From NCBI RefSeq assembly GCF_053078305.1, contig NZ_CP166879.1: DNA of 64,000 nucleotides. One strand, 5' to 3'. Below the pieces are notes generated by a model. That model made no database searches and had not been told where the DNA came from. It saw only the letters and a list, made by a program, of their open reading frames with translations. Positions 1-64,000 of this stretch are shown here, one piece after another; within the stretch, counting starts at the first letter, position 1; each line of letters opens with the position of its first letter. Both the position numbers and the translations under genes were made by a program.

Positions 1-834
1 GAACCGGTGGTGGTGCCTCTTTCAGTCCGTGGCAGCAGTACGGTACAACCCGGGGCACCGGTATCCGGGATCCGGTCTGAAGTACCGGAGTGTCAACCGG
101 ATACGGATACAGAGGCGATGCCGGAAAGCACAGTCTCCATATTCCCCGGTACTGAGCGCGAGCAACATGGTATTACCCGGCCACTGAAAGCCGTGTCTGA
201 TACTGACACAGAGCGCACTGAAAAATGCAGTCGACCTTCTCAGGAAGAGAGCGCAGGCAGGGGGGACAGTGGGGCGTCTTCTGCTGAAAATGCCCTGCGT
301 CCTGAGATACAGCCGGATATGTACGGTGGTAAGCCAGTCTTCAGTGGTGATGTTATGGAAGATGGTGCTGCCGGAGCAGTACTGGCATCAGTTATGACAG
401 GAGATACTGCTCCGGGAACCACTGATGCTCTTCCCGCGTCGGTGACGCACTTTGCTGTGGGGCGGGATGATATCGAACATCTGCAGAATGAAGCGTTCCG
501 TCTGGCCTGGGAACTGGCTGAATCAGCCGGTTGTGCTGAAGAGATTGCCATGGACAGGGAAAGCGACCTGTCTGCCGGTTTCGGGGCAACAGTGGAGAAA
601 TGTTCTCCTGTAGTGGCGTTTCTGGCGGGTCTGGCCGGTGATGCACCGCGGACAGTCCTCCCCGTGAGTCTGAAAGACCTGCTTACAGGGGGCAGTGCAC
701 CGGAAGCGTGGCCACTGCTGGATGACGACCATGCCGTGAAGCTGCTGCGTCTTCTGAGTGTGCTGCGCCGCCTGAGAGCCCTGCAGCGCAGTGTATTACC
801 CGACGACGATGAGGGGGATGAGAATGATGAGTGA
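1..834 (+). CDS. hypothetical protein, 5' end probably truncated by window edge
   Basis: Frame 1 is open from position 1 with no upstream stop; ORF track reports 7..834 from the first GTG. Acidic C-terminus. No recognisable motif. Confidence 0.45.
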   Translation, partial: EPVVVPLSVRGSSTVQPGAPVSGIRSEVPECQPDTDTEAMPESTVSIFPGTEREQHGITRPLKAVSDTDTERTEKCSRPSQEESAGRGDSGASSAENALRPEIQPDMYGGKPVFSGDVMEDGAAGAVLASVMTGDTAPGTTDALPASVTHFAVGRDDIEHLQNEAFRLAWELAESAGCAEEIAMDRESDLSAGFGATVEKCSPVVAFLAGLAGDAPRTVLPVSLKDLLTGGSAPEAWPLLDDDHAVKLLRLLSVLRRLRALQRSVLPDDDEGDENDE

Positions 835-1552
835 TATGTCGCATCAGGAACGTCTGATCAGGCGGGTCAGGAAACTGCTGGAGCTGAGCCGTAATAACAG
901 CAATGCCCATGAGGCCGGGCTGGCGCTTGCAAGGGCGCAACAGCTGATGGCGAAACACGGTATCACGGAGCAGGATGCCGGACTTTCTTCGGTGCAGACC
1001 TCTTCATCACAGGGGGCACCTTCTGATGCTGAAAAAGTTCCGGCGTGGATGTTTCGTCTGGTCATGGTGGTGACACAGACATTTGGCTGCCGGGCGTATT
1101 ACGACTGGCGGGCGGTGCCCGGAGGCCGGTATCGCCGGTGTGTGACGTTTTACGGTTTCAGTGAACGTCCTCAGGTGGCGGCTTATGCGTTTGATGTTCT
1201 GTGCCGTCAGCTAAGGGAAGCAACGGATGCGTATCTTCGTACACAGAGCCGGAGACTGAAACTGAGCACCCGTCGTGCCCGGGCGGCTCAGTTTCGTGAT
1301 GGCTGGGTTCAGGGGATTCGTCAGGTGGTGATGCCATTCAGTGTGACAGAAGAGGAAAGTCGGCTGATGCGTCTCTGGATGGAGCAGCAGGATATGGTGA
1401 CGGTGGACTCCCGTGAGATGAAAGCCTGTCGCGGCGGTGACCTGGCCCGCTGGCAGGGGTATGAGGCCGGGAAAAATGCCTCACTGCATCATGGTGTGGG
1501 GGAGAGTGCCCGACAGGTGGTGCCGGGTCTGATGATACGGGAGGCGTCATGA
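824..1552 (+). CDS. hypothetical protein with N-terminal helical domain resembling DUF2786
   Basis: ORF 791..1552; internal ATG at 824 follows a GAGGGGG RBS. N-terminal RKLLELS..NAHEAGLALARAQQLMAKHGI pattern typical of DUF2786-type proteins. Overlaps upstream gene, suggesting coupling. Confidence 0.5.
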   Translation: MMSDMSHQERLIRRVRKLLELSRNNSNAHEAGLALARAQQLMAKHGITEQDAGLSSVQTSSSQGAPSDAEKVPAWMFRLVMVVTQTFGCRAYYDWRAVPGGRYRRCVTFYGFSERPQVAAYAFDVLCRQLREATDAYLRTQSRRLKLSTRRARAAQFRDGWVQGIRQVVMPFSVTEEESRLMRLWMEQQDMVTVDSREMKACRGGDLARWQGYEAGKNASLHHGVGESARQVVPGLMIREAS

Positions 1553-2157
1553 ATAACAGCTTGTCTCAGGCAACCAACGGTCTGCTGATGCAACTGGTGA
1601 TGGACCTCAAGAGCGGCTACCTGCGTCGCTGCGAATCTCTGGGGCTGGCCCGGGAGGAAATGCAGATGCTGCAGGGACTGACCATTGAGGAAATTCATTA
1701 CCTGTCAAACTCTGAAGTGTCGGTTATCCGGCTGGACATTAATCATGAAAACCTGCTGCGTATGCTGCAGCAGGCCCGGACGGAGCAGAAACGTCTGCAG
1801 CGCATTGACCGGGCACTGGCGCTGGGAGGCTCCATTGAACTGATGGCGTTTTACTTTGGACTTTCCAGTGTGGATGTGGCAGCGCGCCGTCGCATTGCCG
1901 GTATTGATGTTCGCCCGGGACGTGGCATCACACTGAGTGATGAGGAAAGTGCAGAGCTGTGGCGTTTATGGCAGAAGAGCGGCATCACAGATGTGGAAAG
2001 TGCGGACGGACTGGATGTCATGATGCTGGCAGCTGAGCAAATGAATATCCCGCTGACGGCGGTATGGCATGCAGTGAGGGGATGGCATCAGGGAACTGCG
2101 GGGTTTAATGATGTATCGGCCAGTCGCCGGAAACTGAACCGGGAAAAAGCAGAATGA
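1549..2157 (+). CDS. hypothetical ICE replication-region protein (possibly STY4526/DUF2857-like)
   Basis: 202-aa ORF with 4-bp overlap to upstream gene, same strand as STY4528-like gene downstream. Family assignment from memory, unverified. Confidence 0.45.
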   Translation: MNNSLSQATNGLLMQLVMDLKSGYLRRCESLGLAREEMQMLQGLTIEEIHYLSNSEVSVIRLDINHENLLRMLQQARTEQKRLQRIDRALALGGSIELMAFYFGLSSVDVAARRRIAGIDVRPGRGITLSDEESAELWRLWQKSGITDVESADGLDVMMLAAEQMNIPLTAVWHAVRGWHQGTAGFNDVSASRRKLNREKAE

Positions 2158-2171
2158 CAAGGACAAATGAC

Positions 2172-2321
2172 ATGGCCGAAATTAACTTTCAGGTACTGCG
2201 GGAGGCTGAACAGGTGAAGCGAGAGAACCAGCCGGTTGAGGCTGGAGCGTGGAAAGATGCCGTTGAGTGGGTGCTCCAGGAGGATTGCCAGGCTGTAAAC
2301 ATTCGCATCAAAGGAGAGTGA
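2172..2321 (+). CDS. small ORF (49 aa) whose C-terminal half duplicates the C-terminus of the 2615..3013 protein
   Basis: ATG 2172 to TGA 2319-2321, translating MAEINFQVLREAEQVKRENQPVEAGAWKDAVEWVLQEDCQAVNIRIKGE. Below the ORF-track size cutoff. About 112 bp of its DNA is a direct repeat of 2900..3013. Confidence 0.3.
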   Translation: MAEINFQVLREAEQVKRENQPVEAGAWKDAVEWVLQEDCQAVNIRIKGE

Positions 2322-2323
2322 AC

Positions 2324-2611
2324 ATGGCTACTTTGCAGGAATTAATCGACCTGACGCCAGAACAGGAAAAAGCGTGGAAGCGCCTTGTGAAGGCTGTAAA
2401 GGATTTCAGGGCAGCCGGAGGAAAGTTTTATAGCGTCCTGGACACGCTGAGTGCATACAACGGCGAGCACGTTGCCAGCATTGATAACGATAAGGGCTAC
2501 CACACTGCAAGAGTCTATATGCCTGGCATTGATGCGCCAGGGCTAACCAGTTGGGCTGATGACTGGCACGGCATCACGCTGAAAGATGGCGTTGAAGTGG
2601 ATGATGACTAA
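2324..2611 (+). CDS. hypothetical protein
   Basis: ORF track 2267..2611; preferred start ATG 2324 (MATLQELIDL) directly after AAAGGAGAG RBS embedded in the upstream stop region. Confidence 0.5.
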   Translation: MATLQELIDLTPEQEKAWKRLVKAVKDFRAAGGKFYSVLDTLSAYNGEHVASIDNDKGYHTARVYMPGIDAPGLTSWADDWHGITLKDGVEVDDD

Positions 2612-2614
2612 CAC

Positions 2615-3013
2615 ATGACCACGATTACCAAAGAGCGACTGCAATGGCTGGCTAACATTTCTGGCCGCGATGACATTGACGATATAGACGGCGGTGAGAT
2701 TCGTGAGCTGGCGCTTATCGCGCTGGCATCGCTGGAAGCAGAGCCTGTGGCGTCATGCATTATTGAAGATGGGGGCATGTGTGTTGACGGGGTCGGTGAG
2801 TATGTAGGTCACTCGCTGCCTGGTGGAACGTACCAGCTATACACCGCTTCACCTGTGCCGGTAGTGCCTGAAGGACTGGTTAAAGCAGTGCGCTTTTATG
2901 AACAGGTAAAGCGTGAGAATCCACCAGTTGAAACTGGGGCATGGAAAGATGCCGTTGAGTGGGTGCTCAAAGAGGCTTGCCAGGCTGTAAATATTCGCAT
3001 CAAAGGAGAGTGA
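2615..3013 (+). CDS. hypothetical protein
   Basis: 132-aa ORF, tightly packed with neighbours; C-terminus ...AWKDAVEWVLKEACQAVNIRIKGE is duplicated at 2172..2321. Confidence 0.5.
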   Translation: MTTITKERLQWLANISGRDDIDDIDGGEIRELALIALASLEAEPVASCIIEDGGMCVDGVGEYVGHSLPGGTYQLYTASPVPVVPEGLVKAVRFYEQVKRENPPVETGAWKDAVEWVLKEACQAVNIRIKGE

Positions 3014-3015
3014 GC

Positions 3016-3507
3016 GTGCAGATTTCACCAGTCACTCTTCGTGTTGCGAAGGCGTTTATATCCAGACATCACCGACACAATAAACCTCCGGTGGTGCATA
3101 AATTCAGTATTGGTCTGAGAAATGATGCGGGTGAATTGACAGGTGTGGCGACAGCCGGCAGACCTGTTGCACGCCACTTTGACGATGGGCTGACACTGGA
3201 GGTCAATCGTACCTGTACTACTGGTGAACGTAACGCTAACAGCGCACTTTATGGCGCTGTCTGGAGGGCGGCAAAAGATATGGGCTATCGCCGTTGCATT
3301 ACATACACCAGGGCTGATGAATCCGGGGCCTCTCTTCGGGCAGATGGTTTTGTTCGTGTGAAAGAACTTCCTTCAGGAAAAAGCTGGGCAGAATCAAGTG
3401 TCGCCCTGAAGAGTACACGCGATCCGGTTGGAAGCGGTGGTGTTCCTCGTGTGCTCCGGGAAATCAGGAGAATGAGCACTACTGTCATTCACATCAAAGG
3501 GGAATGA
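3016..3507 (+). CDS. hypothetical protein
   Basis: ORF track 2959..3507; preferred GTG start at 3016 after AAAGGAGAG RBS. Ends with ...IHIKGE, the same junction motif as the two upstream genes. Confidence 0.5.
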   Translation: MQISPVTLRVAKAFISRHHRHNKPPVVHKFSIGLRNDAGELTGVATAGRPVARHFDDGLTLEVNRTCTTGERNANSALYGAVWRAAKDMGYRRCITYTRADESGASLRADGFVRVKELPSGKSWAESSVALKSTRDPVGSGGVPRVLREIRRMSTTVIHIKGE

Positions 3508-3510
3508 GAT

Positions 3511-3978
3511 ATGGCTATTGCAGAGAGAATGGGTATCTCCTCGCGCGGCGATACTTACGAAATCTGGTTGGGAGCAAACTGTTATCACTACCGCTCTGAT
3601 GGTTATGCAGTGCTTCTGAAAGAAGGCAGGAATCGTGCTTATCCATGTCGGGTGACGAGTGAAACGATTAAATCTGCGCTGGCAGCAATTGTTGAATTGC
3701 AACAGAAATTAACTGCGGCAGAGAAGAAAAAGGAGTGTGAGAACCACGGGGTTCTTTTGCCAGCTGAGATGTTAATTCGCTGTCTGGAAGATCAAACAGG
3801 GGGACGGTGGATCCGTGCACATGAACCAGTAATGCTGATGAAACGATTAATCAGTAACCTGAAAAAAGCCAGACCAGAATGTACCGTTCCTGATGAAGCG
3901 CTGGCATATCTCCGGCGTAACTGTCTGGTGAATATGGGCGATATACCCGTTACCAGCAGACGGATGTCTGACGTATAA
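3511..3978 (+). CDS. hypothetical protein
   Basis: 155-aa ORF starting 3 bp after upstream stop; RBS AAAGGGGAA upstream. Confidence 0.5.
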   Translation: MAIAERMGISSRGDTYEIWLGANCYHYRSDGYAVLLKEGRNRAYPCRVTSETIKSALAAIVELQQKLTAAEKKKECENHGVLLPAEMLIRCLEDQTGGRWIRAHEPVMLMKRLISNLKKARPECTVPDEALAYLRRNCLVNMGDIPVTSRRMSDV

Positions 3979-3995
3979 CAAAAAGGAAAAGTGTA

Positions 3996-4571
3996 ATGAC
4001 ATTACCCGTAGACAGCCTGATTGCGTACACGCTGGAAAAAATGCAAGAGCGGATAGTGCAGAAAGGCCGACAACAGGACGGAAAAATACAAAGCGGACTG
4101 CTGTTTACCGGAAATGTGCATGATGCCATTCCGCGTCGACTGCTTCTGGATACTCGACTTTCTCCGCTGGATAAGATGGCGTGGATGATGATTCGGCTGT
4201 ATGCACAGAATAATGAAGGTGCAGTTTTCCCCACATATGACGAACTGCAACTGCAGCTTGCTTCCCCGGGGAAAGGAAAAGCCTCCAGGGAGACTGTCAG
4301 CCGGGTGCTGCTGATGCTGCGGATCACGGGCTGGCTGAGTCTGTGCAAACGGGTGCGTGATGAGAAAGGGCGGGTACGGGGCAATATTTATGCCCAGCAC
4401 GATGAACCGGTGACGTGCCGGGATGCTGAAATACTGGATCCACGTTATCTGGATATGGTGGCAGATGCCTGTATGAGCCGGAACCGGACCATAAGTCAGA
4501 CGGCCCGGGATATTCTGTGCGAAATAAAAAATGATCCGGGGATGCGTCATTATCACAGCCATATCAGTTAA
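3996..4571 (+). CDS. STY4528-family pathogenicity-island replication protein-like (putative winged-helix DNA-binding)
   Basis: 191-aa ORF; recognised by similarity of sequence pattern and position to the SPI-7 STY4528 family. Followed immediately by a palindromic motif array. Confidence 0.5.
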   Translation: MTLPVDSLIAYTLEKMQERIVQKGRQQDGKIQSGLLFTGNVHDAIPRRLLLDTRLSPLDKMAWMMIRLYAQNNEGAVFPTYDELQLQLASPGKGKASRETVSRVLLMLRITGWLSLCKRVRDEKGRVRGNIYAQHDEPVTCRDAEILDPRYLDMVADACMSRNRTISQTARDILCEIKNDPGMRHYHSHIS

Positions 4572-4650
4572 CTGGAAGCCCGGATAGGGAGTGCCCAGAC
4601 ACCGGGACAGATGGCGGCCCGTCAGCGGGTGACTGAGGACCGAATGCAGC

Positions 4651-4862
4651 CGGGTTCGGAAACCGAACCGGGGGTAGAAACACAGAGTTCGGTATTGAAA
4701 ATGCTGAGTTCGGATTCCGAACTCAGTGAAAAACAGGGGCAAAAAATACTGAGTTCGGATTCCGAACCATCAGAAAAATCAGAAGGTTATCACAGAGTTC
4801 GGAAACCGAACCATTACGTACGTAATATCACACACAGTGTGATTAAAAACACGTACGTATTG
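4651..4862. promoter_or_regulatory. array of palindromic GTTCGGA(A/T)(A/T)CCGAAC motifs plus adjacent perfect palindromes; candidate operator/origin
   Basis: Palindromes at about 4654-4668, 4706-4724, 4751-4768, 4795-4812, a half-site near 4685-4692, then TTACGTACGTAA (4814-4825) and ATCACACACAGTGTGAT (4827-4843). Lies between the STY4528-like gene and the RBS-supported start at 4905. Confidence 0.45.
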
Positions 4863-4904
4863 CCTGAAGCGCTGACAGGGCAAATCAGGGAGGAGGAGGC
4901 CATT

Positions 4905-5240
4905 ATGCTGACCAGTCAGTTGCAGGCGCTGCCGGAAGAACTGGCGCAGGGGGTTCTGGAAAGTCTGTCAGGGATGCTGGGCAGCCACTCGCTGCAGAAT
5001 CCTGTGGGCTGGTTGCTTGCAGTGCTGAAGCGAGCCCGGGAGGGAAATTTTTATCCGCCGAAGCAGAAACAACGTGTTGTTGTGCCAGCCTCCGTACTGG
5101 CAGGAGAAAGGGGGCGAGCTACTGCGCAATCAGTTTCATCGGGGAAACGTACGGAACCGATTTCAGCAGAACGTCTGAGTGGCATTGTGGCTGGATTACG
5201 GGCCTCGCTGCGCAGATGTTCTGCGATGAGACCTGAGTGA
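4905..5240 (+). CDS. hypothetical protein
   Basis: ORF track 4611..5240; the internal ATG at 4905 follows a very strong GGGAGGAGGAGG RBS, and the upstream part of the ORF is filled with palindromic repeats, so I take that part as non-coding. Confidence 0.45.
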   Translation: MLTSQLQALPEELAQGVLESLSGMLGSHSLQNPVGWLLAVLKRAREGNFYPPKQKQRVVVPASVLAGERGRATAQSVSSGKRTEPISAERLSGIVAGLRASLRRCSAMRPE

Positions 5241-5339
5241 TTGCGATACGGGCTATGTTCGCGGGAATAAAAATCAACCAGTGCCGCCAGCGACTGGTTA
5301 AAAAGAAAACAGAATCGGGAACTGGTCAGGTGAAACAAG

Positions 5340-5582
5340 GTGGTAAATAGCATGCAGAAATACAAACAGGAAAGTCTGAGTGCAGCCATGAAAGAAAGTG
5401 GCCTGTTGATCGCTAAAATTTGTGCCTGCGTGATTGCCGGAGTGGTGGTTATCTGGGGACTGGTGACAGGCACAGAGACCCTGCTCACTGCGCTGAAAAC
5501 AATGCACGAACAGTACGATAACAGTATGTGTTATATCGTATGTGCCACAGGGTGGTTTTTCCTGGTGTTAAGTAACTGGCTG
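5340..5582 (+). pseudogene. N-terminal fragment of a membrane-protein gene interrupted by IS66-family insertion
   Basis: GTG 5340 ORF reads into the IS end at 5583. The same frame resumes exactly after the target-site duplication at 8104 and continues to 8352. Confidence 0.6.
5575..5582. repeat. left 8-bp target-site duplication (ACTGGCTG) of IS66-family element
   Basis: ACTGGCTG immediately left of the IS end matches ACTGGCTG at 8096-8103 immediately right of the other end. Confidence 0.8.
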
Positions 5583-5612
5583 GTAAGCGTCAACGGAGCA
5601 CCGTATTGACGC

Positions 5613-7205
5613 TTATTTATTGGTGAGTACTACGTTCCATGGCAAGAGTTCATCAACTCGGTTGGAAGGCCATTCCGGCAGTACGCTCAGGATATGGCGC
5701 AGATACGCTTCCGGATCGATACCGTTCAGACGGCAGGTGCCGATCAGCCCGTACAACAGTGCTCCACGCTCGCCGCCGTGATCGCTGCCAAAGAACATAA
5801 AGTTTTTCTTTCCGAGACAGACTGCACGAAGCGCTCTTTCCGCAGCATTATTATCCGCCTCCGCCAGACCGTCATCACTGTAATAACAGAGGGCATCCCA
5901 CTGATTCAGTACATAGCTGAACGCTTCGCCCAGTCTGGATTTTTTCGACAGCGTACCATTCTTCTCCACCATCCATTCATGCAGCGACGTCAGTAACACT
6001 TTGCTTCGCTGCTGCCTGACGGAAAGACGCTCTGACTCCGGTAATCCCCGTATTTCATCCTCGATGGCGTACAGTTCACTGATTCGCTTCAGGGCTTCTT
6101 CTGCCTTCGCACTTTTGCTGCTGATGTATACATCGTGGATTTTTCGCCGGGCATGGGCCCAGCACGCAACTTCTGTCAGTGCACCACCTTCACGTTCTGC
6201 ACTGAACAACCTGTCGTAACCTGTGAACGCATCCGCCTGCAGGATACCCCGGAAGGGGCGGAGGTGTTGCTCCGGGTGTTTCCCCTGCCGGTTCGGCGAG
6301 TACGCGAACCAGACCGCTGGAGGAGATGACGAACCCACATTGCGATCATCCCGGACATACGTCCAGATACGCCCTGTTTTCGCCTTTTTCTGACCCGGTG
6401 CCAGTACCTTTACCGGTGTGTCATCAGTGTGAACCTTGCGGGTGTTCATTACATAACGGTACAGGGCATCATTCACCGGTGTCATTAACTGGCAGCACGC
6501 GTCAACCCAGTTGGAGAGTAAGGCCCGGCTCAGTTCGACACCCTTGCGGGCAAAGATTTCACTCTGACGATACAGTGGCAGATGTTCGCAGTATTTTCCC
6601 GTTAACACGCGGGCAAGTAATCCGGGGCCCGCGATACCACGCTCTATCGGGCGGGACGGCGCCGGTGCTTCAACGATGCAGTCACATTTTGTACAGGCTT
6701 TTTTTACCCGTTCTGTGCGGATCACTTTCAGGGCGCTGCTCACCAGTTCCAGTTGTTCTGCACTGACTTCCCCCAGATAATCCAGCTCACCGCCACACTC
6801 CGGGCAACAGCTTTCTTCAGACTCCAGACGGTGTATTTCACGGGGAAGGTGTGCCGGTAACGGACGACGATGGCGCGACTGTCGCAACTGGCGGGGAACC
6901 TGTGGATCGTCTTCCCGCCCACTGTAACGATCGCTGTCCTGTTCGCGTTGTTTCAGCAGGGCCTCAGCCTGTTCAACTTCACGACGCAGTTTTTCAGAAC
7001 GGGTACCGAACAGCATCCGGCGCAGTTTTTCTATCTGAGCCCGCAGATGTTCTATTTCCCGTTCATCTTCTTCGATCTTTTCTTCGGCACGTGCCAGTGC
7101 AGAGCGCAGGAAGGCCTCCGTCTCTTCAACCAGACTCAGTTGCTGGTCTTTCTGACGGAGCTGGCTTTCCAGTTCTGCAATGCGAATGAGGTATTTCTGA
7201 CTCAT
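5613..7205 (-). CDS. tnpC: IS66-family transposase (TnpC / Orf3)
   Basis: 530-aa ORF with N-terminal leucine-zipper-like coiled coil, CPECGGE zinc-finger motif and the conserved IS66 transposase core. Confidence 0.9.
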   Translation of the reverse strand: MSQKYLIRIAELESQLRQKDQQLSLVEETEAFLRSALARAEEKIEEDEREIEHLRAQIEKLRRMLFGTRSEKLRREVEQAEALLKQREQDSDRYSGREDDPQVPRQLRQSRHRRPLPAHLPREIHRLESEESCCPECGGELDYLGEVSAEQLELVSSALKVIRTERVKKACTKCDCIVEAPAPSRPIERGIAGPGLLARVLTGKYCEHLPLYRQSEIFARKGVELSRALLSNWVDACCQLMTPVNDALYRYVMNTRKVHTDDTPVKVLAPGQKKAKTGRIWTYVRDDRNVGSSSPPAVWFAYSPNRQGKHPEQHLRPFRGILQADAFTGYDRLFSAEREGGALTEVACWAHARRKIHDVYISSKSAKAEEALKRISELYAIEDEIRGLPESERLSVRQQRSKVLLTSLHEWMVEKNGTLSKKSRLGEAFSYVLNQWDALCYYSDDGLAEADNNAAERALRAVCLGKKNFMFFGSDHGGERGALLYGLIGTCRLNGIDPEAYLRHILSVLPEWPSNRVDELLPWNVVLTNK

Positions 7206-7235
7206 GACCGTTTTTATAATGCGGTCAGGATTTTT

Positions 7236-7586
7236 TTACAACATTGTCAGTGAGTTACGGCGGGATGTTTTTGGCTGACGCCAGTCCAGCTTATCGAGGA
7301 GCATTGCCAGTTGCGAGCGGGTAATGGATACCTTGCCGTCACGTACCGCAGGCCAGATAAACTGGCCTTCCTCCAGGCGTTTAGTGAACAGGCACAGACC
7401 ATCAGCATCAGCCCAAAGAATTTTAACGGTGTCACCCCGTCGGCCACGGAAGATAAACAGGTGACCGGAGAAGGGATTATCATTCAGCACATGTTGTACC
7501 TGTTCTCCCAGTCCGTTGAAGGATTTACGCATATCGGTAACGCCGGCAACGAGCCAGATACGGGTACCTGATGGGAGTGAGATCAT
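7236..7586 (-). CDS. tnpB: IS66-family accessory protein TnpB (Orf2)
   Basis: 116-aa ORF typical of IS66 Orf2, 4-bp overlap with tnpA. Confidence 0.85.
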   Translation of the reverse strand: MISLPSGTRIWLVAGVTDMRKSFNGLGEQVQHVLNDNPFSGHLFIFRGRRGDTVKILWADADGLCLFTKRLEEGQFIWPAVRDGKVSITRSQLAMLLDKLDWRQPKTSRRNSLTML

Positions 7587-8008
7587 CTTCCCCTCCCGGT
7601 CAGTTCACGGATCAACACCGTGAGCAGCTCTGGCGATGGATTTTCCAGCGTCATGTTACCGTGACGGAATTCCACCTTGCAGGAGCTGGCACTGACTCTG
7701 GTCTGAGAGGTAGTGGATAAAGATGGCGCAATGGCCACCACAGGTTCTTTCTGCTCATCCGGCGTTATTTCTACAGGTAATAATTCAACGCCAGTGTCAG
7801 AAGAGGTCGTTACCGGAAGACGCCGCGAAACACGCCCTTCGTTCTGCCAGAGCCTGAGCCATTTGAACAGGAGGTTATCATTGATATCGTGTTCCCGGGC
7901 GATACGGGCAACAGAGGCTCCTGGTTGCAAAGCCAGTTTAACCATTTGAAGTTTAAAATTATTTGAAAATGATCTGCGGGGTTCTGCGGATAATGTTTTT
8001 TGCTCCAT
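7583..8008 (-). CDS. tnpA: IS66-family TnpA (Orf1), helix-turn-helix protein
   Basis: 141-aa ORF at the 5' end of the IS66 operon; N-terminal HTH-like region. Confidence 0.8.
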   Translation of the reverse strand: MEQKTLSAEPRRSFSNNFKLQMVKLALQPGASVARIAREHDINDNLLFKWLRLWQNEGRVSRRLPVTTSSDTGVELLPVEITPDEQKEPVVAIAPSLSTTSQTRVSASSCKVEFRHGNMTLENPSPELLTVLIRELTGRGR

Positions 8009-8095
8009 AACAGGCGTCCACTAGTTTGAAAAGGTGGGCACCTACGTTACCAATACTGGCTTAATGGCTACATACGGCAGTCGGTTTACGCTTAC

Positions 8096-8103
8096 ACTGG
8101 CTG
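8096..8103. repeat. right 8-bp target-site duplication (ACTGGCTG) of IS66-family element
   Basis: Identical to 5575-5582. Confidence 0.8.
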
Positions 8104-8352
8104 TGGATCACATACAGTCTTTATAAAGCGCGTACAGGCAGTACAGTCGGAGGGGGCCTGCAATTTATGCTCCTCCTGAGTCTGCTGGCAGAATGCTTTT
8201 CATTTTTTGTGATTTTCTGGTCATTGTCTCATCTGGATATAACCGACATTCAGTTGCTCGTGATGGGGATAACAACATTAATGCTGTTTTTGTCTCTGAA
8301 CGTTAAGGTAGTAGTCATCATTAACCATGTTGCCAGTGGCAACAGTGATTAA
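8104..8352 (+). pseudogene. C-terminal fragment of the IS66-interrupted membrane-protein gene
   Basis: In frame with 5340..5582 once the IS and one TSD copy are removed; hydrophobic sequence (ORF track 8167..8352 is its tail). Its 3' end runs into the first unit of the tandem palindrome array. Confidence 0.5.
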
Positions 8353-9120
8353 AAAGCGAGCGGTGTTGCCAGTGGCAACAGAGTACAGAAAATAGTCAAT
8401 GGTGCCAGTGGCACCAGAGTACAAAAAATACTCAATGGTGCCAGTGGCACCATAGTATAAAAAATAGCCAATGGTGCCAGTGGTACCAGAGTACAAAAAA
8501 TAGCCAATGGTGCCAGTGGCACCAGAGTACAAAAAATAGCCAATGGTGCCAGTGGCACCATAGTATAAAAAATAGCCAATGGTGCCAGTGGCACCAGAGT
8601 ACAAAAAATAGCCAATGGTGCCAGTGGCACCAGAGTACAAAAAATAGCCAATGGTGCCAGTGGCACCATAGTATAAAAAATAGCCAATGGTGCCAGTGGC
8701 ACCAGAGTACAAAAAATAGCCAATGGTGCCAGTGGCACCATAGTATAAAAAATAGCCAATGGTGCCAGTGGCACCAGAGTACAAAAAATAGCCAATGGTG
8801 CCAGTGGCACCATAGTATAAAAAATAGCCAATGGTGCCAGTGGCAACAGAGTACAGAAAATAGTCAATGGTGCCAGTGGCACCAGAGTACAAAAAATAGT
8901 CAATGGTGCCAGTGGCACCATAGTATAAAAAATAGCCAATGGTGCCAGTGGCAGCAGAGGTTAAAAAGCGAACAGTGCAGCCAGTGGCAGCAGAGGTTAA
9001 AAAGTGAACAGTGCTGCCAGTGGCAGCAGAGATTAAAAAATGAGCAGTGCTGCCAGTGGCAACAGAGGTTAAAAAGTGAGCGGTGTTGCCAGTGGCAACA
9101 GCGATTAAAAAATAAGCGGC
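8329..9120. repeat. tandem array of about 22 units of 36-37 bp, each with a 15-bp palindrome G(G/T/C)TGCCAGTGGCA(C/A/G)C; candidate centromere-like or iteron array
   Basis: Central about 16 units near-identical, alternating two variants (72-bp higher-order period). Flanking units diverged, with GTTGCCAGTGGCAAC and GCTGCCAGTGGCAGC cores. Confidence 0.85.
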
Positions 9121-9216
9121 GTTAAATGTATATTCTGCCTGATTTGTTTTTTTGTTGTCGGTAATACGCAACCTGCGGACTATCTTCTGGTCATGAAATC
9201 ATTCGGAGTAAACACA

Positions 9217-9921
9217 ATGCCCCAGGAGAAAACCGGAGAAGTCAGAAAATCAGAACAAGTTGGTGCTCTGCAGTCATCGCTGACTATTGCCCTTCATACC
9301 CGATATGCGATCCGTCTCTGGGAGGGACGCAGGAATAATCAGAAGGAAGAAAAACAGGAAAAGCGGCCTGACATCATCAGTATGCCCAGGGCTATTGCGT
9401 TTGCGGGTCAGGCAACCAGAGATTCAGCCAGGGATAATCCTTATGCAGATATGATGTTAGTCAGGCTGGAAAATGCCCTGACGAAGGCAACTGAAACAAT
9501 TGAAAAGCATCTTGCGTGGCTTGACGGGATCCTTAAAAACCTGCCGGGACAGATCTCCCTTTCTGATATTAAATCCTCTTCGCCGGTAAATATTGGCGTG
9601 TACAGTAGTTCTCCGGTCGGTTATCGATGTGTATGGCTTCTGATCGGATATGATCGACTGGTCATGAAGGTATTTCAGGTATTTCATTACGGACTTATTT
9701 CCCGCACAAAACGGGATGAGTTGCTGAATCAGGGAGGGTATGCGGTACGCAGGATTTACGGGATTATTCAAAATTATAAATCAGTCAGTGTTACACGTGC
9801 TGATATTTTGTCCGGCACAGCCCGTGGAAAGGAGGCGGTTAACCGCATGGGGGAGCCGGATCCTGACGTGATGAGCGGTAAGAAACGTTCTGTTTATTCA
9901 CCACCGGTTAAAGCGGGGTGA
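9217..9921 (+). CDS. hypothetical ICE backbone protein
   Basis: ORF track 9193..9921; ATG 9217 preceded by GGAG RBS. 4-bp overlap with topB. Confidence 0.5.
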   Translation: MPQEKTGEVRKSEQVGALQSSLTIALHTRYAIRLWEGRRNNQKEEKQEKRPDIISMPRAIAFAGQATRDSARDNPYADMMLVRLENALTKATETIEKHLAWLDGILKNLPGQISLSDIKSSSPVNIGVYSSSPVGYRCVWLLIGYDRLVMKVFQVFHYGLISRTKRDELLNQGGYAVRRIYGIIQNYKSVSVTRADILSGTARGKEAVNRMGEPDPDVMSGKKRSVYSPPVKAG

Positions 9922-9923
9922 GT

Positions 9924-11966
9924 ATGCAACTCTTTCTGTGTGAAAAACCTTCTCAGGCGAAAGATATCGCCCGTGAACTGGCGCTCAGTAAGCGGGGCGA
10001 CGGATACATCGGAGATGACAATATTGCTGTCACCTGGGCGATAGGACACCTGCTGGAACTGGCTGAGCCGGAAGCTTACGGTGAACAGTTCGGTTCCCCA
10101 TGGCGTTCTGATGTGTTGCCGCTGATACCGGAACAATGGCAGATGGTGGTGAAGCCGAAGGTGAAAAAACAACTTATTGTGATCCGGGGGCTGTTAAAAC
10201 GCGCTTCTGAAGTGGTTATTGCCACAGATGCCGATCGTGAAGGAGAAGTGATAGCCAGAGAGTTGCTGGAGTACTGTCAGTACAGAGGGCGTGTCAGGCG
10301 TCTGTGGTTATCTGCACTGGATGAGGCCAGTATCAGGAAGGCGCTGAATAATATTCTCCCGGGCGAACAGACTGCGCTTCTCAGTGAAGCCGGTAAGGGG
10401 CGTGCCCGGGCTGACTGGCTGACAGGGATGAATCTGACCCGGTTGTATACCCTGAAGGCACGGGAACGTGGAATTTCTGGGGTTTTGTCAGTGGGCCGGG
10501 TGCAGACACCCACGCTGGCAATGGTGGTCAGACGGGATCAGGAGATCGCCACATTTGTGCCGGTTTCCTGGTGGCAGGTGATTGTCTGGCTGGAAAAGGA
10601 GGGGCTCCGTTTCCGCAGTAACTGGGTGGCAGCTGAGCAGTACTGCGATGATGAGGGACGTTGTGTGAATGTGCAGGCGGCCGGTGCTGTTCTCGGTCTG
10701 TGCCGTCAGCAGTCCTCTGCTGTTGTACAGGATGTTGTACAGAAGAGGGAGAAAACACCGCCACCTTTGTGTTTTTCGCTGGGAACGTTGCAGGACGCCT
10801 GTTCCCGGAAGTTTGGCATGGGGGCTCAGACCGTTCTGGATATCGCACAGTCCCTTTATGAGACTCACAAAGCAACAACTTATCCCAGGACAGACTGTGG
10901 TTATCTGCCTGCCTCGATGCATGAGGAGAGTTCTGAAGTGCTTGAGGCTGTCGGGCGTTCAGATCCGTCCGTGCTTCCACAACTGGCTGAACTGGAATCA
11001 GGACGGGTATCCCGTATCTGGAATGATAAAAAAATTACGGCTCACCATGCCATTATTCCGACCCGGCAGTTTTTTGACCTCAGCTTACTGAACGGTGATG
11101 AACTGAAGGTATATCAACTGATTCGTCAGCACTATCTGGCACAGTTTCTGCCGGAGCAGGAAGCCGATGTTACTGAGGCAACATTTGTGATTGGGGGGCA
11201 GTTATTCCGTTCCCGCGGAAGAGTGAATGTGATTATCGGGTGGAAACAGTTATTTCCACCGGAAAATCATGCAGATGAAGAAAAGCCTGACAGTGATGAA
11301 AGTGGAAACATATTGCCCCCTTTGATAAAGGGAGAACTCTGTGCTCTGGATGGTGCTGAACAGAAGGAGCTGAAAACCGTACCTCCCCGTCCTTTTACTG
11401 AAGGCAGTCTTATTACTGCGATGAAGAATGCTTCGTCTGGTGTAACGGATCCGGTGCTGAAAAAGATCCTGAGGGATAATGCGGGACTGGGAACGGAAGC
11501 CACACGCGCGGGGATCCTGGAAACGTTATTTGCGCGCAACTATATTGAGAGAGCGGGAAAACATATCCGTTCCACGCAACTGGGAAGAGAACTGGTGGCG
11601 GCATTGCCGGACTCTCTGACAAATCCGGGTATGACGGCTTTATGGGAACAGGCGCTGGATGATGTTGCCCGGGGGAAAATCTCACTGGAGGCGTTTATGG
11701 AGAAACAGCATCAGTGGATCAGGCACCTGGTGTTATCCGGACGTAACCAGACGGTTAATCTGTCAGTGGAATCAGGTCCTTCATGTCCACTCTGTAACGG
11801 TCCGACGGTGAAACGGAAGGGAAAAAGCGGTTTTTTCTGGGGATGCTCCCGTTATCCCGACTGCAGGGGAATTGCTGGTGAGCAGGGAAACAGCAGGGGC
11901 AGGAAAAGAAAAATTAATTTTTCTCATAAACAAAAATCTGGTGATGTCGGAGACAAACTGAATTAA
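9924..11966 (+). CDS. topB: DNA topoisomerase III
   Basis: MQLFLCEKPSQA start typical of TopB, Toprim and topoisomerase IA core, C-terminal zinc ribbon CPLCNGP...CSRYPDC. Standard ICE backbone gene. Confidence 0.9.
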   Translation: MQLFLCEKPSQAKDIARELALSKRGDGYIGDDNIAVTWAIGHLLELAEPEAYGEQFGSPWRSDVLPLIPEQWQMVVKPKVKKQLIVIRGLLKRASEVVIATDADREGEVIARELLEYCQYRGRVRRLWLSALDEASIRKALNNILPGEQTALLSEAGKGRARADWLTGMNLTRLYTLKARERGISGVLSVGRVQTPTLAMVVRRDQEIATFVPVSWWQVIVWLEKEGLRFRSNWVAAEQYCDDEGRCVNVQAAGAVLGLCRQQSSAVVQDVVQKREKTPPPLCFSLGTLQDACSRKFGMGAQTVLDIAQSLYETHKATTYPRTDCGYLPASMHEESSEVLEAVGRSDPSVLPQLAELESGRVSRIWNDKKITAHHAIIPTRQFFDLSLLNGDELKVYQLIRQHYLAQFLPEQEADVTEATFVIGGQLFRSRGRVNVIIGWKQLFPPENHADEEKPDSDESGNILPPLIKGELCALDGAEQKELKTVPPRPFTEGSLITAMKNASSGVTDPVLKKILRDNAGLGTEATRAGILETLFARNYIERAGKHIRSTQLGRELVAALPDSLTNPGMTALWEQALDDVARGKISLEAFMEKQHQWIRHLVLSGRNQTVNLSVESGPSCPLCNGPTVKRKGKSGFFWGCSRYPDCRGIAGEQGNSRGRKRKINFSHKQKSGDVGDKLN

Positions 11967-12148
11967 AATTGCGGGCGAGTTCTGGTATCACCCTGTTGAC
12001 CACAGTGGGGCTGACAGCCCTGAGAGGTCCGGTAACCCGTTATGCACACGGCGGGGTTACAAGGCACATGCACTCCGTGAAAACCGTGCCGGGAGTCGCT
12101 CTCTCCGGAGAAGATGAGAATCAACACCGGGATTTGGTATCCCCCTGA

Positions 12149-12176
12149 AGCACCGGCTTGCCGGTGCTTTTTTGTT
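12149..12176 (+). terminator. rho-independent terminator downstream of topB
   Basis: GC-rich stem AGCACCGGC-TTG-GCCGGTGCT followed by T tract. Confidence 0.6.
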
Positions 12177-12232
12177 TTTGGTTAGCTGTTGACTTTTTCC
12201 ATCAGTGATTTCAGTCTGTCCGGGCACATAAC

Positions 12233-12528
12233 GTCGCTCCGGCGACCACCAATGCTCCACAAGTGGCCTGAGAGGAGCGCCTTCGGGTGGCTACATGTCG
12301 CTTCGGCGACCACCAATGCTCCATAAGTGGTCTGAGAGGAGCGCCTTCGGGTGACCACATCCCGCTTCGGTGGGCACCAATGTTCCGTTGATCTGAGAGG
12401 AACGCCTTCGGGTGATCAACACCCCCGTAACCTGAAAGGGGATGTGCAGCCAGGATGTTTCTGGTGGTGGTAAATCTGCCCACCTTTGAGAGCAGATATC
12501 GTCAGTCATGACGATGAAGGTTTTCTTT
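12233..12528 (+). repeat. structured repeat element, copy 1 (three about 60-nt sub-units plus tail); candidate ncRNA
   Basis: Repeated hairpins with CTTCGG tetraloop motifs (GTCGC-TTCG-GCGAC etc.) and recurring CTGAGAGGA motifs. Near-identical to copies at 56604-56840 and 58871-59105. Confidence 0.5.
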
Positions 12529-12644
12529 AACTGTTACTGAGTCAGCCGGAATAGTTCTGTTCCGGCTCCCTGACGGGAATATCACAACCCGTCAGGGATG
12601 ATGATGTTCTCTGTCTTTCCGATACTGAGAATGGAGATATCATT

Positions 12645-13112
12645 ATGACTGCAAATACTTCTTCTGCAAACGCTAAAACTGAGTACTTCAATCTGACACT
12701 GAAAGGCCTGGGGTATCTCAGCAACATTCGTCAGGTTAATCATCAGAACGGGACATTTCTCAGTTGTGTTGTGAATGCACTGAGTGGTCCGACGGACAGC
12801 CCGTCCTATGTGCGTTTTGATGTGACGGTTGCCGGTAAAGAGGCAACTTCCCTGATTGCCCGCTGCCAGAAAGCGGTGGATGAAGATCGCAAGGTGCTGA
12901 TTGGTTTTACCATGAGCAACCCCTCTACTGACATTTTTACCCTTAACCGGGGTGAACATGCCGGTGAGCAACGCGTCAGTCTGAAAGCCCGCCTGATCAA
13001 GGTGGAGTGGATCAAAATAGGCCAGGACATGGTTTATAAGACTGAAAAATCGGAATCCATACCGCCACAGAATGGCAATACCCCGCGGGAATACGCAGAA
13101 AATTCTTTCTGA
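12645..13112 (+). CDS. conserved hypothetical ICE protein
   Basis: 155-aa ORF with upstream AT-rich leader and hairpins; followed by a terminator. Confidence 0.55.
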   Translation: MTANTSSANAKTEYFNLTLKGLGYLSNIRQVNHQNGTFLSCVVNALSGPTDSPSYVRFDVTVAGKEATSLIARCQKAVDEDRKVLIGFTMSNPSTDIFTLNRGEHAGEQRVSLKARLIKVEWIKIGQDMVYKTEKSESIPPQNGNTPREYAENSF

Positions 13113-13130
13113 TCGTATTTTTCAACTCAA

Positions 13131-13176
13131 CCTCCCTGATGAAAACAGACCAACCATCAGGGAGGTCTGTTTTCTT
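13131..13176 (+). terminator. rho-independent terminator
   Basis: Stem CCTCCCTGATG...CATCAGGGAGG followed by T-rich tract. Confidence 0.55.
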
Positions 13177-13202
13177 ATCGTTTAACTTTAAGGAAACATG
13201 TT

Positions 13203-13406
13203 ATGAAACCGACAAGCGGAATTCTGGCCGCCAAAGCGGGCTATACCTTACCTCTGCAGATCCTCAGCAGTGCTCGTGGTTATTATATTGGTACTCAGTG
13301 CGACGAAGGGCCTGTGTCCCGGGAATCCGAAGAGTATTTCAGAAATTATGAGCAGGCAGTCCGGGCTCTGGAAAACGGCATCTGGACTCAGCGTGAATGT
13401 GTGTGA
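13203..13406 (+). CDS. small hypothetical protein
   Basis: 67-aa ORF directly upstream of ssb, with AAGGAAA RBS. Confidence 0.4.
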   Translation: MKPTSGILAAKAGYTLPLQILSSARGYYIGTQCDEGPVSRESEEYFRNYEQAVRALENGIWTQRECV

Positions 13407-13421
13407 GGATAAGGAGTTGTT

Positions 13422-13982
13422 ATGGCATCGCGTGGAGTGAATAAAGTCATACTGATTGGTCATCTGGGACAGGATCCGGAAATCCGTTATTTCCCCAACG
13501 GCGGAGGTGCAGTGGCAAATCTGACGCTGGCCACCACTGATACCTGGCGTGATAAACAGAGCGGTGAAATGAAGGAACACACTGAATGGCACCGTGTTGT
13601 GATTTACGGAAAACTGGCTGAGATTGCCGGTGAATACCTTCGTAAAGGTTCACAGGTGTATATTGAAGGTCAGTTAAGAACCCGGAAGTGGTTCGATCAG
13701 CAGAATGGTGTTGATCGTTATTCCACGGAAGTTGTTGTGAGTGTCAATGGTACCCTGCAGATGCTGGGGTCTCCGCGTCAGCAGCAGGGGGGTGGAAATG
13801 TTTCATCTGCTCCTGCTCAGGGAGGATGGGGACAACCACCACAAAATGCACAACAATCAACGGGAAAAAACGGTCAGGCTTCCTCAGGAAGCGGGGGAAT
13901 GCCGCCGATGGACTTTGACGATGATATCCCCTTTATGGGGCGTGGGTATGGCGTTGAACGACGGATTATCCATGTCATCTGA
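13422..13982 (+). CDS. ssb: single-stranded DNA-binding protein with C-terminal extension
   Basis: OB-fold N-terminus ([20 protein letters not shown]...), Gly/Gln-rich linker and acidic tip DFDDDIPF. Unusually, 15 further residues ([15 protein letters not shown]) follow the tip before the stop. Confidence 0.9.
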
Positions 13983-14030
13983 TGTTAACCACGGGGCTTA
14001 CCGCCCCACTTTTAATTCAAGGAGGCGGTT

Positions 14031-14951
14031 GTGAATGAAAACACACCCACTACCCCCACGCCACATGATGCGGCGTTCAGAGCGATGATGGAATGTCCCT
14101 CTGTTGCGAGGGATTTCCTGAAAGGCGCGTTGCCCCCGGAACAACTGAACCGGTGCGATATGAACACCCTGCAACTGGAGCCGACCACGTTTGTGGATCC
14201 GGATCTTCGCCAGTTTGCCTGTGATGTTCTGTGGAGTATGAAAACCACAGATGGCAGGGATGGATACATTTATACGCTGACAGAGCACCAGAGCAAGGCG
14301 GATAAGTATATGGCCCTGCGAATGATGCGCTATGTTCTGGCGGTGATACATCGCCACCTGAAAGCACATGCGTGTGCTCCCGTTGTGATACCGGTGCTTT
14401 TTTACCATGGTGTACCCAGTCCTTATCCATACAGCATGAACTGGCCTGACTGTCTGGATGATCCGGCGTTTGGTCGGGAGCTTTATGGAGAAGGCAGGCC
14501 ACCCAGGGTGATTGATGTCGGTCTTCTTGATGATGAGGGTATCCGTCGCTATAAGCAGATGGCTGCGCTGATGCTTATGATGAAGCTCCGGCAGAAGAAA
14601 GTGGATCTGATGGTTCATCTTGACTTTTTGTCACAGTTGATTCAGATACAGGAAACACACACTCAGGTGGTGACATTGTTTAACTATATGGTGAAAGAAT
14701 GTGATTCAGCTTCACCTGAATTTATACGGGCGATGGCAGAACGTCTGCCAAGACATGAGGATGATCTAATGACTATTGCTGAACGACTGGAACTGGCTGG
14801 TATCGAAAAGGGCCGCCAGGAGGAGAGAGAAAAGGCTCTTCAGGAGAATTACGCATCGGCCCGTCGCATGCAGCAGATGGGTATATCGTCAGAGAAAATC
14901 AAAGAAATACTGCAGTTCTCGGATGATGATTTGCGTAATGCTCTCCGGTAA
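14031..14951 (+). CDS. Rpn-family recombination-promoting nuclease / putative transposase (YhgA-like)
   Basis: N-terminal PHDAAFRAMM...ARDFL and YIYTLTEHQSKADKYMALRMMRY motifs typical of the YhgA/Rpn PD-(D/E)XK family; GTG start with AAGGAGG RBS. Confidence 0.75.
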   Translation: MNENTPTTPTPHDAAFRAMMECPSVARDFLKGALPPEQLNRCDMNTLQLEPTTFVDPDLRQFACDVLWSMKTTDGRDGYIYTLTEHQSKADKYMALRMMRYVLAVIHRHLKAHACAPVVIPVLFYHGVPSPYPYSMNWPDCLDDPAFGRELYGEGRPPRVIDVGLLDDEGIRRYKQMAALMLMMKLRQKKVDLMVHLDFLSQLIQIQETHTQVVTLFNYMVKECDSASPEFIRAMAERLPRHEDDLMTIAERLELAGIEKGRQEEREKALQENYASARRMQQMGISSEKIKEILQFSDDDLRNALR

Positions 14952-15016
14952 TCGGTAATTTATGTTAACCGCAGGATTGTGACATATTTGTTATGTTGCT
15001 TTCCTTCCTGTCAACA

Positions 15017-15047
15017 AAGCGCCTGCATGTCTGCAGGCGTTTTTTTT
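15017..15047 (+). terminator. rho-independent terminator
   Basis: GCGCCTGCA-TGTC-TGCAGGCG stem followed by eight T. Confidence 0.65.
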
Positions 15048-15136
15048 CGCCAGCGGGTAATGAGTTGTTCATTGAGCCAGCCCCGTCTTCTTCTGCACAT
15101 TGACCTCTGATTTATCACTGCAGAGGTAAATACCCG

Positions 15137-15736
15137 ATGAAAAAACGCTTTATCCTGTCCGGACTGACAGTCTGCCTCCTGATGGCGGGATGTCAGGGCA
15201 CTCAGAAACTACAGCAACGGGATGCGGCCATGCCGGTACCGTCGGTCACAGTAAACCGTAATGTACAGCCTGCCAGCCCGGATGTGTATTCACAGGCACC
15301 GGAGGTGGTGCGCTATGACCGTTACCTGCTGGTCAGCACAGAGCCGCAGGCTGTACAGCGTGATCCACTTTCTCAGGTGATCGACATTCGCATTCCCTCC
15401 TCCCTGAAACCCACGGTGGCCGATGCCATGCGTTATGCCCTGAAACAGTCCGGTTACACGCTCTGCGCCACCGGACCGGCCAACGGCGTGCTGTACCGTC
15501 AGCCTCTGCCGGCGGTGCAGTATCAGCCAGGACCACTGAGACTGCGTACTGCCCTGCAGTTAATGGCGGGGCCGGCATGGCAACTGGAAGTGGATGATGT
15601 GCAGAGGGTGGTCTGCCACAGTCTGCGTGACGGTTACCAGTTACCGGTCAGCCAGCTGGCTCCTGTTCCGGTCACCGTTCCTTTTGTGGGTCGTGAACCG
15701 GGTGTGAAGGCAACAGGAGGGTTTCTGAAAAAATGA
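15137..15736 (+). CDS. pilL: PilL-like conjugative lipoprotein
   Basis: Signal peptide with lipobox LMAGC; first gene of the T4SS cluster. Confidence 0.6.
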   Translation: MKKRFILSGLTVCLLMAGCQGTQKLQQRDAAMPVPSVTVNRNVQPASPDVYSQAPEVVRYDRYLLVSTEPQAVQRDPLSQVIDIRIPSSLKPTVADAMRYALKQSGYTLCATGPANGVLYRQPLPAVQYQPGPLRLRTALQLMAGPAWQLEVDDVQRVVCHSLRDGYQLPVSQLAPVPVTVPFVGREPGVKATGGFLKK

Positions 15737-16482
15737 GTGAGAAACAGCCGCAGATACCGGAGGGTGCGTCTGGTATGTCGCCGGAGCGAAGAAAAAGTCG
15801 TTTCCCCGGCGTGTTGATACTGTCTGTCACTGTGGGGCTGGTCATGGGGGCAGTGGTATATGGCGTACTGATGCTTATGACCGGTCTTGACAGCCGGATC
15901 ACGACCCTGGAAGGCCAGAGAAGAGAAATGCTTTCTGCGTCAGAACTCGCGCCCCTGAGAATGAAACTGACAGAGACGGAGAAGCAACTGAAGGATATGG
16001 AAAAGCGCCTGGCAGTCCTGGAGCAGCAGCCCGTGCTGACAGCATCCTGGAAGGAACAACTGGAGAATCTGCCGGAGATGCTGGAGCAGATTGAGTCTGC
16101 CCGGGAAAAGCTTTCCCTGAGACTGGATACACTCAGCGGTCTGGTGGAGAAAATGCAGAAAGTACCGGAGTCACCGTCACAGCCGGACAGCAGGAAAGCG
16201 GGGATGAAAAAAACGGAGGAGAAAAAGCCCGCTCCGGTGACGTCCTCCCGTAAATCCCGCGCAGTTCATACAGTTCGGCAGGCTCCTTTTGTGCTGACCG
16301 GGACAGAGCTGCGCGGTGGCAGTACCCGTGCAGCCGTGGCTCCCCGGGGGTATACCAGCCTCTCTCAGGTGGCTCTGCTGGGTGAAGGAGAGAGTGTGGC
16401 CGGGTGGACGCTTGTGTATGCCGGCCATGGTGAAGCAACGTTCCGGGTGAATGGTCGTCAGACGGTGCTCAGGGTGGAGTAG
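15733..16482 (+). CDS. ICE conjugation membrane protein (single TM plus coiled coil)
   Basis: 249-aa ORF, 4-bp overlap with pilL; hydrophobic segment followed by heptad-like region. Confidence 0.55.
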   Translation: MSEKQPQIPEGASGMSPERRKSRFPGVLILSVTVGLVMGAVVYGVLMLMTGLDSRITTLEGQRREMLSASELAPLRMKLTETEKQLKDMEKRLAVLEQQPVLTASWKEQLENLPEMLEQIESAREKLSLRLDTLSGLVEKMQKVPESPSQPDSRKAGMKKTEEKKPAPVTSSRKSRAVHTVRQAPFVLTGTELRGGSTRAAVAPRGYTSLSQVALLGEGESVAGWTLVYAGHGEATFRVNGRQTVLRVE

Positions 16483-17205
16483 ATGATGAAGCGAAAAATA
16501 CTGTATCTGCTGGCACTGTGCCCCGTTCTGGCTCAGTCTGCCGGGCAGACGAATATGTCGTCAGAGGCGCAACGGACGACCGGTACGGTGGTGACGCAGA
16601 GTACCACATCCGGACTTCAGCAGCAGGCCGGGCAGTGGGGGGTGAGTGAGGAGGATTACCGGCGTTATCAGTCACTGATGTCCGGCCCCCGGGGGATACA
16701 GTCTCCCGGACTTGATCCGCTGACGGTACTCGGTATAGAGGCCAGAACGCCGGCAGAGCGACGTGTCTGGGCCGAAAAGTGGGTCAGGGCTGAATATGAA
16801 CGAACAGAGAAGGAGCTGGCGTTTCAGCAGGAGGTGAATGCGGCCTGGAAGCGCCTGTATCCCGGTATGTTGCCTGTCAGTATGGGAAAAACAGGAGCAC
16901 TTACCGGAGATACGGGGGGACGGCTGGCGCTGTTTGTGAAGGCGAAGGAATGTGGCACCTGTGATGCCCGTCTTGCCTCCGTACTGGCCACGGGACGGCA
17001 GGTTGATATCTACCTTGTCGACAGTCAGGGAAAGGATGAGATTCTGCGTCAGTGGGCGCATGCGCACAGCATACCTGTGGAGAAAGTTCGCAGCCGTCAT
17101 ATCACCCTGAATCATGATGCCGGACGCTGGCTGCGTTTTGGTGAAGGAAAAATGCCGGTGGTACTGCAGCAGGGGGCTGACGGATGGCGCGTGGCGGCAT
17201 TCTGA
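16483..17205 (+). CDS. periplasmic thioredoxin-fold protein of the ICE transfer region
   Basis: Signal peptide; CGTC (Cys-X-X-Cys) motif in KECGTCDARL. Confidence 0.55.
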   Translation: MMKRKILYLLALCPVLAQSAGQTNMSSEAQRTTGTVVTQSTTSGLQQQAGQWGVSEEDYRRYQSLMSGPRGIQSPGLDPLTVLGIEARTPAERRVWAEKWVRAEYERTEKELAFQQEVNAAWKRLYPGMLPVSMGKTGALTGDTGGRLALFVKAKECGTCDARLASVLATGRQVDIYLVDSQGKDEILRQWAHAHSIPVEKVRSRHITLNHDAGRWLRFGEGKMPVVLQQGADGWRVAAF

Positions 17206-17864
17206 CGGTTCTGCTGATGGTGGCCTGCAGTGGTGTCTGTCGTGCTGCCGTTCAGAACGTACCGGACGGGTACGTGCGGGTGGCCCGTGCCCATGGTATT
17301 CCCGCAGAGCTTTTGTATGCCGTTTCCCTGACGGAAACGTCCATGTCTCCGGAAGCGATGTCCGGAGTACTGAAACAACGGCGTCGTGATTTTCGTCAGC
17401 CGGACGTGGCCCGCCCCTGGCCCTGGACAATAAATGTGGCAGGAAAAGGGTACCGTTATGCCACACGTCTGGAGGCCTGGCAGGCATTGCAGGTGTTTCT
17501 GAAACATTATCCGGCAAAACGTATTGATGTCGGGATAGCACAGGTCAATCTGGGCTGGAATGGACATCGTTTCCCGTCCACATGGGCGGCATTTGATCCT
17601 TACACCAGTCTGAATACGGCAGCGGTCATTCTGCAGGAATGCCGGCGTCGCCATCCGGTCAGCTGGCTGCAGGTGGCCGGGTGTTATCACCACCCGGCAG
17701 GTGGTGCGCCGGCCGCACGTTATACCGCCGTGGTCAGACGGCATCTTGCCCGGCTCCACCGGGATAATTTCCTGAATCCGTCTGATGTGCATGTGGCAGC
17801 GACCGCCATGCTGACACCATCCCCCCGTTATATCTGGACTGAACCACAGGAGGAGCTGAAATGA
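17184..17864 (+). CDS. lytic transglycosylase (SLT domain), conjugation-associated
   Basis: Signal peptide; SLT-domain-like core GIPAELLYAVSLTETS. Confidence 0.7.
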   Translation: MARGGILTVLLMVACSGVCRAAVQNVPDGYVRVARAHGIPAELLYAVSLTETSMSPEAMSGVLKQRRRDFRQPDVARPWPWTINVAGKGYRYATRLEAWQALQVFLKHYPAKRIDVGIAQVNLGWNGHRFPSTWAAFDPYTSLNTAAVILQECRRRHPVSWLQVAGCYHHPAGGAPAARYTAVVRRHLARLHRDNFLNPSDVHVAATAMLTPSPRYIWTEPQEELK

Positions 17865-18379
17865 AACGAGAAAGACTGTTTTATGTACTGAGTCTGCTGC
17901 TGTTCTGTACAACAGCTGGCGCAGAACTGAAAGTGATTGCAGACCTGGGCGGCAGGGATGCCAGCCCCTTTTTTGAGGCGATAAACCGGCAGCCACCGGT
18001 TCCCGCTTCAGTTGTGCCATCACCCTCTTTTCCGCAGGGAGAGGCGGCAATGTTACCGGTCAGTACGCCTGAAATGTCACCCGGAGAGGTTGTGGCGCGC
18101 CGGCTTCAGTTACCGGGCATCGGTGCACTTTTTCTTGTGGGCGATGATGCCCATTCCCGCACATGGCTGCAGATGAATGCAGCAGTACTCAGGGAGCGGA
18201 AGGCGGCGGGAATGGTAGTGAATGTGGCGGATGAGAGCAGTCTGCGCGTACTGCGTGAGCTGGCACCGGGGGTGGTGATGGTTCCGGCATCCGGTTCTGT
18301 ACTGGCCCGCAGGTTACAGATAAGTCATTACCCGGTGCTGATAACGGACAACGGCCTGTCACAGGTACCAGCACCATGA
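17861..18379 (+). CDS. periplasmic ICE transfer-region protein
   Basis: 172-aa ORF with signal peptide, 4-bp overlap with neighbours. Confidence 0.5.
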   Translation: MKRERLFYVLSLLLFCTTAGAELKVIADLGGRDASPFFEAINRQPPVPASVVPSPSFPQGEAAMLPVSTPEMSPGEVVARRLQLPGIGALFLVGDDAHSRTWLQMNAAVLRERKAAGMVVNVADESSLRVLRELAPGVVMVPASGSVLARRLQISHYPVLITDNGLSQVPAP

Positions 18380-18969
18380 TGCCGCTGTCTGCCACTTCTG
18401 CTGCGCTCTCTGCTTCTCCGGTACTGACAGCCTGCCTGGTTCTCAGCCTGCTGGCTGTTGTCCTGGGGCCGGCACTGTGGCGCAGCCGGCGAAAAAAAGC
18501 GTGTGTGAGAACACGCCGGCATCAGCGTTATCGTGCCACGGCCTCACGGGTAATGAAGCGGCTGAACGAATTGCAGGGCGATGCCCGGCGGCTGAAATAT
18601 CTGCGCAAAATCAGTCCGTATGTGTTTGAGGAACTGTTGCTGCTGGCTTTTGAGCAACAGGGGATGCCGGTTATCCGTAACCCCTCATACAGCGGCGATG
18701 GTGGTCTTGATGGTCAGGTGGTGATTAACGGTGAACGCTGGCTGATACAGGCTAAACGTTACGGAAGAACCATTCGTCCGGCACATATTGATGCTTTTGG
18801 CGAACTGCTGCGCCGGAAGGGATGCAGGGGCTTTTTTATCCATACGGGGCGTACGGGGAACATCAGCCGGGCACGGCTGACACTGTGGCCGGATATTGAG
18901 CTGATCAGTGGACAACGTCTGTTGCAACTGCTGAATGGCACCTTACTGAGTAATAAAGGAAGATCATGA
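18376..18969 (+). CDS. membrane-anchored restriction-endonuclease-like (Mrr-cat) domain protein
   Basis: N-terminal TM helix; C-terminal GDGGLDGQ...ERWLIQAKRY matches the PD-(D/E)XK Mrr catalytic-domain pattern. Confidence 0.55.
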   Translation: MMPLSATSAALSASPVLTACLVLSLLAVVLGPALWRSRRKKACVRTRRHQRYRATASRVMKRLNELQGDARRLKYLRKISPYVFEELLLLAFEQQGMPVIRNPSYSGDGGLDGQVVINGERWLIQAKRYGRTIRPAHIDAFGELLRRKGCRGFFIHTGRTGNISRARLTLWPDIELISGQRLLQLLNGTLLSNKGRS

Positions 18970-19448
18970 TTATGACACTGTACCGGTTTGTTATGCTGCT
19001 GCTCCGGCTTCTGATTGTCTGGCCGTCAATGCTGGCAGGATGTCTGGTAATGCTGTATGTCTGGAACAATCTGAGTGGTGGTGAGGCAGGCATGACACAG
19101 CGTTATGCGACGGAGTCATCCCGCTGGCGTGATGCGCCTGAAGGGCATGTGATGGTACAAAAATGTTCCTCCGTCATATCCGTCTCAGGTATGTATGTCG
19201 ATGAGCAGGAATGTCCGCGAACAGCGATTTCTTTCGGGGAGGCTGTTGCTGAAGATATTCGTGAACTGAAAATGCAGGCAGTGGTTCTGTTGCTGGGCGC
19301 TTTGTTTATGGAAGGTGTCTCGTCAGTCATTCTGTTTCGTGGTTGTGGTTCTGCAGCCGTATCCGGGGAAGGCAGGGGGGGCCCGGCTGTTATGCCGTGG
19401 CCTGACGGTATCGGTATCTCAAAAGTGCAGGAGAGAAGAGCTGAATGA
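18966..19448 (+). CDS. ICE membrane protein
   Basis: 160-aa ORF with N-terminal TM segments; overlapping stop/start with neighbours. Confidence 0.5.
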   Translation: MIMTLYRFVMLLLRLLIVWPSMLAGCLVMLYVWNNLSGGEAGMTQRYATESSRWRDAPEGHVMVQKCSSVISVSGMYVDEQECPRTAISFGEAVAEDIRELKMQAVVLLLGALFMEGVSSVILFRGCGSAAVSGEGRGGPAVMPWPDGIGISKVQERRAE

Positions 19449-20233
19449 AGGGGGCATTTACAGAGCGGATACAGGCGAATGCTCCGGCCTGGGCACATGA
19501 ACAACTGGTTGCATGGGATACCGCAGAGTTTGCGGCAATGTCGGATTTTATTACGGAACACTACTGGACGGGACAGGGCAGTATCAATGTGTACCGCATT
19601 GTGGGGACTGACCATCCACAGTATGCCGGAATGAGCTGGCTGGAGCTGCTGGAGCGTGGTGAACGCATGGACATCAATATCCCGTTACTTGAAAAGAATC
19701 CGGGATATTACACGCAGGCAGAGCAACAGCATGCCGGGATGGGTTTTGTCAGCACGGATGGCATTCACTGGTATGTCAGTGCTGACGGTAATCACCGCAG
19801 CTGTCTGGCCCGCTTTCTGTTCCACCTGCAGGGGGAGGGGCGCACACAGCTTCACAATGTGGCCCAGAGTATTTATCACACAGACCAGGCGTTCCGGTCT
19901 GCCTGTCGGGAAATTCACAACCTGGCAGAACCGTTGTCCCGGCATGATGTGTATCTTCGTCTGCAGATCCGGCGGCAGTGTGTTTCCCGCGAAGACCTGG
20001 CCTGCTGGAAAGTGGATCGTTTCAGAACAGAGGCGCAGTTGACAGTGGATGATGTGCATGCCGGCGGACATGACGGGCCACTGGTGTATAAGGCATTACT
20101 GCTGAATGCGGCAGACGCATGGCGGGAGGTGATGGTGTTACAGCGCAGGCTGGAGGCACTGTCAGCGTCACCGGAGAAAGCGTTGCCGCGCTCATGGTGG
20201 CGGCGTCTTTTACAGAGAGGTACCCGGTCATGA
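19445..20233 (+). CDS. hypothetical ICE protein
   Basis: 262-aa ORF; its stop overlaps the traD start (ATGA). Confidence 0.5.
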   Translation: MKGAFTERIQANAPAWAHEQLVAWDTAEFAAMSDFITEHYWTGQGSINVYRIVGTDHPQYAGMSWLELLERGERMDINIPLLEKNPGYYTQAEQQHAGMGFVSTDGIHWYVSADGNHRSCLARFLFHLQGEGRTQLHNVAQSIYHTDQAFRSACREIHNLAEPLSRHDVYLRLQIRRQCVSREDLACWKVDRFRTEAQLTVDDVHAGGHDGPLVYKALLLNAADAWREVMVLQRRLEALSASPEKALPRSWWRRLLQRGTRS

Positions 20234-22326
20234 GTAACCGTTATGTGATTGAGGCTCTGCTGCGTCCGGCTGTGGAACTGAATACCGCCGTGGTGGCAGC
20301 AACGGCGGCCGGTGTCTGTGTGACAGCGCCCTGGGCGGTGGCGCTCGCGCCTTCGGTCAGCTATGTCACAGCCGCCGGCTTTGGCGTTCTGGCAGTGGTC
20401 CGTTTCCGACAGGGGATGAAGATCATCCGTTACCGTCGCAATCTGCGCCGGCTGCCCCGTTATGTGATGAGTTCCCGGCAAATTCCGGTCAGCCGTCAGC
20501 GGCTGTTTCTGGGACGCGGCTTCCGCTGGACACAGAAGCACACCCAGCGCCTTCAGGACACGCTGCGACCGGAGGTTGCGCACTATCTTCAGCCGGGCAG
20601 TCTGTACCGGACAGCGCGCTGGCTTGAAATGAAAACGGAGCGCAGTCTTCCCTGGATTGGGCAGCTTCTTCGTCGTGACTCGCCGCTGAATCCCGTCCGT
20701 CCCCTGCCGCCGGTGGGAGGAAATCCTGCCCTGCATGGTATTGAGCCGGATGAGCAGGATGTGACGCTGGCACTGGGTGAACGTGTGGGGCACACCATTG
20801 TCTATGGCACCACCCGTGTCGGGAAAACCCGGCTGGCGGAGTTGCTGGTCACACAGGATATTCGTCGGGGAGATGTCACCATTGTCTTTGATCCCAAAGG
20901 GGATGCGGATCTGTTGCTGCGTGTCTGGGCTGAAGCACACCGTGCAGGCAGGGGCGATGAGCTTTATATCTTTCATCTGGGCTGGCCGGAAATCTCTGCG
21001 CGTTATAACGCCGTGGGGCGTTTTGGTCGTGTGTCGGAGGTGGCTTCCCGTGTGGCCGGTCAGTTATCCGGTGAAGGTAACAGTGCGGCCTTCCGTGAGT
21101 TTGCATGGCGGTTTGTCAACATTGTTGCCCGTGCACTGGTGGCACTGGGGGAGCGCCCAGATTACACGCTGATTATGCGTTATGTGAATAATATTGCCGA
21201 CCTTTATATCCGTTATGCTGGTAAGGTGATCAGCGAACAGATGCCGGAACTGGAAAACGCCATTCTGAATAACATGAATGTACTGGGGGAAGCGGATGTT
21301 CCCCGGACCATGCAGAACCAGCCGGATGCTGTGCGTATCTGGGCCATTGAGGTGGCTCTCAGCAGTGAAGCCGGAAAGAAACTCTATGATCCGATACTGG
21401 ATGGTCTGCGAAGCGCGGTACGTTATGATCGTACCTATTTTGACAAAATTGTGGCATCCCTGTTGCCGTTGCTGGAAAAACTGACCACAGGAAAGACGGC
21501 AGAACTGCTGGCACCTGACTACCTGGATATGAGCGATACCCGTCCCGTGTTTGACTGGGAGCAGGTGATACGTAAAAAGGCGGTGGTGTACATTGGTCTT
21601 GATGCGCTGAGTGACAGTGAGGTGGCCAGTGCCGTGGGTAACTCCATGTTTGCGGATCTGGTGAGTGTCGCCGGGCATATCTACAAACACGGAATGAATG
21701 CCGGTCTTCCGGGAGGGAATGGTACCAAAAATCCGGTTAACCTGCATTGTGATGAGTTTAATGAACTGATGGGTGATGAGTTCATTCCGTTAATCAACAA
21801 GGGAGGCGGTGCCGGTATGCAGGTGACGGCTTACACGCAGACCTCTTCTGATATTGAGGCCCGTACCGGTAGTGCTGCCAAAACGGCCCAGGTGCAGGGT
21901 AACTTTAATAACATGATTATGCTGCGGGTCAGGGAGAACCGGACGGCCGAGTTACTGACGACCCAGTTGTCCCAGGTGGAAATTTATACCAAAACGCTGG
22001 TTTCCGGCCATCAGGACACCGCAGATGTCACGACCGGCCAGGACTTCACATCCAGTACCCAGGATCGTGTTGGTACTGTGAAGGTGCCTTTGCTGGAGCC
22101 GGCAGATATCGTGACCCTGCCGAAAGGACAGGCCTTTGCTCTGCTGGAAGGGGGACAGTTGTGGAAAATCCGTATGCCCCTGCCTGCAACTGATGCAGAT
22201 GACGCGCTGATGCCGGAGAGTATTGCAAAAATTGCAGAGGCCATGCGGCGTAATTACCACACCGGAGAGGGATGGTGGAATGAGACTCCCTCCGTGAACA
22301 TGCCGGAAGGAGAGCAGAATGGCTGA
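20230..22326 (+). CDS. traD: type IV coupling protein TraD (ICE/PFGI-1 class)
   Basis: ORF track 20119..22326; preferred ATG 20230. Two N-terminal TM helices and Walker A GTTRVGKT. Confidence 0.85.
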   Translation: MSNRYVIEALLRPAVELNTAVVAATAAGVCVTAPWAVALAPSVSYVTAAGFGVLAVVRFRQGMKIIRYRRNLRRLPRYVMSSRQIPVSRQRLFLGRGFRWTQKHTQRLQDTLRPEVAHYLQPGSLYRTARWLEMKTERSLPWIGQLLRRDSPLNPVRPLPPVGGNPALHGIEPDEQDVTLALGERVGHTIVYGTTRVGKTRLAELLVTQDIRRGDVTIVFDPKGDADLLLRVWAEAHRAGRGDELYIFHLGWPEISARYNAVGRFGRVSEVASRVAGQLSGEGNSAAFREFAWRFVNIVARALVALGERPDYTLIMRYVNNIADLYIRYAGKVISEQMPELENAILNNMNVLGEADVPRTMQNQPDAVRIWAIEVALSSEAGKKLYDPILDGLRSAVRYDRTYFDKIVASLLPLLEKLTTGKTAELLAPDYLDMSDTRPVFDWEQVIRKKAVVYIGLDALSDSEVASAVGNSMFADLVSVAGHIYKHGMNAGLPGGNGTKNPVNLHCDEFNELMGDEFIPLINKGGGAGMQVTAYTQTSSDIEARTGSAAKTAQVQGNFNNMIMLRVRENRTAELLTTQLSQVEIYTKTLVSGHQDTADVTTGQDFTSSTQDRVGTVKVPLLEPADIVTLPKGQAFALLEGGQLWKIRMPLPATDADDALMPESIAKIAEAMRRNYHTGEGWWNETPSVNMPEGEQNG

Positions 22327-23080
22327 ACCCCGTCGTGAGGTGAACAGAGCAGCACAACCCTCTCCGCCACGTCAGCACGGACTGCTCTGGAATCTGTTGT
22401 GGGGCTGGCCGTGGATGCTGGTCGGGATCCTGTTTTCCTCCCTGCTGCTGAGCCTGCTGGTTGAGTATATCGGGATTGCTTTTTTCTGGCCGGAGCAGGG
22501 GGCAGCACACAGTGAGGCAGTGATGAAGACAGAACTGGGGTGGCTGTCTTCGGAATTCACCCGCAGTCTGCTGCTGTCGGCACCATCGGTAACGGTGACA
22601 GAATGGATAGCAACGGCGTATCAGTGGCTGTTTGTGGAAACAGGTTTTCTGTCGTGGCTGAAGCAGCAAAATGCCGGTGCCGTGGTGGGTAACAGTGTGT
22701 CACAGTACAGTGAGGATGTGGGGCGCTGGCTGAGCCATTATCTGTATGAGTACCTGATGGCCACAGTATATGTCACGGTGGTCACACTGATACGGGTGAC
22801 GATCCTGGTGTTGTCTGTTCCGCTGTTTGTGATGGTGATACTGATCGCGGTTGTGGAGGGACTGGGGCGTCGTGATCTGCGCCGGTATGGTGCTGCGTAT
22901 GAGTCCAGCTTTGTTTATCACCATGCAAAAAAGTCTATTAAACCGGCGATATATATTCCCTGCATTCTTTACCTGTCCTGGCCGACGTCGGTGTATCCGA
23001 ACCTGCTGATATGGCCGGCAGCCATGCTGCTGGGGGTGGCCATCACCGTGACCATGGCATCCTTCAAGAAATATTTATAA
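22319..23080 (+). CDS. ICE integral membrane protein
   Basis: 253-aa ORF with about four TM helices, overlapping traD stop. Confidence 0.6.
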   Translation: MAEPRREVNRAAQPSPPRQHGLLWNLLWGWPWMLVGILFSSLLLSLLVEYIGIAFFWPEQGAAHSEAVMKTELGWLSSEFTRSLLLSAPSVTVTEWIATAYQWLFVETGFLSWLKQQNAGAVVGNSVSQYSEDVGRWLSHYLYEYLMATVYVTVVTLIRVTILVLSVPLFVMVILIAVVEGLGRRDLRRYGAAYESSFVYHHAKKSIKPAIYIPCILYLSWPTSVYPNLLIWPAAMLLGVAITVTMASFKKYL

Positions 23081-23171
23081 TCCACAGAGGCCGGACACCC
23101 TGATGCAAAACTTGTTTTGTGGCAGGGTGTCGGCAGACAAGCCACGCCCTTACGGTCAGTGCGCGTCAGTG

Positions 23172-23357
23172 TCAGAGTAACGACAGCGCCGGAATGACAA
23201 CAATGTTGACGAAAATAATGAACAGAGTGATGGCCCTGATGACGTCATAGATCCACGGGGGGCAACGAGGTTCTTCATAAATGAAAAAATACACAACACA
23301 AACCCAGGTCAGAAGGAACAGGGCCCAGAACGGAAGGGCAGTACGGAGAAATTCCAT
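23172..23357 (-). CDS. small membrane protein in AT-rich insert
   Basis: 61-aa two-TM ORF on the opposite strand in a low-GC segment inside the T4SS cluster. Confidence 0.35.
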   Translation of the reverse strand: MEFLRTALPFWALFLLTWVCVVYFFIYEEPRCPPWIYDVIRAITLFIIFVNIVVIPALSLL

Positions 23358-23463
23358 GCTGATGTGTTTCCTCTTTAAATTGTTAATGCGGTGCCATTAA
23401 CGGGAAACAGTAGTGATGCCGTGTTTTAATAAACAGGAATAAATCATTCAGGCTGGAATAAAT

Positions 23464-24030
23464 TTATTTGAACAGAATCTGGAACAGCGAGATGCAGAAA
23501 CTGGCTATGCTGACAGCCCCCAGAACATAGTTTATTCTTCTGGCCAGCTTCTCTTTTTTCTGACAGGAATTATAAATGTCATGAAGTGACATGGCTAATA
23601 ACTGCACTTCTGACTCACTGACATCGGGTAAACTGATTATATTTTGTAACTGTTGTTTTATATCCTCAGGGAGTTCTGTGAATGGGGCATATTTCTCGTA
23701 CCATGTGATCAGTTCTCTGACCCGGGGGACGTGATGTGAAAAGTTGTTATCAGTCAGAAAATCATTGAAAACAGACAGCAGTGCGCTTTTGATATGTTCA
23801 TGACTGGCAGACCAGCGTTCGGCCAGTAAACAGATATCATTATTTTGTAAACTGCCATTTATTATCGCTTCTTTCAGTTTTTTCTCGTACTTTCTCTTTT
23901 TTGATGATCTGTCTATATCATTGATAGTCAGGATAATGAATATCAGGCCGATGAGATAGACTGTCAGGAGAATGATTATACTGATGATGTCGTTCATGCC
24001 AGGAGTTCCGGGTTGTTTGCCTTCATCCAC
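23464..24030 (-). CDS. membrane protein in AT-rich insert
   Basis: 188-aa ORF with N- and C-terminal TM helices, low GC, convergent to the T4SS genes. Confidence 0.45.
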   Translation of the reverse strand: MDEGKQPGTPGMNDIISIIILLTVYLIGLIFIILTINDIDRSSKKRKYEKKLKEAIINGSLQNNDICLLAERWSASHEHIKSALLSVFNDFLTDNNFSHHVPRVRELITWYEKYAPFTELPEDIKQQLQNIISLPDVSESEVQLLAMSLHDIYNSCQKKEKLARRINYVLGAVSIASFCISLFQILFK

Positions 24031-24136
24031 ACCAGTGTATTCTCCCGTAAAAATTTTCTGTTTTGCAAATAGAGTTTATCGCTGATCCAGTCCCCTGCCT
24101 TACGCATCCTGTACGCACTGTTTAACTCTGACGGAG

Positions 24137-24484
24137 GTGCGTATGTTTTCTTTTCCGGCATCATCCTGCCGTGCCGGCCGTCTGGCCGGTGCCGTGGGGA
24201 TGCTGTTTCTTTTGTCCTTTGCATTACCTGCGCAGGCTGCCGAAAAGGATGAACTGGCCACTGTAATGCGCCAGCTTGACCACGTGCAGGCAGCGCTGGA
24301 GCGGGCCAGAACGGCCTCTCTGCAGGCTTCTTCACAGGGGGAACGCTACTTTTTTGATTATCTGCGTGCCCGTGCAGATTTGCAGACCATTCGTGACGGT
24401 ATTGACCATTATCTGGCCCCTTCCCGGGCGCAACCCCGGTCTTCCGCAGCCGTGATCGGTGACTACCGGCGGGAGCGTCCCTGA
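24137..24484 (+). CDS. RAQPRD-family ICE protein
   Basis: Signal peptide; RAQPRS motif near the C-terminus. Confidence 0.65.
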   Translation: MRMFSFPASSCRAGRLAGAVGMLFLLSFALPAQAAEKDELATVMRQLDHVQAALERARTASLQASSQGERYFFDYLRARADLQTIRDGIDHYLAPSRAQPRSSAAVIGDYRRERP

Positions 24485-24726
24485 TGGCGATGACGGCCCT
24501 GCAGAATACGGCCTTCCGGGCTGCTTCAGGTGAAGTGGATCTCAGTGTGCTGCATCTCATCACGCTGGGATTTCTGCTGGCAGTCGTGTTCCTCTGGGCA
24601 GCGTGGAGTCTGACGGATGCCTGGGCAGGCTGGCGTAGCGGTGATGTCCGGGATGGTGTGTTCGGCTGGTTTATGTTCCGACTCGTCCTGCTGCTGATCT
24701 GCAGTATCTGGATGTTTGCGGGTTGA
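24484..24726 (+). CDS. small ICE membrane protein
   Basis: 80-aa two-TM ORF, start overlapping upstream stop. Confidence 0.55.
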   Translation: MAMTALQNTAFRAASGEVDLSVLHLITLGFLLAVVFLWAAWSLTDAWAGWRSGDVRDGVFGWFMFRLVLLLICSIWMFAG

Positions 24727-25117
24727 TTTCAGTGTCTTGTTTAAGTTTCAGGAGGAAATAATGCATAAAAAAATGCGCATCTGTCGCCAGGCCTGGTATG
24801 CCATGGCGGTGTTTCTGTGTACCGGGATCACACCTGCTCTGGCTGATTTGCCTCAGATAGAGCCGCCAACATCCGGTGGAGGTGGTGGACTTTTCGGACA
24901 GATCAAAGGCTATCTCCAGGATGGTGTTGTGCTGTTTGGTCTTGTACTCAGTGCAGTTGCTTTTGTGAAGGTGGCGGAAGCGGCGCTTTCCACCTTCTCA
25001 GAGGTTCGTGACGGGAAGGCCGGATGGGGGCAGTTTGGTGCCATCGTGGTGGTTGGTGTTGTTCTGCTGGTCGCCATTATCTGGCTGCTGGGCAAGTCGG
25101 CCTCCATCATTCTGTAA
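24716..25117 (+). CDS. ICE membrane protein (pilin-like)
   Basis: 133-aa ORF with signal/TM segments and Gly-rich hydrophobic core. Confidence 0.55.
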   Translation: MRVDFSVLFKFQEEIMHKKMRICRQAWYAMAVFLCTGITPALADLPQIEPPTSGGGGGLFGQIKGYLQDGVVLFGLVLSAVAFVKVAEAALSTFSEVRDGKAGWGQFGAIVVVGVVLLVAIIWLLGKSASIIL

Positions 25118-25129
25118 GGAGACATCCCC

Positions 25130-25492
25130 ATGCAGACCATTCGTTTTTTGCCCGATCGTCTGAACGTGGAGCCTGCGGTTTTTCGTGGTTTTACCACACC
25201 GGAACTGGGGCTGGCGGCCCTGACAGGCGCTGTGGCAGGGGGGATCTGGCCGTTACCGCTGATTCCGCTACTTGGCTGGGTGATTATCCCGACCGGGATG
25301 TTGCTGACTCCCCTGCTGCTGGTCTGGTTCGGTGGCGTCTGGATCAGCCGGCTGAAGCGGGGAAAACCTGACAACTGGCTCTGGCAGCATCTGGCGAAGA
25401 AAAGCAGTGCATGGGGTGGTGGCCGGAAAACATTTATCCGGGAGGCGCATGGCTGGTCCCTGCGCCGTACCCGTAGCAGGGGGAAAAAATGA
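25130..25492 (+). CDS. ICE membrane protein
   Basis: 120-aa ORF with two TM helices. Confidence 0.55.
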   Translation: MQTIRFLPDRLNVEPAVFRGFTTPELGLAALTGAVAGGIWPLPLIPLLGWVIIPTGMLLTPLLLVWFGGVWISRLKRGKPDNWLWQHLAKKSSAWGGGRKTFIREAHGWSLRRTRSRGKK

Positions 25493-26151
25493 GTCGTTTT
25501 CGTCATGCTCTGCGGGATCGCGACCAGCATATCCTGACACTGCGTATTTTCAGCGGTGTGCTGGCCGGAATTCTGATGCTGGTCTGTATCGGGTGGATGA
25601 CGGCACCGGACAGACTGACAATTCACAATCCGCCGGATCTGCGTTCCGGCAGTACCCGTCCCTGGTGGGAAGTCCCGCCGTCAACGGTTTATTCCTTTGC
25701 CTTTTATATCTTTCAGCAACTGAATGCCTGGCCGAAGAACGGAGAGGTGGACTACCCGGCGAAAATTCATGCGCTCTCCGCCTACCTGACGCCATCCTGT
25801 CGGGAGATTCTGGAGAGTGATGCCCGCCGTCGCAGTGATGCGGGGGAGCTGCTGGAGCGTGTGCGCGTGGTGTATGAAATTCCGGAACATGGCTACGGGG
25901 GCAGGTACAACAAAAATCCGGTGACGGTGGAAGGGCGGGATAACTGGCAGGTACAGCTGGATCTGGTGGCAGATGAGTATTTTCATGCTGAGCCGGTAAA
26001 ACGGGCACTTGTCCGTTATCCGATAAAGGTGGTGCGCATGGAGGGGGATCCTGAACGTAATCCGTTCGGACTGGCGCTGGACTGCTACAGCAGTACACCA
26101 CAGCGGCTGGAAGCAGCCTCCCCGGCAGCCGGGAAGGGGGATAATCAGTGA
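25489..26151 (+). CDS. ICE transfer-region protein with N-terminal TM anchor
   Basis: 220-aa ORF, 4-bp overlaps on both sides. Confidence 0.55.
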   Translation: MSRFRHALRDRDQHILTLRIFSGVLAGILMLVCIGWMTAPDRLTIHNPPDLRSGSTRPWWEVPPSTVYSFAFYIFQQLNAWPKNGEVDYPAKIHALSAYLTPSCREILESDARRRSDAGELLERVRVVYEIPEHGYGGRYNKNPVTVEGRDNWQVQLDLVADEYFHAEPVKRALVRYPIKVVRMEGDPERNPFGLALDCYSSTPQRLEAASPAAGKGDNQ

Positions 26152-27059
26152 TGAACGGAGCTGAACGTTGTTTATACCGTAGTATTGTGATGGTCCTGTC
26201 ACTGCTGGTTTTACCACTGAGCGCACGGGCTGATGAGCTGATGAAATGGGAGCGCATTCCCTTACCCGTTACCCTGATGGCAGGACAGGAGCGGGTTATT
26301 TTTGCAGATAAAAATGTGCGGGTGGGCTTCCCGCCAGCACTGAACGGAAAGTTGAGGGTACAGAGTACCGGTGGGGCAGTCTATCTGAAAGCAGAGAGTG
26401 TTTTTCCGCAGACGCGTCTGCAACTGCAGGATGTGGAGAGCGGAGAAATTATTCTGCTGGATGTGACAGCAGCAGAAAAAGGGCCCACAGAGCCCGTACG
26501 GATTGTGTATGAGGGAAGCGTCAGTACGGTCAGTCAGGCTGGCACAGCGGCGTCTGCACGCTCTGCAGAACACAAAAAGGTGGTACCCGGCGGGGATGAC
26601 GGCTCGCAGGCCCTCCGTCAGCCGGTGAAGTATGCAGAGCCTTTACCCGTTCTGTTGACCCGCTATGCGGCACAGTCGCTGTACGCACCGTTACGGACGC
26701 TGGAAGCGGTACCGGGTATCCGGCCGGTTAATACACATCTGCCCGGGAAAATCACCACACTCTATCCGTCAGAGCCACTGACAGTCACGCCACTGGCAGC
26801 CTGGGCTGCGGGTGGGCGTGCAGTTGTTGCACTGAAACTGACGAGTACGGTAAGCCGCAAAATTATCCTTGATCCGCGGGCACTTCAGGGAAAATTCATT
26901 GCCGCGACTTTCCAGCACCGCTGGCTGGGTGCAGCAGGTACCCCTGAGGATACCACCACGCTCTATGTGGTGACGGCAGAACGGCCGGAACAGGCGTTTA
27001 TCGCGGAGCCTGCCTCCCGTCGCATTCCTTCACGGGGGGAGGTGAAGCATGCAGATTAA
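26148..27059 (+). CDS. periplasmic ICE transfer protein (possibly VirB9-like)
   Basis: 303-aa ORF with signal peptide; position in the cluster. Confidence 0.5.
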   Translation: MMNGAERCLYRSIVMVLSLLVLPLSARADELMKWERIPLPVTLMAGQERVIFADKNVRVGFPPALNGKLRVQSTGGAVYLKAESVFPQTRLQLQDVESGEIILLDVTAAEKGPTEPVRIVYEGSVSTVSQAGTAASARSAEHKKVVPGGDDGSQALRQPVKYAEPLPVLLTRYAAQSLYAPLRTLEAVPGIRPVNTHLPGKITTLYPSEPLTVTPLAAWAAGGRAVVALKLTSTVSRKIILDPRALQGKFIAATFQHRWLGAAGTPEDTTTLYVVTAERPEQAFIAEPASRRIPSRGEVKHAD

Positions 27060-28536
27060 ATCCAATACGATCGTGAAGTATGTGGTGCCCTGTGTGGTGG
27101 TGGCGGGGATCCTGACGGGATTAAAAAGCTGTGGAGGAGATACCGGGGAGCCCTCGTCTGCGGAAAGCTCAGGAACGCTGGCCGGACTGTCACCGGATGA
27201 ACTGAAGGCCCTGGGCGTGGAAGGAGACACACCTGAAGATACCCTGCGCACACTGATTGGGCGTATGAATCAGGTGAGGGAGCGGCAACTGGTACTGGAC
27301 AAACAGAATGAAAAGTTGCTGAAAGAAAATGAAATGCTGCGCAAGCGGGGCACGGATGTTTCCGGTCAGGTCAGTGAGGCAGTGGCAGGATTGCAGAAAA
27401 ATTATGAGCAGTCGCAGCGCCAGTTCCGGAATGAACAGAACGCGTTAATGACACAGGTTCAGTCACTGACAGAGCAACTGAAGCGTCAGCAGGAGAGTGC
27501 TGATGCCGGCGCCGGAGGACAGGAGAGCGATATTCCAGCAGGTCTGGGCCTTGACGGACTGGGGAGCGTGACAGGATCGGCAGCCTCACCGGGAACGGAT
27601 GGTCTGATGTGGGTGACACCGGCCGATCAGGTGCAGGATGAAGCGTCGTCGGTGGGGGATAAGAGCGGACCGCGTTTTCCAGTCTCTTTTCTGGATGACA
27701 ATCCACTGACCCGTCAGAAAGCGGCTTATGAACAGCAGGTGAAGGGATACAGCAATGAACAGCAGAAGGCGAGCACCCGGGCAGTGTATACCCTGCCGGA
27801 GAACTCGACGCTGGCAGGCAGCCGGGCGATGACAGCGCTTCTGGGACGGGTTCCGGTGAACGGAACCGTGACGGATCCCTATCCGTTCAAGATCCTGGTG
27901 GGTAAGGATAACCTGACGGCAAACGGAATAGAGCTGCCGGATGTGGAAGGTGCAGTGGTGTCCGGTACTGCGAGTGGTGACTGGACGCTCTCCTGTGTCC
28001 GTGGGCAGGTGAACAGCATCACGTTTGTTTTTGCCGACGGGACAGTGCGTACGCTGCCGTCATCAGACGTGAACGGCAGCAGTAACGCACAGGCAAAAAA
28101 TAACAGCAGTACAGGAGGCATTGGCTGGATTTCGGATGATGACGGGATCCCGTGTATCAGCGGAACCCGTAAATCCAATGCCTCCACGTATCTGCCGACA
28201 ATATTTGCCCTGTCTGCAGCCGGCGCTGCGGGTGATGCACTGAGTGAGGGGCAGTACACCTCACAGAACAACGTCAATGGCATCACATCAACACTGACCG
28301 GCAGTGCCGGAGAGGCGGCACTTGGAAAAGCCCTGTCCGGCGGGATGAATGAAACCGCGGAATGGGTGAAACAGCGATACGGGCAGACGTTTGATGCCAT
28401 TTATGTTCCCCCGGGGCAGACGCTGGCGGTGCATATCACGCGTCAACTGGCCATTGATTATGAAGATCAGGGGCGCCGGGTACGTTACGACTTCACTCTG
28501 CCGGGGGAAGTCCACGGTACCGGTGGTCTGGACTGA
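27049..28536 (+). CDS. ICE transfer protein (possibly VirB10-like)
   Basis: 495-aa ORF with N-terminal TM, coiled coil and Gly/Ser-rich region. Confidence 0.55.
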   Translation: MQIKSNTIVKYVVPCVVVAGILTGLKSCGGDTGEPSSAESSGTLAGLSPDELKALGVEGDTPEDTLRTLIGRMNQVRERQLVLDKQNEKLLKENEMLRKRGTDVSGQVSEAVAGLQKNYEQSQRQFRNEQNALMTQVQSLTEQLKRQQESADAGAGGQESDIPAGLGLDGLGSVTGSAASPGTDGLMWVTPADQVQDEASSVGDKSGPRFPVSFLDDNPLTRQKAAYEQQVKGYSNEQQKASTRAVYTLPENSTLAGSRAMTALLGRVPVNGTVTDPYPFKILVGKDNLTANGIELPDVEGAVVSGTASGDWTLSCVRGQVNSITFVFADGTVRTLPSSDVNGSSNAQAKNNSSTGGIGWISDDDGIPCISGTRKSNASTYLPTIFALSAAGAAGDALSEGQYTSQNNVNGITSTLTGSAGEAALGKALSGGMNETAEWVKQRYGQTFDAIYVPPGQTLAVHITRQLAIDYEDQGRRVRYDFTLPGEVHGTGGLD

Positions 28537-28550
28537 TGTAAGGAGATCCC

Positions 28551-28964
28551 GTGAAACGACAGTTATCTGTAATGACCGTCATGGTGGCGGTATTTATTCT
28601 GTCCGGCTGCTCGACATCGAAAGAGGAGCTTCTGCCTCCGGGTGAACAGAGTATGCTGGAGATCTGGCAGGGGAAAGGAAGCGGAGGACATTCGCGGCAC
28701 ATGACAGCGGCCAGGGACACCCTGCGGCGTCCGCTGACAATGCCGGAGCAGCAGGCAGATGCGCACGGAGCCATAAGCTACAGCCGGACACAGGAAAGTG
28801 AGATCAGTCAGCAGTTTCCGCGGCTGCCCAATCCTGACATGGTGATGTATGTTTTTCCGCATCTGGCTTCCGGTACGTCACCGGTTCCGGGGTACAGCAC
28901 AGTATTTCCTTTTTACAGCCGGACGCAGTATGCCATGCCGGGTGAACGAACGGAGGCGTTGTGA
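28551..28964 (+). CDS. conjugative lipoprotein
   Basis: Signal peptide with lipobox LSGC. Confidence 0.55.
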   Translation: MKRQLSVMTVMVAVFILSGCSTSKEELLPPGEQSMLEIWQGKGSGGHSRHMTAARDTLRRPLTMPEQQADAHGAISYSRTQESEISQQFPRLPNPDMVMYVFPHLASGTSPVPGYSTVFPFYSRTQYAMPGERTEAL

Positions 28965-31798
28965 TGCGATTTTCCCTGTTTACAGACACAAAAAAACGGG
29001 TTTCTTCCCCGGTGTCGCAGCATGACGGAGAAGCGGTATCTCCGGATATGAAAGAAAGAGTGGACCCTCAGGTACGAAAGCCACTGTCAAGGCCGGGGAA
29101 GATGACCCGACAGGATGAGACGAAGGTTTACCATGCCTGTCCGTCGGTGATTGATTTTCTGCCATGGGTGGAATATCTGGACGAAGAGCAGTGCCTGCTG
29201 CTGGATGATGGGGTGTCGGTTGGTGCCGTGTATGAGGTGAGTCCGGCTGCTACGGAAGGGCGGACCGCAGAGCGTCTGGAGCAAATCCGGGATACGGTGG
29301 AGGATGCGCTGCAGGACAGTTTTGATGAATATGACTCACATCCCTGGGTGGTGCAGTTCTTCTGTCAGGATGAAAACGACGTGGACACGTATGTTGACCA
29401 GCTCAGGGGGTACGTGAAACCTCATGCAGAAGGCTCCTCATTTACGGAGGCCTGGCTGAGGGAGATGGAGCGCCATCTGAAGGGGATTGCCCGACCGGAA
29501 GGTCTGTTCAGGGATACGCTGGTCACAGGTCAGCCATGGCGTGGTCAGCAGCGGCGCACGAGGATGGTGATTTACCGGTGGATCGGGAAAAACAACCACG
29601 ATCCGATGCCGCCGGTGGCAATGCTGAACCAGGTCTGTTCGCGGGTCGTGGGGGCGCTGGGTGGCGCAGGCGTCCGCTGTACACGGATGAACGGGCAGCA
29701 GGTGCATGGCTGGCTGCTGAGGCTGTTCAATCCCCGGCCGGAATGGGTGGACAGGGATATTCTGTACCGTATGGCATCCCGTGCAGAACCGCAGGAGACA
29801 CCGGAGGGAATGATGCCGGTGATGACCGATTTTGCAGAAAGCCTCTGGTTCACCCCACCGGTATCTGATCCGGAAAACGGCGTGTGGTGGCTGGACGGGC
29901 TTCCGCATGCCGCTGTTGTGGTGGAGAAACTGCGCACACCACCGGAGCCGGGAACCATCACAGGGGAACAGGCCCGGGGCGAAAAGACAGTGAATGCCCT
30001 GATGGACACCTTTCCGGAGGGAACGGTGCTGTGTATGACAATTGTGGTCCAGCCACAGGACACACTGGAAGAGCGCTTCACGAGGTTGTCGAAAAATGCG
30101 GTCGGGGAGAACAGTGAATCCCTGCGTGCCCGGGAGGATGTGGCGACCGTGAAGAAATATCTGGGAAACCGGCACAAGCTCTACCGTGCCGGGATCACGT
30201 TTCTGCTGCGGGCAGAGGATATGGAGAGTCTGAAGCGCAGACGGGTTGAACTGACGACGGTGCTGCTGGGCGCGGGCTTACAGCCAGTGCGCCCGGAGTT
30301 TGATGTCGGACCGCTGAACAGCTGGCTGCGCGCGCTGCCCATGTGTTTTGATCCTGATACGGATAAAAAACAGTGGTACACGCGTCTGATGTGGGTACAG
30401 CATCTGGCAGGGCTCCTGCCGGTGACGGGAAGGGAAACCGGTACGGGGCATCCCGGATTCAGTTTCTTTAACCGTGGCGGGGATGTGCTGACCTTTGATC
30501 CGCTGAACAAGCTGGACCGGACCCAGAATGCACATCTGCTGCTTTTCGGGCCTACCGGAGCCGGTAAATCGGCCACGCTGTGTGGTTCGTTGTCGCAGAT
30601 AATGGCAGTTCATCGTCCCCGTCTGTTTATCGCTGAGGCCGGGAACTCGTTTGGTCTGCTGGCGGATTATTTTGAGAGTCTCGGGCTTTCGGTTAACAAA
30701 ATCAGTGTCAAACCGGGAACGGGGGTGTGTCTTCCTCCATTTGCGGATGCTCATCAACTGGTGGAGCAGGGAGAGACGCTGCAGAGTGTGGATGAGCATT
30801 CACTGCCCGATCTTGATGAAGATGAGGGGGATGAAGAGGCAGAGAAACGCGACATTCTGGGGGAGATGGAAATCTCTGCCCGCATGATGATCACCGGAGG
30901 GGATCCGAAAGAAGAAGCAGCGCTCAAACGTGCGGACAGGGCGATGATCCGTGAGGCACTGCTGATGGCCACGCACACCACGTACCGGGAGGGGCGTCAG
31001 ATGCTGCCGGTGGATCTGCAGAGTGCGTTGTGGGAAATTTCGCGGGACACTCAGCGTAATGATGTTCGCCGGGCTAAAGCCGCAGAGATGGCAGAGTCGC
31101 TGGGGATGTTCACCCAGCCGGGCAGTTTTGAAGCGGAGCTGTTTAACCGGGAAGGAAAACTGTGGCCGGAAGCGGATGTGACCCTGATTGATCTGGGGCA
31201 TCTTGCCCGTGAAGGTTATGAAGCCCAGATGGCACTGACCATGGTGTCAATGACCAATATGATTAACAACATTGCCGAGCGCGATCAGTATCTGGGACGG
31301 GATATTCTGTTTGTGGTGGATGAGGCGCATATCGTGACGGTAAACCCGCTTTTGTCCCCGTATATGACCAAAGTGGTGAAAATGTGGCGCAAGCTGGGGG
31401 CCTGGCTGTGGCTGGCCACGCAGAACCTGAAGGATTATCCGGATGTTTCAGAGAAGATGCTGAATATGGCAGAGTGGTGGGTGTGCCTGACCATGCCGCC
31501 GGAGGAAGTGAACAATATTGCCCGTTTTAAATCCCTGACGGAGGAGCAGAAGGCGGTACTGCTGTCAGCCAGTAAACTGTCCGGCTGCTATACGGAGGGG
31601 GTGGTACTGGCGAAGCGCACAGAAGCGTTGTTCCGGGTTGTGCCACCGAGTCTGTATCTGGCTCTGGGGATGACGGAGAAAGAAGAGAAGGCTGAACGCC
31701 GCGCCCTGATGAAGGTGCACCAGTGCAGCGAACTGGAAGCAGCGTTTCATGTGGCACGAAAGCTGGACGGGCTACGTGGTCTGGCTGGCAGGGAGTGA
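28961..31798 (+). CDS. traC: conjugative transfer ATPase (VirB4/TraC-like, ICE class)
   Basis: 945-aa ORF; Walker A LLLFGPTGAGKSAT and Walker B-like region FVVDEAH. Confidence 0.85.
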   Translation: MMRFSLFTDTKKRVSSPVSQHDGEAVSPDMKERVDPQVRKPLSRPGKMTRQDETKVYHACPSVIDFLPWVEYLDEEQCLLLDDGVSVGAVYEVSPAATEGRTAERLEQIRDTVEDALQDSFDEYDSHPWVVQFFCQDENDVDTYVDQLRGYVKPHAEGSSFTEAWLREMERHLKGIARPEGLFRDTLVTGQPWRGQQRRTRMVIYRWIGKNNHDPMPPVAMLNQVCSRVVGALGGAGVRCTRMNGQQVHGWLLRLFNPRPEWVDRDILYRMASRAEPQETPEGMMPVMTDFAESLWFTPPVSDPENGVWWLDGLPHAAVVVEKLRTPPEPGTITGEQARGEKTVNALMDTFPEGTVLCMTIVVQPQDTLEERFTRLSKNAVGENSESLRAREDVATVKKYLGNRHKLYRAGITFLLRAEDMESLKRRRVELTTVLLGAGLQPVRPEFDVGPLNSWLRALPMCFDPDTDKKQWYTRLMWVQHLAGLLPVTGRETGTGHPGFSFFNRGGDVLTFDPLNKLDRTQNAHLLLFGPTGAGKSATLCGSLSQIMAVHRPRLFIAEAGNSFGLLADYFESLGLSVNKISVKPGTGVCLPPFADAHQLVEQGETLQSVDEHSLPDLDEDEGDEEAEKRDILGEMEISARMMITGGDPKEEAALKRADRAMIREALLMATHTTYREGRQMLPVDLQSALWEISRDTQRNDVRRAKAAEMAESLGMFTQPGSFEAELFNREGKLWPEADVTLIDLGHLAREGYEAQMALTMVSMTNMINNIAERDQYLGRDILFVVDEAHIVTVNPLLSPYMTKVVKMWRKLGAWLWLATQNLKDYPDVSEKMLNMAEWWVCLTMPPEEVNNIARFKSLTEEQKAVLLSASKLSGCYTEGVVLAKRTEALFRVVPPSLYLALGMTEKEEKAERRALMKVHQCSELEAAFHVARKLDGLRGLAGRE

Positions 31799-31802
31799 GA
31801 CT

Positions 31803-32180
31803 ATGCTGTGTCTGAAGTATCCGGAACCGGAAGTGGTGTCTGCTGTTCACCCCGCCGGAAGTGTGTTTGTTCTGCCGCCACAGGGTGCGCCGGGGATAAG
31901 TTGCACCACACGGGATAATCTTGAACGTCTTCGCGGGCATCTGGCGGCGCAACTGGGGCGGGTGGAGTGTATCCGTTGCCAGCCACAGAGGGTGGGTCTG
32001 AACAGCAGTGTGGCGGTGATGCTGGAAGGTCAGCGGGGTCAGTATGTGCATATTCTGCTTACTGTGAGTGGGCATGAGAGCTGGCCGTCGGAGGAGGAGT
32101 ATATTCATCCCCGCTGGTATATATCAGTGACTGATGCGGCGGATTTGTTCTATCTGCTGTTGTGGCTGGGAGAGGGGTGA
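31803..32180 (+). CDS. hypothetical ICE protein
   Basis: ORF track 31749..32180; ATG 31803 follows GGGAG RBS just after the ATPase stop. Confidence 0.45.
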   Translation: MLCLKYPEPEVVSAVHPAGSVFVLPPQGAPGISCTTRDNLERLRGHLAAQLGRVECIRCQPQRVGLNSSVAVMLEGQRGQYVHILLTVSGHESWPSEEEYIHPRWYISVTDAADLFYLLLWLGEG

Positions 32181-32181
32181 T

Positions 32182-32397
32182 ATGAGGAGCGATATCGATT
32201 TTCCGGGACCACTGTATCCATCGCTGTCAGATCAAATTGCCAGTGAACCTGTGCTGTTTCTGGCGGGAGCTGTGGGTGTGGCTGTGTTTTCATGGGTGCT
32301 TGCGAATTTTTCATGGATGCTTACGAATGTACTGGCCCGGATGCTGTCAGGGTTGTACTCCCGTGTCAGGAGGAGGGTAAAGAACTCTGAAAAATAG
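32182..32397 (+). CDS. small membrane protein
   Basis: ORF track 32134..32397; ATG 32182 after GGGAGAGGGG RBS. Confidence 0.4.
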   Translation: MRSDIDFPGPLYPSLSDQIASEPVLFLAGAVGVAVFSWVLANFSWMLTNVLARMLSGLYSRVRRRVKNSEK

Positions 32398-32566
32398 CGG
32401 GAGAGAGGTGCTGCCCTGATGCCTTCGTTGTATTCTGCGACGCTGTTGGTGCCCGTATTTTGTGCGGGTACCGTACAGAATCACCGCATGAGCCATTGCT
32501 GAGACGCTCACTTTTTTTCGCATGCATTACCGGAGTGATGGCTCAGCCGGTGATTTTGGTGTTGAG

Positions 32567-32767
32567 ATGAGAGCCAGTATGGGAAAGCGATATAAAATAA
32601 CTGCGACAATAATCAAACCAGGCAATATGCCGGTTCAGTGGCTGCGTTACCAGGATGAAAAAATGACTCAGGATGAATGTGAAAAACTGTTTGCGCCCGC
32701 AAAAGAGCCGGGACGGTATATTGGCGTCAGGGTGGAGGACTTCCGGTGTGAAGTGGTGAAGGCCTGA
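32567..32767 (+). CDS. small hypothetical protein
   Basis: ORF track 32522..32767; start uncertain. Confidence 0.3.
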   Translation: MRASMGKRYKITATIIKPGNMPVQWLRYQDEKMTQDECEKLFAPAKEPGRYIGVRVEDFRCEVVKA

Positions 32768-33087
32768 GTATGAAAATAAAAACCTCCGGCGGAGTCGGAG
32801 GGGGCAAAAACAGATAGTCCCGGAGTGTATCTGTGTAAATGGTGTTATTGGTATAATAATGGTGGTAAAGACCACGGGAGAATTTATTCATTTTATTCGT
32901 CATGAAATCAACGGTAATAGTGTGTTTCTGTGACGGGAATAAAAAAATACAGCACCGCCGATGACCCGGTGCTGAAAACAGGTTAAATGTAGTGGGCACA
33001 TTTCCGGTAATATCAGGAACAGCATGTTATGGTTATAAAAGCATATACCGGGAGTGTGCCCTGGCACTGTGATGTTCTGGTTGTCTT

Positions 33088-33116
33088 TTGACCATTTTCC
33101 GGGGACGAAATATAAG
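33088..33116 (+). promoter_or_regulatory. candidate sigma70 promoter (TTGACC, 17-bp spacer, TATAAG)
   Basis: Near-consensus -35 and -10 hexamers with 17-bp spacing, about 35 bp upstream of the lipoprotein start. Confidence 0.4.
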
Positions 33117-33151
33117 CTGTTCTGCGTTAACACTTAATAATGAGAGATTGT

Positions 33152-33601
33152 ATGCTGAAAAAAACAATTCTGGCGTTATGTATTTCCGCACCATTTCTGG
33201 TTGCGGGCTGTGATGATGCGACAAAGGAGAATGTAAGTAAGAAGGCGGCAGATATAAAGGAAGCTGCGCAGACTCAACTCAGTGATGTGAAGGATGCCGC
33301 GGAGGAAGTGAAAATGCAGGCTGTCGGAAAGGTGGCAGAGGTTTCTGAAGCGGCTCAGTCCGGGCTCAGCGAGGTGAAGGATGCCGTGGAGGAAGTGAAA
33401 ACACAGGCAGCCGGAAAGGTGGCAGAGGTCTCTGAAGCGGCTCAGTCCGGGCTCAGCGAGGTGAAGGATGCCGTGGAGGAAGTAAAAACACAGGCAGCCA
33501 GAAAGGTGGCAGAGGTCTCTGAAGCGACTCAGTCCGGTCTCAGTGATGTGAAGGATACCGCTCCTGAAAAGGGGGCTGAAATATCCGTAACGGAGGAGTA
33601 A
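33152..33601 (+). CDS. lipoprotein with tandem internal repeats
   Basis: ORF track 33140..33601; ATG 33152 after GAGAG RBS; lipobox LVAGC. Three tandem copies of an about 20-aa (60-bp) unit AEVSEAAQSGLSEVKDAVEEVKTQAAGKV. Confidence 0.6.
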   Translation: MLKKTILALCISAPFLVAGCDDATKENVSKKAADIKEAAQTQLSDVKDAAEEVKMQAVGKVAEVSEAAQSGLSEVKDAVEEVKTQAAGKVAEVSEAAQSGLSEVKDAVEEVKTQAARKVAEVSEATQSGLSDVKDTAPEKGAEISVTEE

Positions 33602-33705
33602 AAGAGCGCCGTCGGTGCAGTTTTTTTCAGCACCCGGTGACACGGAATTTTATATACGGGGCATGTCTGTCTCTTTAATAAATCAGCATATTTACCGGAT
33701 ATCCG

Positions 33706-34425
33706 ATGCCCTGTACCTGCGCTGTCATTATGGCTCTCAAACAGACAATGCTTTGTCTGGAGCACAGGAACTCTGTCATACCTGCCGGCACAATGCTTCT
33801 GATTGCCGGGCATCTGCGCCCTGCTTTTCAGGCTCATACCGGACGTTTCCTTATCGCTGACCTCAGTGAGGAGGTGGTGAGGCGGTATCTGCGGTTCTGC
33901 ACGCCATTATCCGGTATGGCAGTCAGCCCGTCGTCTTTGCTTTTACAGATCCGGCCACAGATGTCCGTGCTGGCGGAATGTCTGATCAGACAACTTATTA
34001 CAGATGAACCATCGCCGGTGTACTTCAGGGATGCGGTGGCTTTTTCCAGTCTGGCGCTGTTTGAGGAACATCCGGATTTCCATGCCCTGCTCACGGGGTG
34101 TATCCGGAGCTGCACTGTCCGGGTGAAGAATATTATCAGTGCTGATTTGTCCCGTCCATGGATGCTGGGTGAAGTGGCCAGTCTGTTATATATAAGTGAG
34201 AGTTTACTGAAGAAAAAGCTTCAGGAAGAGCTGACGACCTTCAGTGAGCTTCTTCTGAAAGAGAGAATGCAGTATGCCGTTCAGCTTTTGTCTGCGGGAG
34301 AAAACCGTATTTCCCGGGTGGCAGAGTTGTGTGGCTATGCCAGTGCTTCTTATTTTATTTCTGTGTTCAGGCGTTATTATAGTATTACCCCGAATCAGTG
34401 GCTTCCTGTGATGCAACCGGATTAA
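33706..34425 (+). CDS. AraC-family transcriptional regulator
   Basis: C-terminal AraC-type HTH signature (...SRVAELCGYASASYFISVFRRYYSITPNQW); start position uncertain. Confidence 0.7.
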   Translation: MPCTCAVIMALKQTMLCLEHRNSVIPAGTMLLIAGHLRPAFQAHTGRFLIADLSEEVVRRYLRFCTPLSGMAVSPSSLLLQIRPQMSVLAECLIRQLITDEPSPVYFRDAVAFSSLALFEEHPDFHALLTGCIRSCTVRVKNIISADLSRPWMLGEVASLLYISESLLKKKLQEELTTFSELLLKERMQYAVQLLSAGENRISRVAELCGYASASYFISVFRRYYSITPNQWLPVMQPD

Positions 34426-34560
34426 TTTGATTCAGATGCAGAGTGTGCGTTATTCAGAGGAAGAGGCTTAATTTTTATCATCCGGTTTTGAATTTATTGC
34501 TGATTGTCCCTTTGCCTTTGCGCACGCTGTCAGATACCAGTTGTCTGACGGAGTCGCATC

Positions 34561-34956
34561 ATGTACCGACTGTTACTGTATTCCTTCCTGATACTACCGG
34601 TGGCAGCATCTGCCGGTACAACAATTTATACCGATTCGCACCAGCGCCCCATGAACCCGCCAGCAGGTGTTCGTGTTGTCCTGCTTGATGCTCCTGAGCA
34701 GACGCAGGATACATTTTTCGGGGTACTTCCCGCAGAGCCTGCAGAAGCATCTGCCCGTGTCATGGAACGGATGCAGTCGCCTGAATGGCAGTCGTTTCAG
34801 GCAGGGCTTGCTGAACACTACCGTGCATTAGCACATGCCTGGTCCCTTGGACTGAAAAAATATCCGGCTGTGGTTTTTGATGACAGTGAAGTGGTCTACG
34901 GAACCACAGACGTGGTGCTGGCAGAACAACTGCGTACAGGGGGAGGGCAGCCATGA
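34561..34956 (+). CDS. periplasmic ICE transfer-region protein
   Basis: 131-aa ORF with signal peptide, followed by overlapping genes. Confidence 0.55.
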   Translation: MYRLLLYSFLILPVAASAGTTIYTDSHQRPMNPPAGVRVVLLDAPEQTQDTFFGVLPAEPAEASARVMERMQSPEWQSFQAGLAEHYRALAHAWSLGLKKYPAVVFDDSEVVYGTTDVVLAEQLRTGGGQP

Positions 34957-35927
34957 TTTCCTGCACATCACGTCATCGCGCCGGTGTTCTGCTGTTAAGT
35001 ATGGCGGTATTGCCGGTGGCAGAGGCATCGCTGAACACCGCGCAGATAGTGGCCAGTGCAGCCTCACAGAGCTGTATCAGCTGGCGGGTCAGCGGGATTT
35101 GCTACTGGCTGTTCTGCACCAAATTCAGTTGCAAGGTCAGAACATCAGTGAAAGTTTCCCATTATATCCCGGAAGTGGTTGTTTCCACCTATACCGCACC
35201 TGGCGGAAATCCCTGGCGTGAAATGTCGGCGGTCAGCAGTACAGCCGGTGGTCCGGAGAATGCCATAAGCAAAGGTATTGCCGGTCTGTCAGCAGGAGGA
35301 GGGAACCCCGCAGACATGAAGGTACAGGGGGAACGTCGTTCGTCAATCCGTTTTAAATATGCCGATGCAACAGGGCACCCGGCCACCACGCTTATCGGAG
35401 GGATGGTGCCGGGATATTCCTGTGAGTCACCGGTGACACCTTTTGTTCCTTATTTTCTCAGTACGCTTGACAGTATTGCCTGGCGTACAGGACTGCCGGA
35501 GTCACTGTACCCGGAGGCCCTGATCCCCGGTAAACGCGAAATAGGCAGCCAGGAAGAAGAGAATATGTGGGGCAATGTGTATCCCCGCTCCGGGTTCGTG
35601 ACCCAGACAGATGATGATAAAGCTGCTGCGGTGGTGGCCCAGCGGGTGGCTGACATTATCACCCGCACCGGTGAGCCACATGTCTATCAGCCGGTGAAAG
35701 CAGGGAAGAAGGACGGTTACTGGCCACCGGATCCGGTGGAGGAAAATACGGGCACCCGGAACCATAAATGGCAGAGACTGACGCCTTCAGTCTCCACGTC
35801 CTGCGCAGTCTTCCCTGACGGAGAGCATGAAGCGGCTGAAACAGGTAATGCTGCCTTTGCCCTGTGGCAGCCCTACAGTTGCTGCAAGAAACGGGGACAG
35901 ACATTCCTGGGCAGTACGAATTTTTAA
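34953..35927 (+). CDS. periplasmic ICE transfer-region protein
   Basis: 324-aa ORF with signal peptide; 4-bp overlap upstream. Confidence 0.55.
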   Translation: MISCTSRHRAGVLLLSMAVLPVAEASLNTAQIVASAASQSCISWRVSGICYWLFCTKFSCKVRTSVKVSHYIPEVVVSTYTAPGGNPWREMSAVSSTAGGPENAISKGIAGLSAGGGNPADMKVQGERRSSIRFKYADATGHPATTLIGGMVPGYSCESPVTPFVPYFLSTLDSIAWRTGLPESLYPEALIPGKREIGSQEEENMWGNVYPRSGFVTQTDDDKAAAVVAQRVADIITRTGEPHVYQPVKAGKKDGYWPPDPVEENTGTRNHKWQRLTPSVSTSCAVFPDGEHEAAETGNAAFALWQPYSCCKKRGQTFLGSTNF

Positions 35928-35937
35928 GTAAGGGGAA

Positions 35938-37362
35938 GTGATGAAACAGAAAATGACGATACCTGTTCTGGCTGTGGTGCTTTGTGCGGGTACGGTACAG
36001 GCTGACGGAAACTTTTTGTCCCTGCCGAAAGTGAATGACAGTGCGTTTGGCTACGGTAAATCCGTGGACGGCGCAGTATCAGACAAACTGTTTTATACCC
36101 TGGGAGGGGGCTCGGTGATATCGCAGCCGGCAACGCGCAGCAATATGCAGAAACTTGGGGTGGATCTCGGGTGGAGCAGTGATCTGATGTGTGGCAATTT
36201 TGACCTGAAAACAACAGTGGGTAACCAGCTGAACGGGATCACTGATGGTTTCAAAAACCTGATGGGGGATGTGATTCAGGGGGCGAGCGGAGCCGTGGCG
36301 AGTCTGCCGGCAATGGTGATACAGCGGGCTAATCCGGGGCTGTATGACATGCTGACCAACGGTGTACTGCAGGCGAATGTGGCATTCGACAAAGCGCAGC
36401 TCAATTGTCAGAACATGGCGAAACGCATGATGGAGTTCACGGACAGCAATAAGTGGACGCAGGCGGCCATGCTCGAGGAGTACAAAAAAATTGTGAATAC
36501 GGGGGACGGTGATGCGATCAAAGGGGATGAAGCAGGTCGTCAGGTTACCGGGGAGGAGGGGCAACGCTGGATCGGAGGGCAGCAGCGTGGTGGAGCGGGA
36601 CAGTCTGCTATCCGGCCGACACATGATCTGACAGCTGCCGGTTTCAATATGATGAACAGTCTGCCTTCGACCAGTACATCCAGTGTCAGTCCCGGGAACT
36701 GTAACGGGAGTGCCTGCATGAAATACCGTAATGCAGAGGAAGCTGCCCGGGCGGTGGTGAAGGTTCTGGGGGATAAATCCATGCGGACCTGTGGTGATGC
36801 AAAGGCATGTACCAGCGGGGATGCTGATCAGCAGCCGGGGACCAGTATTGCCGGCACGGGGTTTGCGCCGATGCTTGAAGAAGCGACGCGGGTTAACACG
36901 GAACTGCTGGCAGGTATGGTCAATGGTCGTGACAAGCCGACAGCCGGGAATCTGGCAAAACTGAAAGCCGGGAGTCTGTCTGTGACAGCGGGAGTGATCC
37001 GTGCCCTGCAGCGTGATCCGGACAATGGTGCCCTGACGTCGCGTCTGGCGGGAGAACTGGCCATGGCGGATACCGTTGAAACGGCGCTGCTGATGCGCAG
37101 GATGCTGCTCACGGGGATGGCCGAGCCGTATGCTGCAGCTCAGCCTGCTGCACTGGAAGAGGGGGAACGCCGTATTGAGGCGCTGGATCGGGAAATTATG
37201 GCGCTGAAAAACGAGATGGAGCTGAAGCGGGATCTGGCGCGTAACAGTGTTCTGACCATCATTGAACGGGATAACGAGCGTGTGGGGAATAACCCGATGA
37301 TCCAGCAGGCTGACAATGCTGACAGCCGTATCCATTCTCTCGATGCCCCGGATAAGGAGTGA
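35938..37362 (+). CDS. periplasmic ICE transfer-region protein
   Basis: 474-aa ORF with signal peptide and C-terminal coiled coil. Confidence 0.55.
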   Translation: MMKQKMTIPVLAVVLCAGTVQADGNFLSLPKVNDSAFGYGKSVDGAVSDKLFYTLGGGSVISQPATRSNMQKLGVDLGWSSDLMCGNFDLKTTVGNQLNGITDGFKNLMGDVIQGASGAVASLPAMVIQRANPGLYDMLTNGVLQANVAFDKAQLNCQNMAKRMMEFTDSNKWTQAAMLEEYKKIVNTGDGDAIKGDEAGRQVTGEEGQRWIGGQQRGGAGQSAIRPTHDLTAAGFNMMNSLPSTSTSSVSPGNCNGSACMKYRNAEEAARAVVKVLGDKSMRTCGDAKACTSGDADQQPGTSIAGTGFAPMLEEATRVNTELLAGMVNGRDKPTAGNLAKLKAGSLSVTAGVIRALQRDPDNGALTSRLAGELAMADTVETALLMRRMLLTGMAEPYAAAQPAALEEGERRIEALDREIMALKNEMELKRDLARNSVLTIIERDNERVGNNPMIQQADNADSRIHSLDAPDKE

Positions 37363-37366
37363 GAGG

Positions 37367-37708
37367 ATGAGCAGAATTTATGGCCGGGTGAAAAAGAGGA
37401 TGAAGGTATTCGCCCTGTATACGCTGTTGCTGACAGGGATTACCGTGTTTTCCCTCTGGCTGGCCGATACCGGTATACGTCACGCAGAAGGATTTGCGGC
37501 CCTGCGGGAGTGGATGTATGAGACACGTTATGGCTGGCTGGGATGGCGTCTGTGTCTTTACAGTGCGATCGGATGGCTGGGGTGGAGGATCTGGCATGCG
37601 CCGGGGTTCAGGGCAGAATACCGGGCTTCTTTTCTGCGTATGGCCACAGTCAGTGTTCTGTTTATCCTGCTGTGTGAATACGCCATTTTTGCTGAGCCGG
37701 GGCGTTGA
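37367..37708 (+). CDS. ICE membrane protein
   Basis: ORF track 37316..37708; ATG 37367 after AAGGAGTGAGAGG RBS; three TM helices. Confidence 0.45.
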   Translation: MSRIYGRVKKRMKVFALYTLLLTGITVFSLWLADTGIRHAEGFAALREWMYETRYGWLGWRLCLYSAIGWLGWRIWHAPGFRAEYRASFLRMATVSVLFILLCEYAIFAEPGR

Positions 37709-37714
37709 GCAATC

Positions 37715-39233
37715 ATGACCACAAATAACTATCTGGAATATTTTCTGACTCTGCTGGGCTGGGTGGTGAATAACGGTCTGTGGAATGTGTTGATCAGCAC
37801 AGGACTGTTTGCCCTGCCACTGGCATTCAGGATCATCGGGATCTGGCTGAAAGTCAGGGAAGAAGGTGCGGATGAGGGAAACAAAGGGATGCTTTCCCTG
37901 CCGCGTATTGAGCATGTTCTCTATGGTGCTTTTTTTGTGATGATATCCTGCTGTGTTCCTCTGGTACAGGTGACGCTGGATACGCTGTCATTCGATAAAT
38001 CCAGGGCACAGACCTGTGGGGTATGGACACCTGAAGAGCCCGGAGAGACGGGGTACAGTGGGGTGATCAGCAGTATAGGGGATCAGACTGCTGCAGCCCC
38101 GGTATGGTGGGTGGTGGTTCATAAATTGTCGAAAGGTGTCACCCAGGCGGCAGTGGCTTCGATTCCGTGCCGGCCTGATTTGCGCCAGTTGCGTTTTGAG
38201 ATCCAGCGAACGTTTATAGAAAACAGGGCACTTGCTGATGAGCTGCAGGACTTTATGAACGACTGTTATTCACTGGCACTGTATGTGGAAACAGCGTGAT
38301 CAGGGGCAGAGTAAAGATAAAAAAGTGCTTGATGATATCTCCTGGATAGGGAGCGCCACATTCATGCAGGGGGATTACGGGACGCTGCAGTCAAAGATGC
38401 CGCGGGCTGCGTTCCCGTGGAATACAGCACGTGACAGCGGACGACCGGATACGGGGCGGGGAGGCTATCCGACATGCCGGGAGTGGTGGAGTGACAGTAG
38501 TGTGGGGCTGAAAAAACGGGTCATGGAGGAGGTCAGTGACCATTACTGGTTACGTCTGTCAGCTGCAATGAAGATGATTGGCAGTAGTCAGGTGGATTAT
38601 AAGGAGGAGGTGATCAAGCGTCTGGTGAGTCCGGCAAACCTGACGCTCTCTCAGGGGGGAGAGGTGTATCGTGGCTATGGTGGCAATGCAGATATGACGA
38701 CTATGAATGCGGTGGCCCGGATTGCGGGAACGGCGGGCAGTGCGGTAGCAGCACTGGGTGCGTTTCCGGCACTGGATGCAATGCGGCAGGCACTGCCGAT
38801 GGTACAGTCGATAATACTGATGGCGATTTACATCATGATACCGCTGATTCTGGCGTTTGCGGCATATGAACTGTCGACGTTAATCACACTGACGTTTGTG
38901 GTGTTTGCGGTACACTTTCTGACGTTCTGGTGGGAGCTTGCACGGTGGCTTGACAGCTGGATGCTGACGGCGCTGTACAGTTCGGATACACATACCCGGT
39001 TCAATATGATGGGATTCCAGAACACATCGGATGATCTGATAATGAATCTGGTGATGGGGACAATGTTTCTCGTCTTGCCGGCAGTGTGGCTGGGTGCGTT
39101 GTCCTGGGCTGGGGTGAATATGGGCTCTGTGGTTGGTGATACTTTTGGAAAAAGTACAAGTCATACCTTTCAAGCTGCATCAAAAAGTGGTGATCTTGCA
39201 TCTAGTGGAATTTCAAAAGGTATGAATAAATAA
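37715..39233 (+). pseudogene. traG: TraG-like conjugal transfer protein (TraG_N-type), apparently split by a frameshift near 38283-38299
   Basis: Two overlapping ORFs in different frames (37715..38299 and 38283..39233) together give about 510 aa with multiple TM helices typical of TraG_N. Could be a genuine frameshift or a sequencing error. Confidence 0.6.
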
Positions 39234-39235
39234 GA

Positions 39236-39267
39236 AAAAGTCCAGTATAATTTATACTGGACTTTTT
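39236..39267. terminator. bidirectional rho-independent terminator after traG
   Basis: Perfect inverted repeat AAAAAGTCCAGTATA-ATT-TATACTGGACTTTTT, with A/T tracts on both sides. Confidence 0.65.
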
Positions 39268-39671
39268 GAATAAGTATCATCATATGAAAGGCGTTTTTAT
39301 TTGTGTTGGTGAAATAAATGGAGATTCAATTTCTGATACAAATGGTGATTTATAAGATAGGTCTAAGGGCATGTCGTTATTATTTTTAATAACTGAAGCA
39401 GATTGTTTATTAGCCAAAAATGCACAAGTGACCTTTTTTACAAGGGAGTTGAAGGTCCATGGATTATCCATCGGCTTACAACGCCACATTGCTTTTTCAG
39501 ATTCGTTATTCATATCTATACCCTCGGCGCAGGATAAATAACACAGTGTTATCATACGTCTTGTATGATAAATGTGCAATCACATGTCTTCCATTTGATG
39601 AGAGGCTGTGACGCCACATTACCTTGGGACACGGGGATTCTGTTGAAATGATCCATCTGAGAATGTATCTT

Positions 39672-39692
39672 GTTGTTATGTTATAACATGGG
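39672..39692. promoter_or_regulatory. Zur-box-like palindrome upstream of ykgM
   Basis: Palindrome ATGTTATAACAT inside TGTTGTTATGTTATAACATGG, about 15 bp upstream of the ykgM start. ykgM-ykgO is the classic Zur-repressed operon. Confidence 0.4.
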
Positions 39693-39701
39693 TGAAGACA
39701 G

Positions 39702-39965
39702 ATGAAACCAAATATCCATCCTGAATACCGCACAGTAGTGTTCCATGACACGAGTGTGGATGAGTACTTTAAAATAGGTTCTACCATCAAAACAGAGCGC
39801 GAGATTGAACTGGACGGTGTGACGTATCCGTATGTGACGATTGACGTTTCCTCCAAATCGCATCCGTTCTATACCGGTAAACTTAGAACGGTGGCATCAG
39901 AAGGCAATGTTGCCCGCTTTACTCAGCGTTTTGGTCGTTTCGTTGGGACTCAGAAGGGGGAATGA
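39702..39965 (+). CDS. ykgM: 50S ribosomal protein L31 type B (zinc-independent paralog)
   Basis: 87-aa protein [31 protein letters not shown]... lacking the Cys zinc ribbon; followed by an L36 paralog. Confidence 0.9.
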
Positions 39966-40105
39966 TGAAAGTGCTTAATTCTCTGCGAACGGCCAAAGAG
40001 CGACCTCCTGACTGTCAGATAGTGAAGCGCAAAGGGCGATTGTATGTAATTTGTAAATCCAATCCTCGTTTTAAGGCTGTTCAGGGACGCAAAAAAAAGC
40101 GTTGA
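39965..40105 (+). CDS. ykgO: 50S ribosomal protein L36 paralog
   Basis: 46-aa [49 protein letters not shown], start overlapping ykgM stop. Below the ORF-track size cutoff. Confidence 0.85.
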
Positions 40106-40588
40106 TTCCGAAGCTTGTACATAGACTGTGAGCAGTGCTCAGACATGATTTATGTCGGTACATTAGCATTGATGTGTGTCGGCATTAATTAATTTTTGTG
40201 GATGCGTTCTATCATTCATATCTTCCTGTGCTTTGCTGCTTGATGGGAAATCCTCTTCCAATATCACGGCGATGTTCACTTTTTGCGTAAGTGGACATCG
40301 CTGCGTATTTTTTGTTAGTTGGGGTTTGAGGCTCAGTGGAACAATAACCGCCGTTAAGCGGTCATTTTAAATAGCCAAAAATCAACCCAAAAATCAACCA
40401 GCCAATTTACATCGTGAATCTGCGTTCTTGGCTATCTGTTTTGGGGGGGCCAAGTTGGCTTTAGTCATCCTGGCCGTTTGCGGAACAAAAGACGTTGTTG
40501 ATCTCAACAGATTGATTTACCTGTTATTGACCATTCAATTGAACCGCTTAACCGCCTTTTGAGTTCCACTACTCCCCAAACCCCTAGT

Positions 40589-41683
40589 TTAGTTTTTAGT
40601 TTCCAACGGTGGTAATTTTTCAAGTGTCAGTAGTTCCTGCCCCTTTACCCGACGGCATTGGGAAGCTGCATCCTGAAGTTTTTCGCGAACGTTATTATCA
40701 TAGTCGGGATCCAATAGTTGGTATTGAAGACTATCTTTGTATGATTGAATGATATTTAGTGGACAGATAAGGCGTATATCACCGAGTGAATAAAGTTTTA
40801 CTGCCTTAAGTAAATAGTATTTTTCATCTGAAGAGCGAGCACTCTGCCAGGCTGAGTTTCTGAAATATTCAGCAGGATATGAGGTGGTCGGTATTCCATA
40901 AACATGAGGAGTCAAGTCCATGATTCCTGATATTTTAAGGAAAATAGTTAGTATTAGAGCTGGAACCATATGCACAAACGTAAAAATGAAGGCTAATATT
41001 CCAGCCATGATTCCGCCAGTCACAATTACCTGATTTAGCAAGCTGGTGCGGGTTCTTAACCTGAGGAAAACAATACAGGGAATAAGTGAAAAAATAATCA
41101 GAAGAATTGATAATACTATAACACTCAACACCTGCCAGAACTCGTTTATTCCTTCCGGGAATTCCAACGTATGAAGAAATAACTCAAGAGGAATAATATA
41201 TATGCAGGCTGCGTGGGTGAATAGCGTTGACTGTACAATATGCATGGAAAGAAACTTTTTGATCTGCTTCCACTTACCCTCTGTGCTTATCTGTCTATAA
41301 GTAATAGAGCCATTGAGACACAGAGAAAGTATAAAACTGCAAATCCAGATAATGCTTAACTGAAGTAGCACATATTGTTCAATTTCTTTTCCTGCGTTGT
41401 ACATGAGGAAAAAATAACCAAAAAATATCAGTGTTGATAATAGCGAGGTCAGAAGAACGATTTTGATGTTGTTTTCCGTCAGTTCATTCCGGAAATCACT
41501 TTCCCCTGGATAATTGGAAATATAGAATCCTGCCACTAGTGAGGGCATAAATAACGCCATGCAAAATAGGAGTACGCTGATACAAGCAAAGACCATCAGA
41601 TAACTGAACAATGATGAAAAAGAAATACTGTCAAAAAAAAGTCCTGTTTGTCCAATACGCGCAAGATGTGACCATATAAACAA
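40589..41683 (-). CDS. polytopic membrane protein of unknown function (low GC)
   Basis: 364-aa ORF with about 8 predicted TM helices and a C-terminal soluble tail; AT-rich codon usage unlike surrounding DNA. Confidence 0.5.
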   Translation of the reverse strand: MFIWSHLARIGQTGLFFDSISFSSLFSYLMVFACISVLLFCMALFMPSLVAGFYISNYPGESDFRNELTENNIKIVLLTSLLSTLIFFGYFFLMYNAGKEIEQYVLLQLSIIWICSFILSLCLNGSITYRQISTEGKWKQIKKFLSMHIVQSTLFTHAACIYIIPLELFLHTLEFPEGINEFWQVLSVIVLSILLIIFSLIPCIVFLRLRTRTSLLNQVIVTGGIMAGILAFIFTFVHMVPALILTIFLKISGIMDLTPHVYGIPTTSYPAEYFRNSAWQSARSSDEKYYLLKAVKLYSLGDIRLICPLNIIQSYKDSLQYQLLDPDYDNNVREKLQDAASQCRRVKGQELLTLEKLPPLETKN

Positions 41684-42026
41684 TGCTACAATAGAAGTTG
41701 ACGCGATCGGTGTAAGGATTGTTAAAAACCAAGCACATAGTTTTATAAAATGTTTGTTTACTCTGTAATTTTCTATATTTTAGTGTCCATTCAAAGTTTG
41801 ACATATGATCTAGCTAATGACTCCATTTTTGGGCATTGCTTACCAACATACCTCTTATGTGTATTACTGTGAAGGAGAACGATGAATAGCGACTATTCAC
41901 GTGGATCTCCACAACAACCATCAATATTCCAGCCATTATCATTCCCGGTATCCTTACCGGCATTACCTGTAGAATCGGTTATTGTTGTTGCCCTATAACA
42001 CACTTTTGTGGCTATAACGTTTATAG

Positions 42027-42521
42027 CTATCGACAAAAAACCATATTAATTCTTTTGGAAAAAAGAAAATAAGGTATCCATATAACAACACCAAATATTC
42101 CACTCACTAATAATCTGATATTATCTGAATCCAGCTGTACGTCAAAAAGAATAGCCGGTAATAAAGTAAGATAGAGAGCAATAATCAGTCCTGTTGCATA
42201 ATAAGCGATCATGGCTTTTCGAGTTCCTTTTTTGCGTCTGAAAAACAACCACGTTGCATAAAGGGAAACAATGAATCCACATATCAGCAACACAAATGCC
42301 CCCATAGCGTAATAAGATAAAAAGCCAGTTTCATTGAAATAATTGAATGCAGTTATGGTAAAACTGTAAAGTTCAATAGTACTACCAATAACACCCAAGA
42401 TAAGTCCCAGAGCAGGAAGATATAATAGTCCATTAATTTTACTTAACTCTTCTCTTTCACAGGCATCACACAATCCCGACTCTTTGTTTGCTTCTGACAT
42501 TTTACATTTTATACATTCCAT
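42027..42521 (-). CDS. zinc-ribbon plus four-TM membrane protein of unknown function (low GC)
   Basis: N-terminal CxxC...CxxC (MECIKCK...CDACE) followed by four hydrophobic helices. Confidence 0.5.
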   Translation of the reverse strand: MECIKCKMSEANKESGLCDACEREELSKINGLLYLPALGLILGVIGSTIELYSFTITAFNYFNETGFLSYYAMGAFVLLICGFIVSLYATWLFFRRKKGTRKAMIAYYATGLIIALYLTLLPAILFDVQLDSDNIRLLVSGIFGVVIWIPYFLFSKRINMVFCR

Positions 42522-42606
42522 TTTTTATTCCATTATTCATTGCGTTACGATAATGTTTAGTTTTTTAAACATCCCCCACCACATGTATGGGGATTGTTGC
42601 AAATCT

Positions 42607-42862
42607 CACTTAGGATCTGATGGTGTTTTCTTACGGGAGTTAAATTTATCTATTAAATTAAATACTATTGTAGCTAATGTTATTGCTGTTCCTGCTATAC
42701 AACCAAAAACGATAGCTCTTTTAAACTGATTCACTGGAAAATAAAACCCATCACCTTTAAAAAATAAAAGATTGAAACCGCCCCTCCCAGAAATAGTAAC
42801 ATGACTATAGATGATAAACAGCTATAAAGGAACAATATCACATAACTATATAGTTGTTTCAT
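42607..42862 (-). pseudogene. degenerate orphan cdiI-like immunity gene (frameshifted paralog of 43100..43348)
   Basis: DNA is homologous to cdiI; translation from the ATG at 42862 stops after about 42 codons, and the conserved C-terminal part (...IVFGCIAGTAITLATIVFNLIDKFNSRKK) continues in another frame. Confidence 0.5.
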
Positions 42863-43103
42863 TTTTTCTTATCCTCTGACGAACCTTTCGGTTTATTGAG
42901 TTATTGGCTCCTTCAGGTAACTCACCTTTGGCAAGTTTATCCAGTCCTGCCTGCTTCTGTTCCGAGGTGAGATTATTGGCATCAGCATACTGATTCCATG
43001 AGGAAACCGCCTGACCATAACTCACCATTCCTGATGGAAGACTGAGCGAGTTATTCTCAACAACAATCCTAACCGCAAAGGTTGGGATTGTTGTTAATCT
43101 CAC
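42846..43103 (-). CDS. orphan CdiA C-terminal fragment (VENN-containing, truncated)
   Basis: 85-aa ORF containing VENNSLS and a segment (SWNQYADANNLTSEQKQAGLDKLAKG) paralogous to the start of the main CdiA-CT; lacks the Gly-rich toxin core. Confidence 0.5.
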   Translation of the reverse strand: MRLTTIPTFAVRIVVENNSLSLPSGMVSYGQAVSSWNQYADANNLTSEQKQAGLDKLAKGELPEGANNSINRKVRQRIRKNETTI

Positions 43104-43348
43104 TCAGGATCTGATGGAGGTTTTTTACGAGAATTAAACTTATCGATCAGATTAAAAACTATCGCTGCTAGTGTTATCGATGTACCTGCTATGCACCCAA
43201 ACACAATAACTCTTATCATTTGGTGGGTCGGGAAAAAAAAGAATCCTTTTGTTAGGTAAATAAATAAAGCTCCTCCCCCCATCAAAAGAAATCCACTGAT
43301 GATACAAAAGAGGCATGCATATATGAACAATACAATGTAAGCAATCAT
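43100..43348 (-). CDS. cdiI: CdiI immunity protein (small two-TM membrane protein)
   Basis: 82-aa ORF whose start overlaps the cdiA stop (ATGA); two hydrophobic helices. Confidence 0.65.
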   Translation of the reverse strand: MIAYIVLFIYACLFCIISGFLLMGGGALFIYLTKGFFFFPTHQMIRVIVFGCIAGTSITLAAIVFNLIDKFNSRKKPPSDPE

Positions 43349-46300
43349 TTCCCCTCCTCCTTCTTCGCGCTAGAAGAGAACTGATTATTACTACTTGCTT
43401 CTTTTATATATCCACCAAGAAATTCACTACCAAAAGATCCTGTCGCATCAAATATAAATCCCGGAAACTCTTTCCCAGTAACTGAGTTTACTATTCCGGG
43501 AGCATATACTCCAAATGCTCCACCCAATCCGGCCCCGGCAGCAGCCCCTCCAATAGAGCCTGTATTTGGACCATCGGTAAAGAATGCACCACCCATCGCA
43601 ATTCCGACGTTTTGTCCGACAGTTCTCCCCGGCGCAAGCATACCCGCAATGCCTGAACTGGCACTGCTTTTCCAGTCCCAGTTTTTGTTTTCATTACCTG
43701 GCTGGCTTAAATCAAACCACTGGTAACTTCCATTGGCTATCTCCGCGACGACTCCACCACTGACCATTTTACCGACCGAAGCAGCAGGCCCCAGATACCA
43801 TGCCCCGGCAATCATTACACCATCCTGATATCCATCCACGATCACTTTCGTGATATTGGTGCTGTCCGGCATATCACCTTTCGCTATCTTATCCAGTCCA
43901 GCCTGTGTTTGTTCCGGTGTCAGATTATTGTCCACCGCGTACTTGTTCCATGATGTAGCCGCAGCAGCATTGCTTTCAAAACCATCACCGAAGCTGAGCG
44001 CATTATTCTCAACCGTCGTCTTACCTGACTGTGCTCCGGCTACCGCTGAAGCTCCCGAATCTCCCACCAGACCACCGGCCAGGCCGGCAGCAACCGTTGC
44101 CAGTGTCGAGACCGTCTGCTTCTCTGTCCCGCTCAGTTCACTCACCGGCTTACCGTACATCTGTGTGGCTATCATTCCCACCACCTCGCCGGTGGCTGCG
44201 CCTGCGGCACCAGCCAGAGCATTCTTACCCTGTGCCAGAGACAGGGCTGCATTCACTACTGCATGAGCTGCCACACGTCCCGCACCGTCCGGGGTGGTCT
44301 GTTTGATAATTTCAGCAATATACGGTGCTGCACCACCTGCCAGGGCTGCACTCAGATTACCGCCGGCCAGCCCCTGTACTGCTGCCGTTGCGGCCTGTAT
44401 CGCCTGCTGGTATTTGCCTCCCGTTCCAAAACCTGAGGCCGCCATACCGTTATTGTAGGCCCGCTGCGCCACATCCTGTTCCGTGAACGGTTTTCCTGCT
44501 GCCTCAAGCTCCTCACGGGCCTGATTCAGTGCTGCCGGGTCCCGCTTCGCTTTCTCACCAGCTATCTGGCCTTCCGTTCTGGCAATATCTGCCACCTGGT
44601 TACCAATCTCACCAATGAGCTGCGCCTGCTGCAGTCGCTGCTGCTCTTTTTCCCTGTCAAAGATGGGGGACAGCGTCTGGTTTGCATGTGCTGCGTCACG
44701 GTTCAGGTCTGCCACATCCTGTTTCTGGCTCTGCGTATCCCGGATGGTGATATTCCCGGCAGACACAGCCGACTGAGTGGTGCTTTCTGCATGGCCTTCA
44801 TGATTTGCACCAACCAGCAGATTGTTGGCCATATTTCCCGCGAACTGGCCACCGATGCTGCCGCCAGTGCTGATACCCACGCTCTGGTGTTCAACTTTGT
44901 AATCAGCACGATTTTCGATATCACGGAAGCCCAGTGTACCGGTATCCAGCCGGTTTTTATCTGCCGTTGCCGTGGACGCAATCACCGCACCGTTCAGTTG
45001 CGTATGCTGTCCGGTGGTGACATCAAACCCGCCCCTGCCGGCAAAAATCCCCGTCTGCTCCTGCACACTGTCATAGTTACTGTGCATTTTATCCCGGCTG
45101 AGGCTCACACTCGCCGAACCGCTCATGGACCCGAAAGTGAAGCTGCCTCCGGCACTGGCATTCTGCTGCTTACTGTCATAACGGTCACTGTCCTGCTCAC
45201 TGGTCAGTGTCAGATGACGACCGGCATCCACTTTCACCGTTTCACCGCCGGCCTGCACGCCGGTAAGCGTGGTGTCCCGCCCGCTGATAATGGTCAGGCG
45301 GTTTCCCGCATCCACCGTGGTTTCTGTATGGGTGGTACCGTTGCCTTTTTCACTGCCCTTACCCTGGTTTGCGCTGGCTGAAACACTGATACCCCAGCCT
45401 CCGGCCCCCACACCGATACCGACACCCACACTGCCGCCACTGGATGAGTTCTTTCCTTCCAGCTTTGACGTGTTTTCTGCTGATACCAGATTCACGTCAC
45501 GGTTTGCCTGCAGCAGAACGTTGTTCCCTGCCTTTATCTGACTGCCCTGTATCGTCAGGTCACCATCCACGTCCTTCACGCCGGAGCCGGTGGCCTGAAT
45601 ACTGAGGTTATTACCTGCGGTCAGGGCGCTGTTCTTCGCCACCGTCTGCTCTGACTGCTGTTCTGATTTCGAAGACTGGCTGCCGTAAGAGAGGCTGATA
45701 CCCACGGCATTGTTATTCTCTTTCTGGTTGCCCTGTGCTTCTGCCAGTCGTCCGGCCTGCACGGCCTGAGCCCCCGAGAGCGCGGCCTTCACCCCCTGCA
45801 GGGCTTCAAGCCGGCTGTTTCCGGCAGATTTCGCCGCCTGCACGGTCTCCACCGTCGTGTTCAGGGCGCTGCCCACTGTGCCGGACAGGGCAAGCGTCAG
45901 ACCGGAGGTTTTCTGCTCCACCGAATGCGTCTGCACATGCCGGTCTGTGACGGCGCTAATGCTGACCTCCTTACCACTGAGTGCCATGTCCCTGCCGGCA
46001 ATCAGGTCAGCACTGTTGGCGCTCAGCCGGTTACCTGCCTGAAGGGAAACATCACCGTGAACACTCCCCACCGTGCTGCCTTTCTGTGTGCTGTCTGTTG
46101 CGGTGTCCGTGACTTTCAGACTCTGGCTGCCCACACTGAATCCCACACCTCCGGAGCTCATCAGCCCGGATTTTTTCTCCTGTTTCAGGTGTGTTTCACG
46201 GTTGCTTTCTGTCAGCGTGCCGATACTCAGGTCATTTCCGGCAGCCAGGGAGACACGGTTATCCCCGGCCACACTGCTGCCCGTGACGTTCAGATTATGT

Positions 46301-49300
46301 CCGGCACTGATACTGACCGTATCCCCGTTCAGTTCACTGCCCGTCATGGTCCGGCGGTCAGTGACATCATGCGTGGTTGTGGTGGTTTTCGATAACATCC
46401 CGCTGCTGCCGGTCACTTTATGGTATTCATCCAGCGAGCGGGTATTCTGTGCACCGGTCAGCGTCACGTCATGACCTGCCATCAGGGCCAGGCCTTTCTG
46501 AGCTGACAGCGATGCCGCCTGTGACGTCATATCCCGTCCGGCGGTCAGCGTGACATCACCGTTACCGGCAAGCGTGCTGCCCGTACTCTGTGTGACGCCC
46601 TGCGACAGACGATTATTTTTATCCCAGATAATATTGTCCTGCGCGGAAGTGGTCACTGTGGAAAGCGTCATATCCCTGCCCGCACTGAGTTGCGTCAGGC
46701 TGTCCTTACCCTGATTCACCACCGTTGCAGCCGTCAGATTCATATCCCGTCCGGCCTGCAGCACCAGTCTTCCCTGGTCGTTCTGCACATACACGCCGGC
46801 CACACTGTCGATACTGGTACGTTCAAAATGGTTCTGTCCGGCGTCGCGCTGTGCCGTACGGGTGGTGGTGGTCAGACTGATATCCCGTCCGGCCATCGCC
46901 AGCAGGCTGTCCGTGGCCTGCAGCAGCCCGCCGGTACTGTTAATATCCGTCCGGGCCGTCAGGCTGACATTTGCTCCCTGAATGGAGCCGGCCTGGTTGT
47001 GAATGTTTTCTGCACTGAGCTGCACGGTCTGCTTCCCGGCCAGTTTACCGCTGTTAAACAGGTCACCATCCAGCTTCATCACCATGTCCCTGCCGGCAAT
47101 CAGCGCACCGGCACTGTTCACATCACCGGGTTTTACACGGGCATACACCTGAGGTACCTGAACTGTCTGCGTGCTGCCGTCCGGCAGTGTCACCGTGGTG
47201 TTAACCAGCCAGACAATATCCCCGGTCAGTAACGCCATCTGCTCAGCCGTCAGCGCCACACCCGGTTTCAGGTTGTATTGCTTACCAAATGCAATACCCG
47301 CATCCATTAATGCCTTAAACTGCTCTTCATCACTGCCGTATCTGTCCAGGTACCGTTGCCCGGTCAGAGCGACAACCTGCTCTCGAATCAGACGCTGCTC
47401 GTAAAAACCGTCTCCCAGACGTTTGAGCATGTTATCCCCGTTCTGAGAAAACGCCTTCTGCATGTAATCACTGCCCAGCCACATCTTCTGGTTCGTAAAA
47501 CGCGGGTCCGTTTCAACCAGATATGGCACATTCACTGCCGGATTTGTTTTAAACAGACTGCTGTCCGGCAGACGGGTATCCGGCCCGGCAACATGGATAC
47601 TGCCCTGAGGTGTGCTGACTTCAAACTGCTGCCCCGGCAACAGAATGACCGGTTCACCGGCAGACACCACCGGGCGAAGCGGTATCCGGTCAGTAGCGGC
47701 TACTGCCGCATCCACATTTCCGGCCTGTCCTGTCTGTACATCCGTTCCCTGTGGCTTCAGAGGAGAAAGCGTGACCTGGCTGCCCTGAATCTGTCCGTGG
47801 CTGGTGAGCTCTCCCGGCTTCAGCGTAATGCTCTGAATTACAGTGGGCGGAGTGTACTGAGAGGTTTTCTCCCCCTGCTTATCCTTTCCTTTTTTCCTGA
47901 TACGGTAATAATACGTGGATGTTCCTGAGTCCGTAACATGCCGCTCGCCACTGACACTGACATTTTCCACGCTTCCTGACGGAATGGTCAGCAGGCCGCC
48001 TGCAACAACCTGACTCTTATCATTAAGCAGTTTGTCTGCCACAATCGTCATGCCGGCACCGGACAGAATTTTTCCCGGGTCGGAGTCTTTTACCCGGGTT
48101 TCTTCCACGGTACGGGTGTAATCATACTGCGTGAATTTATCTCTGGCGCCTTCCGGTGTATGCAGTTTTTTCAGTGAGTTACTGGAATCGTTATCCACAT
48201 AAACGCCCGGTTCACCGGCGCTCCAGCGTTTATCTGAGCCGCTGAGCTGATACTCAGTCACCTTTTCCGTGGAAACCACCACGCGCTCCGTGGTGAAATG
48301 GTCATTGACGTTATTGATTTGTCCGGCACTCAGTACCAGATATCCGGCGGCTTCAATAGTGGCACTGTGATTATTCAGTACACCGGCTTTCCCCGTGGCG
48401 GCACCATTCGCATCCAGCATGCCACCAGTATGCATATCACCTGCACTGTAAATCAGGCTGTGCGTCCGGTTATTCAGGGTCTGTACCCCTAAGTCCACAC
48501 GCTCACGCCCGGCCAGCGTCGCCGCCACGCCATTTTCTTCCAGATTATTAAATGTGGCAGCGCTGACACCAACAGCATCGCCGTAGATTCGCCCGGTACC
48601 GGAATTCGTCAGGGTGTTCGCCTGAAGATGCGTATATTTCCCGTCAATCAGCCCACGGTTCAGCAGTGTGTCCGTCACGTTAAGCCAGGTCTGCCCGGCA
48701 CTGATTTCACCTTTCTCTGTGTTTTCAAGGCGGATGCTGTTCAGGTCAAGCCGGCTGCCTGCCAGCAGGCTGCCGGTATTAGAGACATCGCCATTAACGG
48801 AAAGCGTAAGGTTTCCGTTCGCAATAGTCTGACCACTGTTGCTGAACGTTGTGTTACTTTTCAGCGTCATATCGCCCAGCGAAAGCAGTTTCCCGTCACC
48901 ACCGAGCTGACCGGCATCCACAGATACTGACTGCCCGGCCTTAACCACGCCGTCACGGTTCGAAAACGCCAGCTGACGGCCACTGACAGACAATGTCGCG
49001 CCGGAAGAGAGGACGCCGTCATTATTACTGAGCGTCCTGTCTGCCATAACCGTAAGCGCCCTGTCTGCCAGAATACTGCCCTCCTGGTTATCAAGGTCCT
49101 GCGTCGTGATGTGTATTGTCTGCGCTTCCAGCCCCTGACCGGTATTCTGCGTGTGGCGATTGATAAACTGCAGGGCGTTCAGCGTAATGGCGGAACCACT
49201 GCGAATCAGACCAGAGACGTTGTCCACAACGCCCCGTACACTGTTGAGCAACATGTCGCCCACAGACTGTATTTGTCCGTGGCTGTTCTGCAGACCTCCC

Positions 49301-52290
49301 GTATGCAGACGGAGTTCACCTTCACTGACCAGCCGGCCCCCCTCACGGTTATCCAGCGAGGTGGTGCTCAGGTCAGCTGTCGTTTTCGCCCCCACGGTCC
49401 CGCCCCGGTTATCCATTGCTCCGGTACTGACAGTCAGTTCCTGCAGGCTGTTCAGCGTACCGCGTCTGTTATCCAGCGTCTGGCCTGCGGTATTAATGCT
49501 GATACCCCTCCCCTGAATAAGACCGGACTGATTGTTCAGCGCCTGGCTGTTCCAGCCGAGCAGACCGTTTGCCACCATCTGACCGGATGTATTGTTAACC
49601 ACGCCTGCAGTCAGGGACAGAGCATCTCCCGACAAAAGCACACCGGCAGTGCTGTCCAGTGTGCCGGCATTCAGCGTCATCGGACCCTGACTGATAACCC
49701 CGCCCCGGTCACCACTATTACGGTTACTCAGTGTGTCAGCACGGAGATTCAGCGATGCACCGCTCTGTATCAGGCCGCCGGCATCGTTGATGATATCCGT
49801 CGAGGAAAGTGTCAGTGACTGCTGTGCCACCAGTCTGCCGCCCTGATTATCAAACCGTGTGACATCCAGCCTGCTGTTACCGTTGCTGACCACCGTCCCC
49901 TGCTGATTTTCCAGCACACTCAGGTGCGTATTCAGGTCCCCGCCGGCGGCAAGCGCCCCTTCCTGATTACTGACATCACCACCACTCAGCAACATATCCG
50001 TCCCGGCCTTCAGTGCGCCTTTCTGGTTCATCAGCGTACCTGACGATATCTGTAATGACGTCTGACTCCCCAGCACGCCCTGACGGTTATCGAGCGTTCC
50101 GGCGTTCAGGGTCATATCCTTCTGACCCGCCATAAATCCCTGCTGGTTATTCAGCATACCGGCCCGCACTGTCAGGGTACCGGCGCTGCTGATACCACCC
50201 CGTGTTTTCGTGTTCCGGTTACTGAGTACCCCGTCCTGTACATCCAGCGTCATGTCACTGCCGGACTGAATCAGACCATCATCAGAGACCAGTTCGCTGC
50301 CTGACACAGACAGCGTTTTCTGTGAAAGCAGTCTGCCGGACGTATTATCCAGCGCACCATCCAGCGTCACAGACAGCCCGTCAGCCACCACCGTACCCTG
50401 GTGGTTATTCAGATTCCCTGCCGAAATATCCAGCCTGCCGGCGGACTCCATTCGTCCCTCAGTATTGCTGACAGCCTGCTGTGTTTTTATCCTGCCCGTT
50501 CCGGCAGCAGCTGAAATCAGTCCGTTGTCGTTATTCAGCGCCTGTGTATTAATCAGGATGTCACGGCTGGCAAGCAGACGTCCCTGCTGGTTATCCACGG
50601 CGCCGGTTGTCCTCACCTGCAGACTGCCTGACTGCGCCGCCTGCACTTTCCCCCTGCGATTATCAAGGCTCAGTGCATCCAGACGCACCGCGCCATTTGC
50701 CGCAAACAGCCCTTCCCGGTTATCCACGCTTCCCGGCAGACTCAGCGAAAAATCCCCTGTTCCCGTCTGAGTCAGACTGCCTTTACGATTTGACAGGCTT
50801 TGTGCCGATATCTGCAGTGTGTCGGCATTTATCGTGCCACCATTATTGCTGAAGTGCCCGACAGTCCGGGCGGAAAGCGTACCGGCACTCAGTTGCGCAT
50901 TCTGTGTGGACAGATTTCCACTGGTTGCATCCAGCTCAGTATGTTGTCCCTGTATCCGGCTGTTGCTTAAATCCAGCCCCTGCCCCTTCAGTTGCATGTC
51001 CCCACCGGACAGAACCTGTCCGTGTGCCGCCAGTTCGCCGGTGGTACTGACAGTCAGGTTGCCCGCTGCCGCCAGACGTCCGTCATCTTTCACCCCGGCG
51101 GCCAGCAGACTCCGCTCACCGCCGGTCAGACGCGCTGTCTGAATCCGGGTGTTGCGACGTGATGCCACAGAGCCTGTATGGGTGAAGACACCATCACTCT
51201 GTATCTGCGTATCCTGCCCCGCATAAACAGAACCACTGTTATGCAGCTCCCGGGTTGTCGCCAGATGCACATCCGTTTTCGCACTGATACTGCCACTGTT
51301 TTCAATACGTCCGTCAGCCGTCAGGGTAACCGCCCCTGCCTGTGCACCAATATGACCGGCGTTACGAACACCCACCCCCGTTTCCGTACCGACAAGGCGA
51401 ATTTTTCCGGCATACATTCCGCCAAGACTGGCCACATCCAGTGCCATCTGAGGCTGTGAAGAGACATCACCGGTCTTTTTCTCAATCTGCCCGTGCGCGA
51501 TATCCACATTGTTACGTCCTGTGGTCACTTTCAGATCCTGCGCCCAGATACCCGCATTAATCTTCACAGACCGGGCAATGATATCGGTATAATCCGTGCG
51601 CGAGGCATCCATCCCTTTGCCCGTAACCTGAATCTCACCACGTTCAACACTGAATCCGGTCAGACTGCCGTTTTTCATCTGCGGCTGCCCCGTGGTCAGC
51701 GTGGCCCGGTTCGCATTAATAAAACCGCACCCGTCGCAACTGATGCCGGCCGGGTTCGCAATCACCACCTGCGCCTTTTTACCGGCAACCTCAACAAAAC
51801 CGTTCAACTGGCTGGGATTGCGACTGTTCACTTCATTAAGAATGATTCTGGCCTCTCCCTTAGCCAGCCACGGGTTCCCGGCCACCATGCCACCCAGTTG
51901 AGTCTGCACATTGTTATGGGCATTATTCAGAATGACGCCCTGGTTACCGACGTCGAACTGGCTGTATGCGTTATGTGAAACCCCGCCGGCAGAAGGCGTC
52001 TGAATATTCACCTGCGGAATGCCGCTGGCCGTCTGCGTAATCGTGGGCTGCTGATACCCTGGTGCGCCATGGTCTGCGACAATGCCTGCAGCACTGACAG
52101 AATGCACCATCCCCGAAGCCAGCCACAAAGAGAATGCAAGCGGCGTGACACGGCAGATACGTTGCCTGTGTGGATATCCTGTGCGGGAGGACAGTGATGT
52201 ACCGGCGCGACCGGAACGGGCAATATCTGCCACCACCATCAGCATTCCCCGGGCTTTGTTAAAAATAATGCGGTAACAATTTCTGTTCAT
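43345..52290 (-). CDS. cdiA: CdiA, contact-dependent growth inhibition exoprotein (TpsA/filamentous-haemagglutinin family)
   Basis: 2981-aa ORF; extended TPS signal peptide MNRNCYRIIFNKARGMLMVV, TPS domain with NPAGISCDGCGFIN, long haemagglutinin-type repeats, VENN motif at 44002-44013, then a 218-aa Gly-rich hydrophobic C-terminal domain (43348-44001). Confidence 0.9.
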   Translation of the reverse strand: MNRNCYRIIFNKARGMLMVVADIARSGRAGTSLSSRTGYPHRQRICRVTPLAFSLWLASGMVHSVSAAGIVADHGAPGYQQPTITQTASGIPQVNIQTPSAGGVSHNAYSQFDVGNQGVILNNAHNNVQTQLGGMVAGNPWLAKGEARIILNEVNSRNPSQLNGFVEVAGKKAQVVIANPAGISCDGCGFINANRATLTTGQPQMKNGSLTGFSVERGEIQVTGKGMDASRTDYTDIIARSVKINAGIWAQDLKVTTGRNNVDIAHGQIEKKTGDVSSQPQMALDVASLGGMYAGKIRLVGTETGVGVRNAGHIGAQAGAVTLTADGRIENSGSISAKTDVHLATTRELHNSGSVYAGQDTQIQSDGVFTHTGSVASRRNTRIQTARLTGGERSLLAAGVKDDGRLAAAGNLTVSTTGELAAHGQVLSGGDMQLKGQGLDLSNSRIQGQHTELDATSGNLSTQNAQLSAGTLSARTVGHFSNNGGTINADTLQISAQSLSNRKGSLTQTGTGDFSLSLPGSVDNREGLFAANGAVRLDALSLDNRRGKVQAAQSGSLQVRTTGAVDNQQGRLLASRDILINTQALNNDNGLISAAAGTGRIKTQQAVSNTEGRMESAGRLDISAGNLNNHQGTVVADGLSVTLDGALDNTSGRLLSQKTLSVSGSELVSDDGLIQSGSDMTLDVQDGVLSNRNTKTRGGISSAGTLTVRAGMLNNQQGFMAGQKDMTLNAGTLDNRQGVLGSQTSLQISSGTLMNQKGALKAGTDMLLSGGDVSNQEGALAAGGDLNTHLSVLENQQGTVVSNGNSRLDVTRFDNQGGRLVAQQSLTLSSTDIINDAGGLIQSGASLNLRADTLSNRNSGDRGGVISQGPMTLNAGTLDSTAGVLLSGDALSLTAGVVNNTSGQMVANGLLGWNSQALNNQSGLIQGRGISINTAGQTLDNRRGTLNSLQELTVSTGAMDNRGGTVGAKTTADLSTTSLDNREGGRLVSEGELRLHTGGLQNSHGQIQSVGDMLLNSVRGVVDNVSGLIRSGSAITLNALQFINRHTQNTGQGLEAQTIHITTQDLDNQEGSILADRALTVMADRTLSNNDGVLSSGATLSVSGRQLAFSNRDGVVKAGQSVSVDAGQLGGDGKLLSLGDMTLKSNTTFSNSGQTIANGNLTLSVNGDVSNTGSLLAGSRLDLNSIRLENTEKGEISAGQTWLNVTDTLLNRGLIDGKYTHLQANTLTNSGTGRIYGDAVGVSAATFNNLEENGVAATLAGRERVDLGVQTLNNRTHSLIYSAGDMHTGGMLDANGAATGKAGVLNNHSATIEAAGYLVLSAGQINNVNDHFTTERVVVSTEKVTEYQLSGSDKRWSAGEPGVYVDNDSSNSLKKLHTPEGARDKFTQYDYTRTVEETRVKDSDPGKILSGAGMTIVADKLLNDKSQVVAGGLLTIPSGSVENVSVSGERHVTDSGTSTYYYRIRKKGKDKQGEKTSQYTPPTVIQSITLKPGELTSHGQIQGSQVTLSPLKPQGTDVQTGQAGNVDAAVAATDRIPLRPVVSAGEPVILLPGQQFEVSTPQGSIHVAGPDTRLPDSSLFKTNPAVNVPYLVETDPRFTNQKMWLGSDYMQKAFSQNGDNMLKRLGDGFYEQRLIREQVVALTGQRYLDRYGSDEEQFKALMDAGIAFGKQYNLKPGVALTAEQMALLTGDIVWLVNTTVTLPDGSTQTVQVPQVYARVKPGDVNSAGALIAGRDMVMKLDGDLFNSGKLAGKQTVQLSAENIHNQAGSIQGANVSLTARTDINSTGGLLQATDSLLAMAGRDISLTTTTRTAQRDAGQNHFERTSIDSVAGVYVQNDQGRLVLQAGRDMNLTAATVVNQGKDSLTQLSAGRDMTLSTVTTSAQDNIIWDKNNRLSQGVTQSTGSTLAGNGDVTLTAGRDMTSQAASLSAQKGLALMAGHDVTLTGAQNTRSLDEYHKVTGSSGMLSKTTTTTHDVTDRRTMTGSELNGDTVSISAGHNLNVTGSSVAGDNRVSLAAGNDLSIGTLTESNRETHLKQEKKSGLMSSGGVGFSVGSQSLKVTDTATDSTQKGSTVGSVHGDVSLQAGNRLSANSADLIAGRDMALSGKEVSISAVTDRHVQTHSVEQKTSGLTLALSGTVGSALNTTVETVQAAKSAGNSRLEALQGVKAALSGAQAVQAGRLAEAQGNQKENNNAVGISLSYGSQSSKSEQQSEQTVAKNSALTAGNNLSIQATGSGVKDVDGDLTIQGSQIKAGNNVLLQANRDVNLVSAENTSKLEGKNSSSGGSVGVGIGVGAGGWGISVSASANQGKGSEKGNGTTHTETTVDAGNRLTIISGRDTTLTGVQAGGETVKVDAGRHLTLTSEQDSDRYDSKQQNASAGGSFTFGSMSGSASVSLSRDKMHSNYDSVQEQTGIFAGRGGFDVTTGQHTQLNGAVIASTATADKNRLDTGTLGFRDIENRADYKVEHQSVGISTGGSIGGQFAGNMANNLLVGANHEGHAESTTQSAVSAGNITIRDTQSQKQDVADLNRDAAHANQTLSPIFDREKEQQRLQQAQLIGEIGNQVADIARTEGQIAGEKAKRDPAALNQAREELEAAGKPFTEQDVAQRAYNNGMAASGFGTGGKYQQAIQAATAAVQGLAGGNLSAALAGGAAPYIAEIIKQTTPDGAGRVAAHAVVNAALSLAQGKNALAGAAGAATGEVVGMIATQMYGKPVSELSGTEKQTVSTLATVAAGLAGGLVGDSGASAVAGAQSGKTTVENNALSFGDGFESNAAAATSWNKYAVDNNLTPEQTQAGLDKIAKGDMPDSTNITKVIVDGYQDGVMIAGAWYLGPAASVGKMVSGGVVAEIANGSYQWFDLSQPGNENKNWDWKSSASSGIAGMLAPGRTVGQNVGIAMGGAFFTDGPNTGSIGGAAAGAGLGGAFGVYAPGIVNSVTGKEFPGFIFDATGSFGSEFLGGYIKEASSNNQFSSSAKKEEGK

Positions 52291-52842
52291 TCTGATAAAC
52301 CTGACTTATCTCTCCGGCACATCCACAGCAAGCGGGTGCTGCACACGCCACTGGCGCGCCTCTTCACGACTGACCTGTGCACCCCGGAAATTCATCACCC
52401 GTAACCCGGTCTGCTGCCCACGGTGGTACAGCGAACGCCAGCACAGACGGGGAAAAATATCCTGCCGGACAAGACGACTCATATCCGGAGTGTGTCCAAA
52501 AGGGGCAACCCAGTCACAGACCCACATCCGGTCGCCGCTGTTCCAGTCCGACTGAGGCATGAGAATTGCCGGCTGCGTAAGATAACGCGCCTCTGCCTCC
52601 GGGCTGAGCCAGGCCTGGCTCATGAAGAAAACCGGTCGCCCCTGCTCTGTTGCCACCACATACTGTCGGTGCTTAATCACCGGCAGCTGCAGGTCCGGCA
52701 GGGTATGCAGTGGCGCATCACGATGCAGGGGGGAGTGCATCCACAACCAGACGGCCGCCCCCAGGACTTCCGCCTCATTGACCGGCTCACCGGAATACAG
52801 GGGACTCAGAACGTCATATTTCCCGTTACGCATGAAACTTTC

Positions 52843-54582
52843 TCAGAAATCCCGGAACAGATTAAAACCGGCTGTCACATCACTCGTCATAAAACCCGCC
52901 GGCTTTGAAAACGGACGACCGATGAAAACGTCATAATCCGTACTGAACAGTTGCCCCCTCAGCCCCACAACACCACCGGCCAGATGACGTCCCACCAGAT
53001 ATTCACTGCCGGCTCCCCCCACCTCGCCGTAATCCATTCCCAGATATAACGCCTGCTCCGGCAGTGGCGTACGCCAGGCCAGGTCGTTGCGGATATACCA
53101 GCCGTTACTGGCATTCAGCGTTCGCTCCCCGTCAAAACCACGAACCGTCCAGCGGTTACCGATGGCAAACTGTTCCTGTGGGGTCAGCGGGGTATTGCTC
53201 AGCTGGCGCTGATACCGGAAGGAATAACTGAAGGGCTGCTCTGCCAGTGTAAAGGGCAGATTAAAGGATGCATTCATCTGCAGGATCTTACTGAGCGCCG
53301 TTGCCTCACCGAAGATTTCCTCCGGTGCCGGCTGTGCACCAAACCAGCGGGTTCCCCGTTGCCAGCTGACACCAGCATCCAGTGTGGCCTGAGAAATATA
53401 ATGACGGTGCTGCAGCCCAAGTCGCCAGGCCGCTGTCTGCCGGCGCTGCACCTGGATTTCCGTATCATTAATGTAGTTACGCGACCTGCGGGCCTGAACA
53501 TCGTAAGTCAGCACCGTTTTCTGCGTCCCGTTACGATGCAGTACCCGGCTCAGCTGCATGCCCAGATTCTGACTCTCGCCACTGTACTGGTAATCCTCAA
53601 CCGCACCAGCTACCGTCTGATGGTAATCGTAATCACTGGCGGTGACGGAAAACTGCCAGTAACCGAAAGGCACAGAGTAATGGGCCGTGTAGTTTTTACT
53701 GCCCTTACCCCCGTAATGTGGAAAATTATGGGTGGCAGAAACATACAGCAGGTCACTCAGGGAAAAAGGATTATCCAGAGAAAATGTTATACCACCGAGA
53801 TAACGCCCTGTGCTGCGGGTACCTGAATCATCAAGCGAAAACCCCAGTCGCCAGTATTTATCCTGTTTACGGGTAATAAGAATATCACTTTCCCCTGGCT
53901 GCTCACCGGGCACAATTTCCATATCAGCCTGCACACCCGGCAGTCGTTGCATATTCTCCAGCCCCTGCTCAATGTCCCGTAAATCCAGCAGAGAACCTTC
54001 GTGTGCCGGGAATGAGGAATACAACTGAATATAGTCATCACTGTCCGGTGTCAGACGCACATGTCGCACAACACCGGGAATAACAACCAGCCGGAGGATA
54101 CCGCTTTTTAAATCCTGCGAAGGTGCCAGAACACGGGTGGTGACATAACCATGATCGACAAGACGGTTCTGCAATGTACTCATCAGCAGATTAATTCCTT
54201 TCGCCCCCAGGCAATGCCCGACCGCCCCGTTGGCGATTTTTTGTAAAGGCAGCCAGTGTGGTAACGCATCAGCCCCCTTCAGTTCCGTCTGTTTAATCTG
54301 AAAACAGGGCGTTTCAACAGGAAAATTAATCTTATGGGCAAAAGAGCCAGGTGCAGAAAGGCGAACATCAGGGGCTGAAGGCGTCAGTTGTTGCTCAAGG
54401 GCTTCCTGACGCTGCTGCTGAATGATAAATGTATCCTCTCCACTACGCCGGATATCCGCGGCCTGAAGAGATAAAGGCGATAATAAAACAGACATCAGTG
54501 TCAGTGATAAAATGAACGGACAGCGCCGGAATAAGCTTTGTTCCTCAGCCCTCTCGTTCCTGCAACATAATTTTCCAGCCAA
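52843..54582 (-). CDS. cdiB: CdiB, TpsB-family outer-membrane transporter
   Basis: 579-aa ORF directly upstream of cdiA on the same strand; signal peptide, POTRA-like region and C-terminal beta-barrel ending ...FNLFRDF. Start may instead be at an internal Met (about 54495). Confidence 0.85.
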
Positions 54583-55203
54583 ACGAAAAACCTTTTATGC
54601 ATGCTGTGTCAACAATCACCAGCCTCCTGACGATGTCTGCCGCCATTTTGGCAATAACACACTACCGCCCTTCCGGAATTCCCCGTATCAACCGGTACCA
54701 GAATGCTGAGTAACCAGTCAGCCAAATCAGGCTGGTTTAATTTTGCTCATTATAGAATAATGATCTGAAAAATATCAATATAACAGGTGTATCGATCGTA
54801 ATTGCAGATGCTTGCAGATCTTTATTCCAGTATATGTTGTCAAGCTGGAATATTTAGAAATATATATCCATGACTAATGTGGAAATACAGAAAATTATTC
54901 CAGTGAATGCTTTTTATACGGTCTCCTGGCACAGAAAATGGTGATTTTTGATTTGAATCATTGAAATCAGTTCTGCTAATAAGAAGACATGCTGAAAAGC
55001 CGATTTTCAGGGGGTGATTGAAGGGATTGTGAGTTTTTCCTTCGGCTTTTAACGTAACTTCCTGTTTTCCTGATATTCCACGGCAAGATTAATTTTTAGC
55101 GGAGCAGAATGAATAAAATCTTCATCTGGTGTTTTTGCTGCGCGTAAATGCAGGTGTAACTGTGGATGTTATCCACTGAAGAGCTGCTGATGAGGATGAA
55201 GAC

Positions 55204-55776
55204 ATGCTGACTAAAAAAATGTTACTCGTTTGTGCTTCGTGTGTTGCGCTGAGTGCCTGTTCTGCACAGGAAATTGCAGAGCTGAACAGGCAGATAAGTG
55301 ACGGTGCATTTGCTGTGACAAAAGTACTGAACGTAGGTGTAAACCAGGCAGATGATGATCTCAAATATCTGTCTCAGGCACCCCGGGCAAAAAGAGAGAA
55401 ACGTGATCATGTCATAGAAGTCCCTGTTGATGTGGATACAGCTGCGGGAAGACTGAAACGGTACTATAAGTTTTATTCAAATGAAGAAGTCGATGCGATT
55501 CGTAATAACGGACATGCGAACGGGAAGTGGGCCGCAGCAGCAATAAGTCAGAACGGACATATGTGGGATGCCATGCCCGGTAGTTATTATAAAATGGGCA
55601 GTGACTGGGATGGTGGCGAATTTGATGATCATCTGACGCTTGAACTTGAAAAAAATGGCAAAGGAAGTCGGATATATATAACGTATGCATCTCCGGCACC
55701 GGGGCATCTGAAAGATAAATTTATTGAGCCATTAGTTAAACGTGTGAAGGATGTGGCTGAAGGCCGGGTCAGGTAA
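55204..55776 (+). CDS. hypothetical lipoprotein
   Basis: Signal peptide with lipobox LSAC; divergent from cdiB. Confidence 0.55.
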   Translation: MLTKKMLLVCASCVALSACSAQEIAELNRQISDGAFAVTKVLNVGVNQADDDLKYLSQAPRAKREKRDHVIEVPVDVDTAAGRLKRYYKFYSNEEVDAIRNNGHANGKWAAAAISQNGHMWDAMPGSYYKMGSDWDGGEFDDHLTLELEKNGKGSRIYITYASPAPGHLKDKFIEPLVKRVKDVAEGRVR

Positions 55777-55795
55777 CGTGTACTATATAATATAT

Positions 55796-55828
55796 CCCCT
55801 GGCATACTGCCAGGGGATGTTGTTTTTC
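55796..55828 (+). terminator. rho-independent terminator
   Basis: CCCCTGGCA-TACT-GCCAGGGG stem followed by T tract. Confidence 0.6.
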
Positions 55829-56159
55829 TGTATGTCATTTTATGATGATACCTTTGATATTCTTATAGATGTTTAGGTGAACTGTTAATGATAAATATTG
55901 TCCGATATTATACTTTCTTGTAAGTATATTTTGGGGAGGTTATTTTTATTAAGGTTTTAAATGTTTTATTTTGTTCGCTTTTTCTTTCTCTGTTTGTTGT
56001 TTCTTGCTATTACAACTATCTTGTGATTGTTTATATGCTAAACATAATTCTGATGTTTTAGTACATGTAACATATTGACACATTCTTTATCTGTTTGTAT
56101 TTTACGTGTTAGCAGTGTTTTTATTTTGACATTGCTGTTAACAACCGATTGCTGGAGAG

Positions 56160-56444
56160 GTGAAAATGAATAAAATGTTCAGTCAGTGGATTGATTTTGA
56201 TGAGATGATTACTCCGAAGATCATCAAGGTAATATACTGGTTTTTTCTTTTTATTACAGTGGCCGGTGGTGTTATAGGTATGATAGCCAATCCGTTTGTC
56301 GGACTGCTTGGTCTTATTATGGGTATTATTGGTCTGAGGATTGGGTGTGAAATGATAATTCTTCTTTTTAATATTTATAAGCAGGTTAAAAAGATTGCTG
56401 ATGCGGTACCGGATAAAATAAACGAACAGGCTGAGGATAGTTAA
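56160..56444 (+). CDS. small membrane protein
   Basis: 94-aa ORF with two Gly-rich TM helices, preceded by GGAGAGG RBS; low-GC region. Confidence 0.5.
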   Translation: MKMNKMFSQWIDFDEMITPKIIKVIYWFFLFITVAGGVIGMIANPFVGLLGLIMGIIGLRIGCEMIILLFNIYKQVKKIADAVPDKINEQAEDS

Positions 56445-56603
56445 TTATCTCAGAATAAACATTGATGAATGGTAATAACAGGGACTGTTAATACTGTCCC
56501 TGTTATTTTTTCTGCAGACTGTTTTCTGTTCTTCCTGGTTATGTTCTGAGTGATGATGATTGACGCCTTTTATACGCTCTGATATGCTCAGAATGCATTA
56601 TCT

Positions 56604-56840
56604 GTCGCTTCGGCGACCACCAATGCTCCATAAGTGGTCTGAGAGGAGCGCCTTCGGGTGGCCACATCCCGCTTCGGTGGGCACCAATGTTCCGTTGATC
56701 TGAGAGGAACGCCTTCGGGTGATCAACACCCCCGTAACCTGAAAGGGGATGTGCAGCCAGGATGTTTCTGGTGGTGGTAAATCTGCCCACCTTTGAGAGC
56801 AGATATCGTCAGTCATGATGATGAAGGTTTCTTTTAACCG
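56604..56840 (+). repeat. structured repeat element, copy 2; left direct repeat flanking the recombinase module
   Basis: Near-identical to 58871-59105 and to the last two sub-units plus tail of 12233-12528; the similarity continues about 20 bp past the element. Confidence 0.55.
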
Positions 56841-57467
56841 CGCCCTTTATTACGGGCAATACACAGCAGTGGTTGTGTGATCCTTATCTATCCGGTGATG
56901 CCGGAATGTTTTTACTGCGTAATGGCGGTATTGACTTCTTTTATTCTTTTCATTTGTTTGCCAGCACTTCCTGCGACTGTGCGCGCTGTATAAGACCATT
57001 TGAAATTTGGTCGCTTACGCGTGTACCTGGCGTCTGAAGCTGCGCGGCGTCACTTTCGTCAGCGTGTCACGATGACAAAGTGACGCACGCGCGTCTGCTT
57101 AACGAACCCGCACGAACTGCCGTTTCACGTGATGTTTTTTAACATTTGAAGAAGTGACCCGGCGTGAGAGTGTTTTTTCAACCTCTTCTGCAAATTTACG
57201 GACGATTTTGTGAATAACGTCCATAAATGGTTTTTTGCAGAATTAATTGTTTTTTAAGGAGTTTTATGTAGTGAGATGCCGAATCGGCGATACCACTTAT
57301 TAGAGGTGGTGTCGGGGGCGACCTGGAGACAGGTACAGCAAATGCTGCAGTCGGTGTGCAACACCGATTTGTTACCCCTCAATACCTAAACAATCTGCGC
57401 TACCCTGGCGCACAGGCAGTCACTACCCGAAGGATCGCAACGTTTAACCGTGTCGTCAGGGAGAAAT

Positions 57468-57518
57468 GCAGATGAGTTTTTCTGTTGTGTTCACGGCACA
57501 ACAGAAAAACTCATCTGC
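57468..57518. other. perfect 22-bp inverted repeat with 7-bp spacer; candidate recombinase target site
   Basis: GCAGATGAGTTTTTCTGTTGTG-TTCACGG-CACAACAGAAAAACTCATCTGC, about 50 bp upstream of the recombinase start; no T tract after it, so not a typical terminator. Confidence 0.6.
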
Positions 57519-57567
57519 CGAACGTACAGCTGTTTAAGGTAAAAATTATTATGTGCAGGAGAAGTTG

Positions 57568-58470
57568 ATGTCCAGACGTGAAAAATTACTGAAACAGGAT
57601 CTGGTTGCTCACATTCGAAAAGACAAAGGCAGCTTCAAGAAGCTGAGTGATTACACCAGGATCATGCACCGCTTTGCTGAAAGTCTGGCAAAAATGAATG
57701 TACAGATCAGTTCTGCCGCGCAGGTAAAAGTCCGGCATATTGAGCTATATATGAGAAGCCGGAGTAATGTTTCTGGGCGAACAAGGGAAAATGAAATGTC
57801 TGCAATACGGGTTATGTTACGTCAGGCAGGTAAATATAAGATGGCTGATCCCGAACATCCTCGTCTCAGCAATAAAGCGTTAGGCATTTCCGGCTCCAGT
57901 CGTAAGGGAACAAAAAAATTAATCACGGATGAGCGTTTTCGGGAGATTCTTCAGCGTGTGGAAGCAAAAGATAAAGGGGTGGCTGCTGTTGTTAAACTGT
58001 CACGTTACCTCGGTCTGAGAAATGAAGAAGCTATCCAGTCGGCCAAATCATTACGAACCTGGAAAAAAGCGTTACAACGGGGAGATGAAAAAATAAGAGT
58101 GATTTTTGGTACGAAAGGGGGACGGGAAAGAATGACAACGGTTGTTGACCGGGATAACGTTCTTGATGCTGTTAATTATGCACTCAAATATGCCAGTGAA
58201 CATAATGGACGTCTTATAGACAGAGATAATCTTAAGTCGGCAATGGATTATTATCTTAATACATTACGTCGTTATGGAGAACTGAAAGGCGGAGATGAGA
58301 CTGCACACAGTTTTCGGTACAGTTACGCTGCAAGTGCCATGAAATATCATATTATGAACGGTTACAGTTATAAGGAGGCACTTGCACTGACATCAATTGA
58401 TCTTGGTCATGGTGATGGCAGAGGACGATATATTGAACAGGTTTATTGTCAGTTGTTAGGCTATGAGTAA
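57568..58470 (+). CDS. tyrosine recombinase / phage-integrase-family protein
   Basis: ORF track 57553..58470 (GTG); ATG 57568 after AGGAGAAG RBS. Catalytic-domain-like motifs: LGLRNEE (Arg I), HSFRYSYA (H-x-x-R) and a C-terminal RGRY region. Confidence 0.6.
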   Translation: MSRREKLLKQDLVAHIRKDKGSFKKLSDYTRIMHRFAESLAKMNVQISSAAQVKVRHIELYMRSRSNVSGRTRENEMSAIRVMLRQAGKYKMADPEHPRLSNKALGISGSSRKGTKKLITDERFREILQRVEAKDKGVAAVVKLSRYLGLRNEEAIQSAKSLRTWKKALQRGDEKIRVIFGTKGGRERMTTVVDRDNVLDAVNYALKYASEHNGRLIDRDNLKSAMDYYLNTLRRYGELKGGDETAHSFRYSYAASAMKYHIMNGYSYKEALALTSIDLGHGDGRGRYIEQVYCQLLGYE

Positions 58471-58502
58471 TAACTCATGGCGATTTCGTACGGGTAAATA
58501 TT

Positions 58503-58826
58503 ATGGATTGTACTATTTTGCTGAAAATAATCTCTGTAAAAGAGATTACAAAAAATTCGCCTTTGTGGTCACACTATCTGGCGCGATATGTTGATTCCGG
58601 ATATCAGGCCGAGTTTGAATGTGAAGGAACAGCAGATAAATGGGATATCTATGATGAATGGGACATCTATGAATCCATTGCGGATTATTTTGATGTGGTA
58701 GGAGATTTTAACTGTGATGTCAGATGGTCGGGAAGAAAAATACTGATTAAAGGGACCTGTGTTTTTCCTCTGGGAGAACCCGTTAAGGGAATACATAATA
58801 TTCCTCTTTGGATTGATGTTGAATAA
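58503..58826 (+). CDS. hypothetical protein
   Basis: 107-aa ORF, AT-rich, downstream of the recombinase. Confidence 0.35.
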   Translation: MDCTILLKIISVKEITKNSPLWSHYLARYVDSGYQAEFECEGTADKWDIYDEWDIYESIADYFDVVGDFNCDVRWSGRKILIKGTCVFPLGEPVKGIHNIPLWIDVE

Positions 58827-58870
58827 CTTGACATTCATCTTTTGTGATTTAAAAATATACAGGCTTATAT

Positions 58871-59105
58871 GTCGCTTCGGCGACCACCAATGCTCCATAA
58901 GTGGTCTGAGAGGAGCGCCTTCGGGTGACCACATCCCGCTTCGGTGGGCACCAATGTTCCGTTGATCTGAGAGGAACGCCTTCGGGTGATCAACACCCCC
59001 GTAACCTGAAAGGGGATGTGCAGCCAGGATGTTTCTGGTGGTGGTAAATCTGCCCACCTTTGAGAGCAGATATCGTCAGTCATGACGATGAAGGTTTCTT
59101 TATAA
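58871..59105 (+). repeat. structured repeat element, copy 3; right direct repeat flanking the recombinase module
   Basis: Near-identical to 56604-56840. Confidence 0.55.
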
Positions 59106-59227
59106 CTGCGCCCTTTATTAACGGGCTTTTTCTGACAGCAACACCATGCTGTACTGGTGGTGTTTTAACCCTGACGGGAGTTTTTGTCCGTCGGGGCGAA
59201 GGCTCCCGTTTTTTTACAGGAGTCTTT

Positions 59228-59620
59228 ATGTCAACGTTTATTTTGTGCCCTGAACCGGGCATCTCTTCTTTTTTCCGGCGAATGACGGCTCAGTTGCGGG
59301 TGTTTTTTTCCCGCAATAACCTGTCATATTACAGTCGCTGGTACACTAATCCGGCCGGCAATCTGAGCGTGCGGGTCTGTATGTTCCGTCGTGGCGGTGT
59401 CTGGACACCCTGCCTGTATTACCGGCAGGGAATGTATCGCAACGAGTACACAGGATGGTATCAGCCGTTACCGCGTGAGGTCATTTATCTGAACCGGTTT
59501 ACCGGACGGATATCCCGTCGCAGGACATGGCATGCTGCCTGCCGTATGGCGGAGCAACTGACCACCCTGCGTTACCGGTTTGGTCTGCAGGGTGATGGAA
59601 TCGTCGCACAGCCCTGCTGA
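59228..59620 (+). CDS. hypothetical protein
   Basis: ATG 59228 after AGGAG RBS; preceded by a CCCTGACGG...CCGTC(A/G)GGG hairpin leader. The ORF-track entry 59060..59620 begins inside the repeat. Confidence 0.4.
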   Translation: MSTFILCPEPGISSFFRRMTAQLRVFFSRNNLSYYSRWYTNPAGNLSVRVCMFRRGGVWTPCLYYRQGMYRNEYTGWYQPLPREVIYLNRFTGRISRRRTWHAACRMAEQLTTLRYRFGLQGDGIVAQPC

Positions 59621-59702
59621 TTTATCATTTATTACCCTGTCGGGAACACGCTTCCCGCAGGGCAGGTGTGTTCCCGTTATTTTTTGTATCTGAGGTGAAC
59701 AC

Positions 59703-60182
59703 ATGCATAGTCTGTTAATACTCCTTTACGTTGTTGTATGGCGTGCCTGCACCATTCTTCGGGTAATCGCACCAGTGTCGGCTGTCCGTGCGTGGTGTGA
59801 GTATCAACTGGAAGGTATGACGATACTTCGTGATGCGTACAGCTCGCTGGCTAAGGCGGCTGGAATGCAGAATGATGCATTTGAATATACTGAAAGTATT
59901 GCACGTCATCTGGGCTACAAAAGCGGTGGTGACCAACTGAAATCAGGACTTTTCCGGCCGTTTCTGTGGCATATACGTGTGAAAGGCCACAGGCTGGGGG
60001 CTGTCATGGAGATGGAGGCATGGAAGACATGGAAGAATGGCTGTAACGATGTCTGCAATCCATGGGAGGATGTCTGTAATCCATGGGAGCGTGGATGGAA
60101 CGATGGCTGGACGGAATGTCTGAATCAACGTATAGCCGGGCTCCTGAAGCAGGCCTGTATTGAATTTTCCGACGCAGACTGA
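59703..60182 (+). CDS. hypothetical protein
   Basis: 159-aa ORF with GAGGTG RBS. Confidence 0.45.
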   Translation: MHSLLILLYVVVWRACTILRVIAPVSAVRAWCEYQLEGMTILRDAYSSLAKAAGMQNDAFEYTESIARHLGYKSGGDQLKSGLFRPFLWHIRVKGHRLGAVMEMEAWKTWKNGCNDVCNPWEDVCNPWERGWNDGWTECLNQRIAGLLKQACIEFSDAD

Positions 60183-60377
60183 CGGGCAGGATGCCAGTCA
60201 GTCACAGGAAGGATGTCAAATCGTGAGCGATGCAACTGCCATTTTGCAATGATGGCTGTTTTGCTCCCGTAACGGTTTTTCTTTTACTTACTGCACCGTG
60301 TTTTTGCGCCGGTGTTTTCCCTGACGGGAGTTTTGTTCCGTCAGGGACAGGACTTCCTTTAAGAGACGGAGGTCATC

Positions 60378-60755
60378 ATGTATTCACCTTTAATTGCTCA
60401 TTATTCAGCGCTTCAGACGCAGTCTGCTCTGCTGGCTCATATCAGTCAGATGGAAGGCGAGCTGATGCGGTTACGTGCCTGGCAACGGCTGGGTATTACC
60501 CCGGAGCCGGATGATGAGACGGAGCCTTCACTGGTATACGTGTATCTGTGGGATACCGGCGAGGCGCTGGGCTGGCTGTTGTATGACCTGGAGCAGGAGG
60601 AGATTTCCGCACCGGGAATTCAGGCCCGTCAGGCACTCGACAGTCTGATGGCTCTGGGGCGTGAAATTAATCATGAAATCTGGGCTGACAGTATCAGTAC
60701 CGGAAAGATGGTGGCCGGAGCGGATGAATATTTTGCCCGGCACGACATGATGTAA
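60378..60755 (+). CDS. hypothetical protein
   Basis: 125-aa acidic ORF with GGAGG RBS; same hairpin leader as 59228. Confidence 0.45.
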   Translation: MYSPLIAHYSALQTQSALLAHISQMEGELMRLRAWQRLGITPEPDDETEPSLVYVYLWDTGEALGWLLYDLEQEEISAPGIQARQALDSLMALGREINHEIWADSISTGKMVAGADEYFARHDMM

Positions 60756-60836
60756 TTCATGACCTGACTCTGACGGGGGAGTTCTCCGTCCGGGAGACAT
60801 TCCCCGTTGTTTAGTTTTAACCATGAGGAATGTTCC

Positions 60837-61466
60837 ATGTCTGAGTTATCTTCACGTCCGGTCCGTGAGCCGGTGGTATATACCCTTGAGCAGGTTTCCA
60901 CAATACCGGAAAAGCAGTGGCATGCTTTTGTTCTGGCTGTCACTGAAACCTTCTGGCAGTTGCCGGAGGCGTTACGGCCGCAGAATGCGTATTTCGGCTC
61001 CCTGACCCGGGCGTCAGAGTTGTTTCCGGTAACGGACACGCTGGCGTTTTACTGCCGGTCTGCCGACGGGCTGTGGTCGGTGAATGTCACTATTGAGCGG
61101 GAGCACAGCCGGAATATCCTGGCTCTTAATGAGCTGAATTTCGGACGTCAGCCGGGAGATTTCTTTGCCCGTACAGTCTTTGTGCTGTTGCACAATCTGT
61201 GTCCGGACTGTTTTCGTATTCATTCCACTGTCGGTGGTGCCAGCTGGTCGCTGCCGCTGAAATGGATAAAACGGTACCTGGGGCATGAGAATTTTTCTGC
61301 TCCGGAGTCTGTATTAACCACCCCGGTAAGGGGAGATGCGTTTGACAGCTTACTGCTGCAGTTTTTGTCCGGTCAGGGGCGACAGTTATCCCCGGATGAC
61401 TGGGCAGCACTGGAAGAGGCCGAATATCAGCTTTACTGGCTGCGGGCTCTTGCCGGTGGGCGGTAA
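60837..61466 (+). CDS. hypothetical protein
   Basis: ORF track 60807..61466; ATG 60837 after GAGGA RBS. Confidence 0.45.
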   Translation: MSELSSRPVREPVVYTLEQVSTIPEKQWHAFVLAVTETFWQLPEALRPQNAYFGSLTRASELFPVTDTLAFYCRSADGLWSVNVTIEREHSRNILALNELNFGRQPGDFFARTVFVLLHNLCPDCFRIHSTVGGASWSLPLKWIKRYLGHENFSAPESVLTTPVRGDAFDSLLLQFLSGQGRQLSPDDWAALEEAEYQLYWLRALAGGR

Positions 61467-61581
61467 CAGAACGCCGTAGTTTCTTTATCCGGAATAACGT
61501 CATCACGTATTCCGTCATTATATCACCCGGCAGGGACATATCCCTGTGGGGAGAGTCCCGGCTTTATTCAGGAGAATTGTT

Positions 61582-61965
61582 ATGGGACTCGATATTTACT
61601 TTCTGGCTCGTGATAACCATCACAGTGGTGCCGTTGTGGGAACACAGGAACATCAGGAGGTGGGGGCTTTCCGTAAGGTGAAACCGCTTCTGACATGGTT
61701 TCGTGAACATACCGGTGCTTCAGATGAGCAGCATGCTTTCCCTGTAACCCGCAGTTCACTGGCTGCATTATTGCGCGACCTCAGTATGCTGACACCGGGG
61801 AACTGCCACAGGCTGTTTCCTTATGTCACAGGCTCGTGTTTACGGGGGGAAGATTATGCCGGTGATTACTGGTATGACGTGGATGACGTAAAAGCGTGGG
61901 TCAGCAATACGCTGAAGACGTTTGATTTTGAGCGTCGTTCACTGGTGATGCTGGCGTTGTGGTAA
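61582..61965 (+). CDS. hypothetical protein
   Basis: ORF track 61546..61965; ATG 61582 after AGGAG RBS. Confidence 0.45.
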   Translation: MGLDIYFLARDNHHSGAVVGTQEHQEVGAFRKVKPLLTWFREHTGASDEQHAFPVTRSSLAALLRDLSMLTPGNCHRLFPYVTGSCLRGEDYAGDYWYDVDDVKAWVSNTLKTFDFERRSLVMLALW

Positions 61966-62057
61966 TTCTGGCCAGTCTGATTTTCGTTATTAATTTAACT
62001 GTACGGTGCACTCTCACCGTACAGGGAGCGTGCATCTTTTTCAGGGGGCATGCTCTT

Positions 62058-63035
62058 ATGAAAACGAAAAAACATACTTCACGTACCGCGATTAAAACTC
62101 CGGAACGTGACCTGTATCAGCTTGTGACCGACAGGGTTGTTACGGCCATTGAAAATGGTGTGCCACCCTGGAAACGTCCCTGGCGCTCTGCGCGTAATGG
62201 CGTGGGGCTTCCGGAGATGATGCCGGCAAATGCCCTGACCGGGAAGCCTTATACAGGGGTGAACGTCCTGTTGCTGTGGCTGGCCGCGGATGAAGCCGGG
62301 TATGTCAGCAATGACTGGCTGACGTACCGTCAGGCGCAACAACTGGGTGGCCACGTCCGTAAAGGGGAGGTGGCCACGCTGGCGGTGATTTACAAAGACT
62401 GGAAAAAACAGGCTGTGGATGAACACGGTAACCGGCTGACGGACAGTGAGGGGGAGCCTCTCATGGAAATCGTACCGGTACTGAAATCGAATCCTCTGTT
62501 TAATGTGGGGCAGTGTGACGGTTTACCTGAACATCTGATGGTGAAGGCGGAAGGCAGCGCGGATGCACTGCCGGCAGATACCTTCAGTGAGCGGGTGCTG
62601 CAGGTACTGAATGGCAGCGGCGTCAGCGTCTCGTCACTTCCACAGGACAGGGCATTCTACCGGCCTGATCTTGACCGTATCGTGATGCCACTGTCGTCGC
62701 AGTTTGACCAGGTGGCTGATTACTGGACCACCCTGCTGCATGAGCTGGTACACAGTACCGGTCATGAAAAGCGCCTGCGGCGGGTGGGGATAAGTACCTT
62801 TACCGGTCGCAAAAGCCCGGAATATGCGTTTGAAGAGCTGATTGCCGAGATGGGCAGTGCTTTTCTGTGTGCACATCTCGGGATTGCCGGTGACGTACAG
62901 CACGAAAGTTATATTGACGGATGGCTTAAGGTTCTGAAGTCTGACAAAAAAGCGCTGTTTCGCGCCTGCCGGCAGGCACGTGAAGCATCAGAGTATTTAC
63001 TGACGCGGCGAACTTCGCAGGAGTGCGCAGCATAA
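62058..63035 (+). CDS. ardC: ArdC-like antirestriction protein (N-terminal ssDNA-binding domain plus zincin-like metallopeptidase domain)
   Basis: ORF track 61959..63035; ATG 62058 after AGGGGG RBS. HELVHSTGH (HExxH) motif in the C-terminal domain; N-terminal ...ENGVPPWKRPW... pattern typical of ArdC. Confidence 0.7.
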   Translation: MKTKKHTSRTAIKTPERDLYQLVTDRVVTAIENGVPPWKRPWRSARNGVGLPEMMPANALTGKPYTGVNVLLLWLAADEAGYVSNDWLTYRQAQQLGGHVRKGEVATLAVIYKDWKKQAVDEHGNRLTDSEGEPLMEIVPVLKSNPLFNVGQCDGLPEHLMVKAEGSADALPADTFSERVLQVLNGSGVSVSSLPQDRAFYRPDLDRIVMPLSSQFDQVADYWTTLLHELVHSTGHEKRLRRVGISTFTGRKSPEYAFEELIAEMGSAFLCAHLGIAGDVQHESYIDGWLKVLKSDKKALFRACRQAREASEYLLTRRTSQECAA

Positions 63036-63148
63036 TTTTTACTACCGGTGGCGGTTATAACCTGACCGCCATTTATCCCGTGAGGGCATTGTACCTCACG
63101 GGACAATGCCCTCTTTTTACATCTGTATAAAAAAGAGGAGCGTAAACA

Positions 63149-64000
63149 ATGTCTGAATGGTGCAAAAACCGTTTTGAAATTACCGGTAAATCAGTCTGTC
63201 TTGATGTACTTACACAGTGGATTGAAGGGCGTGAGACCCCGCGCTACCGTCATGCCATACAGCAGAGTATACAGCTGTTTCTGGCCGGTTGTGCAGGGCT
63301 GGTAAAACCCACACGGACGACGCAGTATCCGCCATATCCGGCGCTGGTTCGTCAAGGAACGGGGTTGTCATCTCCGGCTAACCAGGCGTTTGAGCAGTGG
63401 CTGGGGTTGCTGGTAAAAAATGCCGTTCTGGATGGTGAAACGATAAAGACCATTGAGCGTCTTTATCACCAGTCATGTATCGGCGCTGTTCGCTGGGGTA
63501 ATCTGCCGGATAATGCCAGGGAGATCATCACCACGCTGATGAGCCGTCAGTATTCTGACTGGTTTGGTCTGGCCGGGCTGAGTGAACACATTGATGCAGA
63601 AGCCTGCTGGAGCTGGTTGTCGGATTACCCGGAACAGGCGCAGCCCTGTGACATGCTGATGGTCATACCCTCCCGTCTGGCTACAGAGCTGAATGGTTCA
63701 GGTGGACTGCTGCAGGGTATTTCCACAACGACCAGCCTTTACAGCCGGATATACGGTGTGGAGTGGCCGTCAGGAAATAATGTTCGCCATGCGCGTGATG
63801 AGATGAGCAGTCTGGTGCTGCTGATCGACACGCCCTGGTATCCGCCTTCAGGCGAACTGGTTGGTGAGATCTCGAAGGTGTTTGACTGCGAGGTCCGACA
63901 CTGGTACAGCGAGCCGGTACACGGTATACAGGGTTACAACTGTTACGATGGCGGAGAGCATACGGACAGTGATCTGCAGGCCGAATGGCCGGGCAGGGAA
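63149..64000 (+). CDS. hypothetical protein, 3' end truncated by window edge
   Basis: ATG 63149 after AAGAGGAG RBS; frame open through position 64000 (284 codons, no stop), so absent from the ORF track. Confidence 0.5.
   Translation, partial: MSEWCKNRFEITGKSVCLDVLTQWIEGRETPRYRHAIQQSIQLFLAGCAGLVKPTRTTQYPPYPALVRQGTGLSSPANQAFEQWLGLLVKNAVLDGETIKTIERLYHQSCIGAVRWGNLPDNAREIITTLMSRQYSDWFGLAGLSEHIDAEACWSWLSDYPEQAQPCDMLMVIPSRLATELNGSGGLLQGISTTTSLYSRIYGVEWPSGNNVRHARDEMSSLVLLIDTPWYPPSGELVGEISKVFDCEVRHWYSEPVHGIQGYNCYDGGEHTDSDLQAEWPGRE

Follow-up and report, generated by a model that had tools for sequence, protein, structure and literature searches.

An intact E. coli class IV cdiBCAI locus, very probably tipped with an ionophore toxin, and the decayed toxin/immunity module beside it

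What does a CDI locus do to its target cell, and does a second toxin/immunity module lying beside the first still take part? These questions are raised by a locus in the window analysed here, a stretch of 64,000 nucleotides from contig NZ_CP166879.1 (assembly GCF_053078305.1). It is very probably an intact E. coli class IV cdiBCAI locus (in the order cdiB-cdiC-cdiA-cdiI) with an ionophore toxin tip; that an E. coli integrative conjugative element carries it as cargo is, with the same high confidence, part of the best explanation. The CdiA protein and its toxin type are already known, having been catalogued and tested in a 2024 paper (PMC11630599).

All features described below lie on the minus strand, where open reading frames and Pfam searches bear out the CdiB/CdiA pair of the initial annotation, with its TPS signal, TPS domain and 2981 residues. 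The cdiB gene (52843-54582; 579 aa if read from the TTG that gives the longest ORF, though its real start codon is uncertain) encodes an outer-membrane two-partner-secretion transporter that matches the Pfam families POTRA_2 (1.9e-22), POTRA_3 (2.8e-17) and ShlB (2.2e-109). The cdiA gene (43345-52290, stop codon 43345-47) encodes a 2981-aa protein with Pfam matches to ESPR (7.5e-10) and TPS (7.4e-57), and several Fil_haemagg repeats within residues 1-1000; the extended signal peptide (ESPR) and the TPS secretion domain span residues 1-330 (51301-52290). A PT-VENN pre-toxin domain (43993-44145; PF04829, E = 2.7e-19) leads into the toxin, and a small immunity gene, cdiI (43100-43348), lies directly 3' of cdiA, overlapping its stop codon by 4 bases. 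A transporter with POTRA domains, an exoprotein with TPS domain and FHA repeats, a PT-VENN domain and an immunity gene, all found here, are the marks of a CDI two-partner-secretion system. NCBIfam gave no match for CdiB, CdiC, the C-terminal toxin region (CT), CdiI or the orphan module. RefSeq names for such genes are 'hemagglutinin repeat-containing protein' and 'hypothetical protein'.

The order cdiB-cdiA-cdiI, as first proposed, overlooked a gene. Between cdiB and cdiA lies an ORF of 175 codons (52306-52833) whose product belongs to the HlyC/TAAT family of lysine acyltransferases (Pfam HlyC PF02794, E = 7.6e-31), and the locus is therefore of the class IV cdiBCAI type, whose means of delivery have been on record since 2021 (Halvorsen et al., mBio, PMC8510554). 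Position 37 of this CdiC is His and position 107 is Asp, the catalytic residues defined in that work (PMC8510554); its homolog in strain 154 carries the RefSeq name 'toxin-activating lysine-acyltransferase'. The class IV type binds the LPS core via a lipidated receptor-binding domain (PMC8510554); its receptor is the inner core, and the lipid is a 3-hydroxydecanoyl group. A putative domain of this kind extends from Val1328 to Pro1589 (47524-48309), with landmark residues of the receptor-binding domain (RBD) and of Arg-C numbered as in CdiA-STEC4: V1328, R1465, K1466, K1467, G1468, K1469, R1535 and P1589 all carry the published numbers (PMC8510554), and it is by the coincidence of these landmarks only that the domain was likened to RBD-STEC4 (EJK97217.1). 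It includes the KKGK acylation motif Lys1466-Lys1467-Gly-Lys1469, with the Lys1467 codon at 47890-47892.

Going by what is known of the family, CdiB would export CdiA to form a filament on the cell surface, and CdiC would acylate Lys1467 in the receptor-binding domain, which would help CdiA to bind the LPS core of a neighbour. After binding, the C-terminal 218 residues would be cut off at VENN in the target periplasm. CdiI, for its part, would sit in the inner membrane of the producer and neutralise the ionophore domain, so that sibling cells are protected. The 82-aa CdiI is of the SG17-G18 type, and it is a membrane protein of two helices, in line with the two-TM immunity protein of the initial annotation: two strongly hydrophobic segments reach Kyte-Doolittle values of up to 2.7, and its length falls inside the 72-100-residue range of EC93-family hairpin immunity proteins.

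The alternative that survives best is that the locus is an inactive relic, its frames intact but its genes silent, for want of expression, or blocked, for instance through shielding by O-antigen. Strain 154, the closest complete genome, gives this some credit, as the annotation there treats cdiB and cdiA as pseudogenes or fragments. In the window, however, none of the four genes cdiB, cdiC, cdiA and cdiI is interrupted, the catalytic residues and the acceptor lysine are preserved, and an ORF of 8.9 kb that has been kept open argues for selection. A strong promoter-like site is also found upstream of cdiB (54749-54778), of the sigma-70 type, with TTGATA and TATAAT separated by an 18-nt spacer and 11/12 matches, a function being suggested by this resemblance only. 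A relic is thus unlikely, if not negligible, and an intact class IV locus is the preferred reading.

The identity of the toxin was approached through an exact-sequence look-up, which found the CdiA of the window to be identical to GenBank KFD79096.1. This accession is listed among the "group 3" alpha-helical CDI ionophores in the S1 Appendix of Halvorsen et al. 2024 (PLoS Genet, PMC11630599). In the PSI-BLAST search made there with EC93, it stands inside the group 3 block with 19.6% identity and E = 1e-14; in the search with 94-3024, it shows 64.43% identity, E = 2e-56 and a length of 2981 (PMC11630599). The 94-3024 values equal those of HBC0854646.1, the SG17-G18 representative, and in the EC93 search the two accessions share identity, coverage and length, with E-values of 1e-14 vs 2e-14. 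In addition, the published SG17-G18 cdiI primer CH6251 matches positions 43329-43348 exactly. From the equal BLAST statistics and this 20-nt primer match, the CT of the window appears to be CT-SG17. On a chimeric CdiA, CT-SG17 inhibits growth, and only the cognate CdiI protects (PMC11630599). Targets lacking acrB (delta-acrB) resist all representative group 3 toxins, and CT-SG17 needs AcrB (PMC11630599). Inner-membrane depolarisation was demonstrated for representatives of each ionophore group, not necessarily for CT-SG17 itself (PMC11630599). What defines group 3 is an entry domain akin to the one in AcrB-dependent Ntox25 toxins (PMC11630599); the window combines such an entry domain with homology to CT-EC93, a glycine zipper and a two-helix CdiI, the features that characterise the group.

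Downstream of cdiI lies a second, smaller assemblage, described at the outset as a truncated VENN fragment with a frameshifted cdiI paralog and as the footprint of module displacement. Comparison with the intact module of RM13745, by which its lesions were located, bore out all three points. An ORF at 42846-43103 carries VVENN (VENN at 43050-43061) and about 50 residues resembling the start of the main toxin; the toxin fragment proper (42903-43061) comprises VENN and about 49 codons, shares 97.5% identity with the beginning of the RM13745 CT, and ends at a 454-bp deletion (junction 42903/42902). The cdiI that follows (42606-42862), of the 1473e/RM13745 type, is split into two ORFs, 42731-42862 and 42606-42734, by a 1-nt deletion (junction 42765/42764). 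Its start matches the published 1473e cdiI primer CH6248 exactly at 42839-42862. In all likelihood, this orphan is the dead leftover of a toxin/immunity module displacement, of the 1473e/RM13745-like subtype of group 3.

It has to be weighed whether the orphan region might nonetheless function, the split cdiI or its C-terminal half-ORF giving immunity to 1473e-type toxins. The orphan cdiI aligns with a copy in STEC1588 in one blastn piece across the frameshift site at 99.1% identity, which suggests, at the level of sequence, that the frameshift is common to the STEC1588 copy, and that frameshifted copies may be shared by different class IV loci. The second half also retains a GTG start, and its single transmembrane helix is almost the same as helix 2 in the main CdiI. 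Against this, both CdiI helices are predicted to form the hairpin (PMC11630599), and the frameshift parts helix 1 from helix 2. Furthermore, the frameshift site, TTTTATTTT, is not a long homopolymer, and slippage rescue is therefore unlikely. There is also no toxin left in the orphan to select for retention of the immunity gene. A functional orphan is accordingly very improbable, and the region is best read as a dead leftover. The near-identical orphan cdiI copy of STEC1588 adjoins a different orphan toxin.

The array ends at its 3' side with a DUF2569 membrane-protein gene (42027-42521; Pfam DUF2569, E = 1e-33). This family also occurs downstream of the cdi arrays in STEC1588 and in the EC93 plasmid pCP127. 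A third CT copy downstream of the DUF2569 gene, as found in STEC1588, was absent from the window by tblastn, and PADLOC gave no match for CdiI, the DUF2569 protein or a 364-aa ORF. That this conserved tail (a frameshifted 1473e-type cdiI and a DUF2569 gene) is more than debris is a long shot. Immunity against ionophores could, for instance, be supplemented by the one-helix C-terminal half-ORF or the DUF2569 protein; alternatively, the tail could provide a fixed downstream homology arm for recombining new CT/cdiI modules into class IV loci.

The VENN motif, from which the residues of the CT are counted, was indeed found at 44002-44013 and is followed by exactly 218 residues, as the initial annotation had it; VENN corresponds to CdiA residue 2760. 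These 218 residues had further been described as Gly-rich, with GxxxG spacing, and hydrophobic. The composition (17% Gly, 12.8% Ala and 9.6% Ser) and the spacing stand: glycine occupies each fourth residue from G148 to G168 of the CT (V of VENN being residue 1). The hydrophobicity is only moderate, with a maximum 19-residue Kyte-Doolittle mean of 1.3, and the toxin resembles an amphipathic sequence more than a classical transmembrane segment. Comparison of the residues after VENN with known families, the check that had been proposed, gave a profile match to the EC93 ionophore and no nuclease match in Pfam or PDB. By hhalign, a profile of 107 CT sequences matched the EC93 CT over 135 columns with a probability of 96.4% and E = 1.3e-9. 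In the alignment with EC93, G156, G160 and G164 of the zipper fall on G168, G172 and G176; G164 is present in 107/107 homologs, while G160 and G168 are each present in 100/107. A Pfam search of the CT at E <= 10 returned PT-VENN as the sole match, with no nuclease, Ntox25 (PF15530) or colicin domain, and the CT family, searched as a profile against the sequences in PDB, returned nothing at E <= 1. The group 3 listing of KFD79096.1, the EC93 homology and the aligned zipper all favour the membrane-inserting ionophore or pore toxin, rather than a nuclease, that had been suggested from the letters of the DNA.

The two-part architecture of the CT, a receptor-dependent entry domain followed by an ionophore domain, was absent from that first account. 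The entry domain covers CT residues of about 5-89 (43747-44001, the boundary being approximate) and the ionophore domain residues of about 90-222 (43348-43746), with the zipper G148-G168 at 43510-43572; the junction between them was deduced from a chimeric orphan in STEC1588. By tblastn, the entry domain matches that of cdiA2 of EC93 pCP127 (WP_061892950.1, an Ntox25 toxin) with 62.5% identity and E = 1e-5, a match limited to the first ~50 residues, the rest of the alignment being gap-rich. The main Ntox25 toxin of STEC1588 has no similarity to the entry domain of the window CT, and therefore not every Ntox25 toxin has that entry domain. As shown by homology, the toxin joins an entry domain of the AcrB-dependent type to an alpha-helical CDI ionophore domain of the EC93 family. 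The AcrB dependence so predicted partly draws on the N-terminal helix, about a third of the entry domain.

The shape of the toxin bears on whether it could instead be a beta-barrel ionophore of the Ntox25 type. Modelled alone with AlphaFold2 (AF2) from the 107-sequence alignment, the CT is all-helical, with five helices in residues 76-204 and a mean pLDDT of just 43.8. A fused CT-CdiI model, for which the linker was added to every row of the CT-linker-CdiI alignment, is confident in two places only, CdiI and the first helices of the entry domain: the CdiI hairpin (helices 243-282 and 289-322 of the fusion) reaches a pLDDT of about 90 and CT helices 8-24 and 29-41 reach 79-91, whereas the ionophore domain is a mix of helix and strand at 30-50; its strands (residues 76-136, of low confidence) in part replace helices of the CT-alone model. 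The models are too uncertain to confirm a five-helix bundle or the contact surface of CdiI. A barrel draws on those strands, on the entry helix common to the EC93 CdiA2 Ntox25 toxin, and on the Ntox25 annotation given by RefSeq to the STEC1588 chimeric orphan, which has this C-terminal domain type. Yet PF15530 has no match in the CT, convincing BLAST similarity to the EC93 Ntox25 CT is confined to the first ~50 residues, the CT-alone model is all-helical, and the CdiI of the window has 82 aa vs about 160 aa for the Ntox25 immunity proteins compared. A barrel can hence be given very little weight beside an alpha-helical ionophore.

Equally remote is a cytoplasm-acting enzymatic toxin (nuclease, tRNase, deaminase or similar) with CdiI as an unrelated small membrane protein: most of the CDI toxins characterised so far are nucleases, and several related cdiA genes go under the RefSeq name 'effector tRNA nuclease', a label also borne by EC93 cdiA1, whose toxin is the known ionophore, but no Pfam enzymatic domain or PDB sequence match was found, homology to the EC93 ionophore extends over 135 columns, the glycine zipper is conserved, the two helices of the immunity protein form a membrane hairpin, the same CT type has been published as AcrB-dependent with cognate-only membrane immunity, and depolarisation without nucleic-acid damage has already been reported for family representatives.

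As a discovery, the locus matters little, with its CdiA in GenBank and in the supplementary catalogue of the 2024 study. The value of the analysis is one of annotation, as the locus can be named precisely, unlike under the RefSeq labels. In the orphan, the displacement of one group 3 ionophore/immunity module by another, and the decay of the displaced one, can be followed base by base.

Among known systems, the closest is CT-SG17-G18/CdiI-SG17-G18, which shares the CdiA BLAST statistics and the 2981 aa, and whose cloning primer equals the 5' end of cdiI; apart from the slightly unlike E-values of the EC93 search, no difference from the SG17-G18 pair (HBC0854646.1 and HBC0854645.1) was detected in the BLAST statistics and primer compared. 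CT-1473e/CdiI-1473e (MBM2980480.1 and MBM2980479.1) and the intact RM13745 module are the counterparts of the orphan. Its DNA is 97.5-98.5% identical to the RM13745 module, and the start of its cdiI equals the 1473e cloning primer; unlike that module, the orphan lacks 454 bp of toxin, and its cdiI has a 1-nt frameshift. Between the main module of the window and that of RM13745, identity is 72.5% for the CT and 57% for CdiI.

In its delivery apparatus, the locus resembles CdiA-STEC4 (E. coli STEC_O31, PMC8510554), with cdiC between cdiB and cdiA, His37 and Asp107, KKGK at 1466-1469 and the landmarks of the receptor-binding domain. CdiA-STEC4, however, has an Ntox25 toxin and Cys1243, whereas the CdiA of the window has an alpha-helical ionophore and Ser1243. 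Ntox25 (PF15530) CDI ionophores and the T6SS effector Tse4 also depolarise membranes, and some have a related AcrB-dependent entry domain; in contrast to a helical bundle, they are predicted beta-barrels, and Pfam Ntox25 has no match to the window CT.

The prototype CDI ionophore, EC93 CdiA-CT/CdiI of group 1, differs in its entry domain, which comes from a different group, and in an identity to the window CT of about 20-24%; EC93 CdiA is of class I (BamA receptor, cdiBAI without cdiC), whereas the CdiA of the window is of class IV. Both systems nevertheless have the VENN motif, entry and ionophore domains, an aligned G-x3-G-x3-G zipper and a small two-helix CdiI (79 vs 82 aa), and AcrB dependence has been published for the EC93 toxin and for the toxin type of the window alike.

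The CDI locus lies on the minus strand and comprises cdiB (52843-54582, 579 aa; Pfam POTRA_2, POTRA_3 and ShlB), a 175-aa ORF (52306-52833), cdiA (43345-52290, 2981 aa) and cdiI (43100-43348, 82 aa), which shares a four-base overlap with the cdiA stop. Transcription would start from a promoter-like site at 54749-54778. The initial annotation named cdiB, cdiA and cdiI, all of which are present, but overlooked the ORF between cdiB and cdiA, which by sequence is cdiC, encoding a toxin-activating lysine acyltransferase of the HlyC family (PF02794, 7.6e-31). The gene order cdiB-cdiC-cdiA-cdiI is the hallmark of class IV CDI loci, described by Halvorsen et al. 2021 (PMC8510554), and places the locus in this class. 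Class IV CdiA recognizes the LPS inner core, and CdiC puts 3-hydroxydecanoate on Lys1467 in the CdiA receptor-binding domain (RBD; PMC8510554). In the window, the catalytic His37 and Asp107 of CdiC are both present, and Lys-Lys-Gly-Lys occupies residues 1466-1469 of CdiA. When residue numbers are compared with those of CdiA-STEC4, Arg1465, Arg1535, Val1328 and Pro1589 coincide with the published boundaries of the Arg-C peptide and the RBD construct (PMC8510554). LPS-core recognition and CdiC-dependent lipidation may be expected in the window strain.

CdiA carries ESPR, TPS (7.4e-57) and haemagglutinin repeats at its N-terminus, and PT-VENN (2.7e-19) close to its C-terminus (Pfam). VENN, at residue 2760 (44002-44013), is followed by 218 residues, and these positions and counts, like the 2981-aa length, are as initially annotated. 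The tail after VENN contains 17% Gly and 13% Ala, with a glycine at each fourth position from G148 to G168 (V of VENN = 1). The C-terminal toxin region (CT) is only moderately hydrophobic, while CdiI has two strongly hydrophobic segments, in keeping with the two-TM immunity protein proposed earlier.

The reference for such toxins is that of E. coli EC93, the original CDI toxin, which dissipates the proton gradient (PMC11630599). Its relatives were systematically searched for by Halvorsen et al. 2024 (PLoS Genet, PMC11630599), yielding 864 E. coli CdiA proteins whose CTs comprise 89 unique sequences and fall into six groups. Every one of these CTs is predicted to combine an N-terminal entry domain with a C-terminal five-helix ionophore domain, the glycine zipper being their sole common feature, and each is paired with a two-helix immunity protein of 72-100 residues (PMC11630599).

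Both EC93 toxins were extracted from plasmid pCP127 for comparison. With hhalign, the profile of the window CT family (107 sequences) matches the EC93 ionophore CT (probability 96.4%, E = 1.3e-9, 135 columns), which supplies the comparison with known CdiA-CT families suggested at the outset. In the pairwise alignment, the published EC93 zipper glycines G168, G172 and G176 correspond to G156, G160 and G164; G164 is found in 107/107 homologs, and G160 and G168 in 100/107. The first entry helices (…SWNKYAVDNNLTPEQTQAGLDKIAKGDMP) are 62.5% identical to the second EC93 toxin, the Ntox25-bearing CdiA2 (WP_061892950.1), whose entry domain is modelled as AcrB-dependent (PMC11630599); judged from sequence, this likeness fits the group 3 definition of that study. 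Neither Ntox25 nor any nuclease or colicin domain was returned for the CT by Pfam, and its sequence matched none of the chains in PDB. AlphaFold2 predicts the CT alone as all-helical, though unreliably (pLDDT 43.8): the model begins with four short helices at the N-terminus, and a further five lie within residues 76-204, the fourth of which holds the zipper. In a CT-linker-CdiI fusion model, the CdiI hairpin (pLDDT about 90) and the first entry helices are confident and the ionophore domain is uncertain. Homology to EC93, the zipper, the lack of a Pfam nuclease and the listing in PMC11630599 uphold the proposal of a membrane-inserting ionophore rather than a nuclease; the initial annotation was sound, save for cdiC and the two-part CT. 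The CT would be cleaved at VENN, the helical bundle would enter the inner membrane from the periplasm, and CdiI would neutralise it within the membrane.

The truncated VENN fragment and frameshifted cdiI paralog noted downstream are indeed a degenerate second module. Its ORF (42846-43103) reads …VVENNSLSLPSGMVSYGQAVSSWNQYADANNLTSEQKQAGLDKLAKGELPEGAN and continues, in the wrong frame, into the region that holds the ribosome-binding site of the second cdiI. Lesions were mapped by alignment to the intact RM13745 module (main CdiA-CT plus 85-aa CdiI), to which the orphan is 97.5-98.5% identical: the toxin has a 454-bp deletion (junction 42903|42902), and cdiI lacks one base (junction 42765|42764), the split falling between its two helices. 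The RM13745 CT is 72.5% identical to the main CT, and its CdiI 57% identical to the main CdiI, with differences mostly in helix 1. The orphan cdiI start equals the published 1473e cdiI primer (PMC11630599), so the displaced module represents another tested group 3 subtype; 1473e and SG17 do not cross-protect (PMC11630599). E. coli STEC1588 carries a 99% identical copy of the orphan cdiI, aligned as a single blastn piece across the frameshift site, behind a chimeric orphan toxin that retains its ionophore domain. If the frameshift is common to both, it predates the 454-bp deletion. The STEC1588 orphan toxin (L003, 2785-3339, minus), labelled an Ntox25 protein in RefSeq, is a natural chimera of an Ntox25-type entry region and a 1473e-like alpha-helical ionophore domain. 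At 43050-43110 (minus), the sequence after the cdiI stop (AACAACAATCC…) forms, by eye, an inverted repeat with the orphan RIVVENN-coding bases (…GGATTGTTGTT), so that the orphan VENN codons belong to a hairpin that closes the main cdiI gene; a terminator scan did not score this hairpin.

A gene for a DUF2569 membrane protein (42027-42521, minus; Pfam E = 1e-33) directly follows the orphan cdiI; the protein has a Cys-rich motif at its N-terminus. This family also terminates cdi orphan arrays in STEC1588, where the 3' end of the gene continues into VENN of another orphan ionophore CT, and in pCP127. Further downstream, a very hydrophobic 364-aa multi-pass ORF (40589-41683, minus), hypothetical in the E. 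coli O22:H8 strain 154 annotation, has no match in Pfam, NCBIfam or PADLOC.

The locus is surrounded by an integrative conjugative element (ICE) with IS66 copies, and cdiA has a G+C content of about 56%, against 35-43% for the flanking DNA. The 3' end of the locus is 100% identical to the strain 154 chromosome, and the whole 17-kb region 97.9%, so the source of the window is an E. coli related to strain 154 but distinct from it. The locus sits at the ICE edge (window about 25000-39300, plus; strain 154 record L001, 6070-10729), annotated in strain 154 with TIGR03756 and TIGR03757 ICE proteins, TraG and IS66 copies; ykgM/ykgO-type ribosomal protein paralogs separate the ICE genes from the cdi tail. 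In strain 154, the closest complete genome (L001, 21658-25996), the annotation breaks cdiA and cdiB, intact in the window, into several fragments or pseudogenes, a difference that may stem from genuine decay or from homopolymer errors in its assembly. Three STAXI RNA motifs (12360-12525, 56603-56768 and 58870-59035, plus; 76-94 bits, gathering score 40.5) and one EFASI RNA (57268-57425, plus; 53.2 bits, gathering score 51.2) were also detected, two STAXI copies and the EFASI copy lying just upstream of the cdi locus by an integrase-like gene.

The feature has already been described, down to its protein accession: by exact-sequence look-up, the 2981-aa CdiA is GenBank KFD79096.1, which is present in the S1 Appendix of PMC11630599. 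There it stands within the group 3 block of the EC93 search (19.63% identity, E = 1e-14) and in the search with 94-3024, of group 3 (64.43% identity, E = 2e-56, length 2981). Of 5426 complete E. coli genomes, only 5 contain SG17-type CT DNA with high identity along most of that sequence; in 3/5, the match ends a few bases before VENN and is annotated only as 'hypothetical protein', which suggests orphan copies. CT-SG17 is among seven group 3 toxins tested, with protection by cognate CdiI only; delta-acrB targets resist the tested group 3 toxins, including CT-SG17, and representatives of every group depolarise targets in the DiBAC4(3) assay (PMC11630599). For the SG17 subtype, to which the window toxin appears to belong, the published work thus covers growth inhibition, immunity from the cognate CdiI only and dependence on AcrB; for group representatives it covers depolarisation. 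The named representative SG17-G18 (HBC0854646.1) has the same values as the window CdiA in the 94-3024 search and the same identity, coverage and length in the EC93 search, with a slightly different E (1e-14 vs 2e-14).

Follow-up and report, generated by a model that had tools for sequence, protein, structure and literature searches.

A probable DNA-processing and establishment block in the backbone of an SGI-4-like ICE

Introduction

SGI-4 and SGI-4-like elements, described by Branchu et al. (2019, PMC6543542), are ICEs of MPF_G type that reside at tRNA-Phe. Their backbone is formed by parA/parB, topB, ssb, a GI-type T4SS, a second 'Xer-like' recombinase, a UvrD-like helicase, TraI and an integrase at tRNA-Phe, and metal resistance is the cargo. 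A related layout has been described for SGI1, an IME dependent on IncC plasmids, where a strong promoter, with a terminator-like site soon after it, is followed by a GC-rich (60%) oriT bearing an inverted repeat, a structured sRNA (sgm-sRNA) and a tyrosine-recombinase-like gene (mpsA), all co-oriented (PMC6414798, PMC9299015). A 2026 preprint (bioRxiv 10.64898/2026.01.13.699239) states that MOB_M relaxases, which go with MPF_G ICEs, have been wrongly annotated as integrases, that oriT is flanked by the relaxase gene on one side and the MPF genes on the other, and that the TAI islands are oriT-only hitchers with an oriT resembling that of SGI-4.

In the textbook arrangement of the RNA motifs STAXI (RF01728) and EFASI (RF02957) (Weinberg et al. 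2010, Rfam), the neighbouring genes encode Ssb, a topoisomerase, an antirestriction protein and an integrase, and EFASI separates STAXI from the integrase gene. Anti-restriction genes are represented by ArdC of the IncW plasmid R388 (PDB 6I89, PMC7213743), and Samuel et al. (2024, PMC11541004) described others in the anti-defence islands that plasmids carry in their leading regions. Here we analyse positions 56500-64000 of a 64,000-nucleotide stretch of contig NZ_CP166879.1 (the window), a region which an earlier note had described as a second island with an ArdC-like gene and RBS-coupled small genes.

A conserved block of the ICE backbone

The block is a conserved part of the backbone of an E. 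coli ICE, SGI-4-like and of MPF_G type, that is located at tRNA-Phe in the closest genome. That genome, which is 99.6% identical, carries TIGR037xx/PFL_4703 conjugation genes, UvrD-helicase, TraI and an integrase at tRNA-Phe, and the backbone order matches that of SGI-4 by described layout. The cargo differs, consisting here of a 2981-aa two-partner-secretion exoprotein and an HlyC-type acyltransferase. The window and seven relatives of the element, found in E. coli, Erwinia and metagenomes (L001-L003, Erwinia L005, metagenomic L008-L010), have a common order of promoter, STAXI, invariant GC-rich inverted repeat, EFASI, Integrase_1 recombinase, second STAXI and attenuator hairpin. Next come variable small genes, between 0 and 5 in number, and then an H209-like gene, ArdC and DUF1281. 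The GC content of the block is 0.51-0.55, with no compositional break from the ICE backbone. What had been taken for a second island is thus conserved backbone. All genes of the interval described below lie on the + strand, and so do the promoters, RNA motifs, hairpin and terminator.

On balance, we favour the reading that this is a DNA-processing and establishment block, composed of a mobilisation module and a subsequent STAXI-led ArdC operon, and regard it as reasonably probable.

A putative mobilisation module

The first part, 56.56-58.83 kb, would constitute the mobilisation module. It opens with a sigma70-like promoter (56560..56588, TTGACG-17-TATGCT) from which STAXI-1 RNA would be transcribed, followed by copy 1 of a 237-nt repeat (56598..56834) with a STAXI motif inside (56603-56768; 90.9 bits, gathering score 40.5). 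This copy is 98.3% identical to a further copy at 12.3 kb and 98.5% identical to copy 2 downstream. A GC-rich inverted repeat (57043..57093; GC 0.60 versus 0.36-0.45 in the flanks) then encloses the invariant core GCGTCACTT-N22-AAGTGACGC (57047-57086). The window has a single copy of this core, where chance would give 0, and each of nine related loci also has one; among these are the O157 TAI island, which lacks a relaxase, and pGF4-F, a plasmid of 5.3 kb. The EFASI motif (57268..57425) barely clears its gathering score of 51.2, reaching 53.2 bits, whereas a Salmonella island and related elements score 85-113 bits. In that Salmonella island and in 7/7 elements, EFASI is found directly 5' of the Integrase_1 gene. 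Between EFASI and the ribosome-binding site of this gene lies a perfect 22-bp hairpin (57468..57518), which stays perfect in L002, an E. coli relative with 91% identity, via two compensatory double changes. These features at the start of the interval (two STAXI, one EFASI, the invariant repeat and a 17-bp terminator) had been missed by the earlier note.

The Integrase_1-type tyrosine recombinase itself, Int1 (57568..58470), matches Pfam PF12835 (3e-55) and PF12834 (5.5e-22). The catalytic set is intact, with invariant residues R151, K183, H247, R250, H281 and Y288/Y293, and a dN/dS of 0.07 indicates strong purifying selection. The module ends with orf107 (58503..58826), an acidic variable small gene (pI 4.5) that is replaced or missing in the Erwinia and metagenomic relatives and gave no family match in Pfam, NCBIfam, PADLOC and PHROGs searches.

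The STAXI-to-EFASI stretch alone is kept in ~660 E. coli records without a relaxase, including the O157 TAI island, and pGF4-F likewise retains STAXI and the repeat without a relaxase. Because relaxase-less elements keep STAXI and the repeat, and in view of the MOB_M preprint, Int1 is most likely a MOB_M-type, tyrosine-recombinase-like relaxase adjoining its own oriT, the core of which would probably be the inverted repeat, matched indirectly to the SGI-4 oriT. The proposed order would mirror the promoter, terminator-like site, oriT, sgm-sRNA and mpsA of SGI1, the two being likened by layout. However, SGI1 has no described counterpart of STAXI, it is an IME whereas the present element is an ICE, and MpsA needs a separate MpsB, whereas Int1 has a SAM-like N-terminal domain of its own. 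The ICE also encodes a MOB_H TraI_2 relaxase, of a type proven in the related ICEclc, and Int1 may be dispensable or otherwise employed.

Alternatively, Int1 could be an ordinary site-specific recombinase, such as one that resolves multimers of the ICE as it replicates after excision, and that acts on the STAXI repeats or the inverted repeat and leaves TraI as the sole relaxase. We consider this possible but rather unlikely. The tyrosine-recombinase domain set is complete, including the SAM-like core-binding domain, direct repeats flank Int1 in this element, the MOB_H relaxase is separate, and related ICEs replicate once excised (PMC6561031). Nevertheless, crossing-over between the direct STAXI repeats would remove int, although different genera preserve this arrangement; the retention of STAXI and inverted repeat by relaxase-less islands and a small plasmid is as expected of a cis-acting transfer site, and the preprint places such ICE 'integrases' in MOB_M.

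A proposed second STAXI-led transcription unit

From 58.83 kb to beyond the window, the second part would form another STAXI-led transcription unit. Its sigma70-like promoter (58828..58856, TTGACA-17-AAAAAT) precedes copy 2 of the repeat (58865..59101; STAXI motif at 58870-59035, RF01728, 93.6 bits) and an intrinsic terminator/attenuator (59173..59217) made up of a 17-pair stem with G-U pairs and a U7 tract. The terminator stops 2 nt short of the Shine-Dalgarno site of E130 and is kept in Erwinia with compensatory changes. With such a strong terminator right before the first ribosome-binding site, the downstream genes would be expressed only by read-through. A third STAXI, of four units, is located between topB and DUF3577+ssb (12234..12525), outside the interval under study yet part of the same system.

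It is doubtful that STAXI acts as folded ssDNA on the transferred strand, serving in the recipient as a priming site or single-strand origin from which the complementary strand is made, rather than as RNA. The possibility was raised by Weinberg et al., each unit has a conserved CTG, three co-oriented copies are distributed round the ICE beside ssb, topB and ArdC, and STAXI stays beside the inverted repeat in relaxase-less elements. Conversely, a sigma70 promoter is placed at a fixed distance from every copy, the -35/-10 pair ending ~13-15 nt 5' of the first hairpin in 7/7 STAXI copies examined (E. coli, Erwinia), the UUCG tetraloops and G-U pairs are more in keeping with RNA, and STAXI as well as EFASI transcripts were found by RT-qPCR in STEC vesicles (PMC12370729).

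Small genes, ArdC and DUF1281

In the STAXI-led ArdC operon that we propose, the cargo would comprise variable small genes, a conserved H209/I127 pair, ArdC and DUF1281. Five small genes were recovered as the earlier note had them, E130 (59228-59620), F159 (59703-60182), G125 (60378-60755), H209 (60837-61466) and I127 (61582-61965), each with a Shine-Dalgarno sequence of GGAG/GAGG type 5-9 nt ahead of its ATG. The intergenic gaps of 81-195 bp contain hairpins or terminators, and given this spacing the genes are not translationally coupled. The small ORFs are real genes, as judged from dN/dS values of 0.13-0.67 relative to L002 (0.22 for E130 and 0.67 for F159).

E130 is a basic protein (pI 10.5) with no assigned function, which has a 35% identical homologue in Erwinia and is missing from L008-L010. 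The variable F159, with a 21-bp tandem repeat inside, gave no matches in Pfam, NCBIfam, PADLOC and PHROGs. The likewise variable, acidic G125 (pI 4.4) resembles phrog_22073 (1.4e-6), a phrog of no assigned function, and had no match in the PDB. H209 is the universal companion of ArdC, with a fold matching none known, and I127 aligns with the C-terminal domain of H209-like fusion proteins (hhalign probability 93%, E 3e-7) such as the Erwinia ORF L005:4226-5251 and those in P0026/P0027. Relatives thus have one fused protein where this element has H209 and I127, each corresponding to one half of it. Homologues of I127 with 26-30% identity occur in SSU5/pLF82-like phage-plasmids, and its AF2 model (pLDDT 82) gave no decisive fold match. 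Across Pfam, NCBIfam, PADLOC, PHROGs and the PDB nothing significant was found for the small genes, neither a toxin-antitoxin nor a metabolic family, nor any likeness in sequence or fold to a known anti-defence protein. Any anti-defence role of these genes would be putative.

The ArdC-like gene (62058..63035) is confirmed, its domain composition identifying it as a genuine ArdC: an ssDNA-binding N-domain (ArdcN, 1.7e-36) is joined to a zincin protease (MPTase-PolyVal, 5e-38) with an intact HExxH in the form HELVH. Similarity to R388 ArdC (PDB 6I89/6SNA), of which it is a 45% class homologue, extends over the full length (E 7e-60). By analogy with R388 (PMC7213743), the protein may counteract type I restriction of the DNA that arrives in a recipient. 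In contrast to the plasmid-borne R388 gene, it is chromosomal, on an ICE, and always behind an H209-like gene and ahead of DUF1281/Api92. The latter (63149..64000, cut by the window end) is the further conserved gene that had been noticed, and contains DUF1281 and DUF1281_C, matching Api92 (PDB 2IJR) at 4e-116. An orphan N6-methylase is found just beyond the window end in the closest genome, and a variable defence-gene hotspot would come next.

Relation to plasmid leading regions

The cluster had also been proposed to be a leading-region set. It does adjoin transfer-origin machinery, lying ~5 kb from the oriT-like repeat and the relaxase candidate. An anti-restriction gene and an orphan methylase are common to this block and the islands of Samuel et al. 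The two also share an SSB encoded at another site of the element, a large number of small genes of no assigned function, and genes that are co-oriented. The small genes here, however, sit between conserved anchors of the ICE backbone. A plasmid-type leading region, with the ArdC cluster entering first and being read from ssDNA promoters of the Frpo kind while the second strand is yet to be made, nonetheless seems unlikely. With the UvrD/TraI_2 genes as reference, the cluster and the relaxase lie on opposite sides, the cluster being on the leading side of the MOB_H relaxase; it points in the direction of the relaxase genes, an orientation also seen in F, lies just 4 genes 5' of the UvrD-helicase/TraI_2 pair in compact relatives, and its ArdC, methylase and defence hotspot match Samuel et al. 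(PMC11541004) and a preprint. Relative to a MOB_M-type origin at the repeat and Int1, on the other hand, it is on the relaxase side, the last to enter by the usual convention, and in silico calls of the leading region are impossible for MOB_H systems. Among the hairpins of the block none rebuilds -35/-10 boxes on the template strand in the manner of Frpo; an ordinary sigma70-type promoter precedes each STAXI instead.

Implications for STAXI and EFASI

The toxIN layout consists of a promoter, tandem pseudoknot repeats, a terminator and a toxin gene. A type III toxin-antitoxin-like unit, with STAXI as tandem-pseudoknot antitoxin RNA followed by the terminator and E130 as toxin, would resemble it down to the basic 130-aa protein, but is highly improbable, as the STAXI units are unlike one another and covarying rather than identical repeats, the gene 3' of STAXI varies (DUF3577, EFASI/Int1, X116 or H-like), E130 is not shared by L008-L010, and it has no ToxN-type match.

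In the DNA-processing and establishment block favoured here, the known STAXI neighbourhood is reproduced and both motifs score above their gathering thresholds. To the existing picture of these RNAs the locus adds a promoter for each STAXI copy, an attenuator after STAXI-2 and three copies 98% identical within one element, together with an invariant inverted repeat between STAXI and EFASI, a candidate transfer origin, and retention in relaxase-less elements.

Gene content and element context

The block at 56.5-64 kb contains, all on the plus strand, a gene for a 300-aa tyrosine recombinase of the Integrase_1 type (Int1, 57568-58470), orf107 (58503-58826), five small genes named by letter and protein length, E130 (59228-59620), F159 (59703-60182), G125 (60378-60755), H209 (60837-61466) and I127 (61582-61965), followed by ArdC (62058-63035) and a DUF1281/Api92-type gene (63149->64000). 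The last extends past the window end, and is the further conserved gene that the earlier note had seen leaving the window. The five small genes are present as described there, each with a ribosome-binding site of the GGAG/GAGG Shine-Dalgarno type. They had also been called RBS-coupled; the gaps of 81-195 bp between them are filled with hairpins, and translational coupling is therefore absent. Purifying selection acts on the small ORFs (dN/dS 0.13-0.67 against a 91%-identical relative) and is weakest in F159 and I127. The value is highest (0.67) in F159, which carries a tandem 21-bp duplication at 60048-60089, encoding DVCNPWE twice. The profile searches proposed earlier for the small genes returned no usable match in PADLOC, and Pfam, NCBIfam, PHROGs and PDB sequence searches likewise gave nothing usable. 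A weak match of E130 to STING (E 0.003, no stretch passing) was taken as compositional.

The window is most similar, at 99.6%, to a locus (L001) on the E. coli O22:H8 strain 154 chromosome. Here, the block is located between conjugation genes of the TIGR037xx/PFL_4703 type and an N6-methylase, cargo, a UvrD-like helicase and a TraI_2 (MOB_H) relaxase, with an integrase at tRNA-Phe coming last. The L001 annotation thus comprises the components of an MPF_G ICE, i.e. a GI-type T4SS, a relaxase, an integrase and a tRNA attachment site, the ICE ends lying outside the window. The gene order is that described for SGI-4 and "SGI-4-like elements" (PMC6543542), and the base composition of the block is that of the ICE backbone. 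The label "second island" is therefore a misnomer.

Further observations concern the remainder of the ICE. The cargo at 43345-54582 (minus strand) is a two-partner-secretion system consisting of a 2981-aa exoprotein and a 579-aa TpsB-like transporter, and a gene for an HlyC-family (RTX-toxin-activating) acyltransferase lies between the two (52306-52833), an unusual pairing. In the closest genome, the place of this cargo is taken by Hcp/DUF2778 genes. The region 39000-43300, of low GC content (0.34-0.41) and with a DUF2569 gene and a 364-aa ORF without Pfam match, is probably separately acquired cargo. A Transposase_31 (YhgA-like) gene is found directly after ssb, inside the ICE backbone (14031-14951).

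Word-indexed homologue searches gave close E. coli relatives only, and an ArdC search of genome contigs gave two loci. Seven elements were compared: the window, L001-L003 from E. coli, L005 from Erwinia psidii, and the metagenomic L008/L009 and L010. Common to all seven is the order STAXI, inverted repeat (IR), EFASI, Integrase_1 gene, STAXI, 0-5 variable small genes, H209-like gene(s), ArdC and DUF1281, where STAXI and EFASI are Rfam RNA motifs. ArdC is 61% identical to that of the window in L005 and 52-57% in the metagenomic L008/L009 and L010. E130 is limited to E. coli and Erwinia, and F159, G125 and orf107 to E. coli. On the 3' side of DUF1281, the relatives carry an N6-methylase, a variable slot and then the UvrD/TraI_2 genes. 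The slot is a defence hotspot (L002 14492-18803, L005 9377-13690, L003 14620-18337), holding a type II CBASS system (CD-NTase, E1/E2, JAB, 2TM-SAVED) in L002 from E. coli as well as in L005 from Erwinia, and an AAA ATPase with a helicase in L003. An empty slot is seen in L008/L009, where ArdC is four genes from the helicase.

Int1 and a candidate transfer origin

Tyrosine-recombinase-like MOB_M relaxases (MpsA of SGI1, MobK, TcpM) have been reported to be abundant and often labelled integrases; 44% of them occur with MPF_G ICEs, and the oriT is located between the MPF genes and the relaxase (bioRxiv 10.64898/2026.01.13.699239). [quoted passage not shown] The gene follows the T4SS and cargo and has the conserved IR region on its 5' side, which fits both the MOB_M placement and the association with MPF_G ICEs in that preprint. 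None of the papers searched ties PF12835, the Pfam family of Int1, to relaxases.

Alignment of the STAXI-EFASI spacer from seven loci revealed a single invariant feature, the IR GCGTCACTT-N22-AAGTGACGC at 57047-57086. Each element has one copy of it, where 0 are expected by chance, and this copy lies within a 60%-GC patch flanked by sequence of 36-45% GC. In approximately 660 E. coli records, O157:H7 among them, the match to the window is confined to 56598-57459, that is, from STAXI to EFASI. In O157 this stretch lies within the urease/tellurite island and is truncated by IS66; the same preprint describes the O157 TAI islands as relaxase-less "oriT-only" hitchers with an oriT like that of SGI-4.

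The 5333-bp E. coli plasmid pGF4-F, which has two rep genes but lacks a mob gene, carries at 4270-4735 a STAXI-like stretch with the GCGTCACTT...AAGTGACGC repeat, without EFASI or Int1; it may be mobilisable by virtue of an oriT alone. In Salmonella Infantis (CP148755, labelled a 500-kb plasmid yet carrying chromosomal housekeeping genes), a small island next to tRNA genes (11763-16036) contains EFASI (113 bits), a disrupted Int1 homologue (pseudogene) and then a DNA methyltransferase, together with ParA-family and SIR2-family genes.

In the mobilisation module of SGI1, a strong promoter, soon followed by a terminator-like site, precedes an oriT of 60% GC with inverted repeats, then the sgm-sRNA, which is essential for transfer, and finally mpsA (PMC6414798, PMC9299015). 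The layout at the start of the block matches it. From the MOB_M traits, the relaxase-less matches, the invariant IR, the conservation of Int1 and the SGI1-like layout, we therefore infer that the start of the block is a putative MOB_M-type mobilisation module, with the IR as oriT core and EFASI as the counterpart of sgm-sRNA.

Two further conserved sites were noted. Between EFASI and the start of Int1, a perfect 22-bp hairpin (57468-57518) retains its perfection in L002 through two compensatory double substitutions; as no U-run follows the stem it is not a terminator, and it might be recognised by RNase III or bound by a protein. In addition, the motif GTAYAGAGTT(A)T(T)TGYGGTGG is conserved in two distant elements approximately 60-80 bp 5' of the UvrD-helicase/TraI_2 operon (L001 36930-36960, L008 12495-12520) and may represent a promoter or a second origin.

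STAXI and EFASI RNAs

Three STAXI copies (RF01728) cover the full model length with tandem pseudoknot units, at 90.9, 93.6 and 76.2 bits against a gathering threshold of 40.5. STAXI-1 (56603-56768, 90.9 bits, in a repeat at 56598-56834) and STAXI-2 (58870-59035, 93.6 bits, repeat 58865-59101) flank Int1, while STAXI-3 (12234-12525, at ~12.3 kb) is located between topB and DUF3577 plus ssb. EFASI (RF02957, 57268-57425), just 5' of Int1, scores marginally in the window (53.2 versus 51.2 bits); the relatives have it in the same place at 85-113 bits. Both RNA motifs are orphans, first described in 2010 (STAXI) and 2017 (EFASI). The name STAXI refers to exactly such a gene neighbourhood, EFASI was defined as lying between STAXI and integrases, and MPF_G ICEs are known to be STAXI-rich; in these respects the arrangement is not new.

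Every STAXI copy examined (three in the window, two in L002 and two in Erwinia) is preceded by a sigma70-type -35/-10 pair ending 13-15 nt 5' of the first hairpin, the promoter flanks being otherwise unrelated in sequence. The three repeats of the window ICE are 98.3-98.8% identical over 236-260 nt, whereas the backbone of this ICE is ~9% diverged from that of the nearest relatives. A recent insertion of a cassette bounded by STAXI would account for ~99% identical repeats around the integrase gene. However, two STAXI flank this gene in 7/7 elements, including Erwinia and the metagenomic loci, with copies 82-93% alike within the other elements, and this reading was consequently rejected. Orthologous copies differ by many compensatory changes. 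The near-identical trio, which includes the copy at 12.3 kb, points to concerted evolution, implying that the copies have undergone gene conversion or have adapted jointly to one partner. A type III toxin-antitoxin system was dismissed since the STAXI units diverge and covary instead of being near-identical repeats, as was E130 as a toxin of the ToxN/CptN/TenpN type, a gene that is not conserved and matched no toxin family.

The interval separating STAXI-2 from the ribosome-binding site of E130 holds an attenuator-like hairpin (59173-59217), whose 17-pair stem includes several G-U pairs and is followed by U7. It is retained with covariation in Erwinia, and the other relatives have hairpins at the same place. 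There is no space for an extra promoter after it, and the operon therefore needs read-through. A hairpin CCCTGACGG-N10-CCGTCAGGG recurs at 12569-12598, 59170-59197 and 60321-60348, i.e. 5' of the first gene after STAXI-3, after STAXI-2, and again before G125.

ArdC, its partners and the leading-region question

The gene described earlier as ArdC-like, with an HExxH motif and an ssDNA-binding domain, encodes an N-terminal ArdcN ssDNA-binding domain (PF08401, 1.7e-36, residues 18-148) and a C-terminal zincin MPTase-PolyVal domain (PF18818, 5.4e-38). It resembles R388 ArdC (PDB 6I89/6SNA) over its full length (E 7e-60), HELVH aligning with HEATH. At the sequence level it is thus, by both domains, a genuine member of the ArdC anti-restriction family.

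H209-like proteins are universal across the seven related elements, with two copies in L008/L009, and are fused to an I127-homologous domain in Erwinia and in P0026/P0027 (hhalign 93%, E 3e-7). Judging from these fusions, H209 and I127 would be two halves of one functional unit accompanying ArdC. The H209 family is tiny, with 31 representative clusters among 1.84 billion proteins. Confident structure models of H209 and I127 (pLDDT 87 and 82) matched no characterised fold; the H209 model resembled three unnamed phage proteins only, and I127 has homologues of 26-30% identity in SSU5/pLF82-like phage-plasmids. As the sole small genes always present alongside ArdC, the two are better functional candidates than their variable neighbours.

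The ArdC operon lies ~5 kb from the IR, 5' of UvrD/TraI_2 and pointing toward them, placing it on the leading side relative to UvrD/TraI_2 and on the relaxase side relative to IR/Int1. With a MOB_H origin beside traI, the cluster would be a classical leading region; if the origin is of the MOB_M type and the usual convention holds, it would be the last to enter. Frpo/ssi-type ssDNA promoters were not found in template-strand DNA folds of three promoter regions, which gave weak structure only, from the first STAXI hairpin; linear sigma70 promoters are present instead. The recognised anti-defence content is ArdC, together with an orphan N6_Mtase just beyond the window position in L001 and L005. 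Of the proposed anti-defence or leading-region set, ArdC is borne out, and a leading-region role of the operon is plausible. In combination, the observation in the earlier note is confirmed and its interpretation partly supported.

Discussion

The block is an ICE establishment and anti-restriction operon, a kind already known; ArdC with small genes of no known family near transfer functions is an ordinary trait of ICE backbones, and the value lies in the surroundings. A joint reading of these is tentatively put forward, at rather long odds: STAXI and EFASI would be working parts of MOB_M mobilisation modules, with shared STAXI control and H209/I127 as an obligate partner of ArdC. EFASI would then correspond to the transfer-essential sgm-sRNA of SGI1, and STAXI with the invariant GCGTCACTT...AAGTGACGC repeat would make up an origin region acting in cis; relaxase-less E. 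coli islands in their hundreds (O157 TAI), as well as small plasmids, may copy this region to hitch-hike. One type of STAXI leader could co-regulate three establishment units (ssb, relaxase and ArdC) via terminator read-through, and the H209/I127 pair, without known fold, would be the obligate partner specifically of ICE-type ArdC.

MOB_M is an integrase-like relaxase class that has been recognized only recently and is very abundant in Enterobacteria. The 40-bp IR is a concrete candidate for the minimal region through which the O157 tellurite/urease (TAI) island and SGI-4-like ICEs are mobilised, and both orphan RNA motifs are now linked with what are probably a transfer origin and an integrase-like relaxase.

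Follow-up and report, generated by a model that had tools for sequence, protein, structure and literature searches.

The hairpins that precede several small genes of an integrative conjugative element are the first helix (HP-B) of a folded mRNA leader of 65-85 nt that ends exactly at the start codon. The window, i.e. the whole 64,000-nt stretch of DNA that was analysed, contains at least nine such leaders with differing sequences. Their helices are conserved, covary across homologues and are anchored to start codons, and together they make up a multi-copy family that represents an uncatalogued RNA motif. HP-B is likely one helix of a cis-acting structured mRNA leader, acting as a two-state RNA switch directly before individual genes of the accessory array.

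Leaders in the window

Three hairpins had been pointed out in a preliminary description of the sequence, and all three are present as perfect or near-perfect stems at 59169-59196, about 60319-60346 and 12568-12597. The hairpins themselves are thus real, but their positions had been given a few bases off: the first starts at 59169 and not at 59178, the third at 12568 and not at 12571. Exactly these three loci in the window match the pattern CCCTGNCGG-N4-30-CCGNCRGGG, and no match to this inverted-repeat pattern was obtained in dinucleotide-preserving shuffles (n=100). The remaining exact copies of the 9-mer CCCTGACGG (17326, 31533, 35813, 50078 and 51318) do not match the full pattern. Six further leaders with a like architecture and a different sequence, overlooked in the first reading, lie upstream of the genes at 13203, 59703, 60837, 61582, 62058 and 63149. 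A covariance model built from STY4534 leaders only (R1) finds six other leaders of the window, each match ending at a start codon. The features are the following:

12544-12567, + strand: HP-A of the STY4534/DUF3577 leader (fold of 12530-12655), a variable upstream hairpin whose position is kept with varying sequence in orthologues
12568-12597, + strand: HP-B (seg1:seg2) of the STY4534/DUF3577 leader (ATG 12645); 5' arm CCCTGACGGG, loop aatatcacaa, 3' arm CCCGTCAGGG, then GGAGA; compensatory changes in 64 distinct orthologous leaders
12598-12646, + strand: HP-C of the STY4534/DUF3577 leader; the seg3 anti-SD (~12598-12617) pairs with seg4 GGAGATATCATTATG and buries SD and AUG; seg3 and seg4 covary
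13131-13205, + strand: leader of a 67-aa gene (13203), supported by folding; HP-B 13131-13165, LH 13137-13180, HP-C 13168-13198; R1 match (E 6e-4 to 1e-3) ending at the ATG
59140-59164, + strand: HP-A in the leader of a 130-aa gene (ATG 59228), from folding; terminator-like in the scan (59142-59159, then GTGTTTTAAC)
59169-59196, + strand: HP-B in the leader of the 130-aa gene; 5' arm CCCTGACGG, loop gagtttttgt, 3' arm CCGTCgGGG with one G.T pair, then AGGAG; inside R1 match 59166-59230 (E 8e-4 to 1.5e-3)
59173-59217, + strand: LH in the leader of the 130-aa gene; 17-pair seg1:seg3 hairpin at 59173-59210, then TTTTTTT (terminator scan); MFE with the RBS masked, SD free
59198-59227, + strand: HP-C in the leader of the 130-aa gene; GAAGGCTCC pairs with GGAGTCTTT, SD AGGAG buried (folding)
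59632-59705, + strand: leader of a 159-aa gene (ATG 59703), from folding and an R1 match (E 4e-6 to 7e-6); HP-B 59635-59662 (CCCTGTCGGGAA/TTCCCGCAGGG), LH 59641-59676 then TTATTTTTT, HP-C 59666-59704
60293-60315, + strand: HP-A in the leader of a 125-aa gene (ATG 60378), from folding
about 60319-60346, + strand: HP-B in the leader of the 125-aa gene; 5' arm CCCTGACGG, loop gagttttgtt, 3' arm CCGTCAGGG, then GGAGG; inside R1 match 60316-60380 (E 1e-3 to 2e-3)
60351-60374, + strand: HP-C in the leader of the 125-aa gene; GGACTTCC pairs with GGAGGTC, SD buried (folding)
60765-60839, + strand: leader of a 209-aa gene (ATG 60837), from folding and an R1 match (E 2.5e-6 to 4.6e-6); HP-B ~60768-60794, LH 60771-60809 then TGTTTAGTTTT, anti-SD ACATTCC pairs with GGAATGT
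61523-61590, + strand: leader of a 127-aa gene (ATG 61582), supported by folding; HP-B 61526-61551, HP-C 61553-61590 burying the AUG and first codons; R1 match (E 0.03-0.06)
61996-62060, + strand: leader of the ArdC gene (ATG 62058); HP-B 61999-62024, HP-C 62025-62056; architecture by folding
63073-63151, + strand: leader of the DUF1281 gene (ATG 63149), from folding; HP-B 63076-63103, LH 63082-63113 then TTTTT, HP-C 63106-63143

The ArdC leader of the window gives no R1 match at E<1; it was included in the within-element permutation test described below. The DUF1281 leader is likewise not reached by R1, and its orthologues in L077 and L079 are weak matches (E 0.16-0.18). In the HP-B of the 125-aa gene, the E. 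coli variant L079 carries an A>G change by which a G.U pair is retained. A leader peptide starting from ATG 59147 was considered and rejected, as this ATG has no SD and lies in a different frame. Pfam, NCBIfam and PHROGs assign no function to the small proteins behind the leaders.

Two predicted competing folds

The leader can be divided into four segments. Seg1 comprises the top of the 5' arm of HP-B together with its loop; it is purine-rich and similar to the SD and spacer of the same gene. The 3' arm of HP-B makes up seg2, seg3 is a pyrimidine-rich anti-SD that is usually followed by a U-rich tract, and seg4 runs from the true SD to the AUG. Two folds are predicted from these segments. Fold A consists of HP-B (seg1:seg2) and HP-C (seg3:seg4), with the ribosome site buried. 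Fold B is a long hairpin (LH) in which seg1 pairs with seg3 and seg2 forms the apex; here the ribosome site is accessible, and in several copies the hairpin resembles an intrinsic terminator. A pseudoknot, in which HP-B keeps its stem and its loop pairs with the strand further downstream, was rejected on steric grounds, since we infer connecting loops of 0-1 nt. The pairings were hence taken as alternatives.

Folding of the leaders at 59-63 kb and 12.5 kb gives HP-A, HP-B and HP-C in all cases, with z-scores of -2.4 to -7.1, and the mean P(unpaired) of the STY4534/DUF3577 leader is 0.10 over positions -12 to +3. When the RBS is masked, LH is the MFE structure in about half of the orthologues that yield a result and in five of the nine window leaders; for the first 46 nt alone this is the case in approximately 30 of 48 leaders. 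In the leader of the gene at 59228, folds A and B are only 3 kcal/mol apart (-31.4 for fold A vs -28.3 for LH). Several leaders favour fold A over fold B by 8-15 kcal/mol, which makes spontaneous switching doubtful there.

With regard to termination, HP-B itself is not followed by a U-run, and the combination of LH and a U-run occurs at 59173-59217, 59641-59685 and 63082-63118. A U-run of at least four follows seg3 in 29 of 61 leaders. It is absent in GC-rich hosts, and termination therefore cannot be the universal function.

Conservation and covariation

More than 60 species retain the hairpin in front of their STY4534 homologues. The 72 STY4534 loci that were recovered from other species yielded 64 distinct leaders, which keep the design; even Thioalkalivibrio homologues at 40% protein identity do so. 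Covariation across homologues, proposed as a check in the preliminary description, is indeed found. Changes in the arms of orthologues are paired (e.g. GAC/GTC to AAT/ATT). In the covariance-model alignment, which is fitted to the model itself, both sides have changed in 20 of the 22 modelled pairs of HP-B and HP-C, all 12 HP-C pairs included, and the both-side changes amount to 108 cells against a shuffled mean of 42. None of the 500 shuffles reaches this value, and slid controls are lower. This alignment was used instead of a MAFFT alignment, on which RNAalifold returned only 6 pairs owing to register shifts between clades.

The pairing partners were also compared as duplexes. The energy of seg1 with seg3 is -15.4 kcal/mol for cognate and -9.0 for non-cognate combinations; the corresponding values for seg3 with seg4 are -13.5 and -8.5 kcal/mol. 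The permutation p is <=5e-5 for each, also when the permutation is confined to one element. For LH, the column-wise covariation is not significant (score 0.168 vs 0.159, with 60 of 500 shuffles reaching the observed value), so that the support for seg1:seg3 rests on the per-sequence duplex test. Two exclusive conserved folds on a common strand, as in an attenuator, are thus indicated by the covariation of HP-B and HP-C, the cognate advantage of seg1:seg3 and the MFE status of LH with seg4 masked, the column-wise LH count being not significant. An upstream strand complementary to the SD and AUG, as in SD-sequestering leaders, is kept by covariation. The suggestion that shared 5' leader structures reflect a common post-transcriptional control is supported by these data. 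The tie to translation is tighter than had been noticed there: the segment behind the hairpin pairs both with the 5' arm and loop of the hairpin and with the SD-AUG region.

The terminator-like features have to be weighed against this. The leaders could be plain intercistronic punctuation, serving as terminators or 3'-end stabilisers of the upstream gene or STAXI RNA, with incidental RBS pairing and no switch. LH and its U-run score as a terminator at 59173-59210 (weaker ones occur elsewhere), the U-runs behind seg3 noted above would fit, and HP-A is often followed by a few U. In the gonococcal island, moreover, the ssbB-yegA operon was reported without the DUF3577 gene (PMC3334931). However, HP-B lacks a U-run of its own, the strongly conserved 5' CCC pairs only in HP-B, seg3 covaries with seg4, the leader always ends at the start codon, and the design is kept in GC-rich hosts without any U-run. 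Punctuation is therefore considered unlikely, albeit with an appreciable residual probability.

The RNA strand on which the structure forms is indicated by several observations. The SD and AUG participate in the structure, the tract 3' of seg3 contains 47% U compared with 28% overall, folding is better by 2.6-2.75 kcal/mol for the sense than for the antisense strand, and 100 G.U pairs are found vs 57 A.C mismatches. Some of these data also speak against a double-stranded DNA operator, in which CCCTGACGG-N10-CCGTCAGGG before several genes would be recognised by a dimeric regulator belonging to the element. The three copies do share their 9-bp half-sites, and plasmids such as R388 are known to carry iterated operators in front of establishment genes. 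Yet six further leaders of the element have different arms at the equal position (at least six arm sequences among nine leaders), the two arms change jointly among orthologues, A.C mismatches are less often tolerated than G.T pairs, and the design is tied to the SD and AUG on one strand. This makes an operator extremely improbable. The view of the preliminary description that CCCTGACGG is the conserved feature could not be upheld: the other copies have quite different sequences, which argues against a sequence-specific protein site.

A protein might still recognise HP-B as a structure, in the manner of RAT for BglG/LicT-type antiterminators, and stabilise it against LH. Such a reading is a special version of the switch and not a true rival to it. 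HP-B overlaps the 5' half of LH, LH is the more stable of the two in about half of the leaders compared, and CCC...GGGA / TCCC...GGG features recur. On the other hand, no candidate protein was identified, SD/anti-SD mimicry explains all conserved letters, and a stabilised HP-B would free seg3 to bury the ribosome site. Such a protein site is regarded as quite improbable.

Distribution and genomic context

Outside the window, R1 detects further copies in pKLC102, ICEHin1056, Thioalkalivibrio, Vibrio, Burkholderia, Ralstonia and Comamonas, and in nearly every case the match ends at a start codon that had been annotated independently. Across 87 kb of a related E. coli element, the T4SS and cargo genes are free of R1 matches. 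Of 5426 E. coli genomes, 65 contain the leader at 60285-60385, at a median of one place per genome and without exception in the surroundings of this island. REP/BIME-type extragenic palindromes were ruled out on this ground, as the leader is not dispersed. Rfam 15 (4227 models) has no family that covers the leader, whether the gathering threshold or a limit of E up to 10 is applied, the only overlaps being chance-level ones with rli42 and sR7 (E >=1.4), and the literature search retrieved no paper describing it.

The accessory array, in which the leaders precede individual genes, includes the STY4534 gene (with ssb downstream in the same cluster) and the genes for ArdC, DUF1281 and an N6-methylase, as well as many small unknown genes. 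Two orphan RNA motifs are known from the same surroundings, of which STAXI is present in the window beside promoter-like sites:

12360-12525, + strand: STAXI RNA (RF01728), 76.2 bits
56603-56768, + strand: STAXI RNA (RF01728), 90.9 bits
58870-59035, + strand: STAXI RNA (RF01728), 93.6 bits
58828-58856, + strand: sigma-70-like promoter match TTGACA-17-AAAAAT, a consensus match only, which would start at the 5' end of a STAXI copy

The STAXI copies belong to a 237-nt repeat family (D2) and lie outside the leader. The copy at 58870-59035 is located just upstream of the leader of the gene at 59228, and no STAXI is found near the hairpin at 60319. The leader is not STAXI itself (model cut-off 40.5 bits), which is built from two or three copies of a pseudoknot unit; none of the STAXI matches includes the hairpin at 12568, 59169 or 60319. 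Identity with the radC RNA (RF01754, cut-off 40 bits) was ruled out as well, given that the window holds no radC match even at E up to 10. In pKLC102 and Ralstonia, radC matches end 7-30 nt before the leader start. STAXI or EFASI as a sponge or activator was also rejected, the duplex energy with seg3 or seg2 being no better than shuffled (z -0.9 to +0.3).

Judged by its sequence, the promoter match at 58828-58856 is the probable start of the array transcript. A second match, at 56560-56588, occupies the equivalent place before the STAXI copy at 56603. On neither strand does a promoter-like hexamer pair overlap the leaders, and no promoter-like site was found inside them downstream of seg3. A candidate antisense promoter at 12670-12642 was discarded: its -10, the complement of ATTATG, is not preserved among orthologues.

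A role as single-stranded DNA during conjugative transfer (priming signal, single-strand promoter or recombination site of the neighbouring Integrase_1 recombinase) would agree with the location of all genes on one strand and with their content: ssb, ArdC, methylase and DUF1281 are also what leading regions of plasmids contain (PMC11541004). Weinberg et al. (PMC2864571) raised a single-stranded DNA role for STAXI, the neighbouring motif. The stems, however, measure 9-18 bp, contain no -35 or -10 hexamers and do not correspond to Frpo/ssi sites. The sense strand folds better than the antisense strand, SD/AUG pairing would be meaningless for DNA, and neither the origin of transfer nor the transferred strand was located in this analysis. 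A DNA role is accordingly very unlikely. With regard to integron attC sites, imperfect inverted repeats with R/L boxes that lie at the 3' end of cassettes next to an IntI integrase, the nearby recombinase carries the Pfam domains Integrase_1 (PF12835) and PF12834; the hairpins are tied to the ribosome site of the next gene.

Comparison with known systems

Attenuators and riboswitch expression platforms likewise have exclusive helices on a common strand, with a terminator-like hairpin and U-run (here in several copies) or an anti-SD helix that buries the ribosome site, and the order of synthesis decides which helix forms first. Unlike these, the leader has no aptamer, leader peptide or known binding protein, its competing helix is a long hairpin spanning seg2 instead of a pairing of neighbouring segments, and it occurs in about ten copies per mobile element before unrelated genes.

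Metastable tac/antitac/fbi leader folds are known from the hok mRNA. Refolding leaders were also described for the type I toxin mRNAs of H. pylori aapA1 (10.1101/615682) and timP (PMC13000454). At the level of architecture, these leaders share several elements with the present ones: an upstream anti-SD sequesters the SD, alternative hairpins follow each other during synthesis, and an upstream competitor exists for the anti-SD strand. In contrast to them, the present leaders have no antisense RNA partner, toxin gene or evident 3' processing element.

The leader shares with STAXI and radC, both orphan motifs of MPF_G ICEs, the elements, the strand and the neighbouring genes (ssb, antirestriction, integrase), and these motifs lie directly 5' of some leaders. 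It differs in being outside both models, with no overlapping match at E up to 10. Most leaders have neither motif in front, and Thioalkalivibrio and ICEHin1056 have leaders without a match to either.

Fold-back inhibition offers a further parallel. In IS10/IS50 transposase mRNAs that start from outside promoters, upstream sequence of the longer transcript pairs with the ribosome site, so that read-through transcripts of a mobile-element gene are silenced. The seg1 decoy and HP-B have no counterpart there, and a short leader-free transcript in the style of IS10/IS50 is not evident, as promoter-like sites downstream of seg3 are lacking. In phage T7, RNase III processing signals lie between the early genes, including the anti-restriction gene 0.3. 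In both cases, stable hairpins between the cistrons divide an array of early or anti-restriction genes and would influence how the gene behind them is translated. The leader helices (9-18 bp) are nevertheless short for RNase III, and the logic of alternative folds is not a T7 feature.

Proposed mechanism and implications

In the switch that we favour, HP-B would form first during synthesis. Until seg4 has been made, LH would be the most stable fold in most copies. In the full leader, fold A is the predicted ground state, with the ribosome site buried and translation off; off would thus be the default of the mature mRNA. Fold B would leave the ribosome site free, and a direct U-run would render LH similar to an intrinsic terminator, as in the leaders of the genes at 59228, 59703 and 63149. 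With a strong U-run, LH would terminate and not activate. The leader may set the translation of each gene and, where the host is richer in AT, read-through as well. The balance between the folds might be shifted by kinetics, a protein, an RNA or processing.

A more far-reaching scheme, which we consider rather improbable, regards the leaders as locks of an element-wide RNA circuit and the orphan STAXI and radC RNAs as its keys. At the head of each array would stand a promoter and a STAXI or radC RNA, and this RNA would modify the transcribing polymerase or recruit a factor. A precedent is the put RNA of phage HK022, which modifies the transcribing polymerase. Passage through the LH terminators and opening of the anti-SD locks would then be reserved for transcripts from the proper promoter, and resident read-through transcripts would be terminated and untranslatable. 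If true, the outcome would be a burst of anti-restriction and establishment proteins on entry to a new cell. As a weaker corollary, the leader may mark undiscovered anti-defence genes of MPF_G elements genome-wide.

Within the model preferred here, the leader probably controls access to the ribosome-binding site, by masking or uncovering it, in many small genes for anti-restriction and establishment. The integrative conjugative elements that carry these genes form a widespread family, which includes SPI-7, PAPI-1/pKLC102 and ICEHin1056, and elements of this type spread virulence and antibiotic resistance. For their anti-restriction and establishment genes, the leader is a common and testable candidate for control at the RNA level, physically linked to STAXI and radC, which have been orphan RNAs since 2010. 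R1 may also serve as a signpost, in sequence and structure, for the small genes that travel with the leaders and that are candidates for new anti-defence functions.

Hairpin leaders in the conjugative element

The window is a chromosomal integrative conjugative element (ICE) of E. coli (STEC strains), of the SPI-7/PAPI-1/ICEclc type as judged by its TIGR037xx genes, traD, topoisomerase III, STY4528 and STY4534. Genes are named here by the position of their ATG. Gene 12645 encodes the STY4534/DUF3577 protein and is followed by a 67-aa gene and ssb. Genes 59228-61965 encode five small proteins with no family assigned. ArdC and DUF1281 lie downstream of these, and an N6-methylase comes next, outside the window.

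The preliminary description had placed related hairpins before genes 59228, 60378 and 12645. These are real, since the whole inverted-repeat pattern matches just these three loci in the window and is never found in shuffles. Their coordinates were a few bases off and should read:

59169-59196, hairpin CCCTGACGG-N10-CCGTCgGGG
60319-60346, hairpin CCCTGACGG-N10-CCGTCAGGG
12568-12597, hairpin CCCTGACGGG-N10-CCCGTCAGGG

The ribosome-binding site (SD) and the ATG of the gene are located 30-50 nt past each hairpin. The feature is larger than was first seen, occurs more widely and has more structure. Two of the three hairpins sit 40-130 nt behind a copy of the STAXI RNA, outside the STAXI model. The Rfam RNAs of this region are:

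12360-12525, STAXI RNA
56603-56768, STAXI RNA
58870-59035, STAXI RNA
57268-57425, EFASI RNA

The STAXI matches are contained in a 237-nt repeat with three copies (12291-12527, 56598-56834 and 58865-59101; 97-100% identity). Promoter-like sites (56560-56588 and 58828-58856) directly precede two of these copies, which suggests that a single transcript with STAXI at its start probably spans the 59-64 kb array.

Other repeats were also observed. A perfect 22-bp hairpin (57470-57515) lies between EFASI and the Integrase_1 gene (57568); no U-run follows it, and it is kept in an E. coli variant array (L077) with both arms changed. Tandem repeats of 36 nt (at least 19 copies) and 87 nt (three copies) occupy 8219-9166 and 33242-33560, respectively. 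A 2368-aa ORF (43345-50451, minus strand) is located within the element and has some overlap with a 55-nt repeat family (45203, 46733, 46871).

Two mutually exclusive predicted folds

Each intergenic region of the array and the 12.5 kb locus were folded separately. A common architecture was found before every array gene and at 12.5 kb, in a leader that ends at the start codon: a variable hairpin (HP-A), the originally noted hairpin or an equivalent with a different sequence (HP-B), and a third helix predicted to bury the SD and AUG (HP-C). Four segments can be distinguished:

seg1, top of the 5' arm and loop
seg2, 3' arm
seg3, pyrimidine-rich strand immediately after HP-B
seg4, SD to AUG

By sequence reading, seg3 is complementary to both seg1 and seg4. 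Hence, seg1 resembles the gene's own ribosome site, and two mutually exclusive folds are expected. Fold A would combine HP-B and HP-C and so bury the ribosome site. Fold B would be a single long hairpin (LH; seg1:seg3, seg2 at the apex) that leaves the ribosome site free. A pseudoknot joining both pairings is sterically unlikely, as the connecting loops would measure 0-1 nt.

Conservation of the leader

Homologous loci were gathered from an alignment of STY4534 proteins. This yielded 72 loci from other species, including Serratia, Xenorhabdus, Photorhabdus, Pantoea, Erwinia, Edwardsiella, Morganella, Pectobacterium and Enterobacter, as well as Thioalkalivibrio (40% protein identity). The leader is present in all 72, with changes on both arms (e.g. 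CCCCGACGGGA/TCCCGTCAGGG, CCCAATGGGA/TCCCATTGGG, CCCTGAAGGGA/TCCCTTAAGGG and CCGGGGA/TCCCCGG). A covariance model, R1, was trained on 39 of these STY4534 leaders and takes in HP-B, HP-C and the sequence as far as the ATG. Of the 22 pairs in the R1 alignment (76 matches), 20 show two-sided changes. Cells with such changes total 108, compared with an average of 42 after shuffling; the observed values are reached in none of 500 shuffles and exceed those of slid controls. These counts are biased in favour of structure because the alignment is fitted to the model. Such covariation across homologues was the check proposed with the original suggestion of common post-transcriptional control, and it supports that suggestion.

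Most orthologues (L003-L066) have, immediately ahead of the STY4534 start codon, a palindrome of 10 nt (CTCCATGGAG) that overlaps the SD. Directly 5' of the GGAG before this codon lies ACCTCC, identical to the 16S rRNA 3' end; it would be a third anti-SD-like element, within the HP-C loop.

Evidence for the alternative hairpin

The full leader favours fold A, by 3 kcal/mol for 59228, 4 for 59703 and 12 for 12645. When the ribosome site is masked, LH becomes the minimum-energy fold in five of the nine window leaders and in about half of the orthologues giving a result; where it wins in the latter, the stability of the masked fold typically exceeds that of HP-B alone by 4-9 kcal/mol. For the first 46 nt, LH is the minimum-energy fold in about 30 of 48 leaders.

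Duplex energies were compared among 59 distinct leaders, with segments taken from the model alignment. Cognate seg1 x seg3 duplexes reach -15.4 kcal/mol versus -9.0 for non-cognate ones, and seg3 x seg4 duplexes -13.5 versus -8.5 (permutation p <=5e-5 for each). Permutation within elements, which controls for host composition, gave the same p. The window leaders display the same preference (-15.8 versus -7.4 and -12.0 versus -6.7, respectively). A column-wise covariation count for LH was not significant; the model alignment treats the loop columns as insertions, and positional homology is lost there as a result.

Sense-strand RNA or DNA site

An inverted repeat could also serve as a duplex operator or fold in the complementary single strand. 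The SD and start codon form part of the leader structure, and seg3 is followed on the coding strand by a U-rich tract, with 47% U against 28% overall and four or more consecutive U in 29 of 61 leaders. Folding of the sense strand is 2.6-2.75 kcal/mol more favourable than that of its complement, and G.U pairs (100) outnumber A.C mismatches (57). Together, these observations favour a sense-strand RNA. The arm sequences vary within one element, which argues against a sequence-specific protein site.

Distribution of the leader

R1, although trained on STY4534 leaders only, matches six other sites in the window, each with a start codon at its end:

60765-60839, E 2.5e-6 to 4.6e-6
59632-59705, E 4e-6 to 7e-6
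13131-13205, E 6e-4 to 1e-3
59166-59230, E 8e-4 to 1.5e-3
60316-60380, E 1e-3 to 2e-3
61523-61584, E 0.03 to 0.06

The ArdC and DUF1281 leaders of the window are not matched by R1 and share the architecture by folding. In a related E. coli element (87 kb searched), matches are confined to these leaders and to that of the methylase gene, with none at T4SS or cargo genes. Variant arrays of other E. coli strains (L075, L077, L079) carry the same genes, reordered and beside other partners (LPD29, CBASS SMODS cargo, and ArdC or PF03230 for antirestriction), and each gene retains its own leader. The arrays are organised like cassettes, with an Integrase_1 recombinase upstream of them.

Further matches occur in pKLC102 (about 10), in ICEHin1056 (four, before STY4534, DUF3560, radC and one unknown gene), in Vibrio pVS127, a Burkholderia glumae plasmid, Ralstonia and Comamonas. 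Almost every one of these matches terminates at an independently annotated start codon.

Neighboring structured RNAs

The radC RNA (RF01754) stands immediately 5' of some leaders in two of these cases:

pKLC102 (L080): 18669-18816, 19746-19896 and 22274-22411
Ralstonia (L084): 1776-1915 and 5771-5915

With respect to both the leader and the DUF3577 gene, its placement is that of STAXI in enterobacteria, and the two orphan RNAs may be functional counterparts. Together they account for 80% of RNAs in MPF_G ICEs (Cury et al., PMC5587801). The leader itself is not a member of either family: in the Rfam search it was covered by neither model, nor by any other Rfam family. A literature search found no published description of it.

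A locus of Xenorhabdus (L012, 5730-5814) and one of an enterobacterial MAG (L029, 3932-4019) carry C4 antisense RNA (RF01695) at a distance of a few kb from STAXI, in agreement with the reported occasional occurrence of STAXI near c4 RNAs (Weinberg et al. 2010). In the B. glumae plasmid (L082), psRNA2 (RF02349, 146 bits; 5471-5639) has an IS481 transposase gene on one side and the DUF3577 leader on the other, the place held elsewhere by STAXI or radC; it may belong to the IS.

Proposed mechanism

The leader is best read as a cis-acting RNA switch that would set access to the ribosome site gene by gene. HP-B would likely form first; once seg3 is made, LH could displace it, and once seg4 is made, fold A would win. 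In copies with a U-run directly after LH, the switch would set read-through too. Such copies are:

59173-59217, LH and U-run, terminator-like in the terminator scan
59641-59685, LH and U-run
63082-63118, LH and U-run

Because GC-rich hosts lack the U-run, what all copies would have in common is control of translation. One candidate for moving the balance between the folds was tested, namely base pairing by STAXI or EFASI to seg3 or seg2, and it did not exceed chance.

The leader shares the logic of attenuators and riboswitch expression platforms. Further parallels are the leaders of type I toxin mRNAs, which refold, and the IS10/IS50 transposase mRNAs, which are inhibited by fold-back. Three features set the leader apart from all of these: it has no recognised sensor, it has an SD look-alike locked in a hairpin, and it is a multi-copy module that precedes many unrelated genes within a single mobile element. 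The leader is of interest to the fields of ICEs and bacterial RNA regulation.
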